From the NCBI GenBank assembly GCA_963727625.1, contig CAVSHR010000012.1, forward strand, positions 288,001 to 352,000: a stretch of DNA of 64,000 nt, given 5' to 3'. This stretch comes from an uncultured delta proteobacterium. GTDB lineage: Bacteria > Desulfobacterota > Binatia > UBA9968. Below are positions 1 to 64,000 of this stretch, in pieces. A model generated the notes under the pieces. It saw only the letters and a list, made by a program, of their open reading frames with translations. It was not told the DNA's origin and ran no database searches. Positions within the stretch are counted from its first letter, which is position 1. The number at the start of each line of letters is the position of its first letter. The position numbers were made by a program, and so were the translations under genes.

Positions 1-434
1 CACTGCCGATACTCGTGGCTTCGACAGCGGTTGGCAAGACCGTGCCGGTTGAAGTTATCCGTAATGGCAAAATGACCACCGTCAACGTGGAAACCGGCAA
101 ACTCAACGATCAAACCGCGGCGGTGAAAGCGGAGAAGGAAAAGAGCAAGTGGGGGTTGGCGCTGCAGAACATTCGGCCCGAGGAGCGGCGTCAGATGGGA
201 CTCAAGGGAAAGTCAGGCGTCGTAGTGGCAGCCGTGGAGCCGGCAAGCCCTGCCGCCGACGCGGGGATTCAACCCGGTGACGTGATCATGCAAGTGAACC
301 AGGTTCCGGTGAGCACGGTTCAAGCCGTGAAGAGCCAAGCCGCCAAAACCCGGGGTGACAAACCACTGCTTCTCTTGGTCCGGCGCGCCGACGGCAGCAC
401 GATGTTCGCCGCGTTGTCCCACAACGTTGGATAG
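1..434 (+). CDS. DegP/DegQ (HtrA) family serine protease, C-terminal PDZ domains (5'-truncated by window edge)
   Basis: PDZ-type motifs VEVIRNGK and VEPASPAADAGIQPGDVIMQVNQ. Confidence 0.85.
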   Translation, partial: LPILVASTAVGKTVPVEVIRNGKMTTVNVETGKLNDQTAAVKAEKEKSKWGLALQNIRPEERRQMGLKGKSGVVVAAVEPASPAADAGIQPGDVIMQVNQVPVSTVQAVKSQAAKTRGDKPLLLLVRRADGSTMFAALSHNVG

Positions 435-452
435 TTGTCGCAACCTGCCCAT

Positions 453-484
453 GCCTGCCGGACGGATTTCACCGTTCGGCAGGC
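453..484. terminator. Stem-loop between the protease gene and the distal end of the CRISPR array
   Basis: GCCTGCCGGACGG-ATTTCA-CCGTTCGGCAGGC inverted repeat between convergent transcripts. Confidence 0.5.
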
Positions 485-542
485 GTTCTCGTGTCAGCAA
501 CTGCCTGCGCCCTACTTACCGAGTAGATATCTATAGTTATTT

Positions 543-2847
543 CTTTCAGTTCTCTTCTCGTCGGGAATCACTTTTCAACCTCAGCGGTCAGCGGTCAGCT
601 GTCAGCGGTCAGCCGTCAGCTTTCATCTTTCAGTTCCCTCCTCGTCGGGAATCACTTTTCAACCAAGGATTAGTCCAAGTGCAACGGTTCGCCATCACGC
701 TTTCAGTTCCCTCCTCGTCGGGAATCACTTTTCAACTGCAGCAGCAAAGAGCGGGACTAACGATGTTTCTGCACTTTCAGTTCCCTCCTCGTCGGGAATC
801 ACTTTTCAACCACATTAATCCATGTTGTATAAGGCGATTTTCGGTCTTTCAGTTCCCTCCTCGTCGGGAATCACTTTTCAACGTTTAGAGAGCGCCAGCA
901 TGTCGAAAAGTTCATCCCCTTTCAGTTCCCTCCTCGTCGGGAATCACTTTTCAACCAATCGGCCGGCGCAGATACGGCTCCAAACCCGTTTGCTTTCAGT
1001 TCCCTCCTCGTCGGGAATCACTTTTCAACGTACAGCATGATCCCCACAGGGAGGGTGACTGTAGCTTTCAGTTCCCTCCTCGTCGGGAATCACTTTTCAA
1101 CAAGGCGAGGATGAATTAGGGGCTGTTGAAACTTTTCTTTCAGTTCCCTCCTCGTCGGGAATCACTTTTCAACGATAGGTTTTGCCGCCAATGGTAGTTT
1201 CTTGGCCGACTTTCAGTTCCCTCCTCGTCGGGAATCACTTTTCAACCAGCGGCCATCACCTACACGCCGGGCACTCTGGCTGACCTTTCAGTTCCCTCCT
1301 CGTCGGGAATCACTTTTCAACCATTTAACTCTGGCATGAGGTTTGCTCTCTTACACTTTCAGTTCCCTCCTCGTCGGGAATCACTTTTCAACGTACAGCA
1401 TGATCCCCACAGGGAGGGTGACTGTAGCTTTCAGTTCCCTCCTCGTCGGGAATCACTTTTCAACAAGGCGAGGATGAATTAGGGGCTGTTGAAACTTTTC
1501 TTTCAGTTCCCTCCTCGTCGGGAATCACTTTTCAACCCAGAGCCACCCATCAGGCCGACTAGCTCACCAAGCTTTCAGTTCCCTCCTCGTCGGGAATCAC
1601 TTTTCAACCAATCGCGCGCAGATACGGCTCCAAATCCGTTTGCTTTCAGTTCCCTCCTCGTCGGGAATCACTTTTCAACGGTAGCGGCGGCATCTTGACG
1701 ATGTTCTCCTTGGTCTCACTTTCAGTTCCCTCCTCGTCGGGAATCACTTTTCAACGGCTCGCTCTTCCGTTCTTGAATTATCCCTTTTGTCTTTCAGTTC
1801 CCTCCTCGTCGGGAATCACTTTTCAACCACTCTATTCGATCGGCGCCACGTCGCCCCTTTCGCCTTTCAGTTCCCTCCTCGTCGGGAATCACTTTTCAAC
1901 GATTTATGCTATGTTATATATATCTATCACCCAAACCTTTCAGTTCCCTCCTCGTCGGGAATCACTTTTCAACGCTGATCAACTTTGGGTTCGTATCGGG
2001 AGCTTTCAGTTCCCTCCTCGTCGGGAATCACTTTTCAACGTTCTGCGCGGGTTTCCGTTTCTGCGGATTTTTTTTCCTTTCAGTTCCCTCCTCGTCGGGA
2101 ATCACTTTTCAACCTACAGGCGGCAAGGGATTCGCAGCACCCCATCAGCCGCTTTCAGTTCCCTCCTCGTCGGGAATCACTTTTCAACCTTTAATGCCAG
2201 CGGGACCGACACCGCGATCACTTTCTTTCAGTTCCCTCCTCGTCGGGAATCACTTTTCAACCTTCGCCGCGGCGCCCTCACCGGCCCGCAGTTGGTCACT
2301 TTCAGTTCCCTCCTCGTCGGGAATCACTTTTCAACTTTAGTCGTTTGAATAACATGGGACACTCCATTTTCTTTCAGTTCCCTCCTCGTCGGGAATCACT
2401 TTTCAACCAATCGCACTCGGGTAGAGTAGATGGCAACCGTACCGTCTTTCAGTTCCCTCCTCGTCGGGAATCACTTTTCAACCTCGCGACTTTGTTCCGA
2501 GTTCTCTAGGTTTTGGGGCGCTTTCAGTTCCCTCCTCGTCGGGAATCACTTTTCAACTTGCGGCCGCGCCGGCCATCGCGCTGGATTCGACAACCTTTCA
2601 GTTCCCTCCTCGTCGGGAATCACTTTTCAACCCTCTTCACCCGGCGCGATCATGCCGTTATTGTCCCTTTCAGTTCCCTCCTCGTCGGGAATCACTTTTC
2701 AACGAACTCTCTCGTAAATTGCGCGCCCTGGCTGAGTCTTTCAGTTCCCTCCTCGTCGGGAATCACTTTTCAACATTGCAGAGCTGTCGTGATCCGATCA
2801 GCGTTCTTGACTTTCAGTTCCCTCCTCGTCGGGAATCACTTTTCAAC
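543..2847 (-). CRISPR. CRISPR array, 32 repeats of 37 bp and 31 spacers (29-47 bp)
   Basis: Repeat on minus strand GTTGAAAAGTGATTCCCGACGAGGAGGGAACTGAAAG with TTCCC/GGGAA hairpin and GAAAG 3' end; degenerate terminal repeat at 543-579; AT-rich leader on the right. Confidence 0.99.
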
Positions 2848-2952
2848 CGCTTCAGAAGCACAGAAAAAACAAAAGCATTTTCAGCACCAACACTCACCTT
2901 TTTTCGAAAGCTCATTTTCTGCTCCAAACCCCCGCAGGTTTGCGAAATCGCG
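2848..2952 (-). promoter_or_regulatory. CRISPR leader
   Basis: AT-rich non-coding stretch between the cas4 stop and the first perfect repeat, at the opposite end from the degenerate repeat. Confidence 0.8.
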
Positions 2953-3528
2953 CTAAAGAACATCACCGCAGTAATTTCTATATTCGCAGTCCGCGCAGCG
3001 ATTCCTCACCGGTGTCGGAGGCGGCATCTGCTCACCTTCGATCATTCGACGAATCTCGCCGATAAGTTCGTCCGCTTCCTTCTTCCGCTCCTCGGTCAGA
3101 TCGAAAACCACGGCATCGTTCCGCGGGATGAGATAGACGAATCCTTTCGTGACTTCTCTTTGGTAGCAGTCCTCCAGCAGGCGGGCGTAGCCGCACAACT
3201 GCATCACATGGTTTCTGTGAGGCGTCCCCGTCGTCATCTTGAAATCCACCGGGAACAGTCCCTCCGGGCTATCGATCAAGAGATCCAACTTTCCACTCAA
3301 CCCAAGCCGTTTTGAGCTGACCCAAACGTGAAACTTTCTCGTGCCTTCGGCCAACCGGTATTCACGCAGCTTCCGTCTTTTCTCTAGCTCATCTATTTGC
3401 GCCTCGGCGATCTTCCCCTGCTCCATTTTCCAGGTAGTCTTCTTATTCACCGGCATGCAGTACTGATAGAAGACGACCCTCGGACAGTAAGCGTTCTGTT
3501 TTATGTCGTTGACCCTGAGCGAAATCAT
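2953..3528 (-). CDS. cas4: CRISPR-associated exonuclease Cas4
   Basis: YCPR, GKLD, DFK, QLCGY motifs and C-terminal CxxCxYxxxC Fe-S ligands. Confidence 0.95.
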   Translation of the reverse strand: MISLRVNDIKQNAYCPRVVFYQYCMPVNKKTTWKMEQGKIAEAQIDELEKRRKLREYRLAEGTRKFHVWVSSKRLGLSGKLDLLIDSPEGLFPVDFKMTTGTPHRNHVMQLCGYARLLEDCYQREVTKGFVYLIPRNDAVVFDLTEERKKEADELIGEIRRMIEGEQMPPPTPVRNRCADCEYRNYCGDVL

Positions 3529-3803
3529 ACGGCCGCCGCTTCATCGGTCTTGCCGTTTTCCTTTATCAACCCGTCCTTTACGTCCTTGTGGCAAATCGGC
3601 TGAAGCAGAATCTTGCCGGTATTATGATTGAGTATCGACGTCAGGCGCAAAAACAATTCCTCGCGTTTATTCCGGTTGAGTGTTCCCTGAAACGCGCTGT
3701 ATTGAATGCGCGCCAACCCGTAGTCGAGACAGGTTTCGGAGATTCTCAATCGAATCCTGTCGTCCTCGATGTCGTAAATAACCAGCGTCCTAAGCTCTTC
3801 CAT
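3525..3803 (-). CDS. cas2: CRISPR-associated endoribonuclease Cas2
   Basis: LVIYDIEDDR and RIQYSAF motifs; 92 aa. Confidence 0.96.
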   Translation of the reverse strand: MEELRTLVIYDIEDDRIRLRISETCLDYGLARIQYSAFQGTLNRNKREELFLRLTSILNHNTGKILLQPICHKDVKDGLIKENGKTDEAAAV

Positions 3804-3839
3804 CGTCCAGACCTAAACGATCTTCACAAGAAATTCCCC

Positions 3840-3966
3840 CAGGCCGATCAAAAAGGTCGCAGATGCGAGGCGCGCGAGGATCCGACGAGCGGAGGCGTAC
3901 TCGGGTCGTACGCCGGAGCGAGGCAGGCGAGCGCAACGAAGCAGATGGGCCTTTTTCATCGGCCTG
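3840..3966. repeat. Palindromic MITE/REP-like element between cas1 and cas2
   Basis: Terminal inverted repeats CAGGCCGATCAAAAAGG ... CCTTTTTCATCGGCCTG and internal GGCGTAC...GTACGCC stem. Confidence 0.7.
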
Positions 3967-5157
3967 TCACCACTTGAAACTGAATGCCTTATATTCCCCC
4001 TCCCCCCGCAGAAACGTAGCCAACCGTCTCGCCTGCATCTGGATGATCGACCTGATCTGATATTGCTTTCCTTGATACGGTTCGGTAGCCACCAGGCGTT
4101 CGATGATCTTCTCCGCGATAGACTTCCTCGTCTCCGCGTCGAGCAAACCTTCTTTCATGCCAATCCTCGTCCCGAGATTTACATAGGCAATCACGGTCCG
4201 ATCCACCACCGGCTGGCGAAACTCTTCGACCATATCCAAGATCAGCGACGGCTTGCCCGGTCGGTCGACGTGGAGGAAACCGGCGAAGGGCTCAAGCCCC
4301 GCGTTGAGCACCGCTCCCCAGACCTGCGAGTAGAGAATGCCGTAGCCGTAGTTTAGCAACGAGTTCACTTCGTCGGTCGCGCCCCGGTGCTCACGGCCAA
4401 AGAATTCCACCCGGTGTCCGATGATCTCCTTGACCGCTTCCCAGTAGATCCGCCCCGCGGTACCTTCCGTTCCCATGATGGTTCCCCTGGCTTCATTGAC
4501 GCAAGTGGCGTCGATGGCCGGGACTTTTTTCCACAGCGCGCGCAGTTGGGCGGCGATGGCGTCGATTCTTTGAAACCGATCTTCCGCTTCGGTTTTTAAA
4601 TATTTCCCGAAGTATCTGAGCAGCCGCTCCTGATTCTTGATCTTGCCGAGCACCACCGCTTTGCAGAACTCCAGGCCCCGCTTGTCGTTGAATGCGAGTA
4701 TCTGCTCGCGCCGCGCTTGCACCGTCGCTGTCAGCATCGGCGAACTCACCATCGCGTAGGGCTTTCCGGTATAATCCAGAAAGCTCAGGCGTATGCCCCT
4801 CGCGCAGACTTCTTCGAGGAAGTCCGATGACATGCTCATGCCCTTCGAACCGACGACGACCTCGTTAATTCGAAAAAACGGGAACTGGTAGATTACGTCC
4901 TTGCCCTTGCGCACCAGCAACCGCTCGCTCTTCTTGCTGAGAAACAAACCATACCCCGACAAGATCAACTGCGAGCCGTCTTCGGATTTCACCAGCGTAA
5001 TGCCCTCGTCGACGCGAATCTCCCGCCCCGGTTCTTCCGGCTCAGGCACCTCCACAGGAATCGGCTCGGCCGCGCCGGTGAATAAATTGAACTGAGCCAC
5101 CGAAACCGGCTTTTGAATTTCCTCCTCATGTAATTCATTCAAAGCTTGGTCAGGCAT
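3967..5157 (-). CDS. cas1: CRISPR-associated integrase Cas1 with acidic N-terminal extension
   Basis: EGTAGRIYW, NSLLNYGY, GFLH, DMVEEFRQPVVDR motifs. Confidence 0.97.
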   Translation of the reverse strand: MPDQALNELHEEEIQKPVSVAQFNLFTGAAEPIPVEVPEPEEPGREIRVDEGITLVKSEDGSQLILSGYGLFLSKKSERLLVRKGKDVIYQFPFFRINEVVVGSKGMSMSSDFLEEVCARGIRLSFLDYTGKPYAMVSSPMLTATVQARREQILAFNDKRGLEFCKAVVLGKIKNQERLLRYFGKYLKTEAEDRFQRIDAIAAQLRALWKKVPAIDATCVNEARGTIMGTEGTAGRIYWEAVKEIIGHRVEFFGREHRGATDEVNSLLNYGYGILYSQVWGAVLNAGLEPFAGFLHVDRPGKPSLILDMVEEFRQPVVDRTVIAYVNLGTRIGMKEGLLDAETRKSIAEKIIERLVATEPYQGKQYQIRSIIQMQARRLATFLRGEGEYKAFSFKW

Positions 5158-5168
5158 ATTTCACCTTG

Positions 5169-5306
5169 GGTTCAAATCGTTCCAGCCGTTCAATGGCTAA
5201 CGCCGGTTCAAAAGTTCAACGTTCAACGCCGAATAACTCGAGCCGTTCCGGTCGTTTATTTCTTCAAATCTCTAACCTCTGCGTACTCCGTGCCTCCGCG
5301 GTGAAA
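5169..5306. repeat. Degenerate short tandem repeats (GTTCAA/GTTCCA cores; CTCxGxG 9-mers) between cas6 and cas1
   Basis: gttcaaatc-gttccagcc-gttcaatgg...gttcaaaa-gttcaac-gttcaac and ctctgcgta-ctccgtgc-ctccgcggt. Confidence 0.6.
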
Positions 5307-5318
5307 TATATTCAATCC

Positions 5319-6384
5319 CTAACTCGTCTCCACGATCTCGTACCAGCCGTTGCCGAACACCGCGTTCTTCCCGACATGCAGGTATTCGCCGAGCTTCAGA
5401 TACGGCAGAAACATTCCAAGATCGCCCTCGAAACTCACTTCGCCGACAAACCGCTGAGATCGTGCTGACTTCGCGCCGGCGCGAGTATCGCGACGACTCT
5501 ACCCAGCGCGTCGCGTCGGACACGGTTTTGACATTCTCCGCCGCTGCGCCGAATGCTTTGAAGTCGATGTCCAATCCTTCGCCGCAATAAAAATAAGACA
5601 GCGCATTGATCCGGTCGCGCAGACGCTTGGCCACTGGCCCAAAGGCCGGCCGCCGCGCCTAGTGACTCCATCCGCCCTGACCAGCGTCGGCGTCGAGAAA
5701 TCGCAGCGCGACACGCGTGACGTTCGCCGCGCCAAGCTGTCGCGACCATGTGGACCCATCGTTGGAATCGTAGGGGCCGACCTGCGTGTCGGCCCTGATA
5801 GGCCCAGTGCGGTGAGTTATCGAACCATTCTGATCCAAGCGACCGCACAAGTCCGCCCACGAGATCGCGTCGGCAGGCGGCCGAACCAAGTTATTTTCTC
5901 TTCGTATAAACCGGCACCGACGTCCCGTCGTGCGCCAGCGTGATCGACGCCAGCCAACTCCACCGGCGCTCGATTCCGGCCCAAGCCCAGCCTGCGAAAG
6001 CTCTTTGAACGTCACGATGAAGTAAGGGAGATAGTCCTTGATCTTTCCCACCAGAACGACATCGAACGACAACCGTTCGCCCGGCAGATACGTTTCCTTC
6101 GTCTCCAGCGGCGGCTTGATGACAAACGGCCGGGGAATATCCCGGTTCTTGCTGATCTTCTCCGACCCCTTCGGCACAAACGGTTGGAACACCGCCGTGT
6201 ACGGACACACGCTCCGCAACTCGCAGGTTTCCGGCTCCCGGCAGTTCGCATGGCACACGATCCGCCGAAACGCGCTGCCGAAACCGCCGCGAATCACGTT
6301 GCCCTTGTTATACGCGGGCATACGCAACGGCGCCTTAGGCTCGAGGTGAAAACGAAAATGCTGGAACGAAATACAGGGCAACAT
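5319..6384 (-). CDS. cas6: Cas6 crRNA processing endoribonuclease (frameshifted as assembled)
   Basis: N-terminal KGNVIRGGFG, Cys cluster CELRSVCPY, PRPFVI; C-terminal G-loop YLHVGKNAVFGNG read in another frame, stop at 5319. Confidence 0.88.
5770..5796 (+). repeat. GTAG-type REP palindrome inside cas6
   Basis: GTAG-GGGCCGAC-CTGCGT-GTCGGCCC-T. Confidence 0.75.
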
Positions 6385-6390
6385 TCCTGG

Positions 6391-6798
6391 TCACTCTTCC
6401 TCGGCGATCAATCTCTCCAGTACCTGTTCACATTCTTCGACAAAGGCTAACACCTCGACTGGGATGGCTTGCGCTTCCTTTCTTGTAACCGTGGAGAAAT
6501 CACCGTAATCGCTCTTCTGCCGCTTCTCGAAAGCGCGGGGCAACGCCTTAGCCGTATCCGCCTTAATCAGTCCAGACTTAACGAAATGCTTCTGGAACAG
6601 AGTGATCACCCCGCTGTGTCTCGATCAGTCCACCTCGGTCAGCGCCAAAAGGGACCGAGCCGCATAGAACACCGCGTAATAGAAGCGATTCACCGCGCCC
6701 ATGAAAGCGCTCTTGGTCAGCAGATGCTCGCCTTCCGCAAAAGTTTCCTTAGCACGGCCGAGACGATGGCGCGCGAGCTTTTCAAGTTCCCGCTTCAC
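6391..6798 (-). pseudogene. HEPN-domain protein with in-frame TGA at 6625-6627
   Basis: AVNRFYYAVFYAA...VD*SRHSGVITLF...KRQKSDY; both ORF pieces are in one frame; GTGA overlap with the MNT gene. Confidence 0.8.
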
Positions 6799-7142
6799 AG
6801 CGAAATCCTTTCTTTCGCAATCGCTCGAAGAAAAGGCGTAATGCTCCACACCGGATCGGAGAGAGTTGAGCGGTCAATGACCCGCGGCGAGATATAGACG
6901 TCATGCTTGAGGTTGACATCGAACGCGATGTCCAGAACCCGATCCTCGGTCTCCAGGCCGTTCCGATTCACGACGACGAGCACATCGATGTCGGAATCCG
7001 GTTGATCTCTTCCCGTGGCCTTGGAACCGAAGAGTTTCGCCTCAAGCAAGTTTTTCCCTAGAGCGGATCGCAAACTCCGCAAGAATTCCTCCAGCGCCGC
7101 CGCATCGCTGGATTTCAGCTTCAAACGTCGAGTCATGTTCAT
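6795..7142 (-). CDS. Minimal nucleotidyltransferase (MNT) antitoxin
   Basis: LFGSKATG...SDIDVLVV motif; adjacent HEPN gene. Confidence 0.9.
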   Translation of the reverse strand: MNMTRRLKLKSSDAAALEEFLRSLRSALGKNLLEAKLFGSKATGRDQPDSDIDVLVVVNRNGLETEDRVLDIAFDVNLKHDVYISPRVIDRSTLSDPVWSITPFLRAIAKERISL

Positions 7143-7564
7143 GTCCTTCCCATTGCGATGGATGGAAACCAGCCTGATGCCTTTTCCGTTTCCATGTTTT
7201 TCCCGTGCGGCGGGCTGGAAAACTAGCCCGTTCCGCTTTCGCGATCTCCTTTACGTGCCCTGGTTTTCCCCACCGTTACCTCTCCCGACAATAGCGCTGC
7301 GATATCGCAAACGACCCTATCGAGGCGTCTGTTTGCCAGGCGACGCTCCGGATAGCGCAGCCCCATTTCACCCGCGTTCCGGCTGCCGTTAAACAGGCGG
7401 ATGATTTCGATCTTGCGCCACGTTCTCATCGGAAACTCCGGCGCCACCTGTTATAATTCGACTTCGAAAGCCGCCTCTATCCAAGCGACTTTCTCAAACA
7501 TTTGGGCCGAGCGGTATTTGCCGATCTCGGTAGCAAAAGCTATATTGTCTTGGAGGATCTCTCG

Positions 7565-7828
7565 ATGGCCAAAGTAATGGTTTCCATCCCCGACGACGTT
7601 TTGAAAAAAGTCGATAGCACCGCGAAAACCCAGCGCCGCTCTCGCACAGAAGTCATTCGCGACGCGCTGCGCGCGCAAATGAGCAAGCAACGGGAAAATC
7701 ACGGCAAGTGGCAAAAAGCCCTGGCTCCGCTGCGGAAGCTCGAACGGCAGTGGATCGGCCAGTGGGATTCGACCGACATCATTCGCTACTACAGGGATAC
7801 CCGCTATGGCCGGGAAAATCGTTATTGA
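7565..7828 (+). CDS. Ribbon-helix-helix (CopG-like) antitoxin
   Basis: MAKVMVSIPDDVLKKVD...SRTEVIRDALR; GGAGG RBS; overlaps a PIN toxin gene. Confidence 0.85.
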   Translation: MAKVMVSIPDDVLKKVDSTAKTQRRSRTEVIRDALRAQMSKQRENHGKWQKALAPLRKLERQWIGQWDSTDIIRYYRDTRYGRENRY

Positions 7829-8240
7829 CACATCAGTCCTGATCAAATGGATAAAGACTAAAGATGAGGAATTGCTCGCCGAGGCTCGTCGCCTTCTGAA
7901 GCAAGTGGAAACAAAAGCTCTCACCGTCCACGTCCCTGCGCTTCTGTTATACGAAATCGGCAACATCCTTCTTATCAAAACCGACCTCGATCCGGATGGC
8001 TTGGAAAAAGCCGTTGACGATCTCGAGGCTCTACCATTTATCGTCGCTCCGCCAGCAACGCCCCTTCTACGTCGCGCCAGCCGCGTTGGAAAAGAGCACG
8101 GCCTGACCTTTTACGATGCTTCATTTCTCGCGCTCGCCGTCGAGTTGGATTGCCCACTGGTGACCGCCGACCGCCATTTTTTCGACCGCACTAAGTCCCT
8201 GCCGCGTGTTCGCCATCTCTCCAAGGTCGGCACCCTCTAA
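7806..8240 (+). CDS. vapC: VapC family PIN-domain toxin
   Basis: IVIDTSVLIKW, E, YDA, LVTAD acidic PIN residues. Confidence 0.9.
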   Translation: MAGKIVIDTSVLIKWIKTKDEELLAEARRLLKQVETKALTVHVPALLLYEIGNILLIKTDLDPDGLEKAVDDLEALPFIVAPPATPLLRRASRVGKEHGLTFYDASFLALAVELDCPLVTADRHFFDRTKSLPRVRHLSKVGTL

Positions 8241-8322
8241 AGTTCGGCATACGACAAACGATCCGGGAATACCAATACAGTGCCCTGTCCTACTGTTGCC
8301 TGTTGCCTCACGCCTCTATCCA

Positions 8323-8511
8323 TCACACACGATCCGCCCTGCCTGTGCCGACACGGCAGACAGGCGAAACATGCTGCCAAAACCGCCGCGAATCACGTTG
8401 CCCTTGTTGTACCTGCCTGTGCGTCGCACGCAGACAGGCGGGCATGTGCAACGGCGCTTTGGGCTCCAGGTGGAAGCGTAAATGAGCAAACGAAAAACCA
8501 GTAATCATCAC
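8323..8511 (-). pseudogene. Second, truncated copy of the cas6 5' end interrupted by two palindromic insertions
   Basis: HLRFHLEPKAPLHMP and aatcacgttgcccttgt match the start of cas6 (6255-6384); CCTGCCTGT...CAGACAGG palindromes at about 8338-8364 and 8411-8438. Confidence 0.8.
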
Positions 8512-8566
8512 CGTTGCCTACGTTCGTGAGTTTGGGTACACTTTTTTCCAAACGGAGGAAATTTTT

Positions 8567-8818
8567 ATGTCAGTTACCCAACTGACCGCAAAAGGGCAAA
8601 TTTTAGTACCCAAACACCTGCGACGTAAACTTGGGCTCAAACCCGGCGGCAAGGTGCATCTCGACGAAGAAGAAGGACGATTAGTCCTCACCCCGGTTCC
8701 TCCTGATCCCATCGAGGCGGCCACGGGTTTTTTAAAGGGCCGATTTTCTCTGACTCAAGATCTCCGCCGTGAACACCGCGAAGAGGCGCGCCGTGAGCGA
8801 AAAGCTCGTTCTCGATAG
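8567..8818 (+). CDS. AbrB/MazE/SpoVT-family antitoxin
   Basis: QLTAKGQILVPKHLRRKLGLKPG motif. Confidence 0.9.
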   Translation: MSVTQLTAKGQILVPKHLRRKLGLKPGGKVHLDEEEGRLVLTPVPPDPIEAATGFLKGRFSLTQDLRREHREEARRERKARSR

Positions 8819-9200
8819 TTTTGCCCTCGTCAGTCTCTTTCATCGCGAACCCGGCTGGCAGGTCGTCCAAAAGGCTCTCTACGATCAAGACAAATCGCGC
8901 GCCCGCGCCGTCCTCAGCTGGATCAACTGGGGCGAGTTTTACTACATCGTCAAGCGACGCGTCGGCGTCGCCAAGACGATGGACGCGCTCCGTCTCCTCT
9001 AACAACTGCCCGTCGACCTCTTTCCGGTAGACCACCCGTTGGTCCGAGCCGCAGCGGAAATCAAAAGCGAACACGCACTCTCCTACGCCGACGCTTTTTG
9101 CGTTGCCACCGCCCAACGCCTCGACGCCACCGTGTTAACCAACAACCCCGAGTTCGAGTCGGTCGAAAACCTGATCAAAATCCGCTGGCTGACCAAATAA
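8793..9200 (+). pseudogene. VapC PIN toxin with in-frame TAA at 9000-9002
   Basis: LVLDSFAL...GEFYY...LL*QLPV...LSYADAFCVATA...LTNNPEF; reading frame continues to TAA at 9200. Confidence 0.8.
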
Positions 9201-9335
9201 CCGGCTCCAGCCGATCTTCGCCGAACAATTACGCACCTCTACGCCTCTAGTCACGTCGCACGCAATTCGTCACTCACGAGCACGAACACGGCCTTTGATC
9301 CCTCCGCCGAAACGCGCTCCCAAACCCGCCTCGAA

Positions 9336-11336
9336 TCACATTACCCTTGTTGCCTCTTTTGTTCTTTTCCAAAGCTCCAAAAGCAACAATGCCGCTCCGT
9401 CGAAGGCGACGATATATCTCCCCGCCTCAAAGACCGCTAACCGCCAATCCAACTGGGATTCGACCTCCACCTTCGGCACGACCGTGAAGATATGATTTTC
9501 CCGTGCCATGAGATCCGAAACGGGTGTTGACTCACCGTCCTGGTAGAGTCGCAACTGTGGCCACTTCTGTGTCTCGTGGATCATGCCGCAGTCGTCGTCA
9601 CTGAATATCTCGCTGGCATGCACCCGGCGGTACTTTCCGATCCCCTTGATTGTCAGCATATCCAACTTATTGTTCCAAGTGAGTTCCACGGCACGCTTCA
9701 GGAGCGTGGCCAGGTCAATGTCATATTCGCCCAGATTCCATTCCTTGCGCCGGCGCTGCTCCATGAAGTCATGAATCCTGATACTTGGTAGCGATGTCCG
9801 GAAGCGGTTCAGCCGGCGGTACACATCAAGCCAGTGGGCGCTTTTCTTCCCAGCCGCACACCGCTCAAACGCGCCTTTGGCCTGTAAGTTCTTATCCGGA
9901 CATCCGACGCGCTCCGCAAAGTCGGCCAGAATAGCATCGATCTTCTCGCGCAGCTTGGAAATTAATTCCGGTTTCACGTTTCGGTCTTTCTGAACTGTTG
10001 CGATCAGATTCTCCCCCTGGGCTCTGACCGTTGTCATGCCACTTTCGGTAGTTACAAACCAAGGGTATGCACTTGCCGAAGGGTACCAGGCATAGACGCG
10101 CTCCTCGAAAGTGGCTCGATCAATCGCGGCCGGCAAAGTACTCATCCCCTGAAAGGCGTTGGGTGGGACCAGAACAATCGCCTTTCCTGGCCCATGACGA
10201 CCCACGCGGCCGAACCGCTGGAGGAACGAAGCCGCTTCCAAAGCCTCGAAGAAAAGATAATCGCAGCGAAAGTCCACCCCCACCTCGATGGCTGAGGTTC
10301 CGAGCGCCAAGAGTTTGCCTCTGGTGTCCCTTATAGCCCGGTGCGGAGCCCTCTGATGATCGCCAGCGAGTTCCGGGTAAAACCCGACTCCACCAGCCGA
10401 TCTTCCAGACGGATGGCGTTCAGAACCGAATTAACGATAACCACCGCCGGCAGGTAGTCCTCATCAGGGATGTCGCTACGCAACCTTTCGAGTTCAGGCC
10501 TAAGATCGACAATTAGAGAAAGGAGAATTTCAATCGGGTCCCCACCCGTAAGTTGGATCGGCTCGACCTCGACGGAATGGACCGCCGTGCGCGAGCACCC
10601 AGATGCAGAATACGTTTCGATATGCGAGTCAATTACCGTCGGACTGCTCGCCCGGTCCAACAGTAAGCGGACTTGCGGATGCGGTGTCGCGGAGAGCAAA
10701 ACTAACCGCCGGAAGATCCCAAACCCGCGGGCAAGTGCAACCATAGCAAGGGCATGGGCCAGCTCTACGCCCTGATAAAGGTGGAACTCATCCAGAATCA
10801 ACGTCTCGTAGCGCCTCAGCGCCTCAAAGGGCTCGGCGTGATACCGAAGCCCCAGGATAAGAAACAAAATATCGGGATTGGTAAAGATGATCTTGGGCTT
10901 GTCCGGATCGAAAAGCCGTCGCAACGTTTCACCCCGACTTTTGCAGTGCATCACATCCTGCCATTGATCCAGAAGGTTGCCGTCCACAGGAATCAGGACG
11001 TGATCTGCGCGGCTGTATAGCTCGGCTCGATCAGAGGCATGCCACATTTCCGGCAGCCACACGAGCGGCTCGATTCCGTCTTCCATCGCAAACTTCGCCA
11101 CAGCTCGCACCTGATCCCTCAAAAGCTCATTAGTGGGATATACCCCTACCGCCCCCTCGCGCCGCTTCAGTACCGGCAACATCGCCGCCCGCGTCTTGCC
11201 GGTTCCCGTCTTCGCCGCCAGCAATATTGTTGGGATGCTTCTCCCATCCCTCCCACATCGCCACTTGGTGCGGATAGAGTGGCGAATGCGACGCCGGATG
11301 ATCGATCAAGGCAAGGCGAAGGTCACTCACTCGCAT
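9336..11336 (-). CDS. cas3: Type I-D helicase Cas3' (no HD domain), two frameshifts as assembled
   Basis: LYPHQ, AKTGTGKT, YPTNEL, DEFH, LSAT, GTSAIEVGVD, QRFGRVGR helicase motifs. Confidence 0.9.
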
Positions 11337-11355
11337 TGGACAAACTCGCTCAATC

Positions 11356-12190
11356 TTACGAAATAGAAACGGTCACTTTACCGCCTCCAAGACTTTTCTG
11401 GCCTCCCAAAACTTCGACTTTATTCAAGGCGGTGCGAGAACCTCGTTCAGCAGAAAGAGCTGCCGTTTCGCATCATCAGGTTCCGTCCAATACTTGAGCC
11501 AAACGTCCACCTCAACCCCACCAATGGTCCGACATCGACCGAATGCCGCGCCTTGACGCTCCTGAAATATCAGGAGTTCGCCGCTGAAGACTGATCCTGG
11601 TTTCACTTGTTCCCCTGTAACAATGGCGCCTGGCGCTGCCGTCTGAGATTTACAATTATGCGAATCCGCGTCTGGTCAATGCGCCACTCACCGGGTAAGG
11701 GAAACAAGTTCGGAATGCGCAAATAACCTTCCAGACCTGTCGCTCCAAAAAAGTATGACGGTGGACATAGACCATTTTGTGAAACTTGGACTTTGTCATC
11801 CTCAACCCTAATCTCTGAATGTTCACGTCGGTAGCCTTTGGTAAAAAGATCCTGTTCTGCCTTCGAAGGACGTGGAGCCGGGATTGACGGCTTGAGTAAG
11901 TCGGTTTGATTGCCGATTAGTCCAAGGCTACCCGTCAAAACATCCTTCTTCTGAATAAAAAGTTGCTCCACCTGTTGCCGAAACGCACCTTTAAAAGATG
12001 ACGCAGGTATCACAGGCTGACCGTCTACGGTGAAAACCGGCTGTTTTTTCTCCGTCAGAGGAGAGGGTGTCCCTCCGACATGTAAAAAGGACCCATCGGC
12101 TACAACAATCTTAAGTGGTAAAAGAAAGACTTTCTGGTTACCCAATTCCTTGACATCTGGCAAGCTTGTTAACTTTTCGATGGCTGCCAT
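11356..12190 (-). CDS. Cas7-group RAMP (Csm3-like), frameshifted as assembled
   Basis: LHVGG, PVIPASSFKGAFR, FFGA; C-terminal G-loop LGGQKSLGGGKV read in another frame, stop at 11356. Confidence 0.82.
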
Positions 12191-12759
12191 TTTAGCACCT
12201 CCACAATTTGGGTGAGTGAATCGAGCTTACGCACGAAGAAGGCAATTTCGAGGAAATCTACGTGTTGTTCATAGAGTCCTTGAACGACTTGAAACAATGA
12301 CGTATGAGCTTGACGGTCTCGGTCGTTCTTCTCTTTGTGAATTTTGTAAAGAAAGAACTGCTCGACAGTGGTTCGATTGTGTCCCTCGATAACCCTTCCA
12401 TAGTCATCAAGTTCGTTCTTTGAGAGGTTGGAAAGGAGCGGACCGAAATTATTCAGCTGATCCACAAGGTTTCGGACTAATGGAGACTCGTTGTTAACAT
12501 GCGTCTTCAACCCCAAGAGCACTCGTTTGGCATCTTCCCAATGTCTTTTCTTCGTGTTGTCTCGCTCGCTATTGATACGAATAGCTATCGTCTTTTCTGC
12601 GGAATCTAAGATCGCGAAAGCCATAGCCTTATCATTCCGTCGTAAAGCTTCACGGAACTCCGACCACTTCTCCTTGTTTACGAGTTCTTGTGGCATCCAA
12701 AAGATCCGTCGGTCATTGAGTACCCGCCGAATTGCCGCCTCAAGGGGGTTAGCGGTCAT
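12169..12759 (-). CDS. Putative alpha-helical small subunit (Cas11/Csx26-like) of the type III module
   Basis: Charged, helical-looking ~196 aa protein overlapping both flanking RAMP genes; assignment is positional. Confidence 0.5.
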   Translation of the reverse strand: MTANPLEAAIRRVLNDRRIFWMPQELVNKEKWSEFREALRRNDKAMAFAILDSAEKTIAIRINSERDNTKKRHWEDAKRVLLGLKTHVNNESPLVRNLVDQLNNFGPLLSNLSKNELDDYGRVIEGHNRTTVEQFFLYKIHKEKNDRDRQAHTSLFQVVQGLYEQHVDFLEIAFFVRKLDSLTQIVEVLKWQPSKS

Positions 12760-13420
12760 AGGTATATTCCTCCCCAATCAAGAAATCCGGGCCGCTCAAA
12801 ATAGTATCAGCGAACAGCGCACGCTCATATCGTCCACCAACGCGGTTTGAGTCCGGTCGGAATAGATAGCTGTAGCAAGGCCGGACTAAATCTTGTGCCA
12901 GGTCGATCCCGAAAGCTGGAGCATCGGTTTCCCGCAGGTGTCCGCGTAGATACCCCACTCGCCGTATTGGCGCGACCTCTTCGACATAGTCAAGCGAGCA
13001 TTGCCCGAATCCCTTTGACCTCAGTGCTCCCAGCGTCACGGACCAGGGACCTTCGCCTAGTGAAAAGACAGTCTTGGCCTCTGGAGTGGCGGCGACATAT
13101 AAGTCCCCTTCGATCTGTGTTCGCCCTGTCGCCGGAATGAGGTGCTCTACGGTTAGTGGTAATTTGGCTGTCAGGAGGCACACATCGAACGGCGCATATG
13201 TGAAAATTTCCTTGCGGTAACTTGCCGGTTGGAAAAAGCCGATAGCGACGGTTTCTTTCAGACCAAAATGTTCATAGAAACAGCCCATTAGAGTCGAAGT
13301 CGGCAAGGTTTCCACACAGGGACGAAACGTTCCTTTTTTAACACGTTCTCCAATCACCACAGCTTGAGTAGTGAGTCGCAGACGGATGAACGTAGGTAAC
13401 GGAGTGCGAGCATTAGGCAT
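12749..13420 (-). CDS. Cas5-group RAMP of the type III module
   Basis: LPTSTLMG N-terminal RAMP motif and LGALRSKGFG G-loop mid-protein. Confidence 0.72.
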   Translation of the reverse strand: MPNARTPLPTFIRLRLTTQAVVIGERVKKGTFRPCVETLPTSTLMGCFYEHFGLKETVAIGFFQPASYRKEIFTYAPFDVCLLTAKLPLTVEHLIPATGRTQIEGDLYVAATPEAKTVFSLGEGPWSVTLGALRSKGFGQCSLDYVEEVAPIRRVGYLRGHLRETDAPAFGIDLAQDLVRPCYSYLFRPDSNRVGGRYERALFADTILSGPDFLIGEEYTYDR

Positions 13421-15466
13421 GGAGCACTCCACCACGCTGCATATTGGTGCCAACCAGGCGATAAAAGTCTAAGACCTGACGAGGCTGAGTCGGTGAAACA
13501 CCATTAGTTCGTGAATCTGTGGAAAACGCCGTCGTTGTTCCAATGCCTGAACCAGTGCGGTCATCTCTCCGCCCTGCGCTTCGATGTCTGCAAGACGATG
13601 GAGAAAATGACTAAGCCGCTCACCAGTAAGTTTGTTCCTAAGAATCATATAGTGGTCGATAGTTAGGGCCACTTGGCGGATTCCCGGCTGTTGAATGCAG
13701 ATCACAGTACCGGGCTGCTGTAGCTCTAAGAAGAAGCTCCAGTGCTCATGGTAGGGATACTTGGGATTTCCCAAGCTCACGGAGATACGGATCGGACAGT
13801 CCGCGACGCATTCAGGAAAGTGAGACCGTAAAAGCTGGACGAAGCGGTCCAAGACCGCTCCCAGCGTCTCAGAGCTATCTAAACGAATGATTCCCAGTTC
13901 GAGGTATCCTGAGATGGGGAAGAGCAGGGTTTCGCCCAACTTCAGCAGCGAGGTCCCGCCACTGTCCATCAGGTTCTCCAGAAAATGTCTGAACTCTTGG
14001 AGAAACTCCTTATACTCCTTCACGAATTCCATCTCGGCCGCTAAGGGACGGAAGCCATCCTTGAGGTGCTGTTTATCCTCGGGCGTTACGTCGTCCATTC
14101 CCGGGCCTGTGTCTACATAAGCCTCGAAAAGGCGCTGCAGACTAGAGAGCAGAAGTCTTTGATCAAGCGAAACCTTCAGCCATGCCGCCGCAGGGAATCC
14201 CGTCTCTTCCCAGCGAGCATAAGTGCTGGCTGGCTCGCCTAGTAATCGTATCTCTCGACAGGACTCACACAGCCATTCCCTCACCTGATCTTTGAGGAAC
14301 TCCCACCCCTGACGTTGCTGGCACAGGTCGCAGAGTGGAGGCTCAAGTAAGGGCTCCAAGTCCGGAGAAACGGCAATATGCTTCAACTTGAGATACCGTC
14401 CACCATCCGTGGGCTCTCCCGGAAATTTGTTCTGAAGCTGGTTCCGCACCCGCTCACCGGTGCTCGTTAGGAGGTTAAGTTCGGCTTCCAGCTCTTCACA
14501 CTCGATCCAAAAGCCTTTTTCCCATAGGGGGCGTAACACCTCTCGCAGGGCCAGGTGATTCTCTCGGGCAGAAAGAAACAGACGAAATCGTCCGTGTGGA
14601 AAAGAACCGCGTATGGCTGACGCTCGGCGTCACCGTACGTTCGTTGGCCAGTTATGATTTCATCAATTTGCCGGTGCCGCAGTTCCAGGACATTGAGATC
14701 TTGAAGTCGAACAAGAGATTGGGGAAATCGAACAAGACACTTGATGATACGGAAGACCCATTTGCCATGCACTGTTTCTTGCTTTGTGCCAAGTAATCCA
14801 CCAACAGCCTCGCGAAGTGTGGCAACAGACTGTTGATCGTAGACGAGGTAGGGCGTCCCAGTGTCGGCGTGACCCATGGAGATATACTGGTTGACGACAC
14901 GAAAGATCTTTCCCGAGAGTTCTAGATGAACTCGGAGCGGAATGAAATTGCTCGGTGGTGATTTATCTTCTGGTGTGAGACGCAACTCGTGGTGAAAGCG
15001 TGCGAAAAAATCGGACGGTGAGGTGTACTGATCGAAGGACAGCATCATCCCTCTCAAATCATTCGTTGTCTTGAACGCTGCCCAGTTGAGCCCTTTCTGT
15101 TGTTCCTGAGGGAAGAATTGCGGTCGCCAGAGGAGATGTACACCTTCGCCTCTTATTTTCGGCCCTTTCACCTCGATCCGACTAACCGATGCTGCAGTGC
15201 CATCAGCGATCTTCGTTAGAAGGATCAGGGCCTTTTGTTCCGTAGTTGCGGTACATTGCAAGCTATAAAAGGGCTGGTCAGGTTTAAGCTGATCAGACCA
15301 AACAGCCCACCAACTTGAAGCAGATGGTGGTGAAACGCCAAGTGCAGTCGAGTCTATGTCATGGACCGTCTGGCGTTTCGACATTTGGCCAGATGTTCGG
15401 TAGACATTCCACGTCCATCAGCTTACCGATGTCATGAAGCTCAGCGACAAATGGCAAGTCGGTCAT
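13413..15466 (-). CDS. cas10: Divergent type III Cas10 large subunit (HD motif, Zn finger, no GGDD), frameshifted as assembled
   Basis: Start MTDLPFVAELHDIGKL (not in ORF track), PEDKSPPSNFIPLRVHL, LCDLC...LCESC, IRISVSLG..KYP; about 685 codons. Confidence 0.78.
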
Positions 15467-16245
15467 TAGGCTTTGCTCCTTCGACGTTTAGGCCTCTCTG
15501 GCGCCTCCCATAGCTTTGAGTCGGGTAACTGTCCTGTATCTGTGAACCTTCTCGGGACATGTACCCGGTGCTCACCAGCGAACACGAACCAGTCCTTCTG
15601 GATCTCAGCGACACGAAAGATCAGGTGTGGGGGAATAGGCAGCGGGTCGTACGAGACGATCTCTCCCTGGACGTCTAGCGGGTTAACCGCGTGAGTGGGG
15701 CGAATTACGTGATCGGTAAAGACAGCCACTGCTCCCGTGATCTCCTGCCAGTCGAGGCGGATCGGGCAGCCTTTCTTACCAAGTCTCACGACGGAAGGTG
15801 GCCGGAATGAGCCTCGGGTAAAGAGGTAGAAGCTAAAACCGGGCAGGTCACCAGCGGCCGCACCGTCGTGCCACACAGGATCGAGAACGAGGCGCCATCC
15901 CAGCGCCGGGCTATTGCTCCCGCGGGGAGCGTCGTCAGTTCTAAGAGTGCGTGAGTTAATGGCGTTTTGGGTGAGACGGGTTCGAGCCGATAGCGTTTGC
16001 GGCCGAGCCGGAGTGGCGTAGGCTTGCATGGCATTAAGGTCCTCTGCGTAACGCGGCGTACTCCCTGTATAGATTCCATACGAATAACCGCAGAGTGCGT
16101 AACTCAGGGCGTAGTTGTGAATCAACGGCAGGGTGGCGGCGGTCTTTGAGATCTCAAATGACGAAAACCACAGGTAATCGTGGTTATAAAGACGGCCCGC
16201 GTAGAGCCGAATTCCCTGAGCGCTGAGGTCAACAGTATCGCTCAT
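15466..16245 (-). CDS. csc1: Type I-D Cas5 (Csc1)
   Basis: IHNYALSYAL, YATPA, VRLGKK, VNPLD motifs. Confidence 0.9.
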   Translation of the reverse strand: MSDTVDLSAQGIRLYAGRLYNHDYLWFSSFEISKTAATLPLIHNYALSYALCGYSYGIYTGSTPRYAEDLNAMQAYATPARPQTLSARTRLTQNAINSRTLRTDDAPRGSNSPALGWRLVLDPVWHDGAAAGDLPGFSFYLFTRGSFRPPSVVRLGKKGCPIRLDWQEITGAVAVFTDHVIRPTHAVNPLDVQGEIVSYDPLPIPPHLIFRVAEIQKDWFVFAGEHRVHVPRRFTDTGQLPDSKLWEAPERPKRRRSKA

Positions 16246-17201
16246 GATGCACTCAAAACTTTCTCCCCTTGGGCTCTACGATACTCGGTAATGTCGTTGT
16301 ATGCCTTGTCGAGGAAAGCCCGATCAAGAGGCGTTTGAGCGCACTCATGGACTAGAGTGTCTACTTCGGCAGGTTCGAGTACCAAAAGGCGATCGGATTC
16401 CCGGCGAGCTCTTTGTATTTTTGCTCTAGAAGCTTCTTCAGAGCTGCGGAGTCCAAACCGTCTTTCTGGTCGTAAAGTTCAAGCGTTAATTCCAGAGGCG
16501 TGATCATTTCCTCCCATCCGGCAATAACACCAAAAAATGTATTCCGGCAGTCGCCGCCGATGCGTGATTCGGCACCATAGCTCTTGCAAGCCAGCAGGGT
16601 TTTCACCGTAAGAACCAATTCTTCTTGCGTTACCCCCTTCAGGGTCACAATGGAAGGAAAAAGGCTTGCGGGTTTGACGACATTTCGACTACCCAACGCC
16701 TGACCGGTTGTCTGGTCCAATTCGCTGACAGCGTTAAAGGTAATCTCTTCCGAGATCTGATCGAATGGAAGGAGAGAGAAGGCGGTCGAATATTCGATCC
16801 TGTGTTTGATGTTCGCTTCTTGGCTAAGCGCGGTCGCGCCGTACAGTCCGCAGCGCGGACACCGGAGACAAAGATTGTCCTTCAGATAGCACCCTTCGCC
16901 GTTCTTTCCGGATGGAATCTCCTTCCCAGTAGCAGCCGTGGCGGACCGAAGCAGGTATTCCATTTCGCGGGATTCGGCGGCTTTCTGTTTGGAGCCAAGA
17001 AAAGCAACCCGCTTCGCTGTCGTACCCCGATCCGCCTCGGAAAGGGGCGTGTTGACAGAATTCAGCTCCGCGTTTCTTCCGTCCTCAGCACGGTATAGTC
17101 GAGGATTCCCATAAGAGAATAAGCTGGACGGTTTCAGCTCCAATCAGCGGCCGTGGCCTGTCGATCAAGTAATTCTTCAGCTTCTCTGCCACAATGGTCA
17201 T
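16242..17201 (-). CDS. csc2: Type I-D Cas7 (Csc2), frameshifted as assembled
   Basis: SKQKAAESR, CLRCPRCGLYG, FPSIVTL, YGAESR motifs; ATG at 17201 after GAGGAGG; ATGA overlap with csc1. Confidence 0.88.
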
Positions 17202-17809
17202 TTAGTCCTCCTCGTCAGTAGTGACACCCTGTGACTCCCAGAACACAGTAACGTCCTGCTGCTTCGCCGTAGCCTTCTTGCTCTTCGATCCCTCAGCTTT
17301 CCGCGGAAGGTAAAGGTCATCAAAAGCAACGATTTGCTCCCCCCCCCAGGTCTCCGAAAGCTTCGCCTCGGTATCGTACTTGTTACGAACAAATCCTATC
17401 CATGCCTGGCGTCGCATCTCCTTTGATTCGAGCTCCGTTTACGAAGGTCGTAATAGAGCCCGTAGTCAAGCCGGTCGAGCAGGCGATCATGCGCCGTGAT
17501 GGGAACTTCGGTGAGTAAATTGACTATCCGGTCGATTCCCTCTTCGAGTGCTTGAAGTCCTGCCGGAGTCGGGCCCTGTTGTCGCTTCGTGGACACGGAC
17601 GGCGTAACCTTTGAGAGAGGCGGGATCGCGCCGCCTCTTCACTTCACTCAGGATCTTTCCAACCGGTCCCATAAGGCCATGCTTCGAGCAGTTGACTTCC
17701 GAGGCACTTCATCGAGGTAGCGAGTCAACGCCTCTCGCGCTGAGTCGATTTTGGGTTGGACGGTCTCGATATCAAAAGGCTTGGTCTGGACGGTAATGGG
17801 AACTCTCAC
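17202..17809 (-). CDS. Putative stand-alone small subunit Cas11d, frameshifted as assembled
   Basis: AAGGAGGT RBS then GTG overlapping the cas10d TGA; helical protein ..SLKGYAVRVHE..LLDRLDYGLYY; positional assignment. Confidence 0.55.
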
Positions 17810-20458
17810 GGGCGCACCTCCTTTTCCCGGGCTCTGTGAAAGGCTGGCAACTGCTCGATTAAACTAATCTAACGCGGCGTAAGTGATGTGTCGCCTTTTT
17901 CCTCAATACGACGGGCGAGCTTTTCCGGAGGGTCCATCGTAAGAATCTGATAAAGAGCGGAGCGAGCGGGCAGACCGGTATCTCGCACCAACAGGCTTGC
18001 CGCGCCGATCGCGGAGAGCCAACGTTTTGCCTCACCGATGGGCAGCCAGTCGTAGCCCACAAGAGAGCGGACCGCCGGGATCGGAGGCACGTAGGCTGCC
18101 CCTAGTCCGCCTCGGAAGTCCACTGGTTCATCCGTCTTGTGAATCGCCACAGAGGCGTCAAAGACAAGGCTCAGGAGCAAGGCGACATGGAGCCGCCGCA
18201 GCCCTCGGCTCGTTCCGATTCGTCGTTACCGGACGCGATTTCGTAACTAAGCGGGATGAAGATCAAGTTAGGAGTCTCGCAAATTAGATGTATCGTTTCA
18301 TAGAGGCGGAAGACCTCCCGACGAATCGCCCTGAACTCCTGCTGATTAATTCGATTTGCGATGAGGGCCTCAACAGCATCGTCCCATGTCCCGAAGGATT
18401 GACCAGTAGCAAGATTAAGGGCTTCGAAGTCGTTATCGAACTCCTCTTTAAGCCGTCTCATCGCCTCTCGTCGTCTTTTCTGCTGGGTGTCGGCGGTAAA
18501 CCGGTAACTGAAGAGCGAGAGCAGTTCCTCGGGCTTTAAAGAAAAGGGGTCACGCTCCTTTAAGTGACGGGCTGCTTGATCAGTGAAACCGAGCGAAAAT
18601 CCGAACTCCAGGTTGCCGGTTTCACCTCGCATCTGCCCTTTGGCTGCCTCCACCCATCCCTGGACTTTGCTGACCAACTGCTCCCCTTTCCCTGGCCCCA
18701 GGTTGAGTCGGGGTAAAAGCGTGATCATTTCCGCCGGACGACTCCCGAGAAGTATCTGGAGGAGGAGCCGCTCGTAGTAGCAAGTGACACAGACCATGAT
18801 GTAACCGAAGGAGCCATGCGCTATCCGCGGTTAGTGTGCGTCTGTGGATTCTCGATGAAGTCGGCCGAGGCTTTGATTCCATCATTATGATCGAAAGAAG
18901 CGTTACAGATCGGACACAGGTAAATTCCCTTCGCGCTCTCTTTTCCAGCAAAGGGCTTTGACTCTGTGTAGTGGCTTAGTTGCTGTTGAGCAATAGCTTG
19001 AACATTACCACCGTCTGTGGGCTTGAGGAGATCCTTGGATGAATGCTGTGGCCATGTCCTGAGATAACTTATCTCTCGGCGATGGTCGGTTAATTGCTAA
19101 ATAGACCTTCTGGACGATAGCATCGAGTAGCTCAATCAATACCTGCACGCGAATCTCGTTTGGAAGCTCTGCGACCTTCGTAACTTGAGAGTGGCCTACC
19201 GCCGCACCTGGCAGCGCCCAGAAGTAGTCGATAGTCTTTCGCATGTCCTTGGCTGGCATGATGGTGGATGTGGACTGGAGCGCAGCCCAACTGCCAGACC
19301 CGAAGTTTTCCTCGTAGAGCTTCTTGGCTAGGACAGCGCCATCCTCACCAACAACCTCGACCTTGTCCGGGTCAACATGGCCTTGAAAAACTTGAAGACG
19401 AGCATCTCGGGCTGGGCTACGGAGATACGAGCCGCTTCTTCCTCAACCTGTGCATCCGTGGATTTGGTGGTTCGACCCTGGAGTTTCCAGTAGTCCTCAA
19501 CCACTTTGCGTTTTGCCGGCAGCTTCTTCTTGGCGAAGCTTTGCGGACTGATTTTGCTTGCGGCACTGCGGAGGTACTGCCGGGATTCGCTGAAAGCGAA
19601 GAGATCCGGCTTTGGTAGGATGTTGCCCGTAGGGCTTCGAACCATCAGTGGGGACATATCCCTTCTGATGGCCCGGTCAATTACCATCTTGAGGCTGTCC
19701 CCAATCTCCTCCGCCGTGGGCATATTATGGTGATCGCTGGGGTCGGCTGCATATAAAGTGGCGTTGGAGAAATAGAGGGAGAGGCTTCCACCCTTGTTGC
19801 TGGAAAGTGCTTCGGGCGGCGTGGTGAAGGAATGCCGTCGAGACGCCCCGCACTATGGTTTCGTGAGCTGCTACGATGAGATGTCGACCCAGCGCGGGAT
19901 CATTTTTCAACACGTCCTCGGCATCGGCAACCGTAGCAGCGGAACAGAACTGGTCAATAGCTTTGACCAAATAGGCCAGTGTGAGAAAGCGATCCGACCC
20001 GCCACTAAGCATCGCTTCGAAGATCTCCCCGTCACTTCTTCCTGGCCGGTTGTAGTAGAGTTCACGCAGTGCGCCATGATCCGCTCAACCGCTTCACCTT
20101 GTTTCGAAAATCCTAATGTCGCACAAACCTCCGGTATCACTGCTCTGGTCAACTCGGGAAGAATGTCCGGCACCCAACGGTCCGGCCGGGGGTCCCGGAT
20201 GTAGACCTGCCAAGCGTCAGTTTCTTTACCGATATCGTGGGCGAGCACGGCGATTACCAGGACTGCTTCTTCGTTTTCACTTAGGCTATAGTGTCGCGGG
20301 CTTCCCAGGATCGGCAGAAGCTCAAGGAGAACGTCAAGCTCAATCAGGCTGTGCTCAAAGAGGCTCTGTTCGTAGCCACGGCGCTTGGCGAGTTTCTCTT
20401 TCCAGCCACGCGCCTGCATCCACGCTGCCGCTTTAGTCATGATTTCCTGTCGATCCAT
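17806..20458 (-). CDS. csc3: Type I-D large subunit Cas10d (Csc3) with N-terminal HD nuclease, many frameshifts as assembled
   Basis: QSLFEHSL...AHDIGKE HD motif, HETIVRGVSTAFLH, Zn-finger CxxC pieces (VCPIC, VCVTCYYE); upstream of csc2 and csc1. Confidence 0.8.
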
Positions 20459-20482
20459 TTTCCACACCCAAGAAAAGGCTGC

Positions 20483-20866
20483 TTAACGTAAGGACTTTTT
20501 AAACCGGACGGTCTTAGCCGGCTTTGCTGCCACGTTCCAAGTAACCTTCCAGGCGACTTGCAGCTTTATGGAGCCTGGAAAGTTCATCCTTTGTAACTCT
20601 TGCACTCCCTCCTTTAACTTGAACCAGCATAATCGTAAGCTCATCGGGAGATCGGTTGTCGCGCTTGACCGCGACAAGGTCAACGACACCTTTGTATTCG
20701 AAACCCATTCGGCTATCGAAGGAAGCAACTTTCATCCCGCCTTACCAAGAGCATACTTCGCAAACGACTTGGCGTTTCGAGCCGTAGCATGAGCCTTTGC
20801 GCTCGCCCGGCGCCACTTCCTAGTAATCGCCGCTCGTTCTGCCGGCGTCAATCTGATCACTTTCAT
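20483..20866 (-). CDS. Small PD-(D/E)XK-like nuclease (Hjc-like), frameshifted as assembled
   Basis: GVVDLVAVK...LVQVKGG motif; reconstructed start MKVIRLTPAER. Confidence 0.55.
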
Positions 20867-20876
20867 GTACCACCCT

Positions 20877-20988
20877 ATACCACAGACGTTTGTCGAATCG
20901 TGTCACATGTTTTTAAAATATTTTCAGGCAGACTGGATTAGGGTTTCGCGTAGGATTTCAGCGACTTCCCCAGGTCGTCTTTGATTTC
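20877..20988. repeat. Direct repeat copy 1: 3' end of a WYL gene plus downstream AT-rich segment
   Basis: Near-identical to 21887-21998; encodes EIKDDLGKSLKSYAKP* on minus strand. Confidence 0.92.
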
Positions 20989-21080
20989 ATCATGGGGATC
21001 GGTCCGTTCCAGCGGTTCCAACAGTCCCAATCGTTCCAAACGTTCGACTGGTTCCTCCGGTTCCGATTGTTCGGGTGACT

Positions 21081-21110
21081 TCCACGTTTCCGGAATTCCG
21101 GAAACGTGGA
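21081..21110. repeat. Perfect 30-bp palindrome
   Basis: TCCACGTTTCCGGAATTCCGGAAACGTGGA equals its reverse complement. Confidence 0.9.
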
Positions 21111-21122
21111 GATGAACGCCGG

Positions 21123-21668
21123 CTAGCGTTTGCCATAACGCGCCGGTTTTTCCTCGACCAGGAATCCGATCTTCTTTTTCTTAGGCTCCGGCGGCGTCAT
21201 GAGCTGGCGTATGGCCTCGAATAGGGACCTAATGTGCATGTCATGGCTTTCGAACTTGCGCTCCAGGGCCTCGAGCTTGTGAGCCAAGTCCTTGTTCGAC
21301 AAAATCATGTCCCTTAGCCGGACGAAGGCACGCATGATTTCGATATTGATTGCAACAGCCCGCTCACTCTTCAGCACGCTCGATAACATGGCGACTCCCT
21401 GCTCGGTGAAAACGTAAGGCAGGTACCGCCGCCCGCCGCGCCGATTCTTTGAGATCACAATTTGTGATCTCAAAAGGTTAGCTTCTTCATCCGACAGTTG
21501 GAACATAAAATCCGATGGAAATCGATTAGAGTTTCGCTTTACGGCTTGTACTAGAACACGGGTTTCAACCCCGTAGAGAACTGCTAGATCGGTGTCCAGC
21601 ATAACTTTATGACCGCGGACCAATAGTATGAGTCGCTCAATCTGCTCGGTTGGGATTATGCCTGCCAT
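21123..21668 (-). CDS. ORF6N (KilA-N-like) DNA-binding domain protein
   Basis: [48 protein letters not shown]. Confidence 0.92.
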
Positions 21669-21886
21669 GCCTCAAGACCTCCCTTCCAACCAGCCAGTTA
21701 GCCATCACCTGAGTCGTCTTGACCGAACGGGCGACACTGGCACGAGCCGATTCGAGAAACCGGCGAATGCGATCGTAGATTGAATTGGATTTCCGGGACG
21801 CCATAAACACTTCGCGTGGGTTACATATCCTTCATTTGGTCGAATCGTTCAAATCGTTCGCATCGCAGTGAATGGAAGCGCTTTTC

Positions 21887-22090
21887 ATACCACAGACGTT
21901 TGTCGAATCGTGTCACATGTTTTTAAAATATTTTCAGGCAGACTGGATTAGGGTTTCGCGTAGGATCGCAGCGATTTCCCCAGGTCGTCTTTGATTTCTT
22001 TCACCAAGGAAGCCGGTTCGAGGACCTTGGCTAGCGCGCCGAAGCCCATGATCCAGGTCTTGATCTCTTTAATTCCGGCCATTTCAATGG
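21887..22090 (-). pseudogene. Direct repeat copy 2: orphan 3' fragment of the WYL gene plus downstream segment
   Basis: AGIKEIKTWIMGFGALAKVLEPASLVKEIKDDL matches the C-terminus of 23603-24595. Confidence 0.9.
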
Positions 22091-22130
22091 CTTCGCTCAT
22101 CCATGAAAATTCCCTTGCCGGCGGTCTCAC

Positions 22131-23489
22131 TCACTTCCGGGTCAATCCCAATTCTTCCCACATCCAACGGAAATCGTAGGCGATCTCTCCAGATCGGCGC
22201 TGGCGCTCCGAGTGACTCTCGAAATCTTTTAGGAGGGCGACCACCTTGGGACGCACCGTCTTCAATCGCGCGGCATGGCGCGGCGTGCGGTTGCCAAGAG
22301 CCGGCACCGGCTCGTCGAGCCATTTGCGGTAATGATTGTCGTAATACTCCCCGAGGATTTCGCGCTGCGTTTCGATGGGAATATCCGGCTCCTTCTGTTT
22401 GGTCGTTTGCGGCGCGCGCTTCATCGCTTGCTCGACGTCTTCGTAGCTGATGGCGCGAAATCGTACGGCGCCGCCGAACAGATTTGGCAACTCGTCCCGG
22501 GCCTTCTCGGCCCGCTTTTGAGAAGTGGTTTCGAACACGACGCGTTTTTCGTCGAAGCCCATCGTGCCGACGCTGCGCTGGAAACTGCCTGCCGGCTCGA
22601 GCCAGGCGTAGCTGCCGTCGCCGTGATCGACAATATCGTCGCGATCCGCCAGGGAACGAATCGCCGCTTCCCGATCGACAAGGTCGAAGATCACTTTGGC
22701 GAAGATAAACGGTTCGCCATCGCCGGTGACGATCTTGGGACGGGGCGGCAGCGCGACGCGTTCCAACCAGAGATTATGGAAGACCGGCGCCATCCTTCTG
22801 AAGAAACCGCACAGGTCTTCATCCGGAAAGTCGTGCGTGAAGACTTGATACGCCTTTCTCAGGCCCTTCAGCAGATCGTCCTTGTCCGCCGCCCTGAATA
22901 AATACGGGATGGTTTCAAAAACCGTCTCGCCGTCGCCTCCCGGCCCGAGCCGCGCGACAACCAAGTCCCACGCGACGACCTGCCGTGTCGCGGCGCGCTC
23001 GCGCACAAACAATCGCCGATCGTCCCACAAGTCGCGCACTTCGAATCCTTGATCCGGTTTTACTTCGAGGATCTCATACAACCGCAGATGGCTTGCGCCC
23101 AGTCCGTTCAAATAATTCAATTCGCCGGAGCTTAATTGCTTCCCTTCGCTTTCGAGAAAAACTTCCAACATCGTCCGGCCGTCGCCGCAGTCGAAATCGA
23201 ACGCAAGCCAGCTATTGTAGGCGATCTCCACCGTCTCCGAAGTCATCACTTTTTTAAACTGCTGATCCGGCTCGTCCGACAGCCAGTCGCCCCAAAAAAG
23301 CGCGAGCGCCGCTTGGTGGATCTCCTTGAATTTGGACCGAGCCGCGAAGCGCATGAGCTTTGCCAGCGCGCTGCTTCGCTCTTCTGAACGGTAGGTCTGC
23401 GCGACCATAGCGCTCTTGTTCAAGCAGCATTTTTTGAATTTGCGCCCGCTGCCGCACGGACAGGGGTTATTACGACCAACCACACTCAC
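22131..23489 (-). CDS. SEC-C motif protein with Xre/MbcA/ParS-like C-terminal motif
   Basis: GRNNPCPCGSGRKFKKCC; WLDEPVPALGNRTP. Confidence 0.8.
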   Translation of the reverse strand: MSVVGRNNPCPCGSGRKFKKCCLNKSAMVAQTYRSEERSSALAKLMRFAARSKFKEIHQAALALFWGDWLSDEPDQQFKKVMTSETVEIAYNSWLAFDFDCGDGRTMLEVFLESEGKQLSSGELNYLNGLGASHLRLYEILEVKPDQGFEVRDLWDDRRLFVRERAATRQVVAWDLVVARLGPGGDGETVFETIPYLFRAADKDDLLKGLRKAYQVFTHDFPDEDLCGFFRRMAPVFHNLWLERVALPPRPKIVTGDGEPFIFAKVIFDLVDREAAIRSLADRDDIVDHGDGSYAWLEPAGSFQRSVGTMGFDEKRVVFETTSQKRAEKARDELPNLFGGAVRFRAISYEDVEQAMKRAPQTTKQKEPDIPIETQREILGEYYDNHYRKWLDEPVPALGNRTPRHAARLKTVRPKVVALLKDFESHSERQRRSGEIAYDFRWMWEELGLTRK

Positions 23490-23602
23490 TGCTAGTTCTC
23501 CGTTTCGTCATTTTTCGATTGCCGTCGTGAAATAAAGACTTGAGCCATTCCCACGTTCATTGCGACGCCATGGCTTATCGTATCGCGTCAAGTGTTCGTA
23601 CT

Positions 23603-24595
23603 CTACCTGCGTGCTCTAGAGTTTGCATAGGATTTCAACGCCTTTACCAGGTCGTCCTTGATTTCTTTGACCATGGACGCCGGTTCGAGGACTTTGGCGA
23701 GCGAGCCGAAGCCCATGATCCAGGTCTTGATCTCTTTGGTTCCGGCGACTTCGAAGGCAAGCTCCAGGGAGCCGTCTTTGAGCTTCTTGTTTTTCTGGCT
23801 CGGATGCCAGCGGCGCTCCAAGAGATAACGAGTGAGAGACTTATGGAAGCGGACTTTCACCCGCACCAACTCTTCGGTGAACATGCCGAAGCTGTGGCGT
23901 AGATAATTTTCCAGAGAGAAGCCAACGGGCGCCGCAAAGGTCTCGTCGGTTAACTTTATCTTTTGCATCCGGTCCACGACGAAGGTTCTGGTATCCTTGC
24001 GCATGTGGCAGTGACCGATCAGATAGAGAGACCCGTTGTGAAGATGGATGGCGTAAGGAGTGACCCGTCGCTCGCTCGGCGATTGATCGCGCGGTTGATA
24101 GACAAGCTGCAAGACCTTCCGGCCTTCGATGGCTTCCTGAATCACTTTGATGAACTCGCCGTAGTCTCCGTAGTTCTTCTGCGCGGGCATCCCCGAGATA
24201 AAGCTCTTGCGCAGGTCAACCATCTGTCGGAAGAGCGGCCTGGGCAGAACCGCCCACACTTTTTCGAAAAGCGACTGCAACGACTCGGCAAAAACGGTTC
24301 CGTCCAACGGTCGGATCGAGTCCTGCGCTAGATAAAGAGAAAGCAGTTCTGAAAGTGAAAAAGGAATTGAAAGCCGGTTCCGATAATCCGGATCGATCTT
24401 CCAAAAGCTCTCCCGCCCGTTCTTGTCGGGATAAAGCGGTATCCGGAGTTCTTCCAGAATTTGTAGGTCGCGGTATACCGCCCGCGTATTGGCGTGAAGC
24501 TGTTCGGCCATATCACGCACCCGCAACCCGTTCGCATTTCGTTCAATGATTGATAGTAGCTTGATCGCTCTCGAAACGGGTTTAGTCCGTGACAT
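23603..24595 (-). CDS. WYL-domain HTH transcriptional regulator
   Basis: N-terminal HTH (RAVYRDL), RRVTPY..LYLIGHC..RTFVVDRM WYL domain, WCX-like tail. Confidence 0.93.
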   Translation of the reverse strand: MSRTKPVSRAIKLLSIIERNANGLRVRDMAEQLHANTRAVYRDLQILEELRIPLYPDKNGRESFWKIDPDYRNRLSIPFSLSELLSLYLAQDSIRPLDGTVFAESLQSLFEKVWAVLPRPLFRQMVDLRKSFISGMPAQKNYGDYGEFIKVIQEAIEGRKVLQLVYQPRDQSPSERRVTPYAIHLHNGSLYLIGHCHMRKDTRTFVVDRMQKIKLTDETFAAPVGFSLENYLRHSFGMFTEELVRVKVRFHKSLTRYLLERRWHPSQKNKKLKDGSLELAFEVAGTKEIKTWIMGFGSLAKVLEPASMVKEIKDDLVKALKSYANSRARR

Positions 24596-24723
24596 GAATT
24601 CTTCTCACATAGCCGGATCTATCTTCGCGCGCTGGAGAATAGTTCGCCCTGGCTTGCCTCCCGGTTGCCGCAGTAAATGCCGTTGACAGGTGATTTGATC
24701 GTTTTCGGGCACCGAAACGATAT

Positions 24724-24878
24724 CTATAATTTATAACCGATCTTGCGCAACAGCTCTTTGCGCCGGGCGATAACCGGGTCGTCTTCGATGCCTTTGCGTT
24801 TGCCGCCGTCGATGGTGTCTGTGCTGCCGCCCCCTTGCTCGGTTTTGCCGATGATTACTCCGACGGGATTCGCCGAGG
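24724..24878 (-). pseudogene. Degraded duplicate of the 3' end of the adenosine-specific kinase gene
   Basis: ttataaccgatcttgcgca.cagctctttgcgcc...ttgccgccgtcgatg...cccttgctcggttt matches 31277-31430; ends KIGYKL*. Confidence 0.85.
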
Positions 24879-25002
24879 GCTTCGAGATCGTCGGCATGAA
24901 AAAAAACCTGCGGTTTGAGAAGACGCGCGCCCAGGAGCCGCGATCAAGCGCGGCGTTTTTCCGACGCCGCCGGCGAAACTGGATGGCGATCGTTCGCAGC
25001 GC

Positions 25003-25842
25003 CTATCTAAACGCCTCCACGCTCAACATAATCACTTCGATTTCCTCGGTGATTTCCTCTTGGCGCAGACTGTTGCGTTTGCGCAGAAGCTCGGTGGCGG
25101 TTTTCTCGAGCCGGCGCACCGCCGAGTCCATATGCTGCAAGCGGCGCTGATTTTCGGCCATCAGCGAGCTGTAAAGCAGTTCATGCAGCGCAGCGAATAG
25201 ATACTGATCGAGCAATCCGCTGAGAAACGATCGCGGCTGCAGATAAAGCAGCGGCGCATGAGCGTACGGTTTACTTTTGAGCGAAGCAGGTTGCAGCGGC
25301 TGCAAGACCGTGACGGCGACATGCTCATTTTCCGGTTGTTGGTGCAGCACCGTCAATCGCAGCGGTCCGTCGAAACCGCCGGGCACCCTCGGTCCCGTCA
25401 CAGCCTGCATCAACTTGACCAGGACTGCGTCGACCTCTTCCACCGCGCTGGCTCCGTCAATCGCGGCGCGCAGCCGCGCATCGTTGCCCAGTTTGGCCGC
25501 CAACTTGGCGCCCACCGTGACCAAGGATATTTCCCGAGCCGCGGCGCTTCGACCCTCAAAAGCTCTGATCAGCGCTTCGTTAAAGTCGCCGCAAAAGCCG
25601 CGCTCGCTTCCGACTAACAGGTAAAGTTCGCGAAATTTTTCGACGCCGGAAAACAGCGCGCGATGAAATTGCAGGAAATCGGCGGCGGCCGCTTCAATAC
25701 TGCCGACCACCTTGCGCTGGCTTTCGAGAAAGCGGGCAAGTTTATGCACTTCCATCAAGGAGAGATTTTTCATGGCGTTCATAATCTCCTTGATCTCATT
25801 GAGGCTGCCCAGCTGAGTTTCAATGTCGTGCCGCTTGCTCAT
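25003..25842 (-). CDS. atpG: N-type ATPase gamma subunit
   Basis: ERGFCGDFN, AENQRRL, RQEEITEEI. Confidence 0.93.
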   Translation of the reverse strand: MSKRHDIETQLGSLNEIKEIMNAMKNLSLMEVHKLARFLESQRKVVGSIEAAAADFLQFHRALFSGVEKFRELYLLVGSERGFCGDFNEALIRAFEGRSAAAREISLVTVGAKLAAKLGNDARLRAAIDGASAVEEVDAVLVKLMQAVTGPRVPGGFDGPLRLTVLHQQPENEHVAVTVLQPLQPASLKSKPYAHAPLLYLQPRSFLSGLLDQYLFAALHELLYSSLMAENQRRLQHMDSAVRRLEKTATELLRKRNSLRQEEITEEIEVIMLSVEAFR

Positions 25843-25915
25843 CGACCGCTGCCCGCCTCACGACGATGCCCGATGCCGCGTGCCGCGGTGTCGGCGCTTG
25901 AGTGCTTGGCAAATC

Positions 25916-27409
25916 TCACGCCGCTTCCTCTTCGGCGGCGGTTCCCAGACCCTGGGCGACGAGATGCTTCCACTCGTCGCGCTTGCTCTCCAGCGTCAAC
26001 CCTGAACTGCGCACCGACTCTTCGAGGCGGCGCAGCGCCGGCGCAATCTCGTCGCTCGCCAGGCGATTGAGAAGCCCCTCGTTGTAGGCGACCATCCATG
26101 CCAGATGAAACGCGCCGGTCACCGGCGCAAGGCGATCTTGCTTGAGCGCCTCGCGCAAAATACGGCCCCGTTTGATCTTGGCTTCGACGGAAGCTTCCAG
26201 GCGCGCGCCGAAGCGGGTGAAGACTTCCAGTTCGAGAAATTGCAAATAGTCGAGCTTCATGTGACCGGTTTCCTGGGAAATGCGCCGGTCCTGCGCCTTG
26301 CCGCCGATGCGCGACACCGATTTTGTGACGTCGATCGCCGGCAGAAAGCCGATCGCGAACAACCCCGCGTCGAAATAGATCTGGCCGTCGGTAATCGAAA
26401 TCAGGTTGGTCGGGATGTAGGCGGCAATCTCGCCTTCGCGGGTCTCGACGATCGGCAGCGCCGTCATGCTGCCGCCCCCCTGCTCCGCCACCAAATGAGT
26501 CGAGCGTTCGAGCAGACGGGAGTGCAGATAAAAAATATCGCCGGGAAAGGCTTCCCGGCCCGGCGGCCGACGCAACAGCAAGGACAGTTCGCGATAGGCC
26601 TGCGCGTGGGCGGTCAGATCGTCATAGACAATCAGGGTGTCTTTGCCCTGCGCCATCCAGGCCTCGGCGACCGCACAGCCGGCAAAAGGCGCGAGATATT
26701 GCAGACCGGGGGTTGCCGTGGCCTCTGCCACGACGATCGAAGTATGTCCGAGCGCACCGGCCTCCCGCAGGGTCGCTATGGTACTGACGACCGATGAGCG
26801 CTTTTGACCGATCAACACATAGACACACAGGACATTCTTGTCTTTTTGGTTGATCACCGTATCGATCGCCAGAGAGCTTTTCCCCAGACCGTTGTCGCCG
26901 ATCAGCAGCTGGCGCTGTCCTTTGCCGATCGGAATCATCGTATCGACGATCTTATTCCCCGTATAAAGCGGGTCCTTGACAAATTCACGGTGGATGATCG
27001 GCGGCGATAAAGTTTCCAGCTCGCGGCGGCCAATGCATTCCGGCGTGGCGGCGCCGTCAAGGGGAACGCCCAAGGGATCGATCACCCGGCCGAGCAGCGC
27101 GTCACCCACGGGAATGCTCAAGCGCCGGCCCGAGAGAGTGGCGACGGCTCCGGCCGTAAGCTGCTCGCCTTGGGCCAATAGAATCGCGCTCAGAGTATCC
27201 GGCTCCAGCGCAAACACCACGGCACGGCTGCCGTCTTCGAATTCCAAAATATCTTCCATCGCTGCCGACGGCAGCCCCTTGACGCGCGCAATGCCGTCGC
27301 CGATGGAAACGATGCTGCCCTGCTCGGTGATGCGCAAAGCAAAGCGATAGGACTCCAGCCAGCGCGGGCGCTCCGGCGCGGCGGAAAGACGATCAATCGT
27401 CTCGGCCAC
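25916..27409 (-). CDS. atpA: N-type ATPase alpha subunit
   Basis: [36 protein letters not shown]; probable GTG start at 27409. Confidence 0.95.
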
Positions 27410-28148
27410 GGGCACTCTCACGGGCGAAAAATTCCAGCTCATCGGCGAGATTCGCGCGCAACACCCACGGGCCGATGCTGATCCGCAGCCCGGCGCGCAA
27501 GCCGCTTTCTTCGTCGAACTGCAGAGTGACGCCGTCCTGGGTCAATTTTTTAAGCTCTTGCTCGATGGCGCCGCGCTGCGCCGGGCCGATTGCAAAAGCG
27601 CTTGCCACTTTGATCTGCAGACCGGCGCGCCGGCAGGCGGAGCGCAGATTTTCAATTTGGTCCGCCGGCAGAGACTGCAAATCTTCCAACGCCAGGCTGA
27701 TCAGTCGGGCTTCGAGCTCCGGACCGGCCGCACGATCGAGAAGGCGGGCGGTGAATTTTACGCCGGCGGCGATACCGGTCGCTTCGGCGTTGTTGCGCAG
27801 CTCGTTCAAGCGCCGCTCTTCGAGCACCCGCGCTTTGCCGCGCTCCTGCTTGAGCGAGTCGTCGAGCGCCGACAGCAGCTGCGCGCGCCGCGCCGCGACC
27901 TCCTCGGTCACCCCGATGCGCAGTTTCGCCTTTTCATTTTCCCAATCGGCGAGGCGTTTTTGAAATTGCTGTTTGAGCGCCTCGGCCTCGCCCTGGCGCG
28001 CCTTGGCATCCGCCAGGTTCTTTTCAATCAGCGCTTTTCTTTGCCCGATCGCCTGCAAGATCGGTTTGTACAAGAATCGTTTGAGGATCCAGACGAGAAC
28101 CAGAAAATTGACGATCTCGAGAAAGAATGTCGGCCAGCTGAGTTCCAC
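27393..28148 (-). CDS. atpF: N-type ATPase long b subunit (delta-like C-terminus)
   Basis: [20 protein letters not shown]; 251 aa. Confidence 0.92.
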
Positions 28149-28156
28149 CGCGTCCC

Positions 28157-28423
28157 CTACTTGACCAAATATTGCAGCAGCGGATTGCGAAACAGGATAA
28201 TTAACACGATGACCAGCACGTAGATGGCCAACGACTCGATCATGGCCAGGCCGATAAATAGGGTGCGGGTGATCGACTTCTCCGCCTCCGGCTGGCGCGC
28301 CAGCGCGTCAAGAGCTTGCACGATGGCCCGGCCCATCGCCAGCGCCGGGAACATCGCGCCGAGGGCGATGGCCACGGCCGCGGCCACGGTTGAGGCCAGG
28401 GTGAACCAAGTCATGTCCTGCAT
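28157..28423 (-). CDS. atpE: ATPase c subunit
   Basis: ARQPE loop, MIESLAIY. Confidence 0.95.
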   Translation of the reverse strand: MQDMTWFTLASTVAAAVAIALGAMFPALAMGRAIVQALDALARQPEAEKSITRTLFIGLAMIESLAIYVLVIVLIILFRNPLLQYLVK

Positions 28424-28434
28424 GGGGTCGCTCC

Positions 28435-29124
28435 TTATCCTTCCCTTTTCTTCATCTCTAACGATTGAATTCCGCCGGCGATGTAAATCAGCGCCAGCAT
28501 GCCGAAGATGTAGGCCTGCACCAGCGCTTCAACGATGTGCAACAGCAGCACCGGCACCGGCACCAGGAAGCCGGCCACCAGCAATATCAGCAACGCCGCC
28601 ATCTCCAAGCTGAAAATGTTACCGAACAAACGCACCGCCAGCGCGATCGTGCGCGAGATCTCACTGACGATATGAAAGGGCAGAAGAATGGGATTGGGCT
28701 CAATGTAATGGCGCACGTAATGTCTCAGCCCATGGATCCGAACGCCGTACCAGTGCACCGATAGAAAAACCAAGAGCGCCAGCGCAGAGGTGGTCGCCAG
28801 ATCGGCGGTCGGACCGTGCAAACCGGGAATGATTCCAATTAAATTCGCGAACAGCGCAAAAATCCATAGCGAGGCGACAAACGGAAGCACGATCAGCGCG
28901 TGCTCCGGCAACACCGCTTCGATAGCATCTTGAATGGCCCCGACGACGCCTTCGAGCGCCGCTTGCCAGGGTCCGGGGTCGACTCTGAGCCGGCGTGTGG
29001 AAAGCCAGGAGATCAGCAACAAGCAAAGCATCACCGCCCAGGTGGTGACGACCGTTTCGCTGAGCGGCAGCGGCCCGAGGTAAAAGAGTACGGTATGGAA
29101 ACGATCGTTGCCTGCCATGGTCAT
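28435..29124 (-). CDS. atpB: ATPase a subunit
   Basis: LAVRLFGNI, VQAYIFGML. Confidence 0.95.
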   Translation of the reverse strand: MTMAGNDRFHTVLFYLGPLPLSETVVTTWAVMLCLLLISWLSTRRLRVDPGPWQAALEGVVGAIQDAIEAVLPEHALIVLPFVASLWIFALFANLIGIIPGLHGPTADLATTSALALLVFLSVHWYGVRIHGLRHYVRHYIEPNPILLPFHIVSEISRTIALAVRLFGNIFSLEMAALLILLVAGFLVPVPVLLLHIVEALVQAYIFGMLALIYIAGGIQSLEMKKREG

Positions 29125-29407
29125 TCGCGAACAAAGAGATAGACGTTCATCCCGCCAACCACGACGCCGAGCACGATCATGCTGACGGTCCAGTGCACTT
29201 CATAGCCGGTCGACAAGCTATCGAGCCACTGGCCGAGGTATGCGCCGCCGACGACCGGCAGGACAAACATGAGCCCCAGGGTGCCGAGGTAAACGGTTTG
29301 GCCGATCAGGGTTCGCCTTTCTTTTTCGGCCTGCTTGATCCGCCGCGCCTGTTTTTCCACCTGCTCTTCGAGTTTTTCCTGAGCCGAGCGGCTGTCGTCG
29401 GACGATG

Positions 29408-29411
<4 letters not shown>
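29121..29411 (-). CDS. AtpQ/AtpZ-like membrane protein
   Basis: Two TM helices, GAYLGQWLD; position in N-ATPase operon. Confidence 0.82.
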
Positions 29412-31224
<1,813 letters not shown>

Positions 31225-31276
31225 TCACTCCGGGCATTTCGGGTCCCGGCGCGCGGGCAGAAGACAAGTATAGCCG

Positions 31277-31762
31277 CTACAGCTTATAACCGATCTTGCG
31301 CAGCAGCTCTTTGCGCCAAGCGATACCCTTTGCATCTTCAACGCCCTTGCTCTTGCCGCCGTCGATGACGCCCAGGATGGCGCGCCCTTGCTCGGTTTCG
31401 GCGACGATCACTTCGACCGGATTGGCCGTCGCGCAAAAAACCCGGCAGACTTCGGGGACCATCTTGATATTGTTGAGGATGCTTACCGGGAAGAATCCCG
31501 GGCCGAGAAACAAGATAAAACTATGACCCGCCGACAAGGCCAGCGCATTGCGCTTGGCCAGCGCGATCATGGCATCGTCCGTGCCGGTCCAGCGCACGAG
31601 CATTTCACCGGAGGACTCGCAGAAGGCCAGGCCGAACTTGATCCCGGGAATTGCTTGAACCAGGGCTTCGTGGATGTCTTCGACGGTCTTGATGAAGTGG
31701 CTCTGGCCGAGAATGAAGTTGATGTCGTTGGGCTTGTCGATTTTAACCGTTGTCAATTCCAT
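31277..31762 (-). CDS. Adenosine-specific kinase family protein
   Basis: GQSHFIKTVEDIHE, FCATANPVEV motifs. Confidence 0.88.
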   Translation of the reverse strand: MELTTVKIDKPNDINFILGQSHFIKTVEDIHEALVQAIPGIKFGLAFCESSGEMLVRWTGTDDAMIALAKRNALALSAGHSFILFLGPGFFPVSILNNIKMVPEVCRVFCATANPVEVIVAETEQGRAILGVIDGGKSKGVEDAKGIAWRKELLRKIGYKL

Positions 31763-31940
31763 GGCACCATTCCTTCCATGCGCGCGGCGGGAGCACTGAA
31801 TTCGATCCCCATGACAAAGTTGTATTGCACGAAAACGTTTTCGAAGGGATCGGCGTCGAACGGCGAGTTCATGATTCCGCGGGGGGACCGAAGCATGACC
31901 GCAGTGCCGTTTTCACCGCCCCAAAGACTCCAGGAATAAC

Positions 31941-32810
31941 TCACGTGGCTCGGATGACGAGCACCGGATCCTGCGAGTGCTGAACGACCTTCTCGGTTAC
32001 GCTGCCGAGCAGCCAGCGGCCGATCCCCGACCGGCCGTGACTGCACATGGCGATCAAATTATGCTCGGTTCTGCGGGCGATATCGACGATCTCGCCGGCG
32101 GGGTCGCCCTCCATGGCGGTGGCGACGACATTGTCGAGCCCTTCGGCGCGCAGTTGGTCGACCTTGCCGGCGAGGTAGAGCTCCGCTTCTTTTTGCATTT
32201 CCTCGCGGTAAGGCGCCGAGCCCTGCGCGATCACGCCGTCGGCGACGACATAGGCGTTGGGCGGCAGCTCGTAGATCCGAATGAGCTGAACTTCCAATTT
32301 CATCGACTTGGCTAAGGTTACGACCTGAGGCAAAACCTTTTCAGCGAGCCCCGAGCCATCCAGGGGCACGATCACCGTCGTGAATTTGACCGGAGTCGCC
32401 GGATCGATGCCTTCCACCGGGCGAGCCAGCAACAACGGATTGACCGCTCTTTGAACCACCTTGCTCGTCACGCTGCCGAGCAACCACCGGCGCAAACCCG
32501 ACATGCCATGGGTCGCCATCGCGATGAGGCAGCTCGGATCGGTTCGATTGCGCTCGACGATGATTTCCGCCGGTTCGCCGATCTCGACGTTCGATGTGGC
32601 GCGAGGGGCGGTCGGAAAATATTTTTCACGAACTTCCTGCAAATACCGTTTGTCCGCCTGAGGCGGCCAGAACGGCGGACGCGCCTCCGGATCGGTCACC
32701 GTGAACAGATCGACCGGAATGTTGTGCGCGGCGGCGAAGGCTTGCACCAATGGCAGAATTTGCTCCGCTAACTTGGAACCATCCAGTGGCACCGATATCT
32801 TGCTAAACAT
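31941..32810 (-). CDS. Tandem-domain universal stress protein
   Basis: VPLDGS and HGxSG..WLLGSV twice. Confidence 0.93.
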   Translation of the reverse strand: MFSKISVPLDGSKLAEQILPLVQAFAAAHNIPVDLFTVTDPEARPPFWPPQADKRYLQEVREKYFPTAPRATSNVEIGEPAEIIVERNRTDPSCLIAMATHGMSGLRRWLLGSVTSKVVQRAVNPLLLARPVEGIDPATPVKFTTVIVPLDGSGLAEKVLPQVVTLAKSMKLEVQLIRIYELPPNAYVVADGVIAQGSAPYREEMQKEAELYLAGKVDQLRAEGLDNVVATAMEGDPAGEIVDIARRTEHNLIAMCSHGRSGIGRWLLGSVTEKVVQHSQDPVLVIRAT

Positions 32811-32840
32811 CTTTCTATGCTCTCCCCCCCAGGCGCCGCC

Positions 32841-33746
32841 TCAAGCAGTCGCCCGAACTATCAAGACCGGATTGGCCGCGTGGCGCGCAACGGTTTCCGC
32901 CACGCTGCCAAGCACCCACCGTTTTAATCCCGAGCGACCGTGCGAACACATCGCAATCAAAATATTCGGGCTCGTCCGGCCGAACTCGATGATCTCGTCC
33001 GCGCTCATTCCTTGCTTCGATGCAATGACAACTCTTTCCAGCCCCGCGGTCTCGAGAGCAGCGCGCTTTTCTTCGAGATATTGCCGCACCGCCGCTTCGA
33101 TCCCGGCGACCACGCGTTCCAGATCGGCACCGTAGGAGCCGCCGCCATCGTAAATGCCGTAGGGAATATGGAAGACCCGAAGCAGAGTAACTTCGAGGTC
33201 GAGCTTTTTGGCGAGATCGACGACGCTGGGCAGCACCGTTTCCGCGAGCGGCGAGCCGTCCAGGGGCACCACGATCGACTTGAGCGGGCCATGCTCCGGG
33301 CCCGGCGCATTTGCCGACGCCCGCACCAGCAGCAACGGATTGCTCGTGCCGCGGAGAATCTTCTCGGCCACGCTGCCGAGCAGCCAGCGGTTCAGTCCGG
33401 AACGGCCGTGCGTGGCCATGGCGATCAAGGTATCCTCCCCGACCGCCGCAGCCTCAATGATGGCGTTTTCCGCTTTACCCTTTTCGACGCGCCGGTGAAC
33501 CGCCGCCCCCGAAAAGCTCTTGGCGACTTCGGCCAAATATTCCCGGCGGCGGCGCGTCTCATCTTCGGCGAGCGTGTCGAGGAAAATATTCTCCGCAGCC
33601 GAGACATTGTGGGCCAACTCGACCAGGTCGATCACGGAGATCAATTCCACCGCCGCGCTCAAGCCCCCGGCAAGGGTGCGGGCGAGCGGCAGAACATGCT
33701 CGGCGGCTGGCGAACCATCGAGCGGAACTAAAATCTTCCGGTACAT
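32841..33746 (-). CDS. Tandem-domain universal stress protein
   Basis: VPLDGS and HGRSG..LGSV twice. Confidence 0.93.
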   Translation of the reverse strand: MYRKILVPLDGSPAAEHVLPLARTLAGGLSAAVELISVIDLVELAHNVSAAENIFLDTLAEDETRRRREYLAEVAKSFSGAAVHRRVEKGKAENAIIEAAAVGEDTLIAMATHGRSGLNRWLLGSVAEKILRGTSNPLLLVRASANAPGPEHGPLKSIVVPLDGSPLAETVLPSVVDLAKKLDLEVTLLRVFHIPYGIYDGGGSYGADLERVVAGIEAAVRQYLEEKRAALETAGLERVVIASKQGMSADEIIEFGRTSPNILIAMCSHGRSGLKRWVLGSVAETVARHAANPVLIVRATA

Positions 33747-33774
33747 AACCTCTCGTCCTCCGCATCCGGTGCGC

Positions 33775-34680
33775 TCAGCCGGCGCGCACCACCAGCACCG
33801 GATCGACAGTGTGGCGCACCACGGTTTCCGTCACGCTGCCGAGCACCCAGCGCTTTACGCCGGACCGGCCATGAGAGCACATGGCGATCAAGCCGTCCGG
33901 CGTCTTTCGTCCGAGCGCAATGATCTCGTCGCCGGCGAAACCTTCCGCGCTCACCGAAGTCACTTTTTCGACACCGAGCTTTTTGACCTCGGCCACTTTC
34001 TTCGCGAGGTATTCGTTGGCTTCGTCGCGCACGCTGGTGATCAGTTCGTCATAATTCACCGCGTAGTAACCGTCATCGCCGGCATAGGCGTTATAGGGAA
34101 TATGGTAGGAGCGGAACAGCAAGACTTCGAGGCCGAGCTTCTGCGCCATCGCGGCCACGACCGGCAGCACGCTTTCAGCCAGCTCCGAACCGTCCAGCGG
34201 CACGATCACGGATTTGAACGCCGCCTCTCCTTCCGCTTTGGCTTGCTCGGTGGCCCGGACCAGCAACAAGGGATTGGCCGCGCCACGCAGCACTTTTTCC
34301 GCCACGCTGCCCAACAAGAACCGGTTAAGCCCAGAGCGGCCATGGGTTGCCATGGCAATCAACCTGGACTTGTCCGCTTCACCATTTTCGATGATGGTGT
34401 CTTCGGCCCGCCCCTTTTCGACCGTGCACTCAACCTTGGCGCCACGAAACGTGCCGGCAATGGCGCGCAAATAGGTCTCACTGCTGCGCATGCCGTTTTC
34501 AATCATGGTATCGAGGAAACGCGCGTTTTCGGCGGAAATATGGGTCGCCATCTCGGCGATATCGACAACCGCCACCAACTCCACCGGGAGATTGAATTTG
34601 CCTGCCAGGTGGCGAGCGTAGGGCAGGACTTTTTCGGCCGTCTTGGAGCCGTCGAGCGGAATCAAAATTTTGCTATACAT
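33775..34680 (-). CDS. Tandem-domain universal stress protein
   Basis: PLDGS and HGRSG..LGSV twice. Confidence 0.93.
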   Translation of the reverse strand: MYSKILIPLDGSKTAEKVLPYARHLAGKFNLPVELVAVVDIAEMATHISAENARFLDTMIENGMRSSETYLRAIAGTFRGAKVECTVEKGRAEDTIIENGEADKSRLIAMATHGRSGLNRFLLGSVAEKVLRGAANPLLLVRATEQAKAEGEAAFKSVIVPLDGSELAESVLPVVAAMAQKLGLEVLLFRSYHIPYNAYAGDDGYYAVNYDELITSVRDEANEYLAKKVAEVKKLGVEKVTSVSAEGFAGDEIIALGRKTPDGLIAMCSHGRSGVKRWVLGSVTETVVRHTVDPVLVVRAG

Positions 34681-34743
34681 TGTTTTCTCCTGGTCTCCTG
34701 TGCGACCCCCTTGCTTGCCCTACGTCTTACCCGGTCGCTGTTC

Positions 34744-35241
34744 CTAATCGACCTTTACCTTGATTTCCTTGGCCTTAGCCTCTTCAGTCTTCGGCACCCG
34801 AACTTCCAGCACGCCATTCTTGAACGACGCTTTAACCTTGTCGCCGTGGACGTCTCTCGGCAGTTCGATCGCTCTCATGAACGATCCGTAGGAACGCTCT
34901 GAACGGTAATAATTTTTCTCCTTAACCTCTTCCTCTTTTTTCTTTTCACCTTTGATGGTCAGCGTGTGGTCGGTCAGGTTGACTTCGATATTCTCTTTCT
35001 CCATCCCCGGCAGTTCCGCCTTGACGACGATATCATCTTTCTCTTCGAATAGATCGACCGCCGGTACCCCTGCCTCCGTCTCGTCGGCTCTAAACCACCT
35101 GTCTGGCCACCACGGTCGCATTCTTCGGCCGAAGAAATCTTCCATCATTCGGTCCATGTCCCGTTCCCAGCGGCCGAGATCCATAACGGGCCGTCGCGGC
35201 TCAATCGCCTTTGTTTCCTTTTCTTTAGCTTTGTCTGCCAT
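34744..35241 (-). CDS. Hsp20/alpha-crystallin small heat shock protein
   Basis: AELPGM, ERSYGSF.R, ASFKNGVLEV. Confidence 0.95.
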   Translation of the reverse strand: MADKAKEKETKAIEPRRPVMDLGRWERDMDRMMEDFFGRRMRPWWPDRWFRADETEAGVPAVDLFEEKDDIVVKAELPGMEKENIEVNLTDHTLTIKGEKKKEEEVKEKNYYRSERSYGSFMRAIELPRDVHGDKVKASFKNGVLEVRVPKTEEAKAKEIKVKVD

Positions 35242-35294
35242 GGCTAATTCCTCCTTCGTAATGAATAGTTTTCAATCCCCCACCGAATGACTCC

Positions 35295-35310
35295 GCAATC
35301 AGTGTGCCAA
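35295..35310 (-). promoter_or_regulatory. Sigma-54 -24/-12 promoter for hsp20-usp operon
   Basis: TTGGCAC-ACTGA-TTGC on minus strand. Confidence 0.78.
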
Positions 35311-35465
35311 TATTTTGTGTCGTTTTTTCTTTTTTCACACTGATCCGTTTCGCATTCTTGAAAAAATTTTCCCTCTGTTCTGTCAAATTTGCGATCTAAG
35401 ATTTTCGAGTTTCAGAACTTCAAACAAAAGCGCTGCTGTCAACGGCGTCGAATGACCGCGTCGGC

Positions 35466-35480
35466 TGGCACCTATCTTGC
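35466..35480 (+). promoter_or_regulatory. Sigma-54 -24/-12 promoter for the POR operon
   Basis: TGGCAC-CTATC-TTGC about 30 bp before ATG 35512. Confidence 0.78.
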
Positions 35481-35511
35481 GCTTTCTATTAACCAGAGCA
35501 TGGAGATTGCC

Positions 35512-36408
35512 ATGATTGAAGTTCGCTTTCACGGCCGCGGTGGCCAGGGCGCAAAGCTCGCGAGCCGGATATTCGGGTGCGCCGGGTTTTTGTCCGGACT
35601 TCAAGCTCAAGACTTCGCCTTGTTCGGCGCCGAGCGCAGGGGCGCGCCGGTGGTTTCTTTCACCCGCTTGAGCGACGAAGCGATCGATCAGCGCGGCTAC
35701 GTGGAACATCCGGATCTGGTCGTCGTCATGGACGATTCGCTGCTGAAGGAAGCGCCTGGACAAGTCTTTCATGGCGTTGACGATAAAACACCGCTCTTCG
35801 TGAACGCCGATCCTGATCGCTTCGCAATTGATCTGAAGGATTTGCCTGCGGCAAAGTTCCTGTTCGTCGACCTGTCGGCGATTGCACGGAAACTGATCGG
35901 CGCTCCTGTGGTAAGCGCCGCCGCGGCCGCCATCGCCGCCAAATGCGTTCCGTCCATCAGTCTGTCGGCGCTCGAAAATGCCGTTAAAATCGAACTCGGC
36001 GAATTTAGGCTGGCGCCGAACTTGGTCGAAAGGAACCTGGCCGCGGCCGGGGCAGCGTACCAACGGACGCCGGCCGTCGATCTCGTTCCGGTAGTCAAAG
36101 CCGAGAGAGTTTCCGCGCCGTCATGGCAGGCCGTTCCCTATCTCGGCACTTCTCAGTTTGCCGGTCCGACGATCCGCCACCAGGGCAGCGCGGCCTTGCG
36201 CCAAACCGGCAACTGGCGCATCGAACAGCCGGTCATCGAGCTGGATAAATGCAAGCGCTGCTTTCTTTGCTACCTCTACTGTCCGGAAGCGGCGATGCGC
36301 TTGGACGCGGAGAATTTTCCCCATGTCGACTACGATCACTGCAAGGGCTGCATGATTTGCTACGAAGAGTGCCCGACCGATGCGATCAGCCGGAGGTTGG
36401 AGGTATAA
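35512..36408 (+). CDS. 2-oxoacid:ferredoxin oxidoreductase gamma-delta fusion
   Basis: HGRGGQG, FGAERRGAPV; two CxxCxxCxxxCP motifs. Confidence 0.92.
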   Translation: MIEVRFHGRGGQGAKLASRIFGCAGFLSGLQAQDFALFGAERRGAPVVSFTRLSDEAIDQRGYVEHPDLVVVMDDSLLKEAPGQVFHGVDDKTPLFVNADPDRFAIDLKDLPAAKFLFVDLSAIARKLIGAPVVSAAAAAIAAKCVPSISLSALENAVKIELGEFRLAPNLVERNLAAAGAAYQRTPAVDLVPVVKAERVSAPSWQAVPYLGTSQFAGPTIRHQGSAALRQTGNWRIEQPVIELDKCKRCFLCYLYCPEAAMRLDAENFPHVDYDHCKGCMICYEECPTDAISRRLEV

Positions 36409-36480
36409 GGTGTGCCGGGAAAAGTATTGCGACGGTGCCAAAAATCGCGGGGGCGCAATTCATTGCGCCCGAGGTGTGAC

Positions 36481-37725
36481 ATGACCCGCACGATGCTCAC
36501 CGGCAACGTGGCGGCAGCCTGGGGCGCCCGGCTTGCCGAAGTCGATTACATTCCGGCGTTCCCAATCACGCCGCAGACCGAGATCATCGAAATGCTGGCG
36601 CGCTGGTGCCGGAACGGCGAGATGGCGGCAAAATGGGTGATGATGGATTCGGAACACTCCATGCTTGCGGCGGCGGCCGGCGCAGCCGCCGCCGGCGTTC
36701 GGGTCTTCACCGCCACTTCGAGCCAGGGTTTCCTCTACGGTTTCGAAATGCTCTACGCGATCGCCGGGCTGCGACTGCCGCTGGTTTTGGTCAACGTATC
36801 GCGCGCGCTCGCCCATCCAATCACTCTCGAACCCGATCACAATGACGTGCTTTCAGGGCGCGATACCGGATTCCTCCAGTTTCACTGCGAGACCAGCCAG
36901 GAAGTGCTTGATTCTATCTTGATGGCCTACCGTTTGGCCGAACATCAAAAGGTTCTTCTACCGGTGATCGTCAACCTCGACGGTTTTTACTTGTCCTTTA
37001 CACGCGAGCCGGTCGAAATTCCGGAATTGGAAAAAGTGAAAGACTTTCTGCCCGTTTTTACTCCTGCGTCTCCGGTCCTTTCCGATAAAGAACCGGTCGC
37101 CCTGGGGGCTGCGGTGCTAGACTCGAGTTTGTACAGCTACTTCAAACATCAGATGCACCACGCCGCTGAAGCCGCCTTGGAAATCTATCCGCGGATCGCC
37201 GCCGACTTCGCCGAAAGATTTGGCCGGCGCTACAGCGCCATCGAAGAGTTCATGCTCGACGATGCCGAGTACGTCATCGTCATGACCAACTCGTTCGCCT
37301 CCATGGGCAAAGCAGAAGTCAAGCGACTGCGCCAACAGGGAAAGAAAATCGGCCTGGCGCGCTTGCGCATGATTCGGCCGTTCCCGCACGCGGCGCTGCA
37401 GCGCGTGCTCCATGGCCGCAGAGGCGTCGCGGTCATCGATCAGAATATTTCCGTCGGCAAAGGCGGTATTTTATTCAGCGAGATCGCCAGCGCGCTCTAT
37501 GCGCTCGCCGACCGGCCGCCCATCTTGCTTTCGTTTATCGGCGGGCTCGGCGGACGACGGTTTCGCGCCGGCGAATTCGATACCATGCTTCGGAAATTGG
37601 AAAATCCGACGGAAACCGCCGCCCAGATGGCGCGGCCACACCTGCTTTTCACCGGTGAAGAATGCCGCGAGGTCGGCCGGTTCTTCTCGATCGCCGGGAA
37701 AGGAGAAGCCAGCCATGAAACGTGA
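36481..37725 (+). CDS. porA: 2-oxoacid:ferredoxin oxidoreductase alpha subunit
   Basis: AFPITPQTEI, SEHS, TATSSQG. Confidence 0.9.
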   Translation: MTRTMLTGNVAAAWGARLAEVDYIPAFPITPQTEIIEMLARWCRNGEMAAKWVMMDSEHSMLAAAAGAAAAGVRVFTATSSQGFLYGFEMLYAIAGLRLPLVLVNVSRALAHPITLEPDHNDVLSGRDTGFLQFHCETSQEVLDSILMAYRLAEHQKVLLPVIVNLDGFYLSFTREPVEIPELEKVKDFLPVFTPASPVLSDKEPVALGAAVLDSSLYSYFKHQMHHAAEAALEIYPRIAADFAERFGRRYSAIEEFMLDDAEYVIVMTNSFASMGKAEVKRLRQQGKKIGLARLRMIRPFPHAALQRVLHGRRGVAVIDQNISVGKGGILFSEIASALYALADRPPILLSFIGGLGGRRFRAGEFDTMLRKLENPTETAAQMARPHLLFTGEECREVGRFFSIAGKGEASHET

Positions 37726-38731
37726 ACTCTACAAGAGCCTGCGCACGATCTCGCGCCAAGACCCGCTCGGACCGGGCGGCCCGCTGTGCGCCGGTTGCGG
37801 CGGCCAGTTGAGCCTGCGGCTGTTTCACAAGGCGCTGGGTGAAAACGTGATTTTCGTCAACGCGGCGGGCTGCTCGACGCTGCTAGCCACCTATCCTTTC
37901 ACGCCGCTCAACTCGTCGTGGATCTATACCGCGATGGGTTGCGCTCCGGCGGGCGCCCAGGGGGTCCGCGATGCGCTCGACATTCTCAAAGCCAAAGGCA
38001 AGCTGCCGCCGGAGCAAGATCGCAAAGTCGTCGTCCTCACCGGCGACGGCGCAGCCCAGGACATCGGCTTGCAGTCGACCATGGCGGCGATCTATCGCGG
38101 CTTGGATTTCTATTATCTCTGCTACGACAACGAAGCCTACGGCAACACCGGATTTCAAACTTCGGCGAGCACTCCGTACGGCTCGTGCACCTCGACCGAA
38201 CCGGTGACGCCCACCTCGCCGCACGGCAGTTTGCATGAGCGGCGCGATCTGTTTGAAATCTGGCGGGTACAGAGACCGCCCTACCTGGCGACGATCTCGG
38301 CGGCCGATCCGCTCGATCTTTCCGAAAAAGTTTATCGCGCTTCGAAGCATCCCGGGCCCAAGCTGTTCTTAGCTCTGGCGCCCTGCCCGCCCGGCTGGGA
38401 TTTCGACCCGGAATGGTCCGTCGCGGCCGCGCGTCTGGCGGTGAACACCGGCATCTGGCCGCTCAAAGAGGCGGTCCATGGCGAGGTCGCACACACGCGG
38501 GTCCCGCGCAAGTTCGAACCGGTGGAAAATTACTTAAAGCGCCAGGGCCGCTTCCGCCACCTCTTCGAACCGAAGCGCGACGAAGCAGCCATCGCGCATA
38601 TTCAAGCGACCGTAAATAGTTACTGGCAGGCTGCCCAGCGCGACGTTAAAGGGACGCACCACGAAGCTCACCCCCGCCTCTTTCCTCCCCCGCACGCGGG
38701 GGAGGATGAAGGAGGGAGCCCTTCGCGGTGA
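37715..38731 (+). CDS. porB: 2-oxoacid:ferredoxin oxidoreductase beta subunit
   Basis: CAGCG, GDGA..DIG, YDNEAYGNTG, PCPPGW. Confidence 0.9.
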   Translation: MKRELYKSLRTISRQDPLGPGGPLCAGCGGQLSLRLFHKALGENVIFVNAAGCSTLLATYPFTPLNSSWIYTAMGCAPAGAQGVRDALDILKAKGKLPPEQDRKVVVLTGDGAAQDIGLQSTMAAIYRGLDFYYLCYDNEAYGNTGFQTSASTPYGSCTSTEPVTPTSPHGSLHERRDLFEIWRVQRPPYLATISAADPLDLSEKVYRASKHPGPKLFLALAPCPPGWDFDPEWSVAAARLAVNTGIWPLKEAVHGEVAHTRVPRKFEPVENYLKRQGRFRHLFEPKRDEAAIAHIQATVNSYWQAAQRDVKGTHHEAHPRLFPPPHAGEDEGGSPSR

Positions 38732-38793
38732 AAGTTTATTCTTTGTTGAGGTTCATGGGCGACAATGTTCGGTTGAATGCAAACGACTAGGAG

Positions 38794-39900
38794 ATGACGA
38801 TGGAAAACGTTTTTGACTTCGCCGACGAATTAGGCCCGAGCAAAATCGTCCACGTCTACGATCCGAAATACGGTTTGAAAGCCGTGGTCGCCGTCGACAA
38901 CGTGGCGCGCGGCCCGTCCATCGGCGGGGTCCGCATGGCGCCCGACGTGAGCGCCGAGGAAGCCTTTCGCTTGGCGCGCGCCATGACGATGAAAAACTCC
39001 GCTGCTAATTTGCCCCACGGCGGCGGCAAATCGGTGATCTTCGGCAACCCGAAAATCGATTTGGCGAGCAAGGAGCCGTTGATCCGTGCCTTCGCCCGCG
39101 CCATCCGCGACCTGGTGGAATATATTCCAGGCCCGGACATGGGCACCGACGAGCGCTGCATGGCATGGATCCAAGACGAGATCGGACGCGCTGTCGGCCT
39201 GCCGCCGGAGATCGGCGGCATCCCGCTCGACGAAATCGGCGCCACCGGCTTGGGCCTGAGAGCCAGCGTCGAAGCGGCGCTTAAATATTGCAGCTTCGAT
39301 CTCAAAGGCGCGCGCGTGGTGGTTCAGGGCTTCGGCTCGGTGGGAAAACACGCCGCCCGCTTTCTCGGCGAGCAAGGCACGGTCCTGGTCGCCGCCTGCG
39401 ACTCGCACGGAACGATTTACAATTCCAGAGGCATCGACCTCGTGCGGTTAATCGCGCTTAAAGACGCCGGCAAGAACGTAAGGGACTATCCGGAGGGAGA
39501 GAAACTCAGCGTCGACGCGGTCATCGATATCGACTGCGAGATCTGGATCCCCGCCGCCCGCCCGGATGTGATCCGCAAGGAAAATGTCGATCGATTGAAA
39601 ACCAAGCTGGTTCCTCAAGGCGCGAACATCCCCTTCACCCCGGAAGCCGAACGCATCCTGCACGAAAAAGGCATCCTCGTGCTGCCGGATTTCATCGCCA
39701 ACGCCGGCGGCGTGATCTGCGCCTCGGTGGAATACCATGGCGGCACCCAAGCTCAAGCCTTGCAAACCATCGAAGAAAAGATCCGCGCGAATACCGAAGA
39801 GGTGCTCGCCAACGCAAAAAAGAGCGGTTCGCTACCGCGTCAGGCTGCGGTGAAATTGGCGGAAACGAGGGTGAAAAAAGCAATGGCGTACCGACGTTAG
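38794..39900 (+). CDS. Glu/Leu/Phe/Val dehydrogenase family protein
   Basis: GGVRM, GGGKS, GPDMGT, QGFGSVG, PDFIANAGGV. Confidence 0.93.
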   Translation: MTMENVFDFADELGPSKIVHVYDPKYGLKAVVAVDNVARGPSIGGVRMAPDVSAEEAFRLARAMTMKNSAANLPHGGGKSVIFGNPKIDLASKEPLIRAFARAIRDLVEYIPGPDMGTDERCMAWIQDEIGRAVGLPPEIGGIPLDEIGATGLGLRASVEAALKYCSFDLKGARVVVQGFGSVGKHAARFLGEQGTVLVAACDSHGTIYNSRGIDLVRLIALKDAGKNVRDYPEGEKLSVDAVIDIDCEIWIPAARPDVIRKENVDRLKTKLVPQGANIPFTPEAERILHEKGILVLPDFIANAGGVICASVEYHGGTQAQALQTIEEKIRANTEEVLANAKKSGSLPRQAAVKLAETRVKKAMAYRR

Positions 39901-40057
39901 TCGTACCTATGCATTGCTGTTCAATGGATTGGCTCCGACACCCCACGCTAACCATTCGATGGCGGACATCCCTCGCTGATTCCGGGCCTGCAACCTGAAA
40001 AGCACGTGCCGCGCGCGCCAACTCAAACAATCCTTCCGGCACGATTTCATGGCTTCC

Positions 40058-41008
40058 TCATTTATTTTTCACCTGGCCAATTTTTTTAATGCCCGATAGT
40101 AAGCGATCCGGTGATCCCCAGTCGCTCCAAGTCACATCGCGCACGGGCAGAACCAAAAGCGCTTGCCGATATTCGAAAGGAAGAAATTCGAGAACCGATG
40201 TGGAAAAATTGATCGGACTTAACTCATGATAAACCGCCTCGAGCGCGCGCTGTTCGTCAGGCGTGCCGATAGCCTTCAGGAAAGGTTCAAAAGAGCGGTA
40301 AATTTTCGGCGTGGCACTCCGAAATACATTTATCAGGGTCGTAGCCTTGAAGACCATCACCAATGTGTTCCACAAGGCCCCTATGTTAATGATTTTCTTT
40401 GCCGCCTCTACCGCGGGTTTTTCCACAAACAACTCGACCTCTCTAGCAGAAGCGCCGTCGAGCCATTTGATTTCCTCTCCTGGAACAATGTAACCATATT
40501 CCGGTTCGGGCGCGTGGGGCTCTACTCCTAAAAGTACAATCCGCGAGCTGTCCTGCTCCACGACTCGAAATGCTCGGTCCACATGCCTAATAAAAAGGTC
40601 CTCTTCCAGGATGAAATGATCCGACGGAAAAACTGCCACAATCGCATCCGGATGGCGTCGGAGAAGATAGATCAAGGGGAGAAGAAGTCCGGGCACAGTA
40701 TCTTTGTTCTCGGGTTGAATCACCACGGTTTCCGGAGGTCTGGATCGGATTTGGCGGCCAACTTCACTAAATTGTAAATGTTCCTTGGCGATGACGACGT
40801 AAAGCCGCTTGGGTGGAATTAGCTTTTCTGCGCGGTGAAAAGTATGCTCCAGCATGGACCGTTTGCCAACGAAGTTGACGTATTGTTTGGGGAAGTCATG
40901 GCCCCGAAAGCGATACACAAAATCCCGCATTCGCGTACCGTTACCGGCCGATAAGACAATCCCGCAGCGAATTCCAGAAGGAGCTGGATCGTCCAATGTC
41001 GGACTCAT
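40058..41008 (-). CDS. Mannose-1-phosphate guanylyltransferase-like sugar-phosphate nucleotidyltransferase
   Basis: IVLSAGNGTR, PKQY, FPSDHFI, EYGYI, FVEKP, WSDWG; start uncertain. Confidence 0.85.
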   Translation of the reverse strand: MSPTLDDPAPSGIRCGIVLSAGNGTRMRDFVYRFRGHDFPKQYVNFVGKRSMLEHTFHRAEKLIPPKRLYVVIAKEHLQFSEVGRQIRSRPPETVVIQPENKDTVPGLLLPLIYLLRRHPDAIVAVFPSDHFILEEDLFIRHVDRAFRVVEQDSSRIVLLGVEPHAPEPEYGYIVPGEEIKWLDGASAREVELFVEKPAVEAAKKIINIGALWNTLVMVFKATTLINVFRSATPKIYRSFEPFLKAIGTPDEQRALEAVYHELSPINFSTSVLEFLPFEYRQALLVLPVRDVTWSDWGSPDRLLSGIKKIGQVKNK

Positions 41009-41232
41009 GATGACCGCCTCTAATTTGACTCTTTTGCTAGCGTGCCAAAGCTTGGGCCGATATTTCTCTAAATTCGCCGTGCTTCTTCCCCAGCCTCGGC
41101 ATAACTTCATTAATCCAATTCGGATGCGCCTATCCGTTACCTGGGTTACGGACGCGTTCTTTTTTATTGACTATGAAAGTTATTTTAAAGGCGGCGAAAT
41201 TCTGCATCGTGCGTTTCACAAGGGGGGGAACA

Positions 41233-41943
41233 ATGAAAAAGTCTGTCATCCAGACTTCAGAGCTTCGTAAAATGGGGACTTTCGAGGGGTTCTCTGAAAA
41301 GTGCCTCGATCGCTTAGCCAGCAATATGGAAGAACTGCGTGTGAGTCGGGGCGAAGCGATCTATCGTCCGGGACAACCGGCTAAGTACCTCTATTGTGTG
41401 CTGGAAGGCGTCATTGGTCTCTCACTACTCGGCAGTGAGGATCGCTTTGTGCGCCTGATGTTATCCGGGAGAGGAGACTTTTTTGGAATCGACGCGCTTA
41501 TGCGCAGATGGCGACGGGTGAGCGTGGCCACAGCCATGCAAGATTCACGTGTGGCAAGGATCAAGCCCCGCATTTTTGTCACCGAGGTTTGTGGCGTGCC
41601 TTGGGAGCCTTTTGACGGGTTAATTCACACGCTAATAACACCGGTTTTAAAGGTGTCCTTACAGCGGGCAGTGTTTTTAGTGGAAAATCTACCTGACAGG
41701 TTAGCCCTAGCCCTCTGGGAGTATTCACACGGTTTCGATATTAGACGATCGAAAGAGCTTTTGCCGACTGCCCTCACTCACGACGAACTTGCTGCAATGG
41801 TAGGCGCCTCCAGGCCGCGGGTGTCACTTGCGTTGAAGCAACTACAACGTCAAGGTCTCCTCATCGGAAGTCGGAAGCAAATTCGAATTCAAGAGAAACC
41901 TCTACGTGCTTACCTCGAGGACCGATATGGGTTCGCCTTTTAG
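41233..41943 (+). CDS. Crp/Fnr family transcriptional regulator
   Basis: cNMP-binding-like N-terminus; LTHDELAAMVGASRPRVS HTH. Confidence 0.88.
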   Translation: MKKSVIQTSELRKMGTFEGFSEKCLDRLASNMEELRVSRGEAIYRPGQPAKYLYCVLEGVIGLSLLGSEDRFVRLMLSGRGDFFGIDALMRRWRRVSVATAMQDSRVARIKPRIFVTEVCGVPWEPFDGLIHTLITPVLKVSLQRAVFLVENLPDRLALALWEYSHGFDIRRSKELLPTALTHDELAAMVGASRPRVSLALKQLQRQGLLIGSRKQIRIQEKPLRAYLEDRYGFAF

Positions 41944-42061
41944 GCAAAGTTAGGAATTTCGCGCGTGCGCGGAAATCCGAGATTGGGTTTCGCGCCGCTC
42001 GTCCCAAGAGGATAGGCTCGGAGAAAGTACCTCGTTCAAAGACCAAGCTCGTGCCTCAATG

Positions 42062-42266
42062 CGCCAACGCCGGCGGCGTGATCTGCGCCTCGGTGGAATA
42101 CCATGGCGGCACCCAAGCTCAAGCCTTGCAAACCATCGAAGAAAAGATCCGCGCGAATACCGAAGAGGTGCTCGCCAACGCAAATAAGAGCGGTTCGCTA
42201 CCGCGCCAAGCCGCGGTCGAGTTGGCGGAAACGCGCGTAAGAAAAGCGCTGGCGTACCGAAAGTGA
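42062..42266 (+). pseudogene. Orphan duplicate of the dehydrogenase 3' end
   Basis: Matches 39696-39894 (ANAGGVICASVEYHGG...AYR). Confidence 0.93.
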
Positions 42267-42341
42267 TGCTCCGATCCAATGTTTTGAACGACTGGAACGG
42301 TTGAAACGGCTAGAACTCAATCTTCGGACATGATGCCGATC

Positions 42342-42593
42342 TCAAGAGCCGCCGGTCTTGGCGGTCAAGTAAGCCACACAGCCGTTGAGCGTGGAGAGCT
42401 TGGCAACATCGGCGTCGGGAATCTCGATATTGAATTCCTTGTGCAGGCCGATGACGAAATTGAGAAAGTCGACGGAATCGATATCGATCTGATCGCGCAG
42501 ATCTTTTGCCGGATCGATCGCATCCAATTCAACCTCCGGCGCCACATGGCTCAGCGCGTCGCGAACCGCCTGTTTGATTTCAACTTCAGTCAT
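42342..42593 (-). CDS. Acyl carrier protein
   Basis: DIDSVD phosphopantetheine-site motif; 83 aa, acidic. Confidence 0.88.
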   Translation of the reverse strand: MTEVEIKQAVRDALSHVAPEVELDAIDPAKDLRDQIDIDSVDFLNFVIGLHKEFNIEIPDADVAKLSTLNGCVAYLTAKTGGS

Positions 42594-42641
42594 TCGCCTT
42601 GCTCCAAGGCTATTCTCGGCATCCGTTAATTTTCAATTCGT

Positions 42642-43847
42642 TCACAGCTTTTCCGGCTCCTGAAGCAATCGATCGACGGTAATCAAAAAACGCCCGCCGC
42701 GGTGGCCGTCGCTGACGCGATGATCGGCGGAAAGCGTGGCATCGAGAACGGATCGCACGCCGACTATGCCGTTCGCAGCGACGGGCCGTTCCGTGATCTT
42801 ACCGAAGCCCACGAGCGCCACTTGCGGCGGATAAATAACGCCGAAGACGCTTTGGACTCCCTGCTCGCCGAGATTGGTGACGGTCATCGTGCCGTCGGAT
42901 AGCTCCGAGCTGCGCAGATGGCCGGTGCGCGCGCGGTTGACCAGATCGAGCATGCTTTCCATCACTTCATCTAAATTTTTCTTGTCCACATCGTGGATCG
43001 CCGGATTGACCAAGCCGCCTTGGCGCAATGAAATCGCCACGCCGACATGGATGCCGTCGCCCGCTTTAAACGCGTCATCGATCCAGAAGCCGTTGAGCTC
43101 CGGCGTCGTGCGCAATGCCAAAGCCACGGCGCGAATCAACAGCGCCGAATAGAGCAACCGCTTGGTCACCGGCCGCTTGTCGTTCTCCGCGCCGAGCCAG
43201 TCTAAAGCTCGGCGCATGTCGATCGTCGTCGCCAGATAGTAATGGGGAATTTCCCGCTTTGAGCGCGCCATGGCGACGGCGATGACGCGGCGCATGGCCA
43301 CGAGATCCAAACCCCTGGGTGTCAGAGGCGGCGCGGATATCGTCGGCGCTACCTCCGAACTCACGCGCTCTGCCGCCCGTTCGACATCCGCGAGCGAAAT
43401 TGAGCCATCTCCTGCGGTGCCGACCATGCCGGACAAATCAACACCGAGCTCCCGCGCCCGTTTACGCGCCAGCGGCGAAACACGCAGACGAGCAGGCTGT
43501 TCGCCGGGCGGTGCGATGGATATCTTCGACGGCGCCGTATCCTCTTTCACCGGCGCGATCGGCGCCGGTGAAATCGCCGCCGGCCTTGCCGGCTCTGCCT
43601 CGACCCTTTTACCGTCGCCGCTCAACACTGCCAGCGTTGCACCGACCGGAACTTTCTGCCCCGCCTGCACCACGAGGGTTTCAATCACGCCGCTTTCGAA
43701 GATTTCGACTTCGATCACGCCCTTTTCGGTCTCGACCGCCGCCACCACGTCGCCGTGCTTGACGGCGTCGCCCGGCTTGACGCGCCATTCGACGACGGTG
43801 CCGAATTGCATGTCGGCGCCGAGCGAGGGCATGCGAAATTCACTCAT
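42642..43847 (-). CDS. pdhC: 2-oxoacid dehydrogenase E2 acyltransferase
   Basis: Lipoyl domain ETEK, SPLARK, DHRVSDG. Confidence 0.9.
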
Positions 43848-44841
43848 GGCCGGTCACTATCCGCCGCGCCGCGGCGACGATACCCGGCACTTGCGGAATC
43901 GCCGCATCCTCGAGATGCTTGGGATAAGGCATCGGCACTTCCGCGCTGCACAGCCGCGCCACCGGAGCGTCGAGTTCGTAAAAGGCGTTTTCCATAATCT
44001 GCGCCATGATCTCCGCCGAGATACTGCCGGTTTTCCAGCCTTCATCGATGATCATGGCGCGATGCGTGCGGCTCACGGAGTCGACGATAGCCGCCGTATC
44101 CAGCGGTCTGAGCGTGCGCAGGTCGACGACTTCAGCGTCGATGCTCTCGCGCGCCAGATCCTCGGCCGCTTGCAAAGTTTTGAACAGAGTGCCGCCGTAA
44201 GTGATCAGGCTGATGGCCTTTCCCGGCCGGCGGATCGCCGCCTTGGAAATATCCACCGGGCCGGCGTCGGCCGCCAGCTCGCCTTCCATATTGTAGAGCA
44301 GACCATTCTCGAAGATCAGCACCGGATCGGGATCTTCCAATGCGGTCCAAAGCATGCCGCGCGCATCTTCGAGGGTCGCCGGCGTCAAGATTTTGATGCC
44401 GGGAATATGCGCGTACCAGCCTTCCAAGCTATGCGAGTGCTGCGCGGCTAATTGACGCCCCGCGCCGGTGGTCGTGCGAATGACTAGCGGAATATTGAAC
44501 TGCCCGCCGGACATATGCAGGATCGTCGCCGCGTTGTTGACGATCTGATCTAGGGCCAACAGACTGAAGTTCACCGTCATGATTTCCACGATCGGTCGCG
44601 CGCCGCCCATCGCCGCGCCGATACCGGCGCCGACGAAGGCCGACTCGGAGAGCGGCGTGTCGCGAATCCGCTCCGGGCCGAACTCGTCGAGCAATCCCTT
44701 GGTCACCGCGAAGCAGCCGCCGTAGCGGCCGACATCTTCGCCCATCAGAAACACCCGCTCATCGCGGAGAAGCGCGTCGCGGATCGCCGCGCGCATGGCT
44801 TCGCGATAGGTGGTCTTGATTTTCTCTGCGCTCCTATTCAT
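43840..44841 (-). CDS. pdhB: Pyruvate dehydrogenase E1 beta
   Basis: [24 protein letters not shown]. Confidence 0.92.
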
Positions 44842-44926
44842 TGAAGTCTCTCTCTTTGTTCAAGGTTCAAAGTTCAAGATGTCGGGCGGGGGCTTTGAAC
44901 GTTGAACTTTTGAACGATGCACCACC

Positions 44927-45936
44927 CTATGAGGGATGATCCTGGTGCGCCTCCGAGTAAACAAACCGCGTCAGTTCCTCCACCGGCTCCCACTGGCCGG
45001 CCTCGGCGAACTCGACGGATTTTTCGATTTCATCGGTCACTTCCGCTTCCAACTGCGTCCAGTCTTCATCCCGCCAGAATTTCTGTTGCTTCAATCGCTC
45101 GATGAAATTTGCAATCGGGTCGCGCTTCTTCCACTCTTCGACTTCTTGTTTGTCGCGGTAGAGCTCGGGGTCGTACATCGAATGGGCGCGAAAGCGGTAA
45201 GTGCGGTACTCGATAAAATGCGGCCCGCCGCCCCCGCGCACAGCCGACGCGGCGCGTTTGCTGGCATCTTCGACCGCTAGAACATCCATGCCATCCACCG
45301 GCCAAGCGGGAATCTCGAACGCCGCGGCTTTGAGACAGATGTCAGTTTCCGATTCGGAACGAGACAACGCCGTGCCCATGGCGTAAAGATTGTTCTCGCA
45401 GCAAAACAGCACGGGCAGTTTCCATAGCGCGGCGAGATTCAACGACTCATGAAACTCGCCTTCGGCCACCGCGCCTTCACCGAAAAAACAGGCCGTGAGC
45501 TGTCGCCGTCCGGCGAGCTTGTCGGCGAGAGCAAGACCCACCGCCAGCGGCAGCCCGCCGCCGACAATGGCATTGCCGCCGTAGAAACCTGTGGCGGCAT
45601 CGAAGAGATGCATGGAGCCGCCGCGGCCGCGACTGCAACCTTCGACTTTGCCGTACATCTCCGCCATGATCGCGTTGGCCGACACGCCGCGCGCCAGCGC
45701 GTGGCCATGCTCACGGTAAGTCGCCACGATGGCGTCTTCGGGCTGCAGAGCTTGCATGGTGCCCACGGCTACCGCTTCTTCGCCGATGTAAAGATGGACG
45801 AAGCCGCGGATCTTGCTCGCGGCGTAGAGCTCCACGCATTTTTCCTCCAGACGGCGAATGCGCAGCATCTCTTGGAGCAGGTGCAGGGCATGCTCGCGCT
45901 CGATGGGTGGCTGTTTTCGTTTATTTCTTTGTGCCA

Positions 45937-45937
<1 letters not shown>
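44927..45937 (-). CDS. pdhA: Pyruvate dehydrogenase E1 alpha
   Basis: [32 protein letters not shown]. Confidence 0.93.
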
Positions 45938-47697
<1,760 letters not shown>

Positions 47698-47902
47698 CAG
47701 TTTCTCCGCTTATCGGTAGCTCTTTAGGACGCGGGCGCGATCAAAGTCTCGGTTTCCCGTTGCGCGCGGCGAATCAAACCGTTGGCGCTTTCGATGAGTT
47801 GCGCTGGGGTCAGCGTCTTCTTCACCGCTCCCTGTTCAATTGTTTTCAACCTCACCATCGCCGATTTGTTCATTGCCCGCTCCTTCTCAGCCCCTGACTT
47901 CC

Positions 47903-47918
47903 GCAAGAAATGCGCCAA
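47903..47918 (-). promoter_or_regulatory. Sigma-54 promoter upstream of the acsA-pdh operon
   Basis: TTGGCGC-ATTTC-TTGC. Confidence 0.68.
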
Positions 47919-48073
47919 TAGCCGACATGAACAAAGGGTCGGTTTCACCGTCAATTTTTTCAAAGCTGCGAAGAGACTCCCGAGTTTTTATCAAGCTTGA
48001 AGAACCTGCTTCGCGAGGTCGCGATAAACCTGCGCACTTTCGGTGTTACCCAAGCCGTTGCTCCGCGGCGCCG

Positions 48074-48088
48074 CGGCATTGAAATTGC
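48074..48088 (+). promoter_or_regulatory. Possible sigma-54 promoter upstream of DUF2267/dnaJ
   Basis: CGGCAT-TGAAA-TTGC (GG-N10-GC). Confidence 0.5.
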
Positions 48089-48147
48089 TCAGTTCAGATG
48101 GTTAAGGGAGCCCATCGAAAACGAATCGGCTGCGAGGAGGAATCGCC

Positions 48148-48630
48148 ATGAAAACCGGTCCGGCTTATCGTTACAAGCTAGTGGGTAGCGCGCCGCGGCG
48201 AAAAACCAGCCACGACCTCTTTGACGGCACGCTGCAAAAAACTCAAATCTGGTTGAATGATCTGACGTTCGAGCTGGGATGGGAGGGCAAGCCGGAAAAA
48301 ACTTATTTTGCCCTGCGTACGGTCCTGCATGCGCTCCGGGACCGCCTGACGATCGAGGAAGCCGTGCAATTAGGCGCGCAGTTGCCGATGCTCATCCGCG
48401 GCTTTTACTACGAAGGCTGGACCCTTAAGGGAAAGCCGCACAAAGAACGGCACAAAGAAGCTTTCCTCGCGCACATCAAGGATGCATTCAAGAACGATGT
48501 GACCGTGAGGCCGGAAAGCATCGTGCGGGCAGTCTTTAAAATTCTGGCGCGCCACACCAGCAAAGGCGAGATCGACGACGTCAAGAAGATTCTTCCCAAG
48601 GCGTTGCATGGGCTCTGGCCGGAAAAATGA
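48148..48630 (+). CDS. DUF2267 family protein
   Basis: ALRTVLHALRDRL..LGAQLPMLIRGFYYEGW. Confidence 0.85.
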   Translation: MKTGPAYRYKLVGSAPRRKTSHDLFDGTLQKTQIWLNDLTFELGWEGKPEKTYFALRTVLHALRDRLTIEEAVQLGAQLPMLIRGFYYEGWTLKGKPHKERHKEAFLAHIKDAFKNDVTVRPESIVRAVFKILARHTSKGEIDDVKKILPKALHGLWPEK

Positions 48631-48722
48631 TCTGGCGCAAGCTATCCCCGATTCGGTCAAGCTCGCTTAGCTGGCGGAGAGTATCATGCGTGGCGCGACG
48701 ACTTGCCTAAGGGAGTGCGGCA

Positions 48723-49838
48723 TTGGCGCTAGAGCAACACAAGCGCGATTACTACGAAGCCCTCGGTGTCGACCGTACCGCCACTCGGGAGCAGATCAAG
48801 CAAGCCTACCGCCAGCTCGCGCTGAAATGGCACCCTGATCGCAACCCGGCGCCCGAAGCGACCGACAGATTCAAAGAGGTCGCGGAAGCTTACGCGGTGC
48901 TTTCCGATCCCACCAAGCGCGCCCAGTACGACAAAACCGGCCACGCCGGCGTGAGCGAGCGCTGGTCGACCGAAGATCTTTTCCGCGACTTTGAATTCGG
49001 TGACTTTTTTGGCGGCCGTTTCGCCGACCTGGGCGGTATTTTCGGCGATCTGTTCGGCGGACGTTCGCGCCGAGGCCCGATCAAGCCGCAGGGCGCCAAC
49101 CTGCATTACGATCTCAAGCTGACCCTTGACGGCGCTGCGACAGGGGGCGAGCGTGTGATCTCGATTACCAGATCCGATCGTTGTAAAACCTGCGGCGGCA
49201 ACGGCGCCAAGCCGGGCACGCAACCGGTCACCTGCCCCGAGTGTCAGGGCAGCGGCCAGAAGCAGCAAACACGGTCCGAGAAAGGCATGAAACTGGTATC
49301 CATTACCGGCTGTACCCGCTGTCTCGGCCGAGGGACATTGATCGAGTCGCCATGTCTCACCTGCCACGGCAGCGGTTATGAATCGGTGCCGCACCAGATC
49401 AAGGTACAAATCCCGCCGGGTATCGACGATGGCATGATGCTTCGCTTGGCCGGCCAAGGCGAAGCCGCGCCGCCGGGAGGATTAGCAGGCGATCTGCTTG
49501 TACGCATCCAGATCGAACCGCATCCGCTTCTCAAGCGCGAGGGCGAGGATCTCTACACCGGGACGGCGCTCGACTTCGCGAGCGCTGCGCTTGGCACCAA
49601 GGTCGATATTCCTTGTCTGGACCGAGAAACGGTAAAAGTCACGATTCCTCCGGGCATCCAAAGCGGCACGGCATTAAGACTCCGGGGCAAAGGCATGCCG
49701 CGCCTGCATGGCAGAGGCAAAGGAGATCTATACATCGTGGTCGAGGTCCGGACGCCCACTAACTTGAGCCCGCGTCAGCGCGAGCTGCTTAAAGAATTCA
49801 AATTGGAGGCCGTGAAAAGATCAGCGGCGCACACATGA
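48723..49838 (+). CDS. dnaJ: DnaJ chaperone
   Basis: HPD J-domain, G/F region, four CxxCxGxG repeats. Confidence 0.93.
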
Positions 49839-49890
49839 CACGCCTTTGGTCGCACTGTGATCGAAGCTAATCGGCGTAGAAATCGCCGAG

Positions 49891-50583
49891 ATGGGATTTG
49901 ATTTGAACTCCCTAAGATATTTTCTCGCGTTGCTTTTGGTGGTCACTCTGCCGCCACTGTTTTTTTACTGGCTGCTGCTCCACCCCTTTGTAAGGTTCTG
50001 GCGCAGCCGGGGGATCGGCGTGACCTACGGCAGCCTGCTAACGATCATCGCCGCCGGCATGGTCGGTCTATTTTCCATGCGCCATTTTTTGCTCCGCATC
50101 GACTACGGAACGAGCTATCTCCTGCTCGCCCTGGGGGCCCTCTGTTTAACGCTAGCGGCCATCATGCGTTTGGCGATCCAGAGGAAGCTTACCATCAAAG
50201 TCTTGTTGGGCCTGCCGGAAATCGCCCCGGACCGATTTCCCCGCAGGCTGATCACCGACGGCATTTACGCGCGCATGCGCCACCCTCGTTATGTGCAGTT
50301 TCTCATGGCGCTGAGCGGCTACGCTCTGATCGCCAATTATCTCGCCGGCTATTTAGTCATCGCCCTGTGGGTGCCGGGAATCTACCTGATCGCGCTGATC
50401 GAGGAAAAGGAACTGCGCGATCACTTCGGCGACATTTATCAGGCCTACTGCCGTAACATGCCGCGCTTTTTGCCCAAGTTACGAGGCGACTCTGATTCGG
50501 CATCAAAATTGAAAAATGCCGCGCATGGCGATGGCGCCCAGCGGCGGCGACGACCGACACGGCATAAACATGAATCGACCTGA
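49891..50583 (+). CDS. Isoprenylcysteine carboxyl methyltransferase/PEMT-like membrane protein
   Basis: GIYARMRHPRY, EEKEL..FG..Y. Confidence 0.8.
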   Translation: MGFDLNSLRYFLALLLVVTLPPLFFYWLLLHPFVRFWRSRGIGVTYGSLLTIIAAGMVGLFSMRHFLLRIDYGTSYLLLALGALCLTLAAIMRLAIQRKLTIKVLLGLPEIAPDRFPRRLITDGIYARMRHPRYVQFLMALSGYALIANYLAGYLVIALWVPGIYLIALIEEKELRDHFGDIYQAYCRNMPRFLPKLRGDSDSASKLKNAAHGDGAQRRRRPTRHKHEST

Positions 50584-51718
50584 GAACCCGCAAGCGCAGA
50601 TAAAACATCAACCGGCTTGGATTTCCTTTGCCGCCGACGGCACACTTTGCTGTGGCGGCGTTTGGACGCTAGCGCACGCGGCGGAGCTGGAAGCTCAAAT
50701 CCTGTCTCTAGCGAAGACATCTGGCGGACGCATCAGCTGCGATGTCGGAGCCATCGAAGCCATGGACACCGGCGGAGCGTGGCTGCTGCAGCGAACCTTG
50801 AACCAGTTAGAGCAGAGCGGTTGCAGCATCTCATTGAACGGGCTCTCCGCCGATTTTGCCACACTGATGCGAACCGTGGCGCGGGGCTGGTCGCAAACCG
50901 ACCAGATCCAACCCTTGCCCCATTTCGGTCGGTTCAATCGCATGGGCCGATTTGTCTGGGCTTCCGGGGCAAATTTTTTCCAGGCCCTTGCCTTTATCGG
51001 TGAGACCGCGTCCGCTTCCTGCTCCCTGCTCGCCCATGCCAATCGGATGCGTTGGCGCGTTTTGCTTTACAATCTCCAGGTTGACGGTCTTAACGCCTTG
51101 CCCATCATCGGTCTGCTGTCATTTCTGATGGGCATCGTCATCGCCTATCAAGGCTCCGAGCAGCTCAAAACCTTCGGCGCCAATATTTTCATCGTCGACT
51201 TGGTCGGCATCTCGCTCCTGCGCGAGATCGCGCCGCTCCTGACGGCGATCCTCGTCGCCGGCCGCTCCGGGTCAGCCTACACCGCGCAGATCGGCACGAT
51301 GACGGTCACCGAAGAGTTGGATGCCTTGCGCTCGTTGGGCATATCTCCCATGAGCTTGTTGGTAATACCGAGGGCACTCGCCTTGGTCATCGCCCTGCCG
51401 TTGCTCACCGTCTTTGCCGATGCAGTCGGGGTATTCGGCGGCATGTTGGTCGCGTTAAGCCAGCTCGGCGTGACCTTTACGGAGTTTCTCAACCGCTTCG
51501 AATACGCGATCGTGTTGCGCCATTACCTGATCGGGATCGGCAAGACGCCGGTCTTTGCCGCCATTATCGCGCTGGTGGGCTGTTATCAGGGCTTTCAGGT
51601 GTCGGGCGGCGTCGACAGCGTCGGCCGCCACACCACCATCAGTGTCGTTCAAGCGATCTTTTTAGTCATCGTCACCGATGCCTTCTTTTCGATTCTTTTC
51701 AGCTGGTGGGGCATATGA
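50570..51718 (+). CDS. MlaE-family ABC permease with STAS-like N-terminus
   Basis: REIAPLLTAILVAGRSGSA..EELDAL. Confidence 0.9.
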   Translation: MNRPENPQAQIKHQPAWISFAADGTLCCGGVWTLAHAAELEAQILSLAKTSGGRISCDVGAIEAMDTGGAWLLQRTLNQLEQSGCSISLNGLSADFATLMRTVARGWSQTDQIQPLPHFGRFNRMGRFVWASGANFFQALAFIGETASASCSLLAHANRMRWRVLLYNLQVDGLNALPIIGLLSFLMGIVIAYQGSEQLKTFGANIFIVDLVGISLLREIAPLLTAILVAGRSGSAYTAQIGTMTVTEELDALRSLGISPMSLLVIPRALALVIALPLLTVFADAVGVFGGMLVALSQLGVTFTEFLNRFEYAIVLRHYLIGIGKTPVFAAIIALVGCYQGFQVSGGVDSVGRHTTISVVQAIFLVIVTDAFFSILFSWWGI

Positions 51719-52518
51719 ATGCGCCGCGCAATTCCATCGAGCCGCGCCACCCGGTGATCCAAGTGCGGCATATCCACACACGCTTCGGCGCCGCCGTCGT
51801 GCATGAGGACGTCAGCCTGACCATCAACAAGGGCGAAGTGTTCGCTATCGCCGGCGGCAACGGCAGCGGGAAATCGGTCTTGATGCGGGAAATGATCCTT
51901 CTGCAAAAACCAACGGCCGGCGACATTCAAATCTTCGACCAAAATGTCCGAACGATGAGTGAAGCCGACGTGGCGGCGTTGCGCCGGCGTTGCGGCGTGC
52001 TGTTCCAACATGGCGCGTTGTTCAGCTCGCAGACCGTGAAGGAAAACGTCGCTGTTCCCTTGCGTGAGCATACGGCCATCAGCAAACGATTAATCGAAGA
52101 GCTGGCCCTGCTAAAGATCGCCAGCACCGGCTTTCCGATGGCGAGCGTGACCAAGTATCCCAATGAACTGAGCGGCGGTATGCGCCGGCGCGCCGGCCTG
52201 GCGCGCGCCATGGCGTTGGATCCTGAACTGCTGTTTCTCGATGAGCCCACCTCGGGGCTCGACCCGATCAGTGCCGCCGGTTTCGACGAGCTGATCCAGC
52301 AACTGCGCGAATGGTTTCGGCTCACCATCGTCATCATCACCCATGATTTGGATTCGCTCTGGCGCATTGCCGATCGGGTTGCGGTGTTAGGCAATGGCAA
52401 GGTCCTTGGAATCGGCAGCATGAGCGAACTTTCCCAATCAAAGGATCCTCTGATTCACGAATATTTCTACGGGCCGCGCGGCCGCGCCGCCAGGGAGCAA
52501 GCATGGAACCGAAGGTAA
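51715..52518 (+). CDS. MlaF-family ABC ATPase
   Basis: GGNGSGKS, LSGGM, LFLDEPTSGLDP. Confidence 0.92.
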   Translation: MNAPRNSIEPRHPVIQVRHIHTRFGAAVVHEDVSLTINKGEVFAIAGGNGSGKSVLMREMILLQKPTAGDIQIFDQNVRTMSEADVAALRRRCGVLFQHGALFSSQTVKENVAVPLREHTAISKRLIEELALLKIASTGFPMASVTKYPNELSGGMRRRAGLARAMALDPELLFLDEPTSGLDPISAAGFDELIQQLREWFRLTIVIITHDLDSLWRIADRVAVLGNGKVLGIGSMSELSQSKDPLIHEYFYGPRGRAAREQAWNRR

Positions 52519-53465
52519 ACTACACGCTGGTCGGTCTTTTCATCGCGCTCTTGGGCGCCGCAGCGCTCGCCGGAGTTCTGTGGCTGAGCCGAACGGATTA
52601 TCGCGGCGTCTACGACCGCTACTACACCTTCATGGATGAATCGGTCGCGGGTTTGAGCACCGACTCGTCAGTCAAATACCACGGCGTCGATGTCGGCCGG
52701 GTCAAGGAGATTGCCTTGAACCCGGACAATCCCGAGCAGGTGCGCCTTGCCCTCGATCTGCGGCGAGGTACTCCGATTAAAGAGGATACCGTGGCGGTGC
52801 TGCAAACCCAGGGGCTGACGGGCATAGCAACCGTGAATCTACGGGGCGGCAGCCGTGTTTCAGCGCCTTTGAGGGCCCGACCCGGCGAAACTTATCCAGT
52901 GATTAAAAGCCGACGGTCATTTTACGCCCAGCTCGACAATACACTGTCGCGGCTGATGACCAATGAGCAGATTCCGGCGCTTCTGGCCAATCTTAATAGC
53001 CTGGCCCAGGAAGCGCGCGGCCTGGTCGATGCCCAAAGCCGGGTGGATTTAAAGCGAATTCTTGCCGACCTGGCTCAGGTAACCCATACCTTGGCGGCGC
53101 ACCGGGCCGAGCTCGCTGACAGTCTCGCCCAATCCGACGCTGCCTTCGAGCGCTTCGCCGCCATGGGCAAAAAACTCGATGAGCGGATGCCGCAATTGTT
53201 ACAGCAAACTTCCGCAAACCTGCTCGCCATGCAAAACATGACGGATGCAGTCGCGCGCACCAGCTCGGCAGTGGGTTCGATGGTAGACGGCAGCCGCGCC
53301 GATATCACCCAGTTTACCGGCCAGACGTTAGCCGAGACGGGGCTTTTGGTCGCGGAGCTGCGGCAGTTGACCGCAACGTTGCAGCGACTGGCGAGCGGTC
53401 TGGAGCGCCAACCGAACGCGCTGATTTTCGGCCGCGGCCCCCCGGCACGGGGTCCAGGGGAATGA
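52503..53465 (+). CDS. MlaD/MCE family protein
   Basis: VAGL...VKYHGVDVGRV, QGLTG; helical C-terminus. Confidence 0.9.
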   Translation: MEPKVNYTLVGLFIALLGAAALAGVLWLSRTDYRGVYDRYYTFMDESVAGLSTDSSVKYHGVDVGRVKEIALNPDNPEQVRLALDLRRGTPIKEDTVAVLQTQGLTGIATVNLRGGSRVSAPLRARPGETYPVIKSRRSFYAQLDNTLSRLMTNEQIPALLANLNSLAQEARGLVDAQSRVDLKRILADLAQVTHTLAAHRAELADSLAQSDAAFERFAAMGKKLDERMPQLLQQTSANLLAMQNMTDAVARTSSAVGSMVDGSRADITQFTGQTLAETGLLVAELRQLTATLQRLASGLERQPNALIFGRGPPARGPGE

Positions 53466-53469
53466 CATC

Positions 53470-54108
53470 ATGCCTGGCTCGCGTGAGATGATGCGAATCC
53501 TCAAATTGGCGCTGTTTTTCTTTTTGAGCGCCTGCGCTCTGGGTCCCGTCGAAACCAGCGCGCCGCGAACCTATTTCCTCAACCCTGAGATCTCGTGGAA
53601 AAATCCGTACGCATATGGCGAGCGCGTCGGCACCTCGGTTCTCCTGATCACGCAACCCGGATCACAAGCCGGCTTCGACACCGCCCGCATGGCCTACCTG
53701 TTGCGTCCGTACGAGGTTAACTATTATGCTCTCAATCAGTGGGCCGATACGCCGGCGCGCATGTTACAACGCGTCATGGTTGAGAATCTGGACAAAACCG
53801 GCCTGTGGAGCGCGGTACTGCAAACGCCGGGCGCAGTGGCGGCTCGATATCGGCTCGATTGCGACAATCTGGTTTTGCAACAACAGTTCTTCTCCCGCCC
53901 CAGCCGCGTGCGTCTGGCAATCCGCGCGCAAATCGTCGATACGAAAACACAGTCGGTTCTCGCCACCCGATATTTCGAACTCTTCGAAGCCGCCCCGAGC
54001 GACGATCCCTACGGCGGGGTATTGGCCGCCAATCACGCGTCCGCGAAACTGATCACTGAGGTCGCCCAGTGGTTAGACCAAGTAGTAAGAGACACCGTGA
54101 AAAAATGA
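53470..54108 (+). CDS. PqiC-like ABC auxiliary lipoprotein
   Basis: Lipobox LSAC; QWADTP; operon position. Confidence 0.82.
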   Translation: MPGSREMMRILKLALFFFLSACALGPVETSAPRTYFLNPEISWKNPYAYGERVGTSVLLITQPGSQAGFDTARMAYLLRPYEVNYYALNQWADTPARMLQRVMVENLDKTGLWSAVLQTPGAVAARYRLDCDNLVLQQQFFSRPSRVRLAIRAQIVDTKTQSVLATRYFELFEAAPSDDPYGGVLAANHASAKLITEVAQWLDQVVRDTVKK

Positions 54109-54422
54109 AAACATAGCGGCCAGCCACTCACGGTTCACGGACACGGTAACTTTCCTGACACGACCACGGCTTTTCTCCGCACACGATCACATTTGAGGAG
54201 GAGAAGGAAAGACGAGATCCCTATAAACCGTCATGGGACAGGACTTGATCGCCGTACTTTCGCCGAGCGCGGCTGATGTAGCGGGGCGACATTCTCCGCG
54301 TTGACCTCTATTATTTTCTCGCGTACAAGCTCAGTGGCCTTTTTTGCTGTTGCTGCCCCCTTCCACGCCATGCCCGCCCGTCGCGCTCCACTCCCAGGCG
54401 GAGCGAAGATTGAGACATTGCC

Positions 54423-54863
54423 TCAAGGTCGGTACTCGGTGTGATCCAGTTTGCTACCCGCCAAGTAGTCATGGATCGCCGTGCGTACGCCGTCGAACGC
54501 CAGGGGCTTGGATAGACAAAGATCAACTGTGGCGGATATCGATGGAGTTGGAGCGAAATCCCAGCCACCCATCCCGACGACAAACACTTGCGGCAGCTTG
54601 AGCTGCGCATGTTGGATGATCGAGGCGCAGTCGGGCAGATATAAATCGACGAGCAAGACGCTCAGATCAAGGTTCGCTTCGATGCATGCGACCGCTTCGT
54701 CCCCATCTTCCGCTTCGAACACGCGGTAACCTTCGTAACGCAGCAGATCCGACAGGCTGGATCGAGCCGAAGCTGTATTTTCAGCCACGAGCACTGAAAT
54801 CGCCGAATGCTTTTGAAACTCCAATCGTGACTCTTTCTCGCCGCGCCGCCTACCGTTGATCAC
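54423..54863 (-). CDS. Single-domain response regulator receiver
   Basis: VLVAE, LLVDLYLP, SKP. Confidence 0.75.
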   Translation of the reverse strand: MINGRRRGEKESRLEFQKHSAISVLVAENTASARSSLSDLLRYEGYRVFEAEDGDEAVACIEANLDLSVLLVDLYLPDCASIIQHAQLKLPQVFVVGMGGWDFAPTPSISATVDLCLSKPLAFDGVRTAIHDYLAGSKLDHTEYRP

Positions 54864-54981
54864 GCTCGATTACGCGGACGATACCACTCCAAAGACGGTC
54901 GATGGTCGCCGAGCAAACCTCCCTCGCCTTTAAACCGGCGGGAGCGGTATCGATGATTCCGACGCCGCGACCGATTAGAAA

Positions 54982-54997
54982 GCAATCGGCGTGCCTA
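54982..54997 (-). promoter_or_regulatory. Sigma-54-like promoter upstream of the receiver gene
   Basis: TAGGCAC-GCCGA-TTGC. Confidence 0.6.
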
Positions 54998-55523
54998 AGA
55001 ATTTCCATTCAATTCACGCGGCAGCCGTGGATTTTGCTCATCCGTGCGAAGTTGAGTTTTGCTCACTATCATTTCTGACAAGACCCGGCACATCTACCGG
55101 ATCGCAGATGATATCGGCATACCCCAACCCTTGGCGTTCGACGATTTCCATTCCGCTCTTATCCGGGGTCCGGGTATCTACCCGTTCGACCTGAGTTCGA
55201 TTCACCGGGATTGGTAACTTCGCCCGAGTGGCACTAGGCATATCTCGGCGGGAATTACTTATGCCGAGGGCTCGTTTTCTCGGAACAGTCCTATCCCTCC
55301 TCAGACTGGGCGCGCGCCAACAAACGGCTTGCCGGAAGCCAAGGACAAACCAAATTTACAAAAACATCGTCCCTGCCGGTCTCTACTATTGCGTCCTTAC
55401 GCTGAAAAAAGACTTCGGAAAAATTAAGGAGACATTTCTAGCTCGCCGCATGGTTAGAGACGATTGCGAAAATCATGAAATGATCGTCCCATCAACTTCC
55501 AGCGCGCTTAACTTCCGTGCCAA

Positions 55524-55745
55524 CTACGCCGTTCGTAATTCCACCGGGTAACCAAGCTTTCGATAAGATTTCAGGCTCAACAGCGGCTCGTGTTCACGAA
55601 CATAATCCAACCGGATTTGAAACCAAGTCTCTCTTGGCCAATGCCAGTTTAATTGCGGCAGCTCATCCTCTTCGTAGCAGCCGTCGTTGACCGGACTCTG
55701 TAAAAAGATCGACTCCCAAGCGTTCATAGAAATGTCCTCCCTCAA
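55524..55745 (-). CDS. Small hypothetical protein
   Basis: 73-aa ORF downstream of a perfect sigma-54 motif; start uncertain. Confidence 0.45.
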   Translation of the reverse strand: MREDISMNAWESIFLQSPVNDGCYEEDELPQLNWHWPRETWFQIRLDYVREHEPLLSLKSYRKLGYPVELRTA

Positions 55746-55825
55746 ATTTCAATAATTCTAAATTCAAGCGAAAATCATGCCCCGACTTGGCTGTGCCAAT
55801 TTTTGGGCTTGGTTTTTAGCCATCC

Positions 55826-55841
55826 GCAAGCGCAGTGCCAA
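55826..55841 (-). promoter_or_regulatory. Sigma-54 promoter
   Basis: TTGGCAC-TGCGC-TTGC. Confidence 0.68.
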
Positions 55842-56203
55842 CGAGATTGCGGATCTAAACGCTAAAATAAAAGATTTTTTCTCTGAGTTTCGAATAAAAG
55901 CCTGCTGTGAATTTTCAAATTTGCGATTATCCCCAAATCTTCTTGTCATAGCCGCAAACAAACATTGGCGTGCAATCGCTTGGCGCTGGCTGTGGCGAGC
56001 CATAGACTATATCTAGCCGGCGAGACGGTCCTCGAGCCCCGATTCTCAGTGATGAAAAAGATCGATGGACCCGCTGATTTAGTTCCCCCATCGGGCAACA
56101 CCCAAGAAGCTCGAAACCGTTTTCCAAACCGCGGATCAACTGGACGACAATTCTGGGCATGTACCGAAAGAGCCCGTTGGCACAACAATTGCCAATGCGT
56201 TAA

Positions 56204-56659
56204 ATGGAGTCCGCGACAGAGAATCGCCATCCGGGGAGCAATATGGATGCGATCAGACGGAGCGTGGACGCCTACACCAAAGCCGGTCGAAGCACAAAGG
56301 AGCCCGGTAGCGCGTGCCCCGAGGAAAAACCGCGTGGTCTAAGGTGGCCGATCGAAAATGTCTATAGCCGCAACGGTAGAGTCAATGTCGGTTCCAGTCA
56401 TTCGGATAAAACCATGAGGGCGGCTTTACCGGACATTCACCTCACCGACATCGGCAAGCAGAAAAACGGCGCCACACCGGGCGAAGTCGCCGAAAAAATC
56501 ATCGACGCCCTCAGGAAGAGCGTAAACACGACCGTTGCCAGCGTGGATACGAGCAAGGTGCTGGGCGAGGCCAAGAAACAATTCGGTGCCGCGAGCCCCG
56601 GAATCGAAGAGAAGACGAAAGGCGCGGTCAGTGGTATAAAGGGCCTGTTCGGCAAGTGA
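56204..56659 (+). pseudogene. Probable C-terminal remnant of an AsmA-like protein
   Basis: LPDIHLTDIGK..GATP.EVA, ending KGLFGK; N-terminal part looks degraded. Confidence 0.45.
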
Positions 56660-56779
56660 GACGCGGCAATGAGCTCGCTCGCCGTGGCCTTGCTGCTTCG
56701 ACATCGCCGCTAATAGACCTATAGGATCGGCATCGGTCCGAAAAAATTATTATTCGATGCGCGGCGCGGGAGACGGCCT

Positions 56780-58126
56780 ATGCGATTAAAAGAGCGGTTT
56801 TTAAAAAAACTTTCCGATACCGTCCGATTCTTAAACACCGGTATTTGGCGTTTACAAACCCATAAACTACCGCCTCGCCGGTCGTTTTGGATCACCCAGC
56901 TGAGGATTTTTCTCTTAGCCCTTCGCCGCTTTAATTTAGACAAATGCGAGCTGCGCGCTTCGGCGCTAACGTATTATTCGCTGCTGTCGATTGTGCCGGT
57001 GGTTGCGCTGGCTTTCGCGATCGCGAAGGGGTTCGGTGTCGATAAAATCCTTAGCGAACAGCTCATGGCAAAGATGCAAGGTCAAGAAGAGGTGGCAGAG
57101 AGGATCATCGGCTTTGCGCAATCTTTTTTGGAGAACACCAGAGGCGGCGCCATCGCGGGAGTCGGCATCATTTTTTTGTTTTGGACGGTCATCAAGGTCT
57201 TGGGCAACATCGAGAAATCTTTTAACGATATCTGGGGTGTGAAAACCCCAAGGGCCATGGGTCGCAGGCTCGCCGACTATTTATCGGTCATGATGATCTG
57301 TCCGGTATTATTGATCCTCGCCAGCAGCGTCACGGTGTTGCTCACGACTCGGGTTTCATCGATGTTGGAGCGGCTGTCTTTCCTGGGCTATCTCGCCGAC
57401 GCACTGATCTGGCTGCTGCAAATCTTACCCTACGGCGTCATCTGGTTGGTCTTTACGTTTATCTACGTTTTCATGCCGAATACAAAGGTCGCGATGAAAT
57501 CAGCTCTCTGGGGAGGGATCCTTGCGGGAACCATCTATCAGCTTGTCCAATTGGCTTATATAACATTCCAGATCGGCGTCTCCAAATACGGCGCTATTTA
57601 CGGCAGCTTTGCCGCGTTGCCGTTGTTCTTGGTATGGTTGCAATTGAGCTGGCTGATCGTGCTCCTGGGCGCGGAAGTTTCGTTCGCTCATCAAAATGTC
57701 ACGACCTACGAATTTGAGCAGGATTGTCTGAGCGCGAGCCACTCTTTCAAGAGAACAGTCGCTCTCGCGGTGACCTCGCTCTGTGTGAAAAAGTTTCTGA
57801 AAGGCGAAAATCCCCCGACTGCCGGAGATGTTTGCCGTGAGCTGGAGATGCCCATCCGCCTGGTTCGTTCAGTTCTCTCTGAATTGACGGAGGCGAGACT
57901 CCTTTCCGAGGTTAGTTTCGACCCTGCCGGCGACGTCGCCTATCAACCGGCGTGTGATATTCACCGACTGAGTGTGGCCGGCGTAATCGAACGGTTGGAC
58001 CAGCAGGGCGTCACCGCGGTTCCCATTGCCGACTCTCCCGAAGTGCAGAAGCTCGGAGAAACGTTGAAGTCCTTTCGCGAAATGAACAAGCAGTCGCCCG
58101 CAAACTTAAAACTTCAAGATTTGTAA
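56780..58126 (+). CDS. YihY/BrkB family membrane protein with C-terminal HTH
   Basis: ASALTYYSLLSIVP, IYGSFAALPLFLVW. Confidence 0.9.
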   Translation: MRLKERFLKKLSDTVRFLNTGIWRLQTHKLPPRRSFWITQLRIFLLALRRFNLDKCELRASALTYYSLLSIVPVVALAFAIAKGFGVDKILSEQLMAKMQGQEEVAERIIGFAQSFLENTRGGAIAGVGIIFLFWTVIKVLGNIEKSFNDIWGVKTPRAMGRRLADYLSVMMICPVLLILASSVTVLLTTRVSSMLERLSFLGYLADALIWLLQILPYGVIWLVFTFIYVFMPNTKVAMKSALWGGILAGTIYQLVQLAYITFQIGVSKYGAIYGSFAALPLFLVWLQLSWLIVLLGAEVSFAHQNVTTYEFEQDCLSASHSFKRTVALAVTSLCVKKFLKGENPPTAGDVCRELEMPIRLVRSVLSELTEARLLSEVSFDPAGDVAYQPACDIHRLSVAGVIERLDQQGVTAVPIADSPEVQKLGETLKSFREMNKQSPANLKLQDL

Positions 58127-58201
58127 CCTATCACCAGGCTCGTTTAGCTGCTTCGTGAATCGCCGTCAAAAGAGCCCCACCCCTTATCCTCGGAGCGACG
58201 G

Positions 58202-58555
58202 ATGAAATTTGAACTTCGGCCGATTGGATGGATACGCAAGACCAAAACCAAGACTCGGATCGTGCTGTACAAAAAATTTCAGGCCGGACTCGCGGGCATC
58301 GAGTCGAAGTCAGAGATCTGGGTGCTTTGGTGGTTTAACCGCAACGATACGCCGGAACGACGCGCCACCCTCAAGGTCCATCCGAAGGGCGACCCGGCAA
58401 ATCCCTTGACCGGCGTGTTTGCGACGCGGTCGCCGATGCGGCCCAATCTGATTGCGCTGAGCCGCTGCAAGATTCTCTCCGTGAAGAAAAATATTATCGA
58501 GATCGACTCGATCGATGCTTTTCCCGGCACCCCGGTGTTGGATCTAAAACCGTAG
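58202..58555 (+). CDS. tsaA: TsaA/TrmO-family SAM-binding protein
   Basis: GVFATRSPMRPNLI, GTPVLDLKP. Confidence 0.88.
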   Translation: MKFELRPIGWIRKTKTKTRIVLYKKFQAGLAGIESKSEIWVLWWFNRNDTPERRATLKVHPKGDPANPLTGVFATRSPMRPNLIALSRCKILSVKKNIIEIDSIDAFPGTPVLDLKP

Positions 58556-58907
58556 CAGCAAGTTAAGGCGGCTCTCTGACTAAGCCGTGAGCTGTCAATC
58601 CTGGCCGTTGATGTCATTCTTATTGTCCGTCCTGACACCGGCGCCTGCAAAGTGCCAAGCGCTAGGTTCGAAACGGCGCGGGACGGATCACTAAGACAGG
58701 ATCACCGCAATTGGATACGACACGATCGGTGACGCTACCAAGAACCCAGCGGCCCATGCCTGATCTTCCATGAGTCGACATCGCTACCATATTGCCGGAA
58801 CTCTTGCGCGCCAATTCGATGATTTCTTCCGCTCCTCTGCCTTCCTCAACCAGGGTGGTTATTTTTTGTATTCCTGCCGCCCTCAACTCTCCGGCCTTGG
58901 CTTGCAA
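58514..58907. repeat. 394-bp direct repeat copy 1 (tsaA 3' end plus Usp 3' end remnant)
   Basis: Near-identical to 59708-60101. Confidence 0.95.
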
Positions 58908-59026
58908 TAGGATGCCGGCATCCGCCAAGGCGGTATCTAGAATCGCTTCAGCCGCCGCGCCGCTTCGGCTACACGCACACCGACACAGCCAAACCTAGCT
59001 AAGACACAATCGATGAAAAAGCCCGC

Positions 59027-59338
59027 TCATTCATCGTCAAAACCCAAATGGCGCTCGACCTGGAGATCACGTCTCTGGCGCAAGACTTCCTCTTTCCCCA
59101 GAGGATCGTGATCACAGGGTCCGTAGAAGTCGATGATATCCCCTTCGCTAGGCGCTGTAAGAACCGGCTCCAAGTAGAGGGTCTCTTTCCTGATTGCCGG
59201 AAACTTCAGATGGCAGTAACTGCCGGAAGTATCCGCTACTTTGTAAATAACCCCTTCAGCACCCGATCTTGGTGCAGCGCTGCAGGCCAGACCCGTTAAC
59301 AAAGGTAGGACGCCCAGCAAGTATTCAATCTTCCTCAT
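59027..59338 (-). CDS. Hypothetical lipoprotein
   Basis: Lipobox GLAC; SYCHLKFPAI..FYGPCDHDP; GGAGG RBS. Confidence 0.65.
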   Translation of the reverse strand: MRKIEYLLGVLPLLTGLACSAAPRSGAEGVIYKVADTSGSYCHLKFPAIRKETLYLEPVLTAPSEGDIIDFYGPCDHDPLGKEEVLRQRRDLQVERHLGFDDE

Positions 59339-59707
59339 CTTCGCCTCCGTTGGATAATACCGTAACCTTGGTTTTTACGCTTTCCGTCCCCAAGCGCGGG
59401 CTCAGGACATTCTCAGGCACAGATATTGACCGGCGCGGCGGGCAAAATCAACTTGGTCATTTCGAGCAGAGCTTCGCGCCTTTTTCTGAGGGTATATATC
59501 CTTGTTCAGTCGTCCATTCGCAGAGTTGAATGTTGGATCGCTTCGTTCGGCGACAGTCGTAGTAAAACGCAGCTCGTGGCCGCCGGGTTTAATCATCATG
59601 GCACATAAGAAGCCGATGCTTTCCGGCAGCCCGTAGATTCGCCGAATGGAGTCGAAGAGCTGTTCGGCCGAGCCTCCCGGAAGCCGCAGGCGGGCTCAAA
59701 ATATATA

Positions 59708-60101
59708 GATGCCTTTTCCGGCACCCCGGTGTTGGATCTAAAACCGTAGCAGCAAGTTAAGGCGGCTCTCTGACTAAGCCGTGAGCTGTCAATCCTGGCC
59801 GTTGATGTCATTTTTATTGTCCGTCCTGACACCGGCGCCTACAAAGTGCCAAGCGCTAGGTTCGAAACGGCGCGGGACGGATCACTAAGACAGGATCACC
59901 GCAATTGGATACGACACGATCGGTGACGCTACCAAGAACCCAGCGGCCCATGCCTGATCTTCCATGAGTCGACATCGCTACCATATTGCCGGAACTCTTG
60001 CGCGCCAATTCGATGATTTCTTCCGCTCCCCTGCCTTCCTCAACCAGGGTGGTTATTTTTTGTATTCCTGCCGCCCTCAACTCTCCGGCCTTGGCTTGCA
60101 A
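59708..60101. repeat. 394-bp direct repeat copy 2
   Basis: Near-identical to 58514-58907. Confidence 0.95.
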
Positions 60102-60734
60102 ATAGTCCCCGATCTCTCTCTTGGTCTTTTCTCGGAGCTCAGCCATGTCAGGTGGAGAAACGCGGGCGGCCAAGAAGTACCCGGCGCTTGGCAGACTATA
60201 AGTTCGGATCAGCGCCACCTGCAATCCCAACTTGGTCGCAAAGAAAATGACCTGCGGGAATATCTGCTCCGCCAAGTGTGAACCATCTAGGGGAACGATA
60301 ACGGTTTCCAGCCGCACATCAGCGTTGGGAGAAGCGCCGCCTTGGGGGCGAATGAGCAGGAGAGGATTCTTCGATGCCTGCAGCACCTTCTGGGCCACAC
60401 GCCCCAGCAGCCAGCGTTGGCCGCCGGTTTGCCCGTGGGTGGCCATCGCGATAAGGCTGTCGGCATCCGCCGAGGCGGTATCAAGAATGACCTCAGACGC
60501 CGAACCGGTTTTCACAGCGCAACTCACGGTCAAATTGCTTGAGAACGAGGTCGCCACTTGGCTCAGGTAATCCGTTGCCCGAGTCGGATGCAGCGATGAA
60601 GAAACCGACTGCGGATCGCTGACGTGGATCAGGTCCACGGGCAGTTGCAGAGCCCCGGCAAAAAATCCGGCGTAGGGCAAGACGGCTTCGGCCAGTTTCG
60701 ACCCATCAAGCGGGACAATAATTTTATTGTACAT
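59856..60734 (-). CDS. Tandem-domain universal stress protein
   Basis: MYNKIIVPLDGS; two Usp motifs. Confidence 0.92.
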   Translation of the reverse strand: MYNKIIVPLDGSKLAEAVLPYAGFFAGALQLPVDLIHVSDPQSVSSSLHPTRATDYLSQVATSFSSNLTVSCAVKTGSASEVILDTASADADSLIAMATHGQTGGQRWLLGRVAQKVLQASKNPLLLIRPQGGASPNADVRLETVIVPLDGSHLAEQIFPQVIFFATKLGLQVALIRTYSLPSAGYFLAARVSPPDMAELREKTKREIGDYLQAKAGELRAAGIQKITTLVEEGRGAEEIIELARKSSGNMVAMSTHGRSGMGRWVLGSVTDRVVSNCGDPVLVIRPAPFRT

Positions 60735-60810
60735 TTGATTTACTTTCTTATGGCTCGACTTTGTCGCGCTCCCGCGCAGATTCAAGAACAGCTGACGAAA
60801 TAAAAGCTAC

Positions 60811-60826
60811 GCAGGAGCCATGCCAA
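60811..60826 (-). promoter_or_regulatory. Sigma-54-like promoter for the Usp gene
   Basis: TTGGCAT-GGCTC-CTGC. Confidence 0.55.
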
Positions 60827-61020
60827 CAAGGACGGTACGCGAGGTCAGGAATCGCTGCGACTTCGAGTTTGTCTATTCTCACTCATAAAAAAATAGCGCG
60901 TAAAAATCTCGCAAACGGGAAAGCGTCAACTCTAATACGATAACATCGCACTCCATTGGCCGAGATAGAGACGATCTGGTATGTGGATGACTGATCTGAA
61001 ACCAACAAGGGGTAAAAACG

Positions 61021-61761
61021 GTGACTACGTTTTTTTGGATCTTTTCCAGTGGAATATTGATGAGCGCGATCGCGCTCATCGGCAGCGTCACTCTGTTTCT
61101 CAGCGAAGCAACGCTAAAAAAATTATTGTTACCGCTGGTCGCCATGGCGGCAGGCACACTGCTCGGCGGCGCGCTATTCCACATGATACCCGCCGCCATC
61201 GAAAAGAGCGGCAACCAACTGTCGGTTTACATCTGGATTTTGCTCGGCTTCACCCTCTTCCTGGCGCTCGAACAGTTTCTCCACTGGCATCACTGTCACC
61301 GGGCGCCGAGCGAACACCGCCCGTTGACCTATTTAATTCTGATCGCCGACGGGGTGCATAATTTCATCGGCGGCCTCGCCGTGGCCGGAGCCTTTCTCAT
61401 CGACGTGAGAGTCGGCGTCAGTACTTGGCTGGCAGCGGCCGCCCATGAGGTACCGCAAGAACTGGGAGACTTTGGCATTCTCATCCACGGCGGCTGGAAA
61501 AAAGGTCCGGCATTGTTCTACAACTTTCTATCAGCGCTCACCTTCCTGGTCGGCGGTATCGTCGCCTACGGCGCGTCTTTCACTTTTGATGTGACTTTTC
61601 TGCTTCCGTTCGCTGCCGGCAACTTCATCTACATCGCCGCGGCGGATCTGATACCAGAAATCAAACATGAGGAAAGCGCGAGGCTCAATGTCCTACATTT
61701 GGTATCGTTCCTGATTGGTATTGTCCTTCTCTTGATCGTACGATTCGTATTCGAAGATTGA
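61021..61761 (+). CDS. ZIP family metal transporter
   Basis: DGVHNFIGG, HEVPQELGDF, DLIPE. Confidence 0.92.
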   Translation: MTTFFWIFSSGILMSAIALIGSVTLFLSEATLKKLLLPLVAMAAGTLLGGALFHMIPAAIEKSGNQLSVYIWILLGFTLFLALEQFLHWHHCHRAPSEHRPLTYLILIADGVHNFIGGLAVAGAFLIDVRVGVSTWLAAAAHEVPQELGDFGILIHGGWKKGPALFYNFLSALTFLVGGIVAYGASFTFDVTFLLPFAAGNFIYIAAADLIPEIKHEESARLNVLHLVSFLIGIVLLLIVRFVFED

Positions 61762-61782
61762 CGACTTTTGGGATGCCCAACA

Positions 61783-62565
61783 TCATTCTGTTCTCGAACC
61801 CTTACGGAAAACGATGACCTCTCCCTCAGGAAGTAAAACCCATTCCTCGTTAACCGTAAGAGGTTCGGTGGCCACAAGCGCAAGCCTCTGGTTTTCACTC
61901 CGTGGCTGTGACATGCGAATCGTCAACTCCGCACCTTGGAGGCATTCACTCGCAGATCGACACTCCCTAGATACATAAAAGAGCTGGGTGGATCGATGCG
62001 CATACAAGAATTCTGTGTCCGAAAGGAGAAAATTGAAGATACCGAATGTCGACACTTCTTTCGCCCAGGATTGAATGACAGACAATTTCCGAGAGAGATC
62101 GAGAATCGTTTCTTGGGTCAACTCGCAGCGGAGCCGATCCATCAGCAGGCAGAAGGCTCTTTCCGAGTCGGTCTCCCCGAGCGGCAAATAAAAACTCGGT
62201 TTGCGACGGGATTCATCCAGCACACCCGGAATGTCGCCGTTGTGCGCAAAAACATGCGCATAGCCATACAGCTCCCGTGCAAACGGATGCGTGTTCGCAT
62301 ACGACAAAGCTTTCGGAGCGGAGGCCTGACGAATATGAGAAATTACGATTTCGCTGTTAAAATCGTGGGTCTCAATGAAGCCGAGACAAGCGCTGTCGAA
62401 AGCCGGCGACGCTTCCTTGATGATGCGAAAATCTCGCCCTTCGTGAAACGCAATGCCCCAACCGTCTCCGTGGGGTTCATTCCCGCCGCCTCTTTCTCCA
62501 AACGCCTTGAGCGAAAACCTCACATTGGTTGGAAGTCTGCTCGACATCCCGAAAAGCTGGCACAT
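61783..62565 (-). CDS. Class II glutamine amidotransferase (YafJ/EgtC-like)
   Basis: N-terminal MCQLFG, DGWG, NTHPF, HNG, GETDSE. Confidence 0.92.
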   Translation of the reverse strand: MCQLFGMSSRLPTNVRFSLKAFGERGGGNEPHGDGWGIAFHEGRDFRIIKEASPAFDSACLGFIETHDFNSEIVISHIRQASAPKALSYANTHPFARELYGYAHVFAHNGDIPGVLDESRRKPSFYLPLGETDSERAFCLLMDRLRCELTQETILDLSRKLSVIQSWAKEVSTFGIFNFLLSDTEFLYAHRSTQLFYVSRECRSASECLQGAELTIRMSQPRSENQRLALVATEPLTVNEEWVLLPEGEVIVFRKGSRTE

Positions 62566-63032
62566 TAATCGCCCCCGCGACCGACAGACTGCGCGACGAA
62601 CTCACGAATCGCAGCGGCCGGCCGAGCTCCGGCTGTGCGTCCGATCGCTCTTCCATGGGAAAAGACCATCATCGTCGGTATTGAGCTAATCTGGAACCTT
62701 TGCGACACGGCCAGGAGATTCTCGGTGTTCACTTTAACGACCAAGAGTCGACCGGCTTCAGCGATAGCCACCTTTTCCATCTCCGGCGCCACGGTTCGAC
62801 AGGGTCCGCACCACGGCGCCCAAAAATCGATCAGCACCGGCACCGGGCAGTTCGCAATAACGGCGTTGAAGTGCTCCTCAGTATCAATTTCAACTGGACT
62901 CGATAGCGTGGGGAGCGGTGCCTTGCATTTACCGCAGCGCCCGCGTCGATCGGCATGCCTAAAAGGCGTGCGGTTTTTCTGGCCGCAGCGTGGACAAACC
63001 GAGAGAATTCCTTGTGGATCAATTGAGGACAT
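62565..63032 (-). CDS. trxC: Zn-finger thioredoxin
   Basis: CPRC..CGKC and WCGPC. Confidence 0.9.
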   Translation of the reverse strand: MSSIDPQGILSVCPRCGQKNRTPFRHADRRGRCGKCKAPLPTLSSPVEIDTEEHFNAVIANCPVPVLIDFWAPWCGPCRTVAPEMEKVAIAEAGRLLVVKVNTENLLAVSQRFQISSIPTMMVFSHGRAIGRTAGARPAAAIREFVAQSVGRGGD

Positions 63033-63038
63033 TCGGCC

Positions 63039-63887
63039 TCAAAACCGGTTCAACGGGATTTTTAGATAGGCGGTTCCGTTCGCTTCCGGCTCGGGAAACT
63101 CTCCGGCGCGGATGTTGATCTGGATCGCGGGCAAAATCAGCGCCGGCATGTCGAGCTGGACGTCGCGCGCTTTTCTGAGGGTCATATATTCCAGTTTTGT
63201 TGTCCCTTCGCGCAGTTGAATATTGGATCGCTTTTGTTCAGCCACGGTCGTGACGAAACGCAGCGCGCGGCCGCCGGGCTGGTAATCGTGGCACATGAAA
63301 AGCCTGGTGCTTTCCGGCAACGCATAGATTCGCTGAATCGAATCGAAGAGCTGATCTGCCGATCCGCCGGGAAAGTCGCAGCGCGCCGTGCCGTAGTCCG
63401 GCATGAAAAGCGTATCGCCGACGAACAGCGCCTCGTCGATCTGCCAGCACATATGCGCCGGTGTGTGTCCGGGCGTGTGCATGGCTCGCACTCGGAACGA
63501 ACCGACTTCGAGCTCCTGTCCTTCGTCGAGCAACAGATCGAACTGCCGCCCATCCACCGGAAAATCCGCGCCGAGATTGTAAATGTCACGAAAAGCGCGT
63601 TGGACTTCGCCTACCCGGCTGCCGGTCACCGTGCGGGCGCCGAATCGTTTTTTAATGAAAGACATGGCGGTCAAGTGGTCCGCATGCGCATGGGTGTCGA
63701 TCACGTAGCCGATGGCAAGATTCCGGTCATCTATATACTGTGCCACCGCTTCCGCGGACACGAGGGATGTGCGCGCACTCTTCGGGTCGTAATCCAGCAC
63801 TGGGTCGATCACGACCCCGGCTTTTGTGTCATGAACGACATAGGTTAACGTCGAAATTGCCGGATCGAAAAAGTGTTGAATGTTCAT
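63039..63887 (-). CDS. MBL-fold persulfide dioxygenase-like hydrolase
   Basis: THAHADH, TPGHT, GTARCDFPGG, CHDY. Confidence 0.9.
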   Translation of the reverse strand: MNIQHFFDPAISTLTYVVHDTKAGVVIDPVLDYDPKSARTSLVSAEAVAQYIDDRNLAIGYVIDTHAHADHLTAMSFIKKRFGARTVTGSRVGEVQRAFRDIYNLGADFPVDGRQFDLLLDEGQELEVGSFRVRAMHTPGHTPAHMCWQIDEALFVGDTLFMPDYGTARCDFPGGSADQLFDSIQRIYALPESTRLFMCHDYQPGGRALRFVTTVAEQKRSNIQLREGTTKLEYMTLRKARDVQLDMPALILPAIQINIRAGEFPEPEANGTAYLKIPLNRF

Positions 63888-64000
63888 TTCAAATCCCGGT
63901 TAAAAATCATTCGCAATACGAATCTTCATAGCTGAAGGCGCTAAAAGAGAATCAACGTTTCACCGGTAGCCCCTTCTTTGGGAACCGAAGATCTAAATAT

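Follow-up and report, generated by a model that had tools for sequence, protein, structure and literature searches.

The window, a stretch of 64,000 nucleotides from the genome of an uncultured member of the Binatia, carries on its minus strand a CRISPR-Cas locus with the gene order cas10d-cas11d-csc2-csc1-(cas10f-cas5f-cas11f-cas7f)-cas3', followed by toxin-antitoxin-like genes and then by cas6-cas1-cas2-cas4 and an array. The large subunit gene cas10d (about 17809..20467), whose product has an N-terminal HD domain, and cas11d (about 17202..17809), a small subunit encoded as a gene of its own in this I-D variant, were delimited by tblastn with intact proteins from loci of other organisms (Cas10d of L020 and L006, and Cas11d of L020). 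Downstream lie csc2/cas7d (about 16254..17198; TIGR03157, 106.8 bits, cut-off 38; also Pfam Csc2) and csc1/cas5d (15466..16245), an open frame matched by TIGR03159 (70 bits, cut-off 41.4) and PADLOC Cas5d. On the other side of the four bracketed genes follows cas3' (9336..11336), encoding an I-D helicase without HD domain; its N-terminal fragment is recognized by TIGR03158 (92.1 bits, cut-off 69.1), next to matches for DEAD and Cas3-like_C_2. The cas6 gene (about 5331..6384) was matched in three pieces by the PADLOC Cas6 model and also located by tblastn with Cas6 of L006. An adaptation module (2953..5157), recognized by TIGR00287 (250 bits), TIGR01573 and TIGR00372, comprises the open genes cas1 (3967..5157), cas2 (3528..3803) and cas4 (2953..3528). 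The array (543..2847) consists of 31 identical repeats of 37 nt and, at its far end, a degenerate terminal one; on the minus strand the 3' end of the repeat reads ...ACTGAAAG.

The outer genes show the composition of type I-D: Cas10d with an HD domain (HD matches were obtained in profile searches of the window's cas10d region), Csc2 and Csc1, and a separate Cas3' in which only DEAD and Cas3 C-terminal domains are recognized. In the window's own genome the PADLOC Cas10d family is matched in pieces; the L020 orthologue scores 1114 bits against it, L020 Cas11d matches PADLOC Cas11d with an E-value of 4e-77, and the L020 cas3' is matched by Cas3d models. A search of 400 further sampled genomes of the phylum did not turn up this Cas10d variant. 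The window locus and the Synechocystis-type I-D system, as reviewed in PMC10212523, share Cas10d with HD domain, Cas7d (Csc2), Cas5d (Csc1), an HD-less Cas3', cas6, cas1, cas2 and cas4. They differ in that the window's cas11d is a gene of its own instead of an internal start in cas10d, and that its cas3' stands downstream of csc1 and of an inserted cassette.

All four genes of this cassette are recognized by PADLOC models for type III-F, with E-values from 1e-31 to 1e-81: cas10f (13413..15466), the large subunit; cas5f (12749..13453; an open frame, Cas5_IIIf E 6e-40); cas11f (12169..12777; the small subunit, likewise open, Cas11f E 7e-31); and cas7f (11356..12190), the single RAMP backbone subunit (Cas7_IIIf E 5e-39 and 8e-15, and Pfam RAMPs). 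The genes overlap each other at 13416-13453, 12752-12777 and 12172-12190, the csc1 stop and the cas10f ATG are joined in TAATG (minus strand, 15468-15464), and a gap of 19 nt separates the cas7f stop TAA (11358-11356) from the cas3' ATG at 11336. The first-pass annotation of this DNA had put forward the same gene order, which profile searches and tblastn bear out, and had correctly noted the overlaps, the TAATG coupling and the short spacing between cas7 and cas3'. Its count of one adaptation module and one array is right for the locus; elsewhere in the genome, another contig carries an additional array and a further cas1. No cas6, adaptation gene or array lies inside the cassette, and profile searches of the operon revealed no CARF/SAVED ancillary effector among its genes.

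On sequence criteria, the four genes are a type III-F module, in which a Cas10 with HD domain and without cyclase is combined with Cas5, a small subunit and a single Cas7; a second RAMP gene is absent from the cassette. The profile check of the inner genes thus agrees with the III-F-like layout with inactive cyclase that had been read from the letters. Fragments of the window's cas10f match the PADLOC Cas10a|Cas10f family with E-values of 5e-29 and 2e-47, while a relative, P0001, which is about 80% identical to the window's Cas10f over its C-terminal part, reaches 1e-81. The intact L020 orthologues give 2.6e-86 for this family and 1.2e-70 for Cas7_IIIf. In an AlphaFold (AF2) model of L020 Cas10f (pLDDT 84, pTM 0.90), Foldseek matches in the PDB, as listed down to rank 36, are all chains or complexes of Csm1, Cmr2 or III-D Cas10, the best E-value being 1.9e-9, and the Cas7f profile matches III-D Cas7, Csm3 and Cmr4 chains. 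The PADLOC III-F matches, the Foldseek Cas10 matches and the Pfam RAMPs match speak against the four genes being anything other than Cas10 and RAMP homologues. The HD motif is encoded as ELHDIGK near the start of the window's cas10f, and LHDIGK occurs in 38 of 45 Cas10f relatives, a count that leaves aside the window's C-terminal fragment; five of the seven others are cut by a contig end or a late start call, and two are the distant L002 and L003. A zinc finger is also present in the window's Cas10f. A GGDD-type cyclase motif was found nowhere in the sequence of 43 of the 45 relatives, matches in the other two being stray, and the window fragment has none either. A conserved TDD hairpin sits in the first palm-like domain of Cas10f. 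One HMM alignment of Cas7f to III-D Cas7, with a low score, places a Lys where the Cas7 catalytic Asp is expected, at positions that we take to be the catalytic ones.

The window's copy cannot work as assembled, since tblastn frames reveal at least 19 single-base frame breaks in its interference genes. The frame switches number six in cas10d, which also stops about 17 codons ahead of its expected end, at least two in cas11d, three in csc2 (near 17106, 17068 and 16394), three in cas10f (near 15400, 14560 and 13481), two in cas7f (near 11640 and 11432), two in cas3' (near 11215 and 10345) and at least one in cas6, which is additionally interrupted by an in-frame TAG and is thus not the full gene announced at first reading. 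Frameshifts had been foreseen there, not their number. Only csc1, cas5f, cas11f, cas1, cas2 and cas4 are open as assembled. The breaks reflect either errors of the assembly or a recent decay of the strain's interference genes. That the locus is a genuine relic, in which pseudogenes are all that is left of cas6 and of both modules' interference genes, beside an array and adaptation genes that still look intact, is in our estimate just short of an even chance. All frame switches fall between 5.3 and 20.5 kb, the cas6 TAG and the early cas10d stop fit decay, and stop-to-stop frames of 200 aa or longer account for 0.20 of the cas10d stretch compared with a genome median of 0.83 (653 bins), so the breaks are local rather than genome-wide. 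The ratio of indels to substitutions relative to contigs of relatives also fits neutral decay (e.g., 6 gaps to 109 substitutions in one 2.2-kb piece). On the other hand, the lesions are nearly all single-base indels and the window lacks the base in 9 of the 11 one-base differences among those listed, a bias typical of long-read consensus error. A contig 99.3% identical over 606 nt shows two indels with only four substitutions, larger deletions are absent, and the six open genes and all 31 repeats are clean. In four public runs, close relatives are intact at all 10 comparable break sites.

The nesting itself is seen in other organisms. The order cas10d-cas11d-csc2-csc1-(III-F cassette)-cas3'-...-cas1-cas2-cas4 is intact in two unrelated contigs, L006 and L020, and partly visible in L005 (csc2-csc1-cas10f), as the search for the same synteny suggested at first reading could establish. 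Cas10f identities among these loci amount to 61-80%, so the nested loci are not one recent copy. In L020 the cassette overlaps its neighbours by 4 nt on both flanks, which couples it translationally to both and makes the cassette and the I-D genes one transcription unit; the upstream flank of L005 has the same 4-nt overlap. The exemplars are not uniform: the window has a broken cas6, and none was found in L020, so even the intact loci differ. A wrong joining of two separate loci could be suspected from the locally poor assembly with its many frame breaks, yet the same order stands on three independent contigs of other organisms with intact genes, stop and start codons overlap at the junctions there, and the window's junctions are tight. 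We consider such a misassembly highly improbable. One array per locus, with repeats ending in ACTGAAAG or ATTGAAAC, is present in the window, L004, L006, L008, L020, L043 and others.

Nesting in type I-D is one instance of a broader tendency among III-F cassettes, as they are also found in I-A and I-B loci. Of the 27 distinct III-F loci whose flanks extend to 3 kb or more, 16 contain effector or cas3 genes of type I-A, I-B or I-D; the position of the cassette varies among the type-I-linked loci, and in 8 of the 27 no recognized cas gene surrounds it. The window locus is therefore not a new subtype, contrary to the first-pass suggestion of a new system, as both parts match catalogued profile families; of III-F nested inside a I-D operon we found no description in the literature searched. 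The effector set is identical to that of III-F (Cas10 with HD, Cas5, Cas11 and a single Cas7), and so is the lack of a cyclase motif and of a cas6 or adaptation gene within the cassette; among the operon's genes no ancillary effector was recognized. The window differs by the internal position of its cassette in a I-D operon with an adjoining array; the III-F reference locus was outside the loci compared. Most III-F loci lack arrays according to the legend of Extended Data Figure 2 of PMC12669027. In passages of PMC12669027 and PMC13676074, III-G, III-H and type IV-C share an inactivated cyclase, a retained Cas10 HD, lost signalling and crRNAs from other loci; their protein families are other than those of III-F, and these passages do not describe nesting within type I operons. 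The paper on IV-C suggests that III-F is an intermediate stage of such reduction (PMC13676074). For III-F, the literature searched consists of comparative genomics, with no expression, binding, interference, structure or target data found.

The locus is composite, with a complete III-F cassette built into a I-D operon, and we propose that two complexes probably share one Cas6, one adaptation module and one array. Such sharing of crRNAs is plausible from the gene content. Cas6 would process transcripts from the one array to crRNAs that carry an 8-nt ACUGAAAG handle and would load two distinct complexes. One, the I-D Cascade of Cas10d, Cas11d, Cas7d and Cas5d, would find PAM-flanked dsDNA and work with Cas3'. 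The other, a small Csm-like complex of Cas10f, Cas5f, Cas11f and several Cas7f, may turn on the Cas10f HD nuclease upon crRNA-guided binding of its target, most likely a transcript; a review table gives the III-F target as 'DNA?' (PMC8036902). It would make no cyclic oligoadenylate, given the absent GGDD motif and no ancillary effector gene recognized in the operon, and it probably leaves target RNA uncut, judging from a weak alignment that puts Lys at the catalytic Asp position. The benefit would lie in a second, PAM-independent interference layer on the same spacers. A type III system can employ type I crRNAs as a back-up against escape (PMC5576922). By analogy, the window locus may follow the same logic; the known case involves two separate loci, whereas the window's type III module lies within the type I operon, is arrayless and belongs to the reduced, cyclase-less III-F kind. 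Exchange of subunits between the complexes and use of the Cas3' helicase by the III-F complex, both raised in the first-pass annotation, have no support so far.

If III-F cassettes regularly sit in type I operons with one Cas6, adaptation module and array, this gives III-F a natural source of crRNAs. The arrangement raises the question whether a DNA-targeting Cascade and a reduced Csm-like complex work on the same guides, and whether a complex derived from type III talks to a type I helicase. It is also relevant to the descent of type I systems from ancestors resembling type III, with I-D usually regarded as an intermediate along the way. The window's own copy, broken as assembled, does little more than flag the arrangement; compact operons for experiments are L006, with all parts intact, and L020, with all except cas6.

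A wider reading, which we regard as unlikely, is that III-F is a portable four-gene guest effector without crRNA supply of its own that settles in type I operons (I-A, I-B and I-D), preferentially beside cas3 or cas3', and uses the Cas6 and crRNAs of its host, its boldest version adding the host helicase. On this view, Cas10f-HD with Cas3' would represent a present-day parallel to the transition that has been proposed between type III and I-D. The helicase link, in which target sensing by the III-F complex recruits Cas3' (Cas3 in I-A and I-B hosts) and Cas10f-HD with Cas3' acts like Cas10d-HD with Cas3' in I-D, is as a whole quite unlikely in our judgement. By eye, from annotated maps, the cassette adjoins cas3 or cas3' in 10 of the 19 type-I-associated loci (the window and 18 others), with cas3 to one side of it or the other, and this across I-A, I-B and I-D hosts. 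The combination of HD and inactive palm in Cas10f is that given in PMC10212523 for Cas10d, whose HD domain is described there as the probable docking place of Cas3'. However, related loci are not independent and perhaps only about five separate events are represented, cas3 lies at module borders where insertion is least harmful, and adjacency is not shown in nine of the 19 (L007, L008, L013, L014, L018, L019, L040, L049 and L005, the latter with its downstream side cut off). The eight informative loci without recognized cas genes also speak against such a link.

The cassette could be mainly a mobile hitch-hiker, or a modulator living on the crRNAs of the type I host, and not necessarily a cooperative second effector; it may compete for crRNAs, or silence instead of destroy. 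Its sites vary indeed, from between cas7b and cas5b (L007), cas3 and cas8a (L043) or cas1 and cas2 (L021, L025) to between the mod and res genes of type III restriction-modification systems (L028, L029). The Cas10f tree mixes host subtypes, with L020 (I-D) as sister of L004 (I-B) at an SH-aLRT of 100. Against this stands the conservation of the HD motif, zinc finger and all four genes across bacteria and archaea, which favours selection for an active effector. Moreover, no transposase or integron integrase scored over the cut-off beside the cassettes in any of five genomes, and the viral and plasmid collections searched held no relatives, so that we find the hitch-hiker or modulator reading, in all its forms, improbable. 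Flanks with inverted repeats or resembling attC were absent from the window, L006 and L020 cassettes. An attC site is an imperfect hairpin bounded by RYYYAAC and GTTRRRY, and for an integron cassette an integron integrase is expected close by. In one subclade conserved inverted repeats mark both cassette ends, and the cassettes of L034 and L054 are followed by hairpins bounded by GCCTAAC...GTTAAGC (fold z -2.3 and -3.9; equivalent stretches were not stable in six other folds), which hints at cassette-type recombination as a route of spread in that clade.

The III-F cassette of the window (cas10f-cas5f-cas11f-cas7f) is embedded in a type I-D operon, which runs on the minus strand from 20467 down to 9336 in the order cas10d, cas11d, csc2 (cas7d), csc1 (cas5d), the four inner genes and cas3', the I-D helicase without an HD domain. 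Downstream of cas3', about 3 kb with small toxin-antitoxin-like ORFs are followed in minus-strand order by cas6, cas1, cas2, cas4 and the CRISPR array. The I-D half is identified by Csc2 (TIGR03157, 106.8 bits against a cut-off of 38), Csc1 (TIGR03159, 70 bits against 41.4) and Cas3' (TIGR03158, 92.1 bits against 69.1), with Pfam matches to Csc2, DEAD and Cas3-like_C_2; the PADLOC model of Cas10d matches cas10d piecewise, and cas1, cas2 and cas4 have clear family assignments. In the array (543-2847), 31 repeats of 37 nt are identical, and one degenerate repeat stands at the end distal to cas4, a position that fits array transcription in the direction of the cas genes. In minus-strand reading the repeat terminates in ACTGAAAG. 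At the upstream junction the csc1 stop overlaps the cas10f start within a TAATG (15468-15464, minus strand), from which the cas10f frame starts MTDLPFVAELHDIGK. The inner genes overlap each other, and the cas7f stop is separated by 19 nt from the cas3' ATG. The gene order, TAATG coupling, overlaps and tight cas3' junction described in the first-pass annotation are therefore accurate. It had also listed one full cas6, one adaptation module and one array: the last two are present, whereas cas6 is broken by a frame switch and an in-frame stop.

All four inner genes are assigned to type III-F by PADLOC: cas10f as Cas10a|Cas10f in two fragments (5e-29 and 2e-47), cas5f as Cas5_IIIf (6e-40), cas11f as Cas11f (7e-31) and cas7f as Cas7_IIIf (5e-39 and 8e-15). 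NCBIfam and Pfam recognise only cas7f among them, as a RAMP; cas10f, cas5f and cas11f have no match in either collection. A word-based search yielded 38 relatives of Cas10f, most of about 665 aa and all hypothetical or nameless in their annotation, with no precomputed Pfam domain; the few with an organism name come from both bacteria and archaea. Since Cas10f profiles gave only a weak zinc-finger match to III-D Cas10 (E 3e-3 and 4e-4) among the sequences of solved structures, a fold search was needed. The AlphaFold model of the intact Cas10f of L020, a metagenome contig (33-row alignment, pLDDT 84, pTM 0.90), returned Csm1, Cmr2 and III-D Cas10 in all Foldseek matches listed to rank 36, with a best E of 1.9e-9.

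The N-terminal HD motif LHDIGK is found in 38 of 45 Cas10f relatives; of the other seven, five are truncated by a contig end or have a late-called start, and two are distant. ELHDIGK is encoded in the window as well as in L004, L005, L006 and L020; a loss of the motif in the nested clade, suggested by the short N-terminus of the database relative P0001, was rejected, as the true start of that protein is upstream. The family also retains a four-cysteine zinc finger, and a GGDD-type motif is absent from 43 of the 45 relatives. The PADLOC and Foldseek matches, together with this missing motif, bear out the earlier proposal that the inner genes are Cas10/RAMP homologues in a III-F layout. The Cas7f profile matches III-D Cas7 paralogues, Csm3 and Cmr4. 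The best alignment among them places a nearly invariant Lys opposite the target's Asp of a D-x-P loop, which we take to be the site of the RNA-cleaving Asp in Csm3, a weak hint that Cas7f may not cut RNA. Ahead of the zinc finger, the first palm-like domain of Cas10f, a protein described as lacking cyclase activity, has a conserved beta-hairpin whose turn carries T-D-D (L020 residues 286-299, window ~14560-14620); D293 is invariant in 33 sequences.

Scans with a Cas10f alignment gave 16 loci from genomes, 38 from metagenomes and two distant ones from a sample of the phylum, in which Cas10f relatives occur in two of 400 other genomes and this Cas10d variant in none of the 400. No Cas10f relative was found in viral contigs and plasmids. 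The first-pass annotation had suggested searching other genomes for the same synteny. With the intact L006 proteins as tblastn queries, the nested order cas10d-cas11d-csc2-csc1-cassette-cas3'-...-cas1-cas2-cas4 was recovered in L006 itself (a Desulfobacteraceae MAG) and in L020, with every effector gene open, and in part in L005 (a Nitrospira MAG), where csc2-csc1-cas10f stand at the end of the locus. The L020 cassette shares a 4-nt overlap with each neighbour. The Cas10f tree comprised 46 rows, namely 45 loci with at least 500 aa and the C-terminal fragment of the window, with 11 shorter sequences omitted. The four I-D-hosted copies fall within one clade of six (SH-aLRT 99), together with L021, whose cassette lies between cas1 and cas2, and L004, whose cassette lies in an I-B operon and which is sister to L020 with a support of 100. 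The nesting is thus neither a misassembly nor unique to the genome of the window. In L006 an additional ORF (L006:8930-9514) is situated between csc1 and cas10f and matches the PADLOC candidate family PDC-S05; a 181-aa ORF immediately upstream of cas10d in the window (21123-21668, minus strand) is 56% identical to it.

To survey the neighbours of the cassette, ORFs were called in all 56 loci and clustered, and recurrent neighbours were named with PADLOC. These are Cas3, two kinds of Cas8b-Cas7b-Cas5b, a Cas8a-Cas7-Cas5a set, Cas6, Cas4, Cas1 and Cas2. After merging loci at a Cas10f identity of at least 98%, type I effector or cas3 genes are present in the fetched stretch of 18 of 47 distinct loci. 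Among the 27 loci flanked by 3 kb or more on one side, such genes accompany the cassette in 16, cas6 or cas1-cas2 alone in three, and no recognised cas gene in eight, several of which have restriction-modification genes instead. The insertion point varies widely. The cassette follows cas3 in L004, L009, L039, L043 and L045, where in L043 it lies between cas3 and cas8a, and precedes it in L010, L048 and the I-D loci. Elsewhere it is found between cas7b and cas5b (L007), between cas6 and cas1 (L008), after cas4 (L019) or between cas1 and cas2, splitting the adaptation module (L021:166-5629 and L025:3124-8900). In L028 (2298-8279) and L029 (193-8735) it separates the mod (methyltransferase) and res (restriction enzyme) genes of a type III restriction-modification system and shares 4 nt with the methyltransferase gene. 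One array is present in most loci whose fetched stretch is long enough, with a repeat ending in ACTGAAAG or ACTGAAAC, or in ATTGAAAC or ATTGAAAT. The window thus shows, in its I-D form, a habit that is general among III-F cassettes.

In the assembly, the window's copy of the locus has broken genes. Compared with the intact L020 and L006 proteins it has at least 19 frame switches: six in cas10d, at least two in cas11d, three each in csc2 and cas10f, two each in cas7f and cas3', and at least one in cas6, which carries the in-frame TAG in addition. Break sites include 16394, 17068, 17106, 17436, 18212, 18824, 19037, 19372, 19777 and 20064, with further ones near 15400, 14560, 13481, 11640, 11432, 11215 and 10345. 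Such density is not typical of the genome at large, in which stop-to-stop frames of at least 200 aa have a median coverage of 0.83 (653 ten-kb bins) against 0.20 in the cas10d stretch. Four public metagenome runs from four studies hold contigs that are 88-99% identical over the I-D part (~15.5-20.5 kb) and show 10 one-base differences from the window, which match all six cas10d switches, all three in csc2 and one in cas11d; close relatives therefore have open genes at the compared sites. These contigs cover almost nothing of 11.7-15.0 kb and none bridges it, so that they speak to the I-D part and not to whether those relatives carry the cassette. Homopolymer runs make up only about half of the compared sites. 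We give about an even chance to consensus error where coverage was poor, to which the deletion bias (the base is absent from the window in eight of the 10 differences) and the near absence of other lesions point. Recent decay, in which the window copy is simply dead, could just as well be the cause: the breaks are locally confined, cas6 has its TAG, and repeats and short genes are clean, all of which fits decay equally well. The biological reading is unaffected by this question because it rests on L006 and L020.

The first-pass annotation had singled out the locus as a candidate new system, yet both halves belong to catalogued subtypes, I-D and III-F, according to the PADLOC models. The I-D half is a variant with a short cas10d (~870 aa), with cas3' downstream of csc1 and with a separate cas11d gene that overlaps the cas10d end (window 17202-17809, L006:6624-7259, L020:4049-4675). 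PADLOC already holds full-length models of this variant, so curators have seen such loci. In the Synechocystis type of I-D, cas11d arises instead from an internal start within cas10d (PMC10212523). In the searchable literature no description of III-F cassettes inside type I operons was found; the nesting of III-F in I-D may be a variant of known subtypes, undescribed in the literature searched, which the 2020 classification and supplements may record. The 2025 classification describes most III-F loci as array-less and III-H as a distant relative of III-F (PMC12669027), and a 2026 paper suggests that III-F was a stage on the way to type IV (PMC13676074). The nested loci give this uncharacterised subtype a context and supply intact operons for tests.

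The nested loci have a single operon, a single adaptation module and a single array for two complete sets of effector-complex genes; the III-F set has the HD motif and lacks the cyclase motif. As to cas6, that of L006 alone is intact: the window's is broken, and none was found between cas3' and cas1 of L020 (12520-14528; tblastn with L006 Cas6, E 1e-4). We propose that Cas6-made crRNAs with an 8-nt handle would load both complexes. The I-D Cascade and Cas3' would handle PAM-flanked DNA, while the III-F complex would bind a complementary target, most likely a transcript, which would switch on the Cas10f HD nuclease without cyclic-oligoadenylate signalling; the outcome would be interference independent of the I-D PAM. 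The basis for these steps is established knowledge of Cas6-dependent class 1 systems and of type III complexes. A precedent for such redundancy is the I-F and III-B pair of Marinomonas (PMC5576922), but there the systems occupy separate loci, whereas here III-F sits inside the I-D operon. In a rival reading the III-F cassette would make use of the host helicase, Cas3 or Cas3'. That it adjoins cas3 or cas3' in 10 of 19 type-I-associated loci is suggestive, but these loci are related, and cas3 is located at module borders. Complex prediction for Cas3' of L020 and the HD domain of Cas10f (residues 1-235) gave a score of 0.00 and no verdict. Another rival reading takes the cassette to be mainly a mobile hitch-hiker.

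Some further features of the window and its genome were recorded. Within the array, 993-1756 has a 363-nt period in 2.1 copies (Tandem Repeats Finder), a duplicated block of about five spacers. The small ORFs between cas3' and cas6 (6469-9200) include an MntA-like nucleotidyltransferase antitoxin (6798-7142), and two abutting stop-to-stop frames on the plus strand (8754-9002 and 9003-9200) resemble a single gene interrupted by an in-frame stop. No RNA run was listed as containing the sequence. Another contig of the same genome carries a second array (C9:284574-287820) with 24 copies of a different repeat and a cas1 of its own, in a frame of 550 aa; PADLOC matched none of the 10 ORFs on its far side.

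In one Cas10f subclade, to which the window does not belong (members L009, L011, L016, L034, L036, L037, L039, L051 and L054), conserved non-coding DNA at both ends of the cassette forms an inverted repeat spanning the four genes, with GTTAGGCGA..TTTCGCTTGGCGGC upstream and its complement downstream. Rfam has no family for these flanks. A search for integron integrase (TIGR02249) found only generic tyrosine recombinases under the cut-off in five of five genomes, as in all 14 controls. The inverted repeat is preceded and followed by a stretch of ~95 nt bounded by GCCTAAC and GTTAAGC or GTTAGGC. In L034 these flanking features lie at 8850-8910 and 12913-13065, and in L054 at 3104-3255. Six further folds, taken from six loci, are unstable. 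Only the stretches of L034 and L054 form a long hairpin, and the changes between these two loci are compensatory; these hairpins resemble what we take to be the consensus of integron attC sites.
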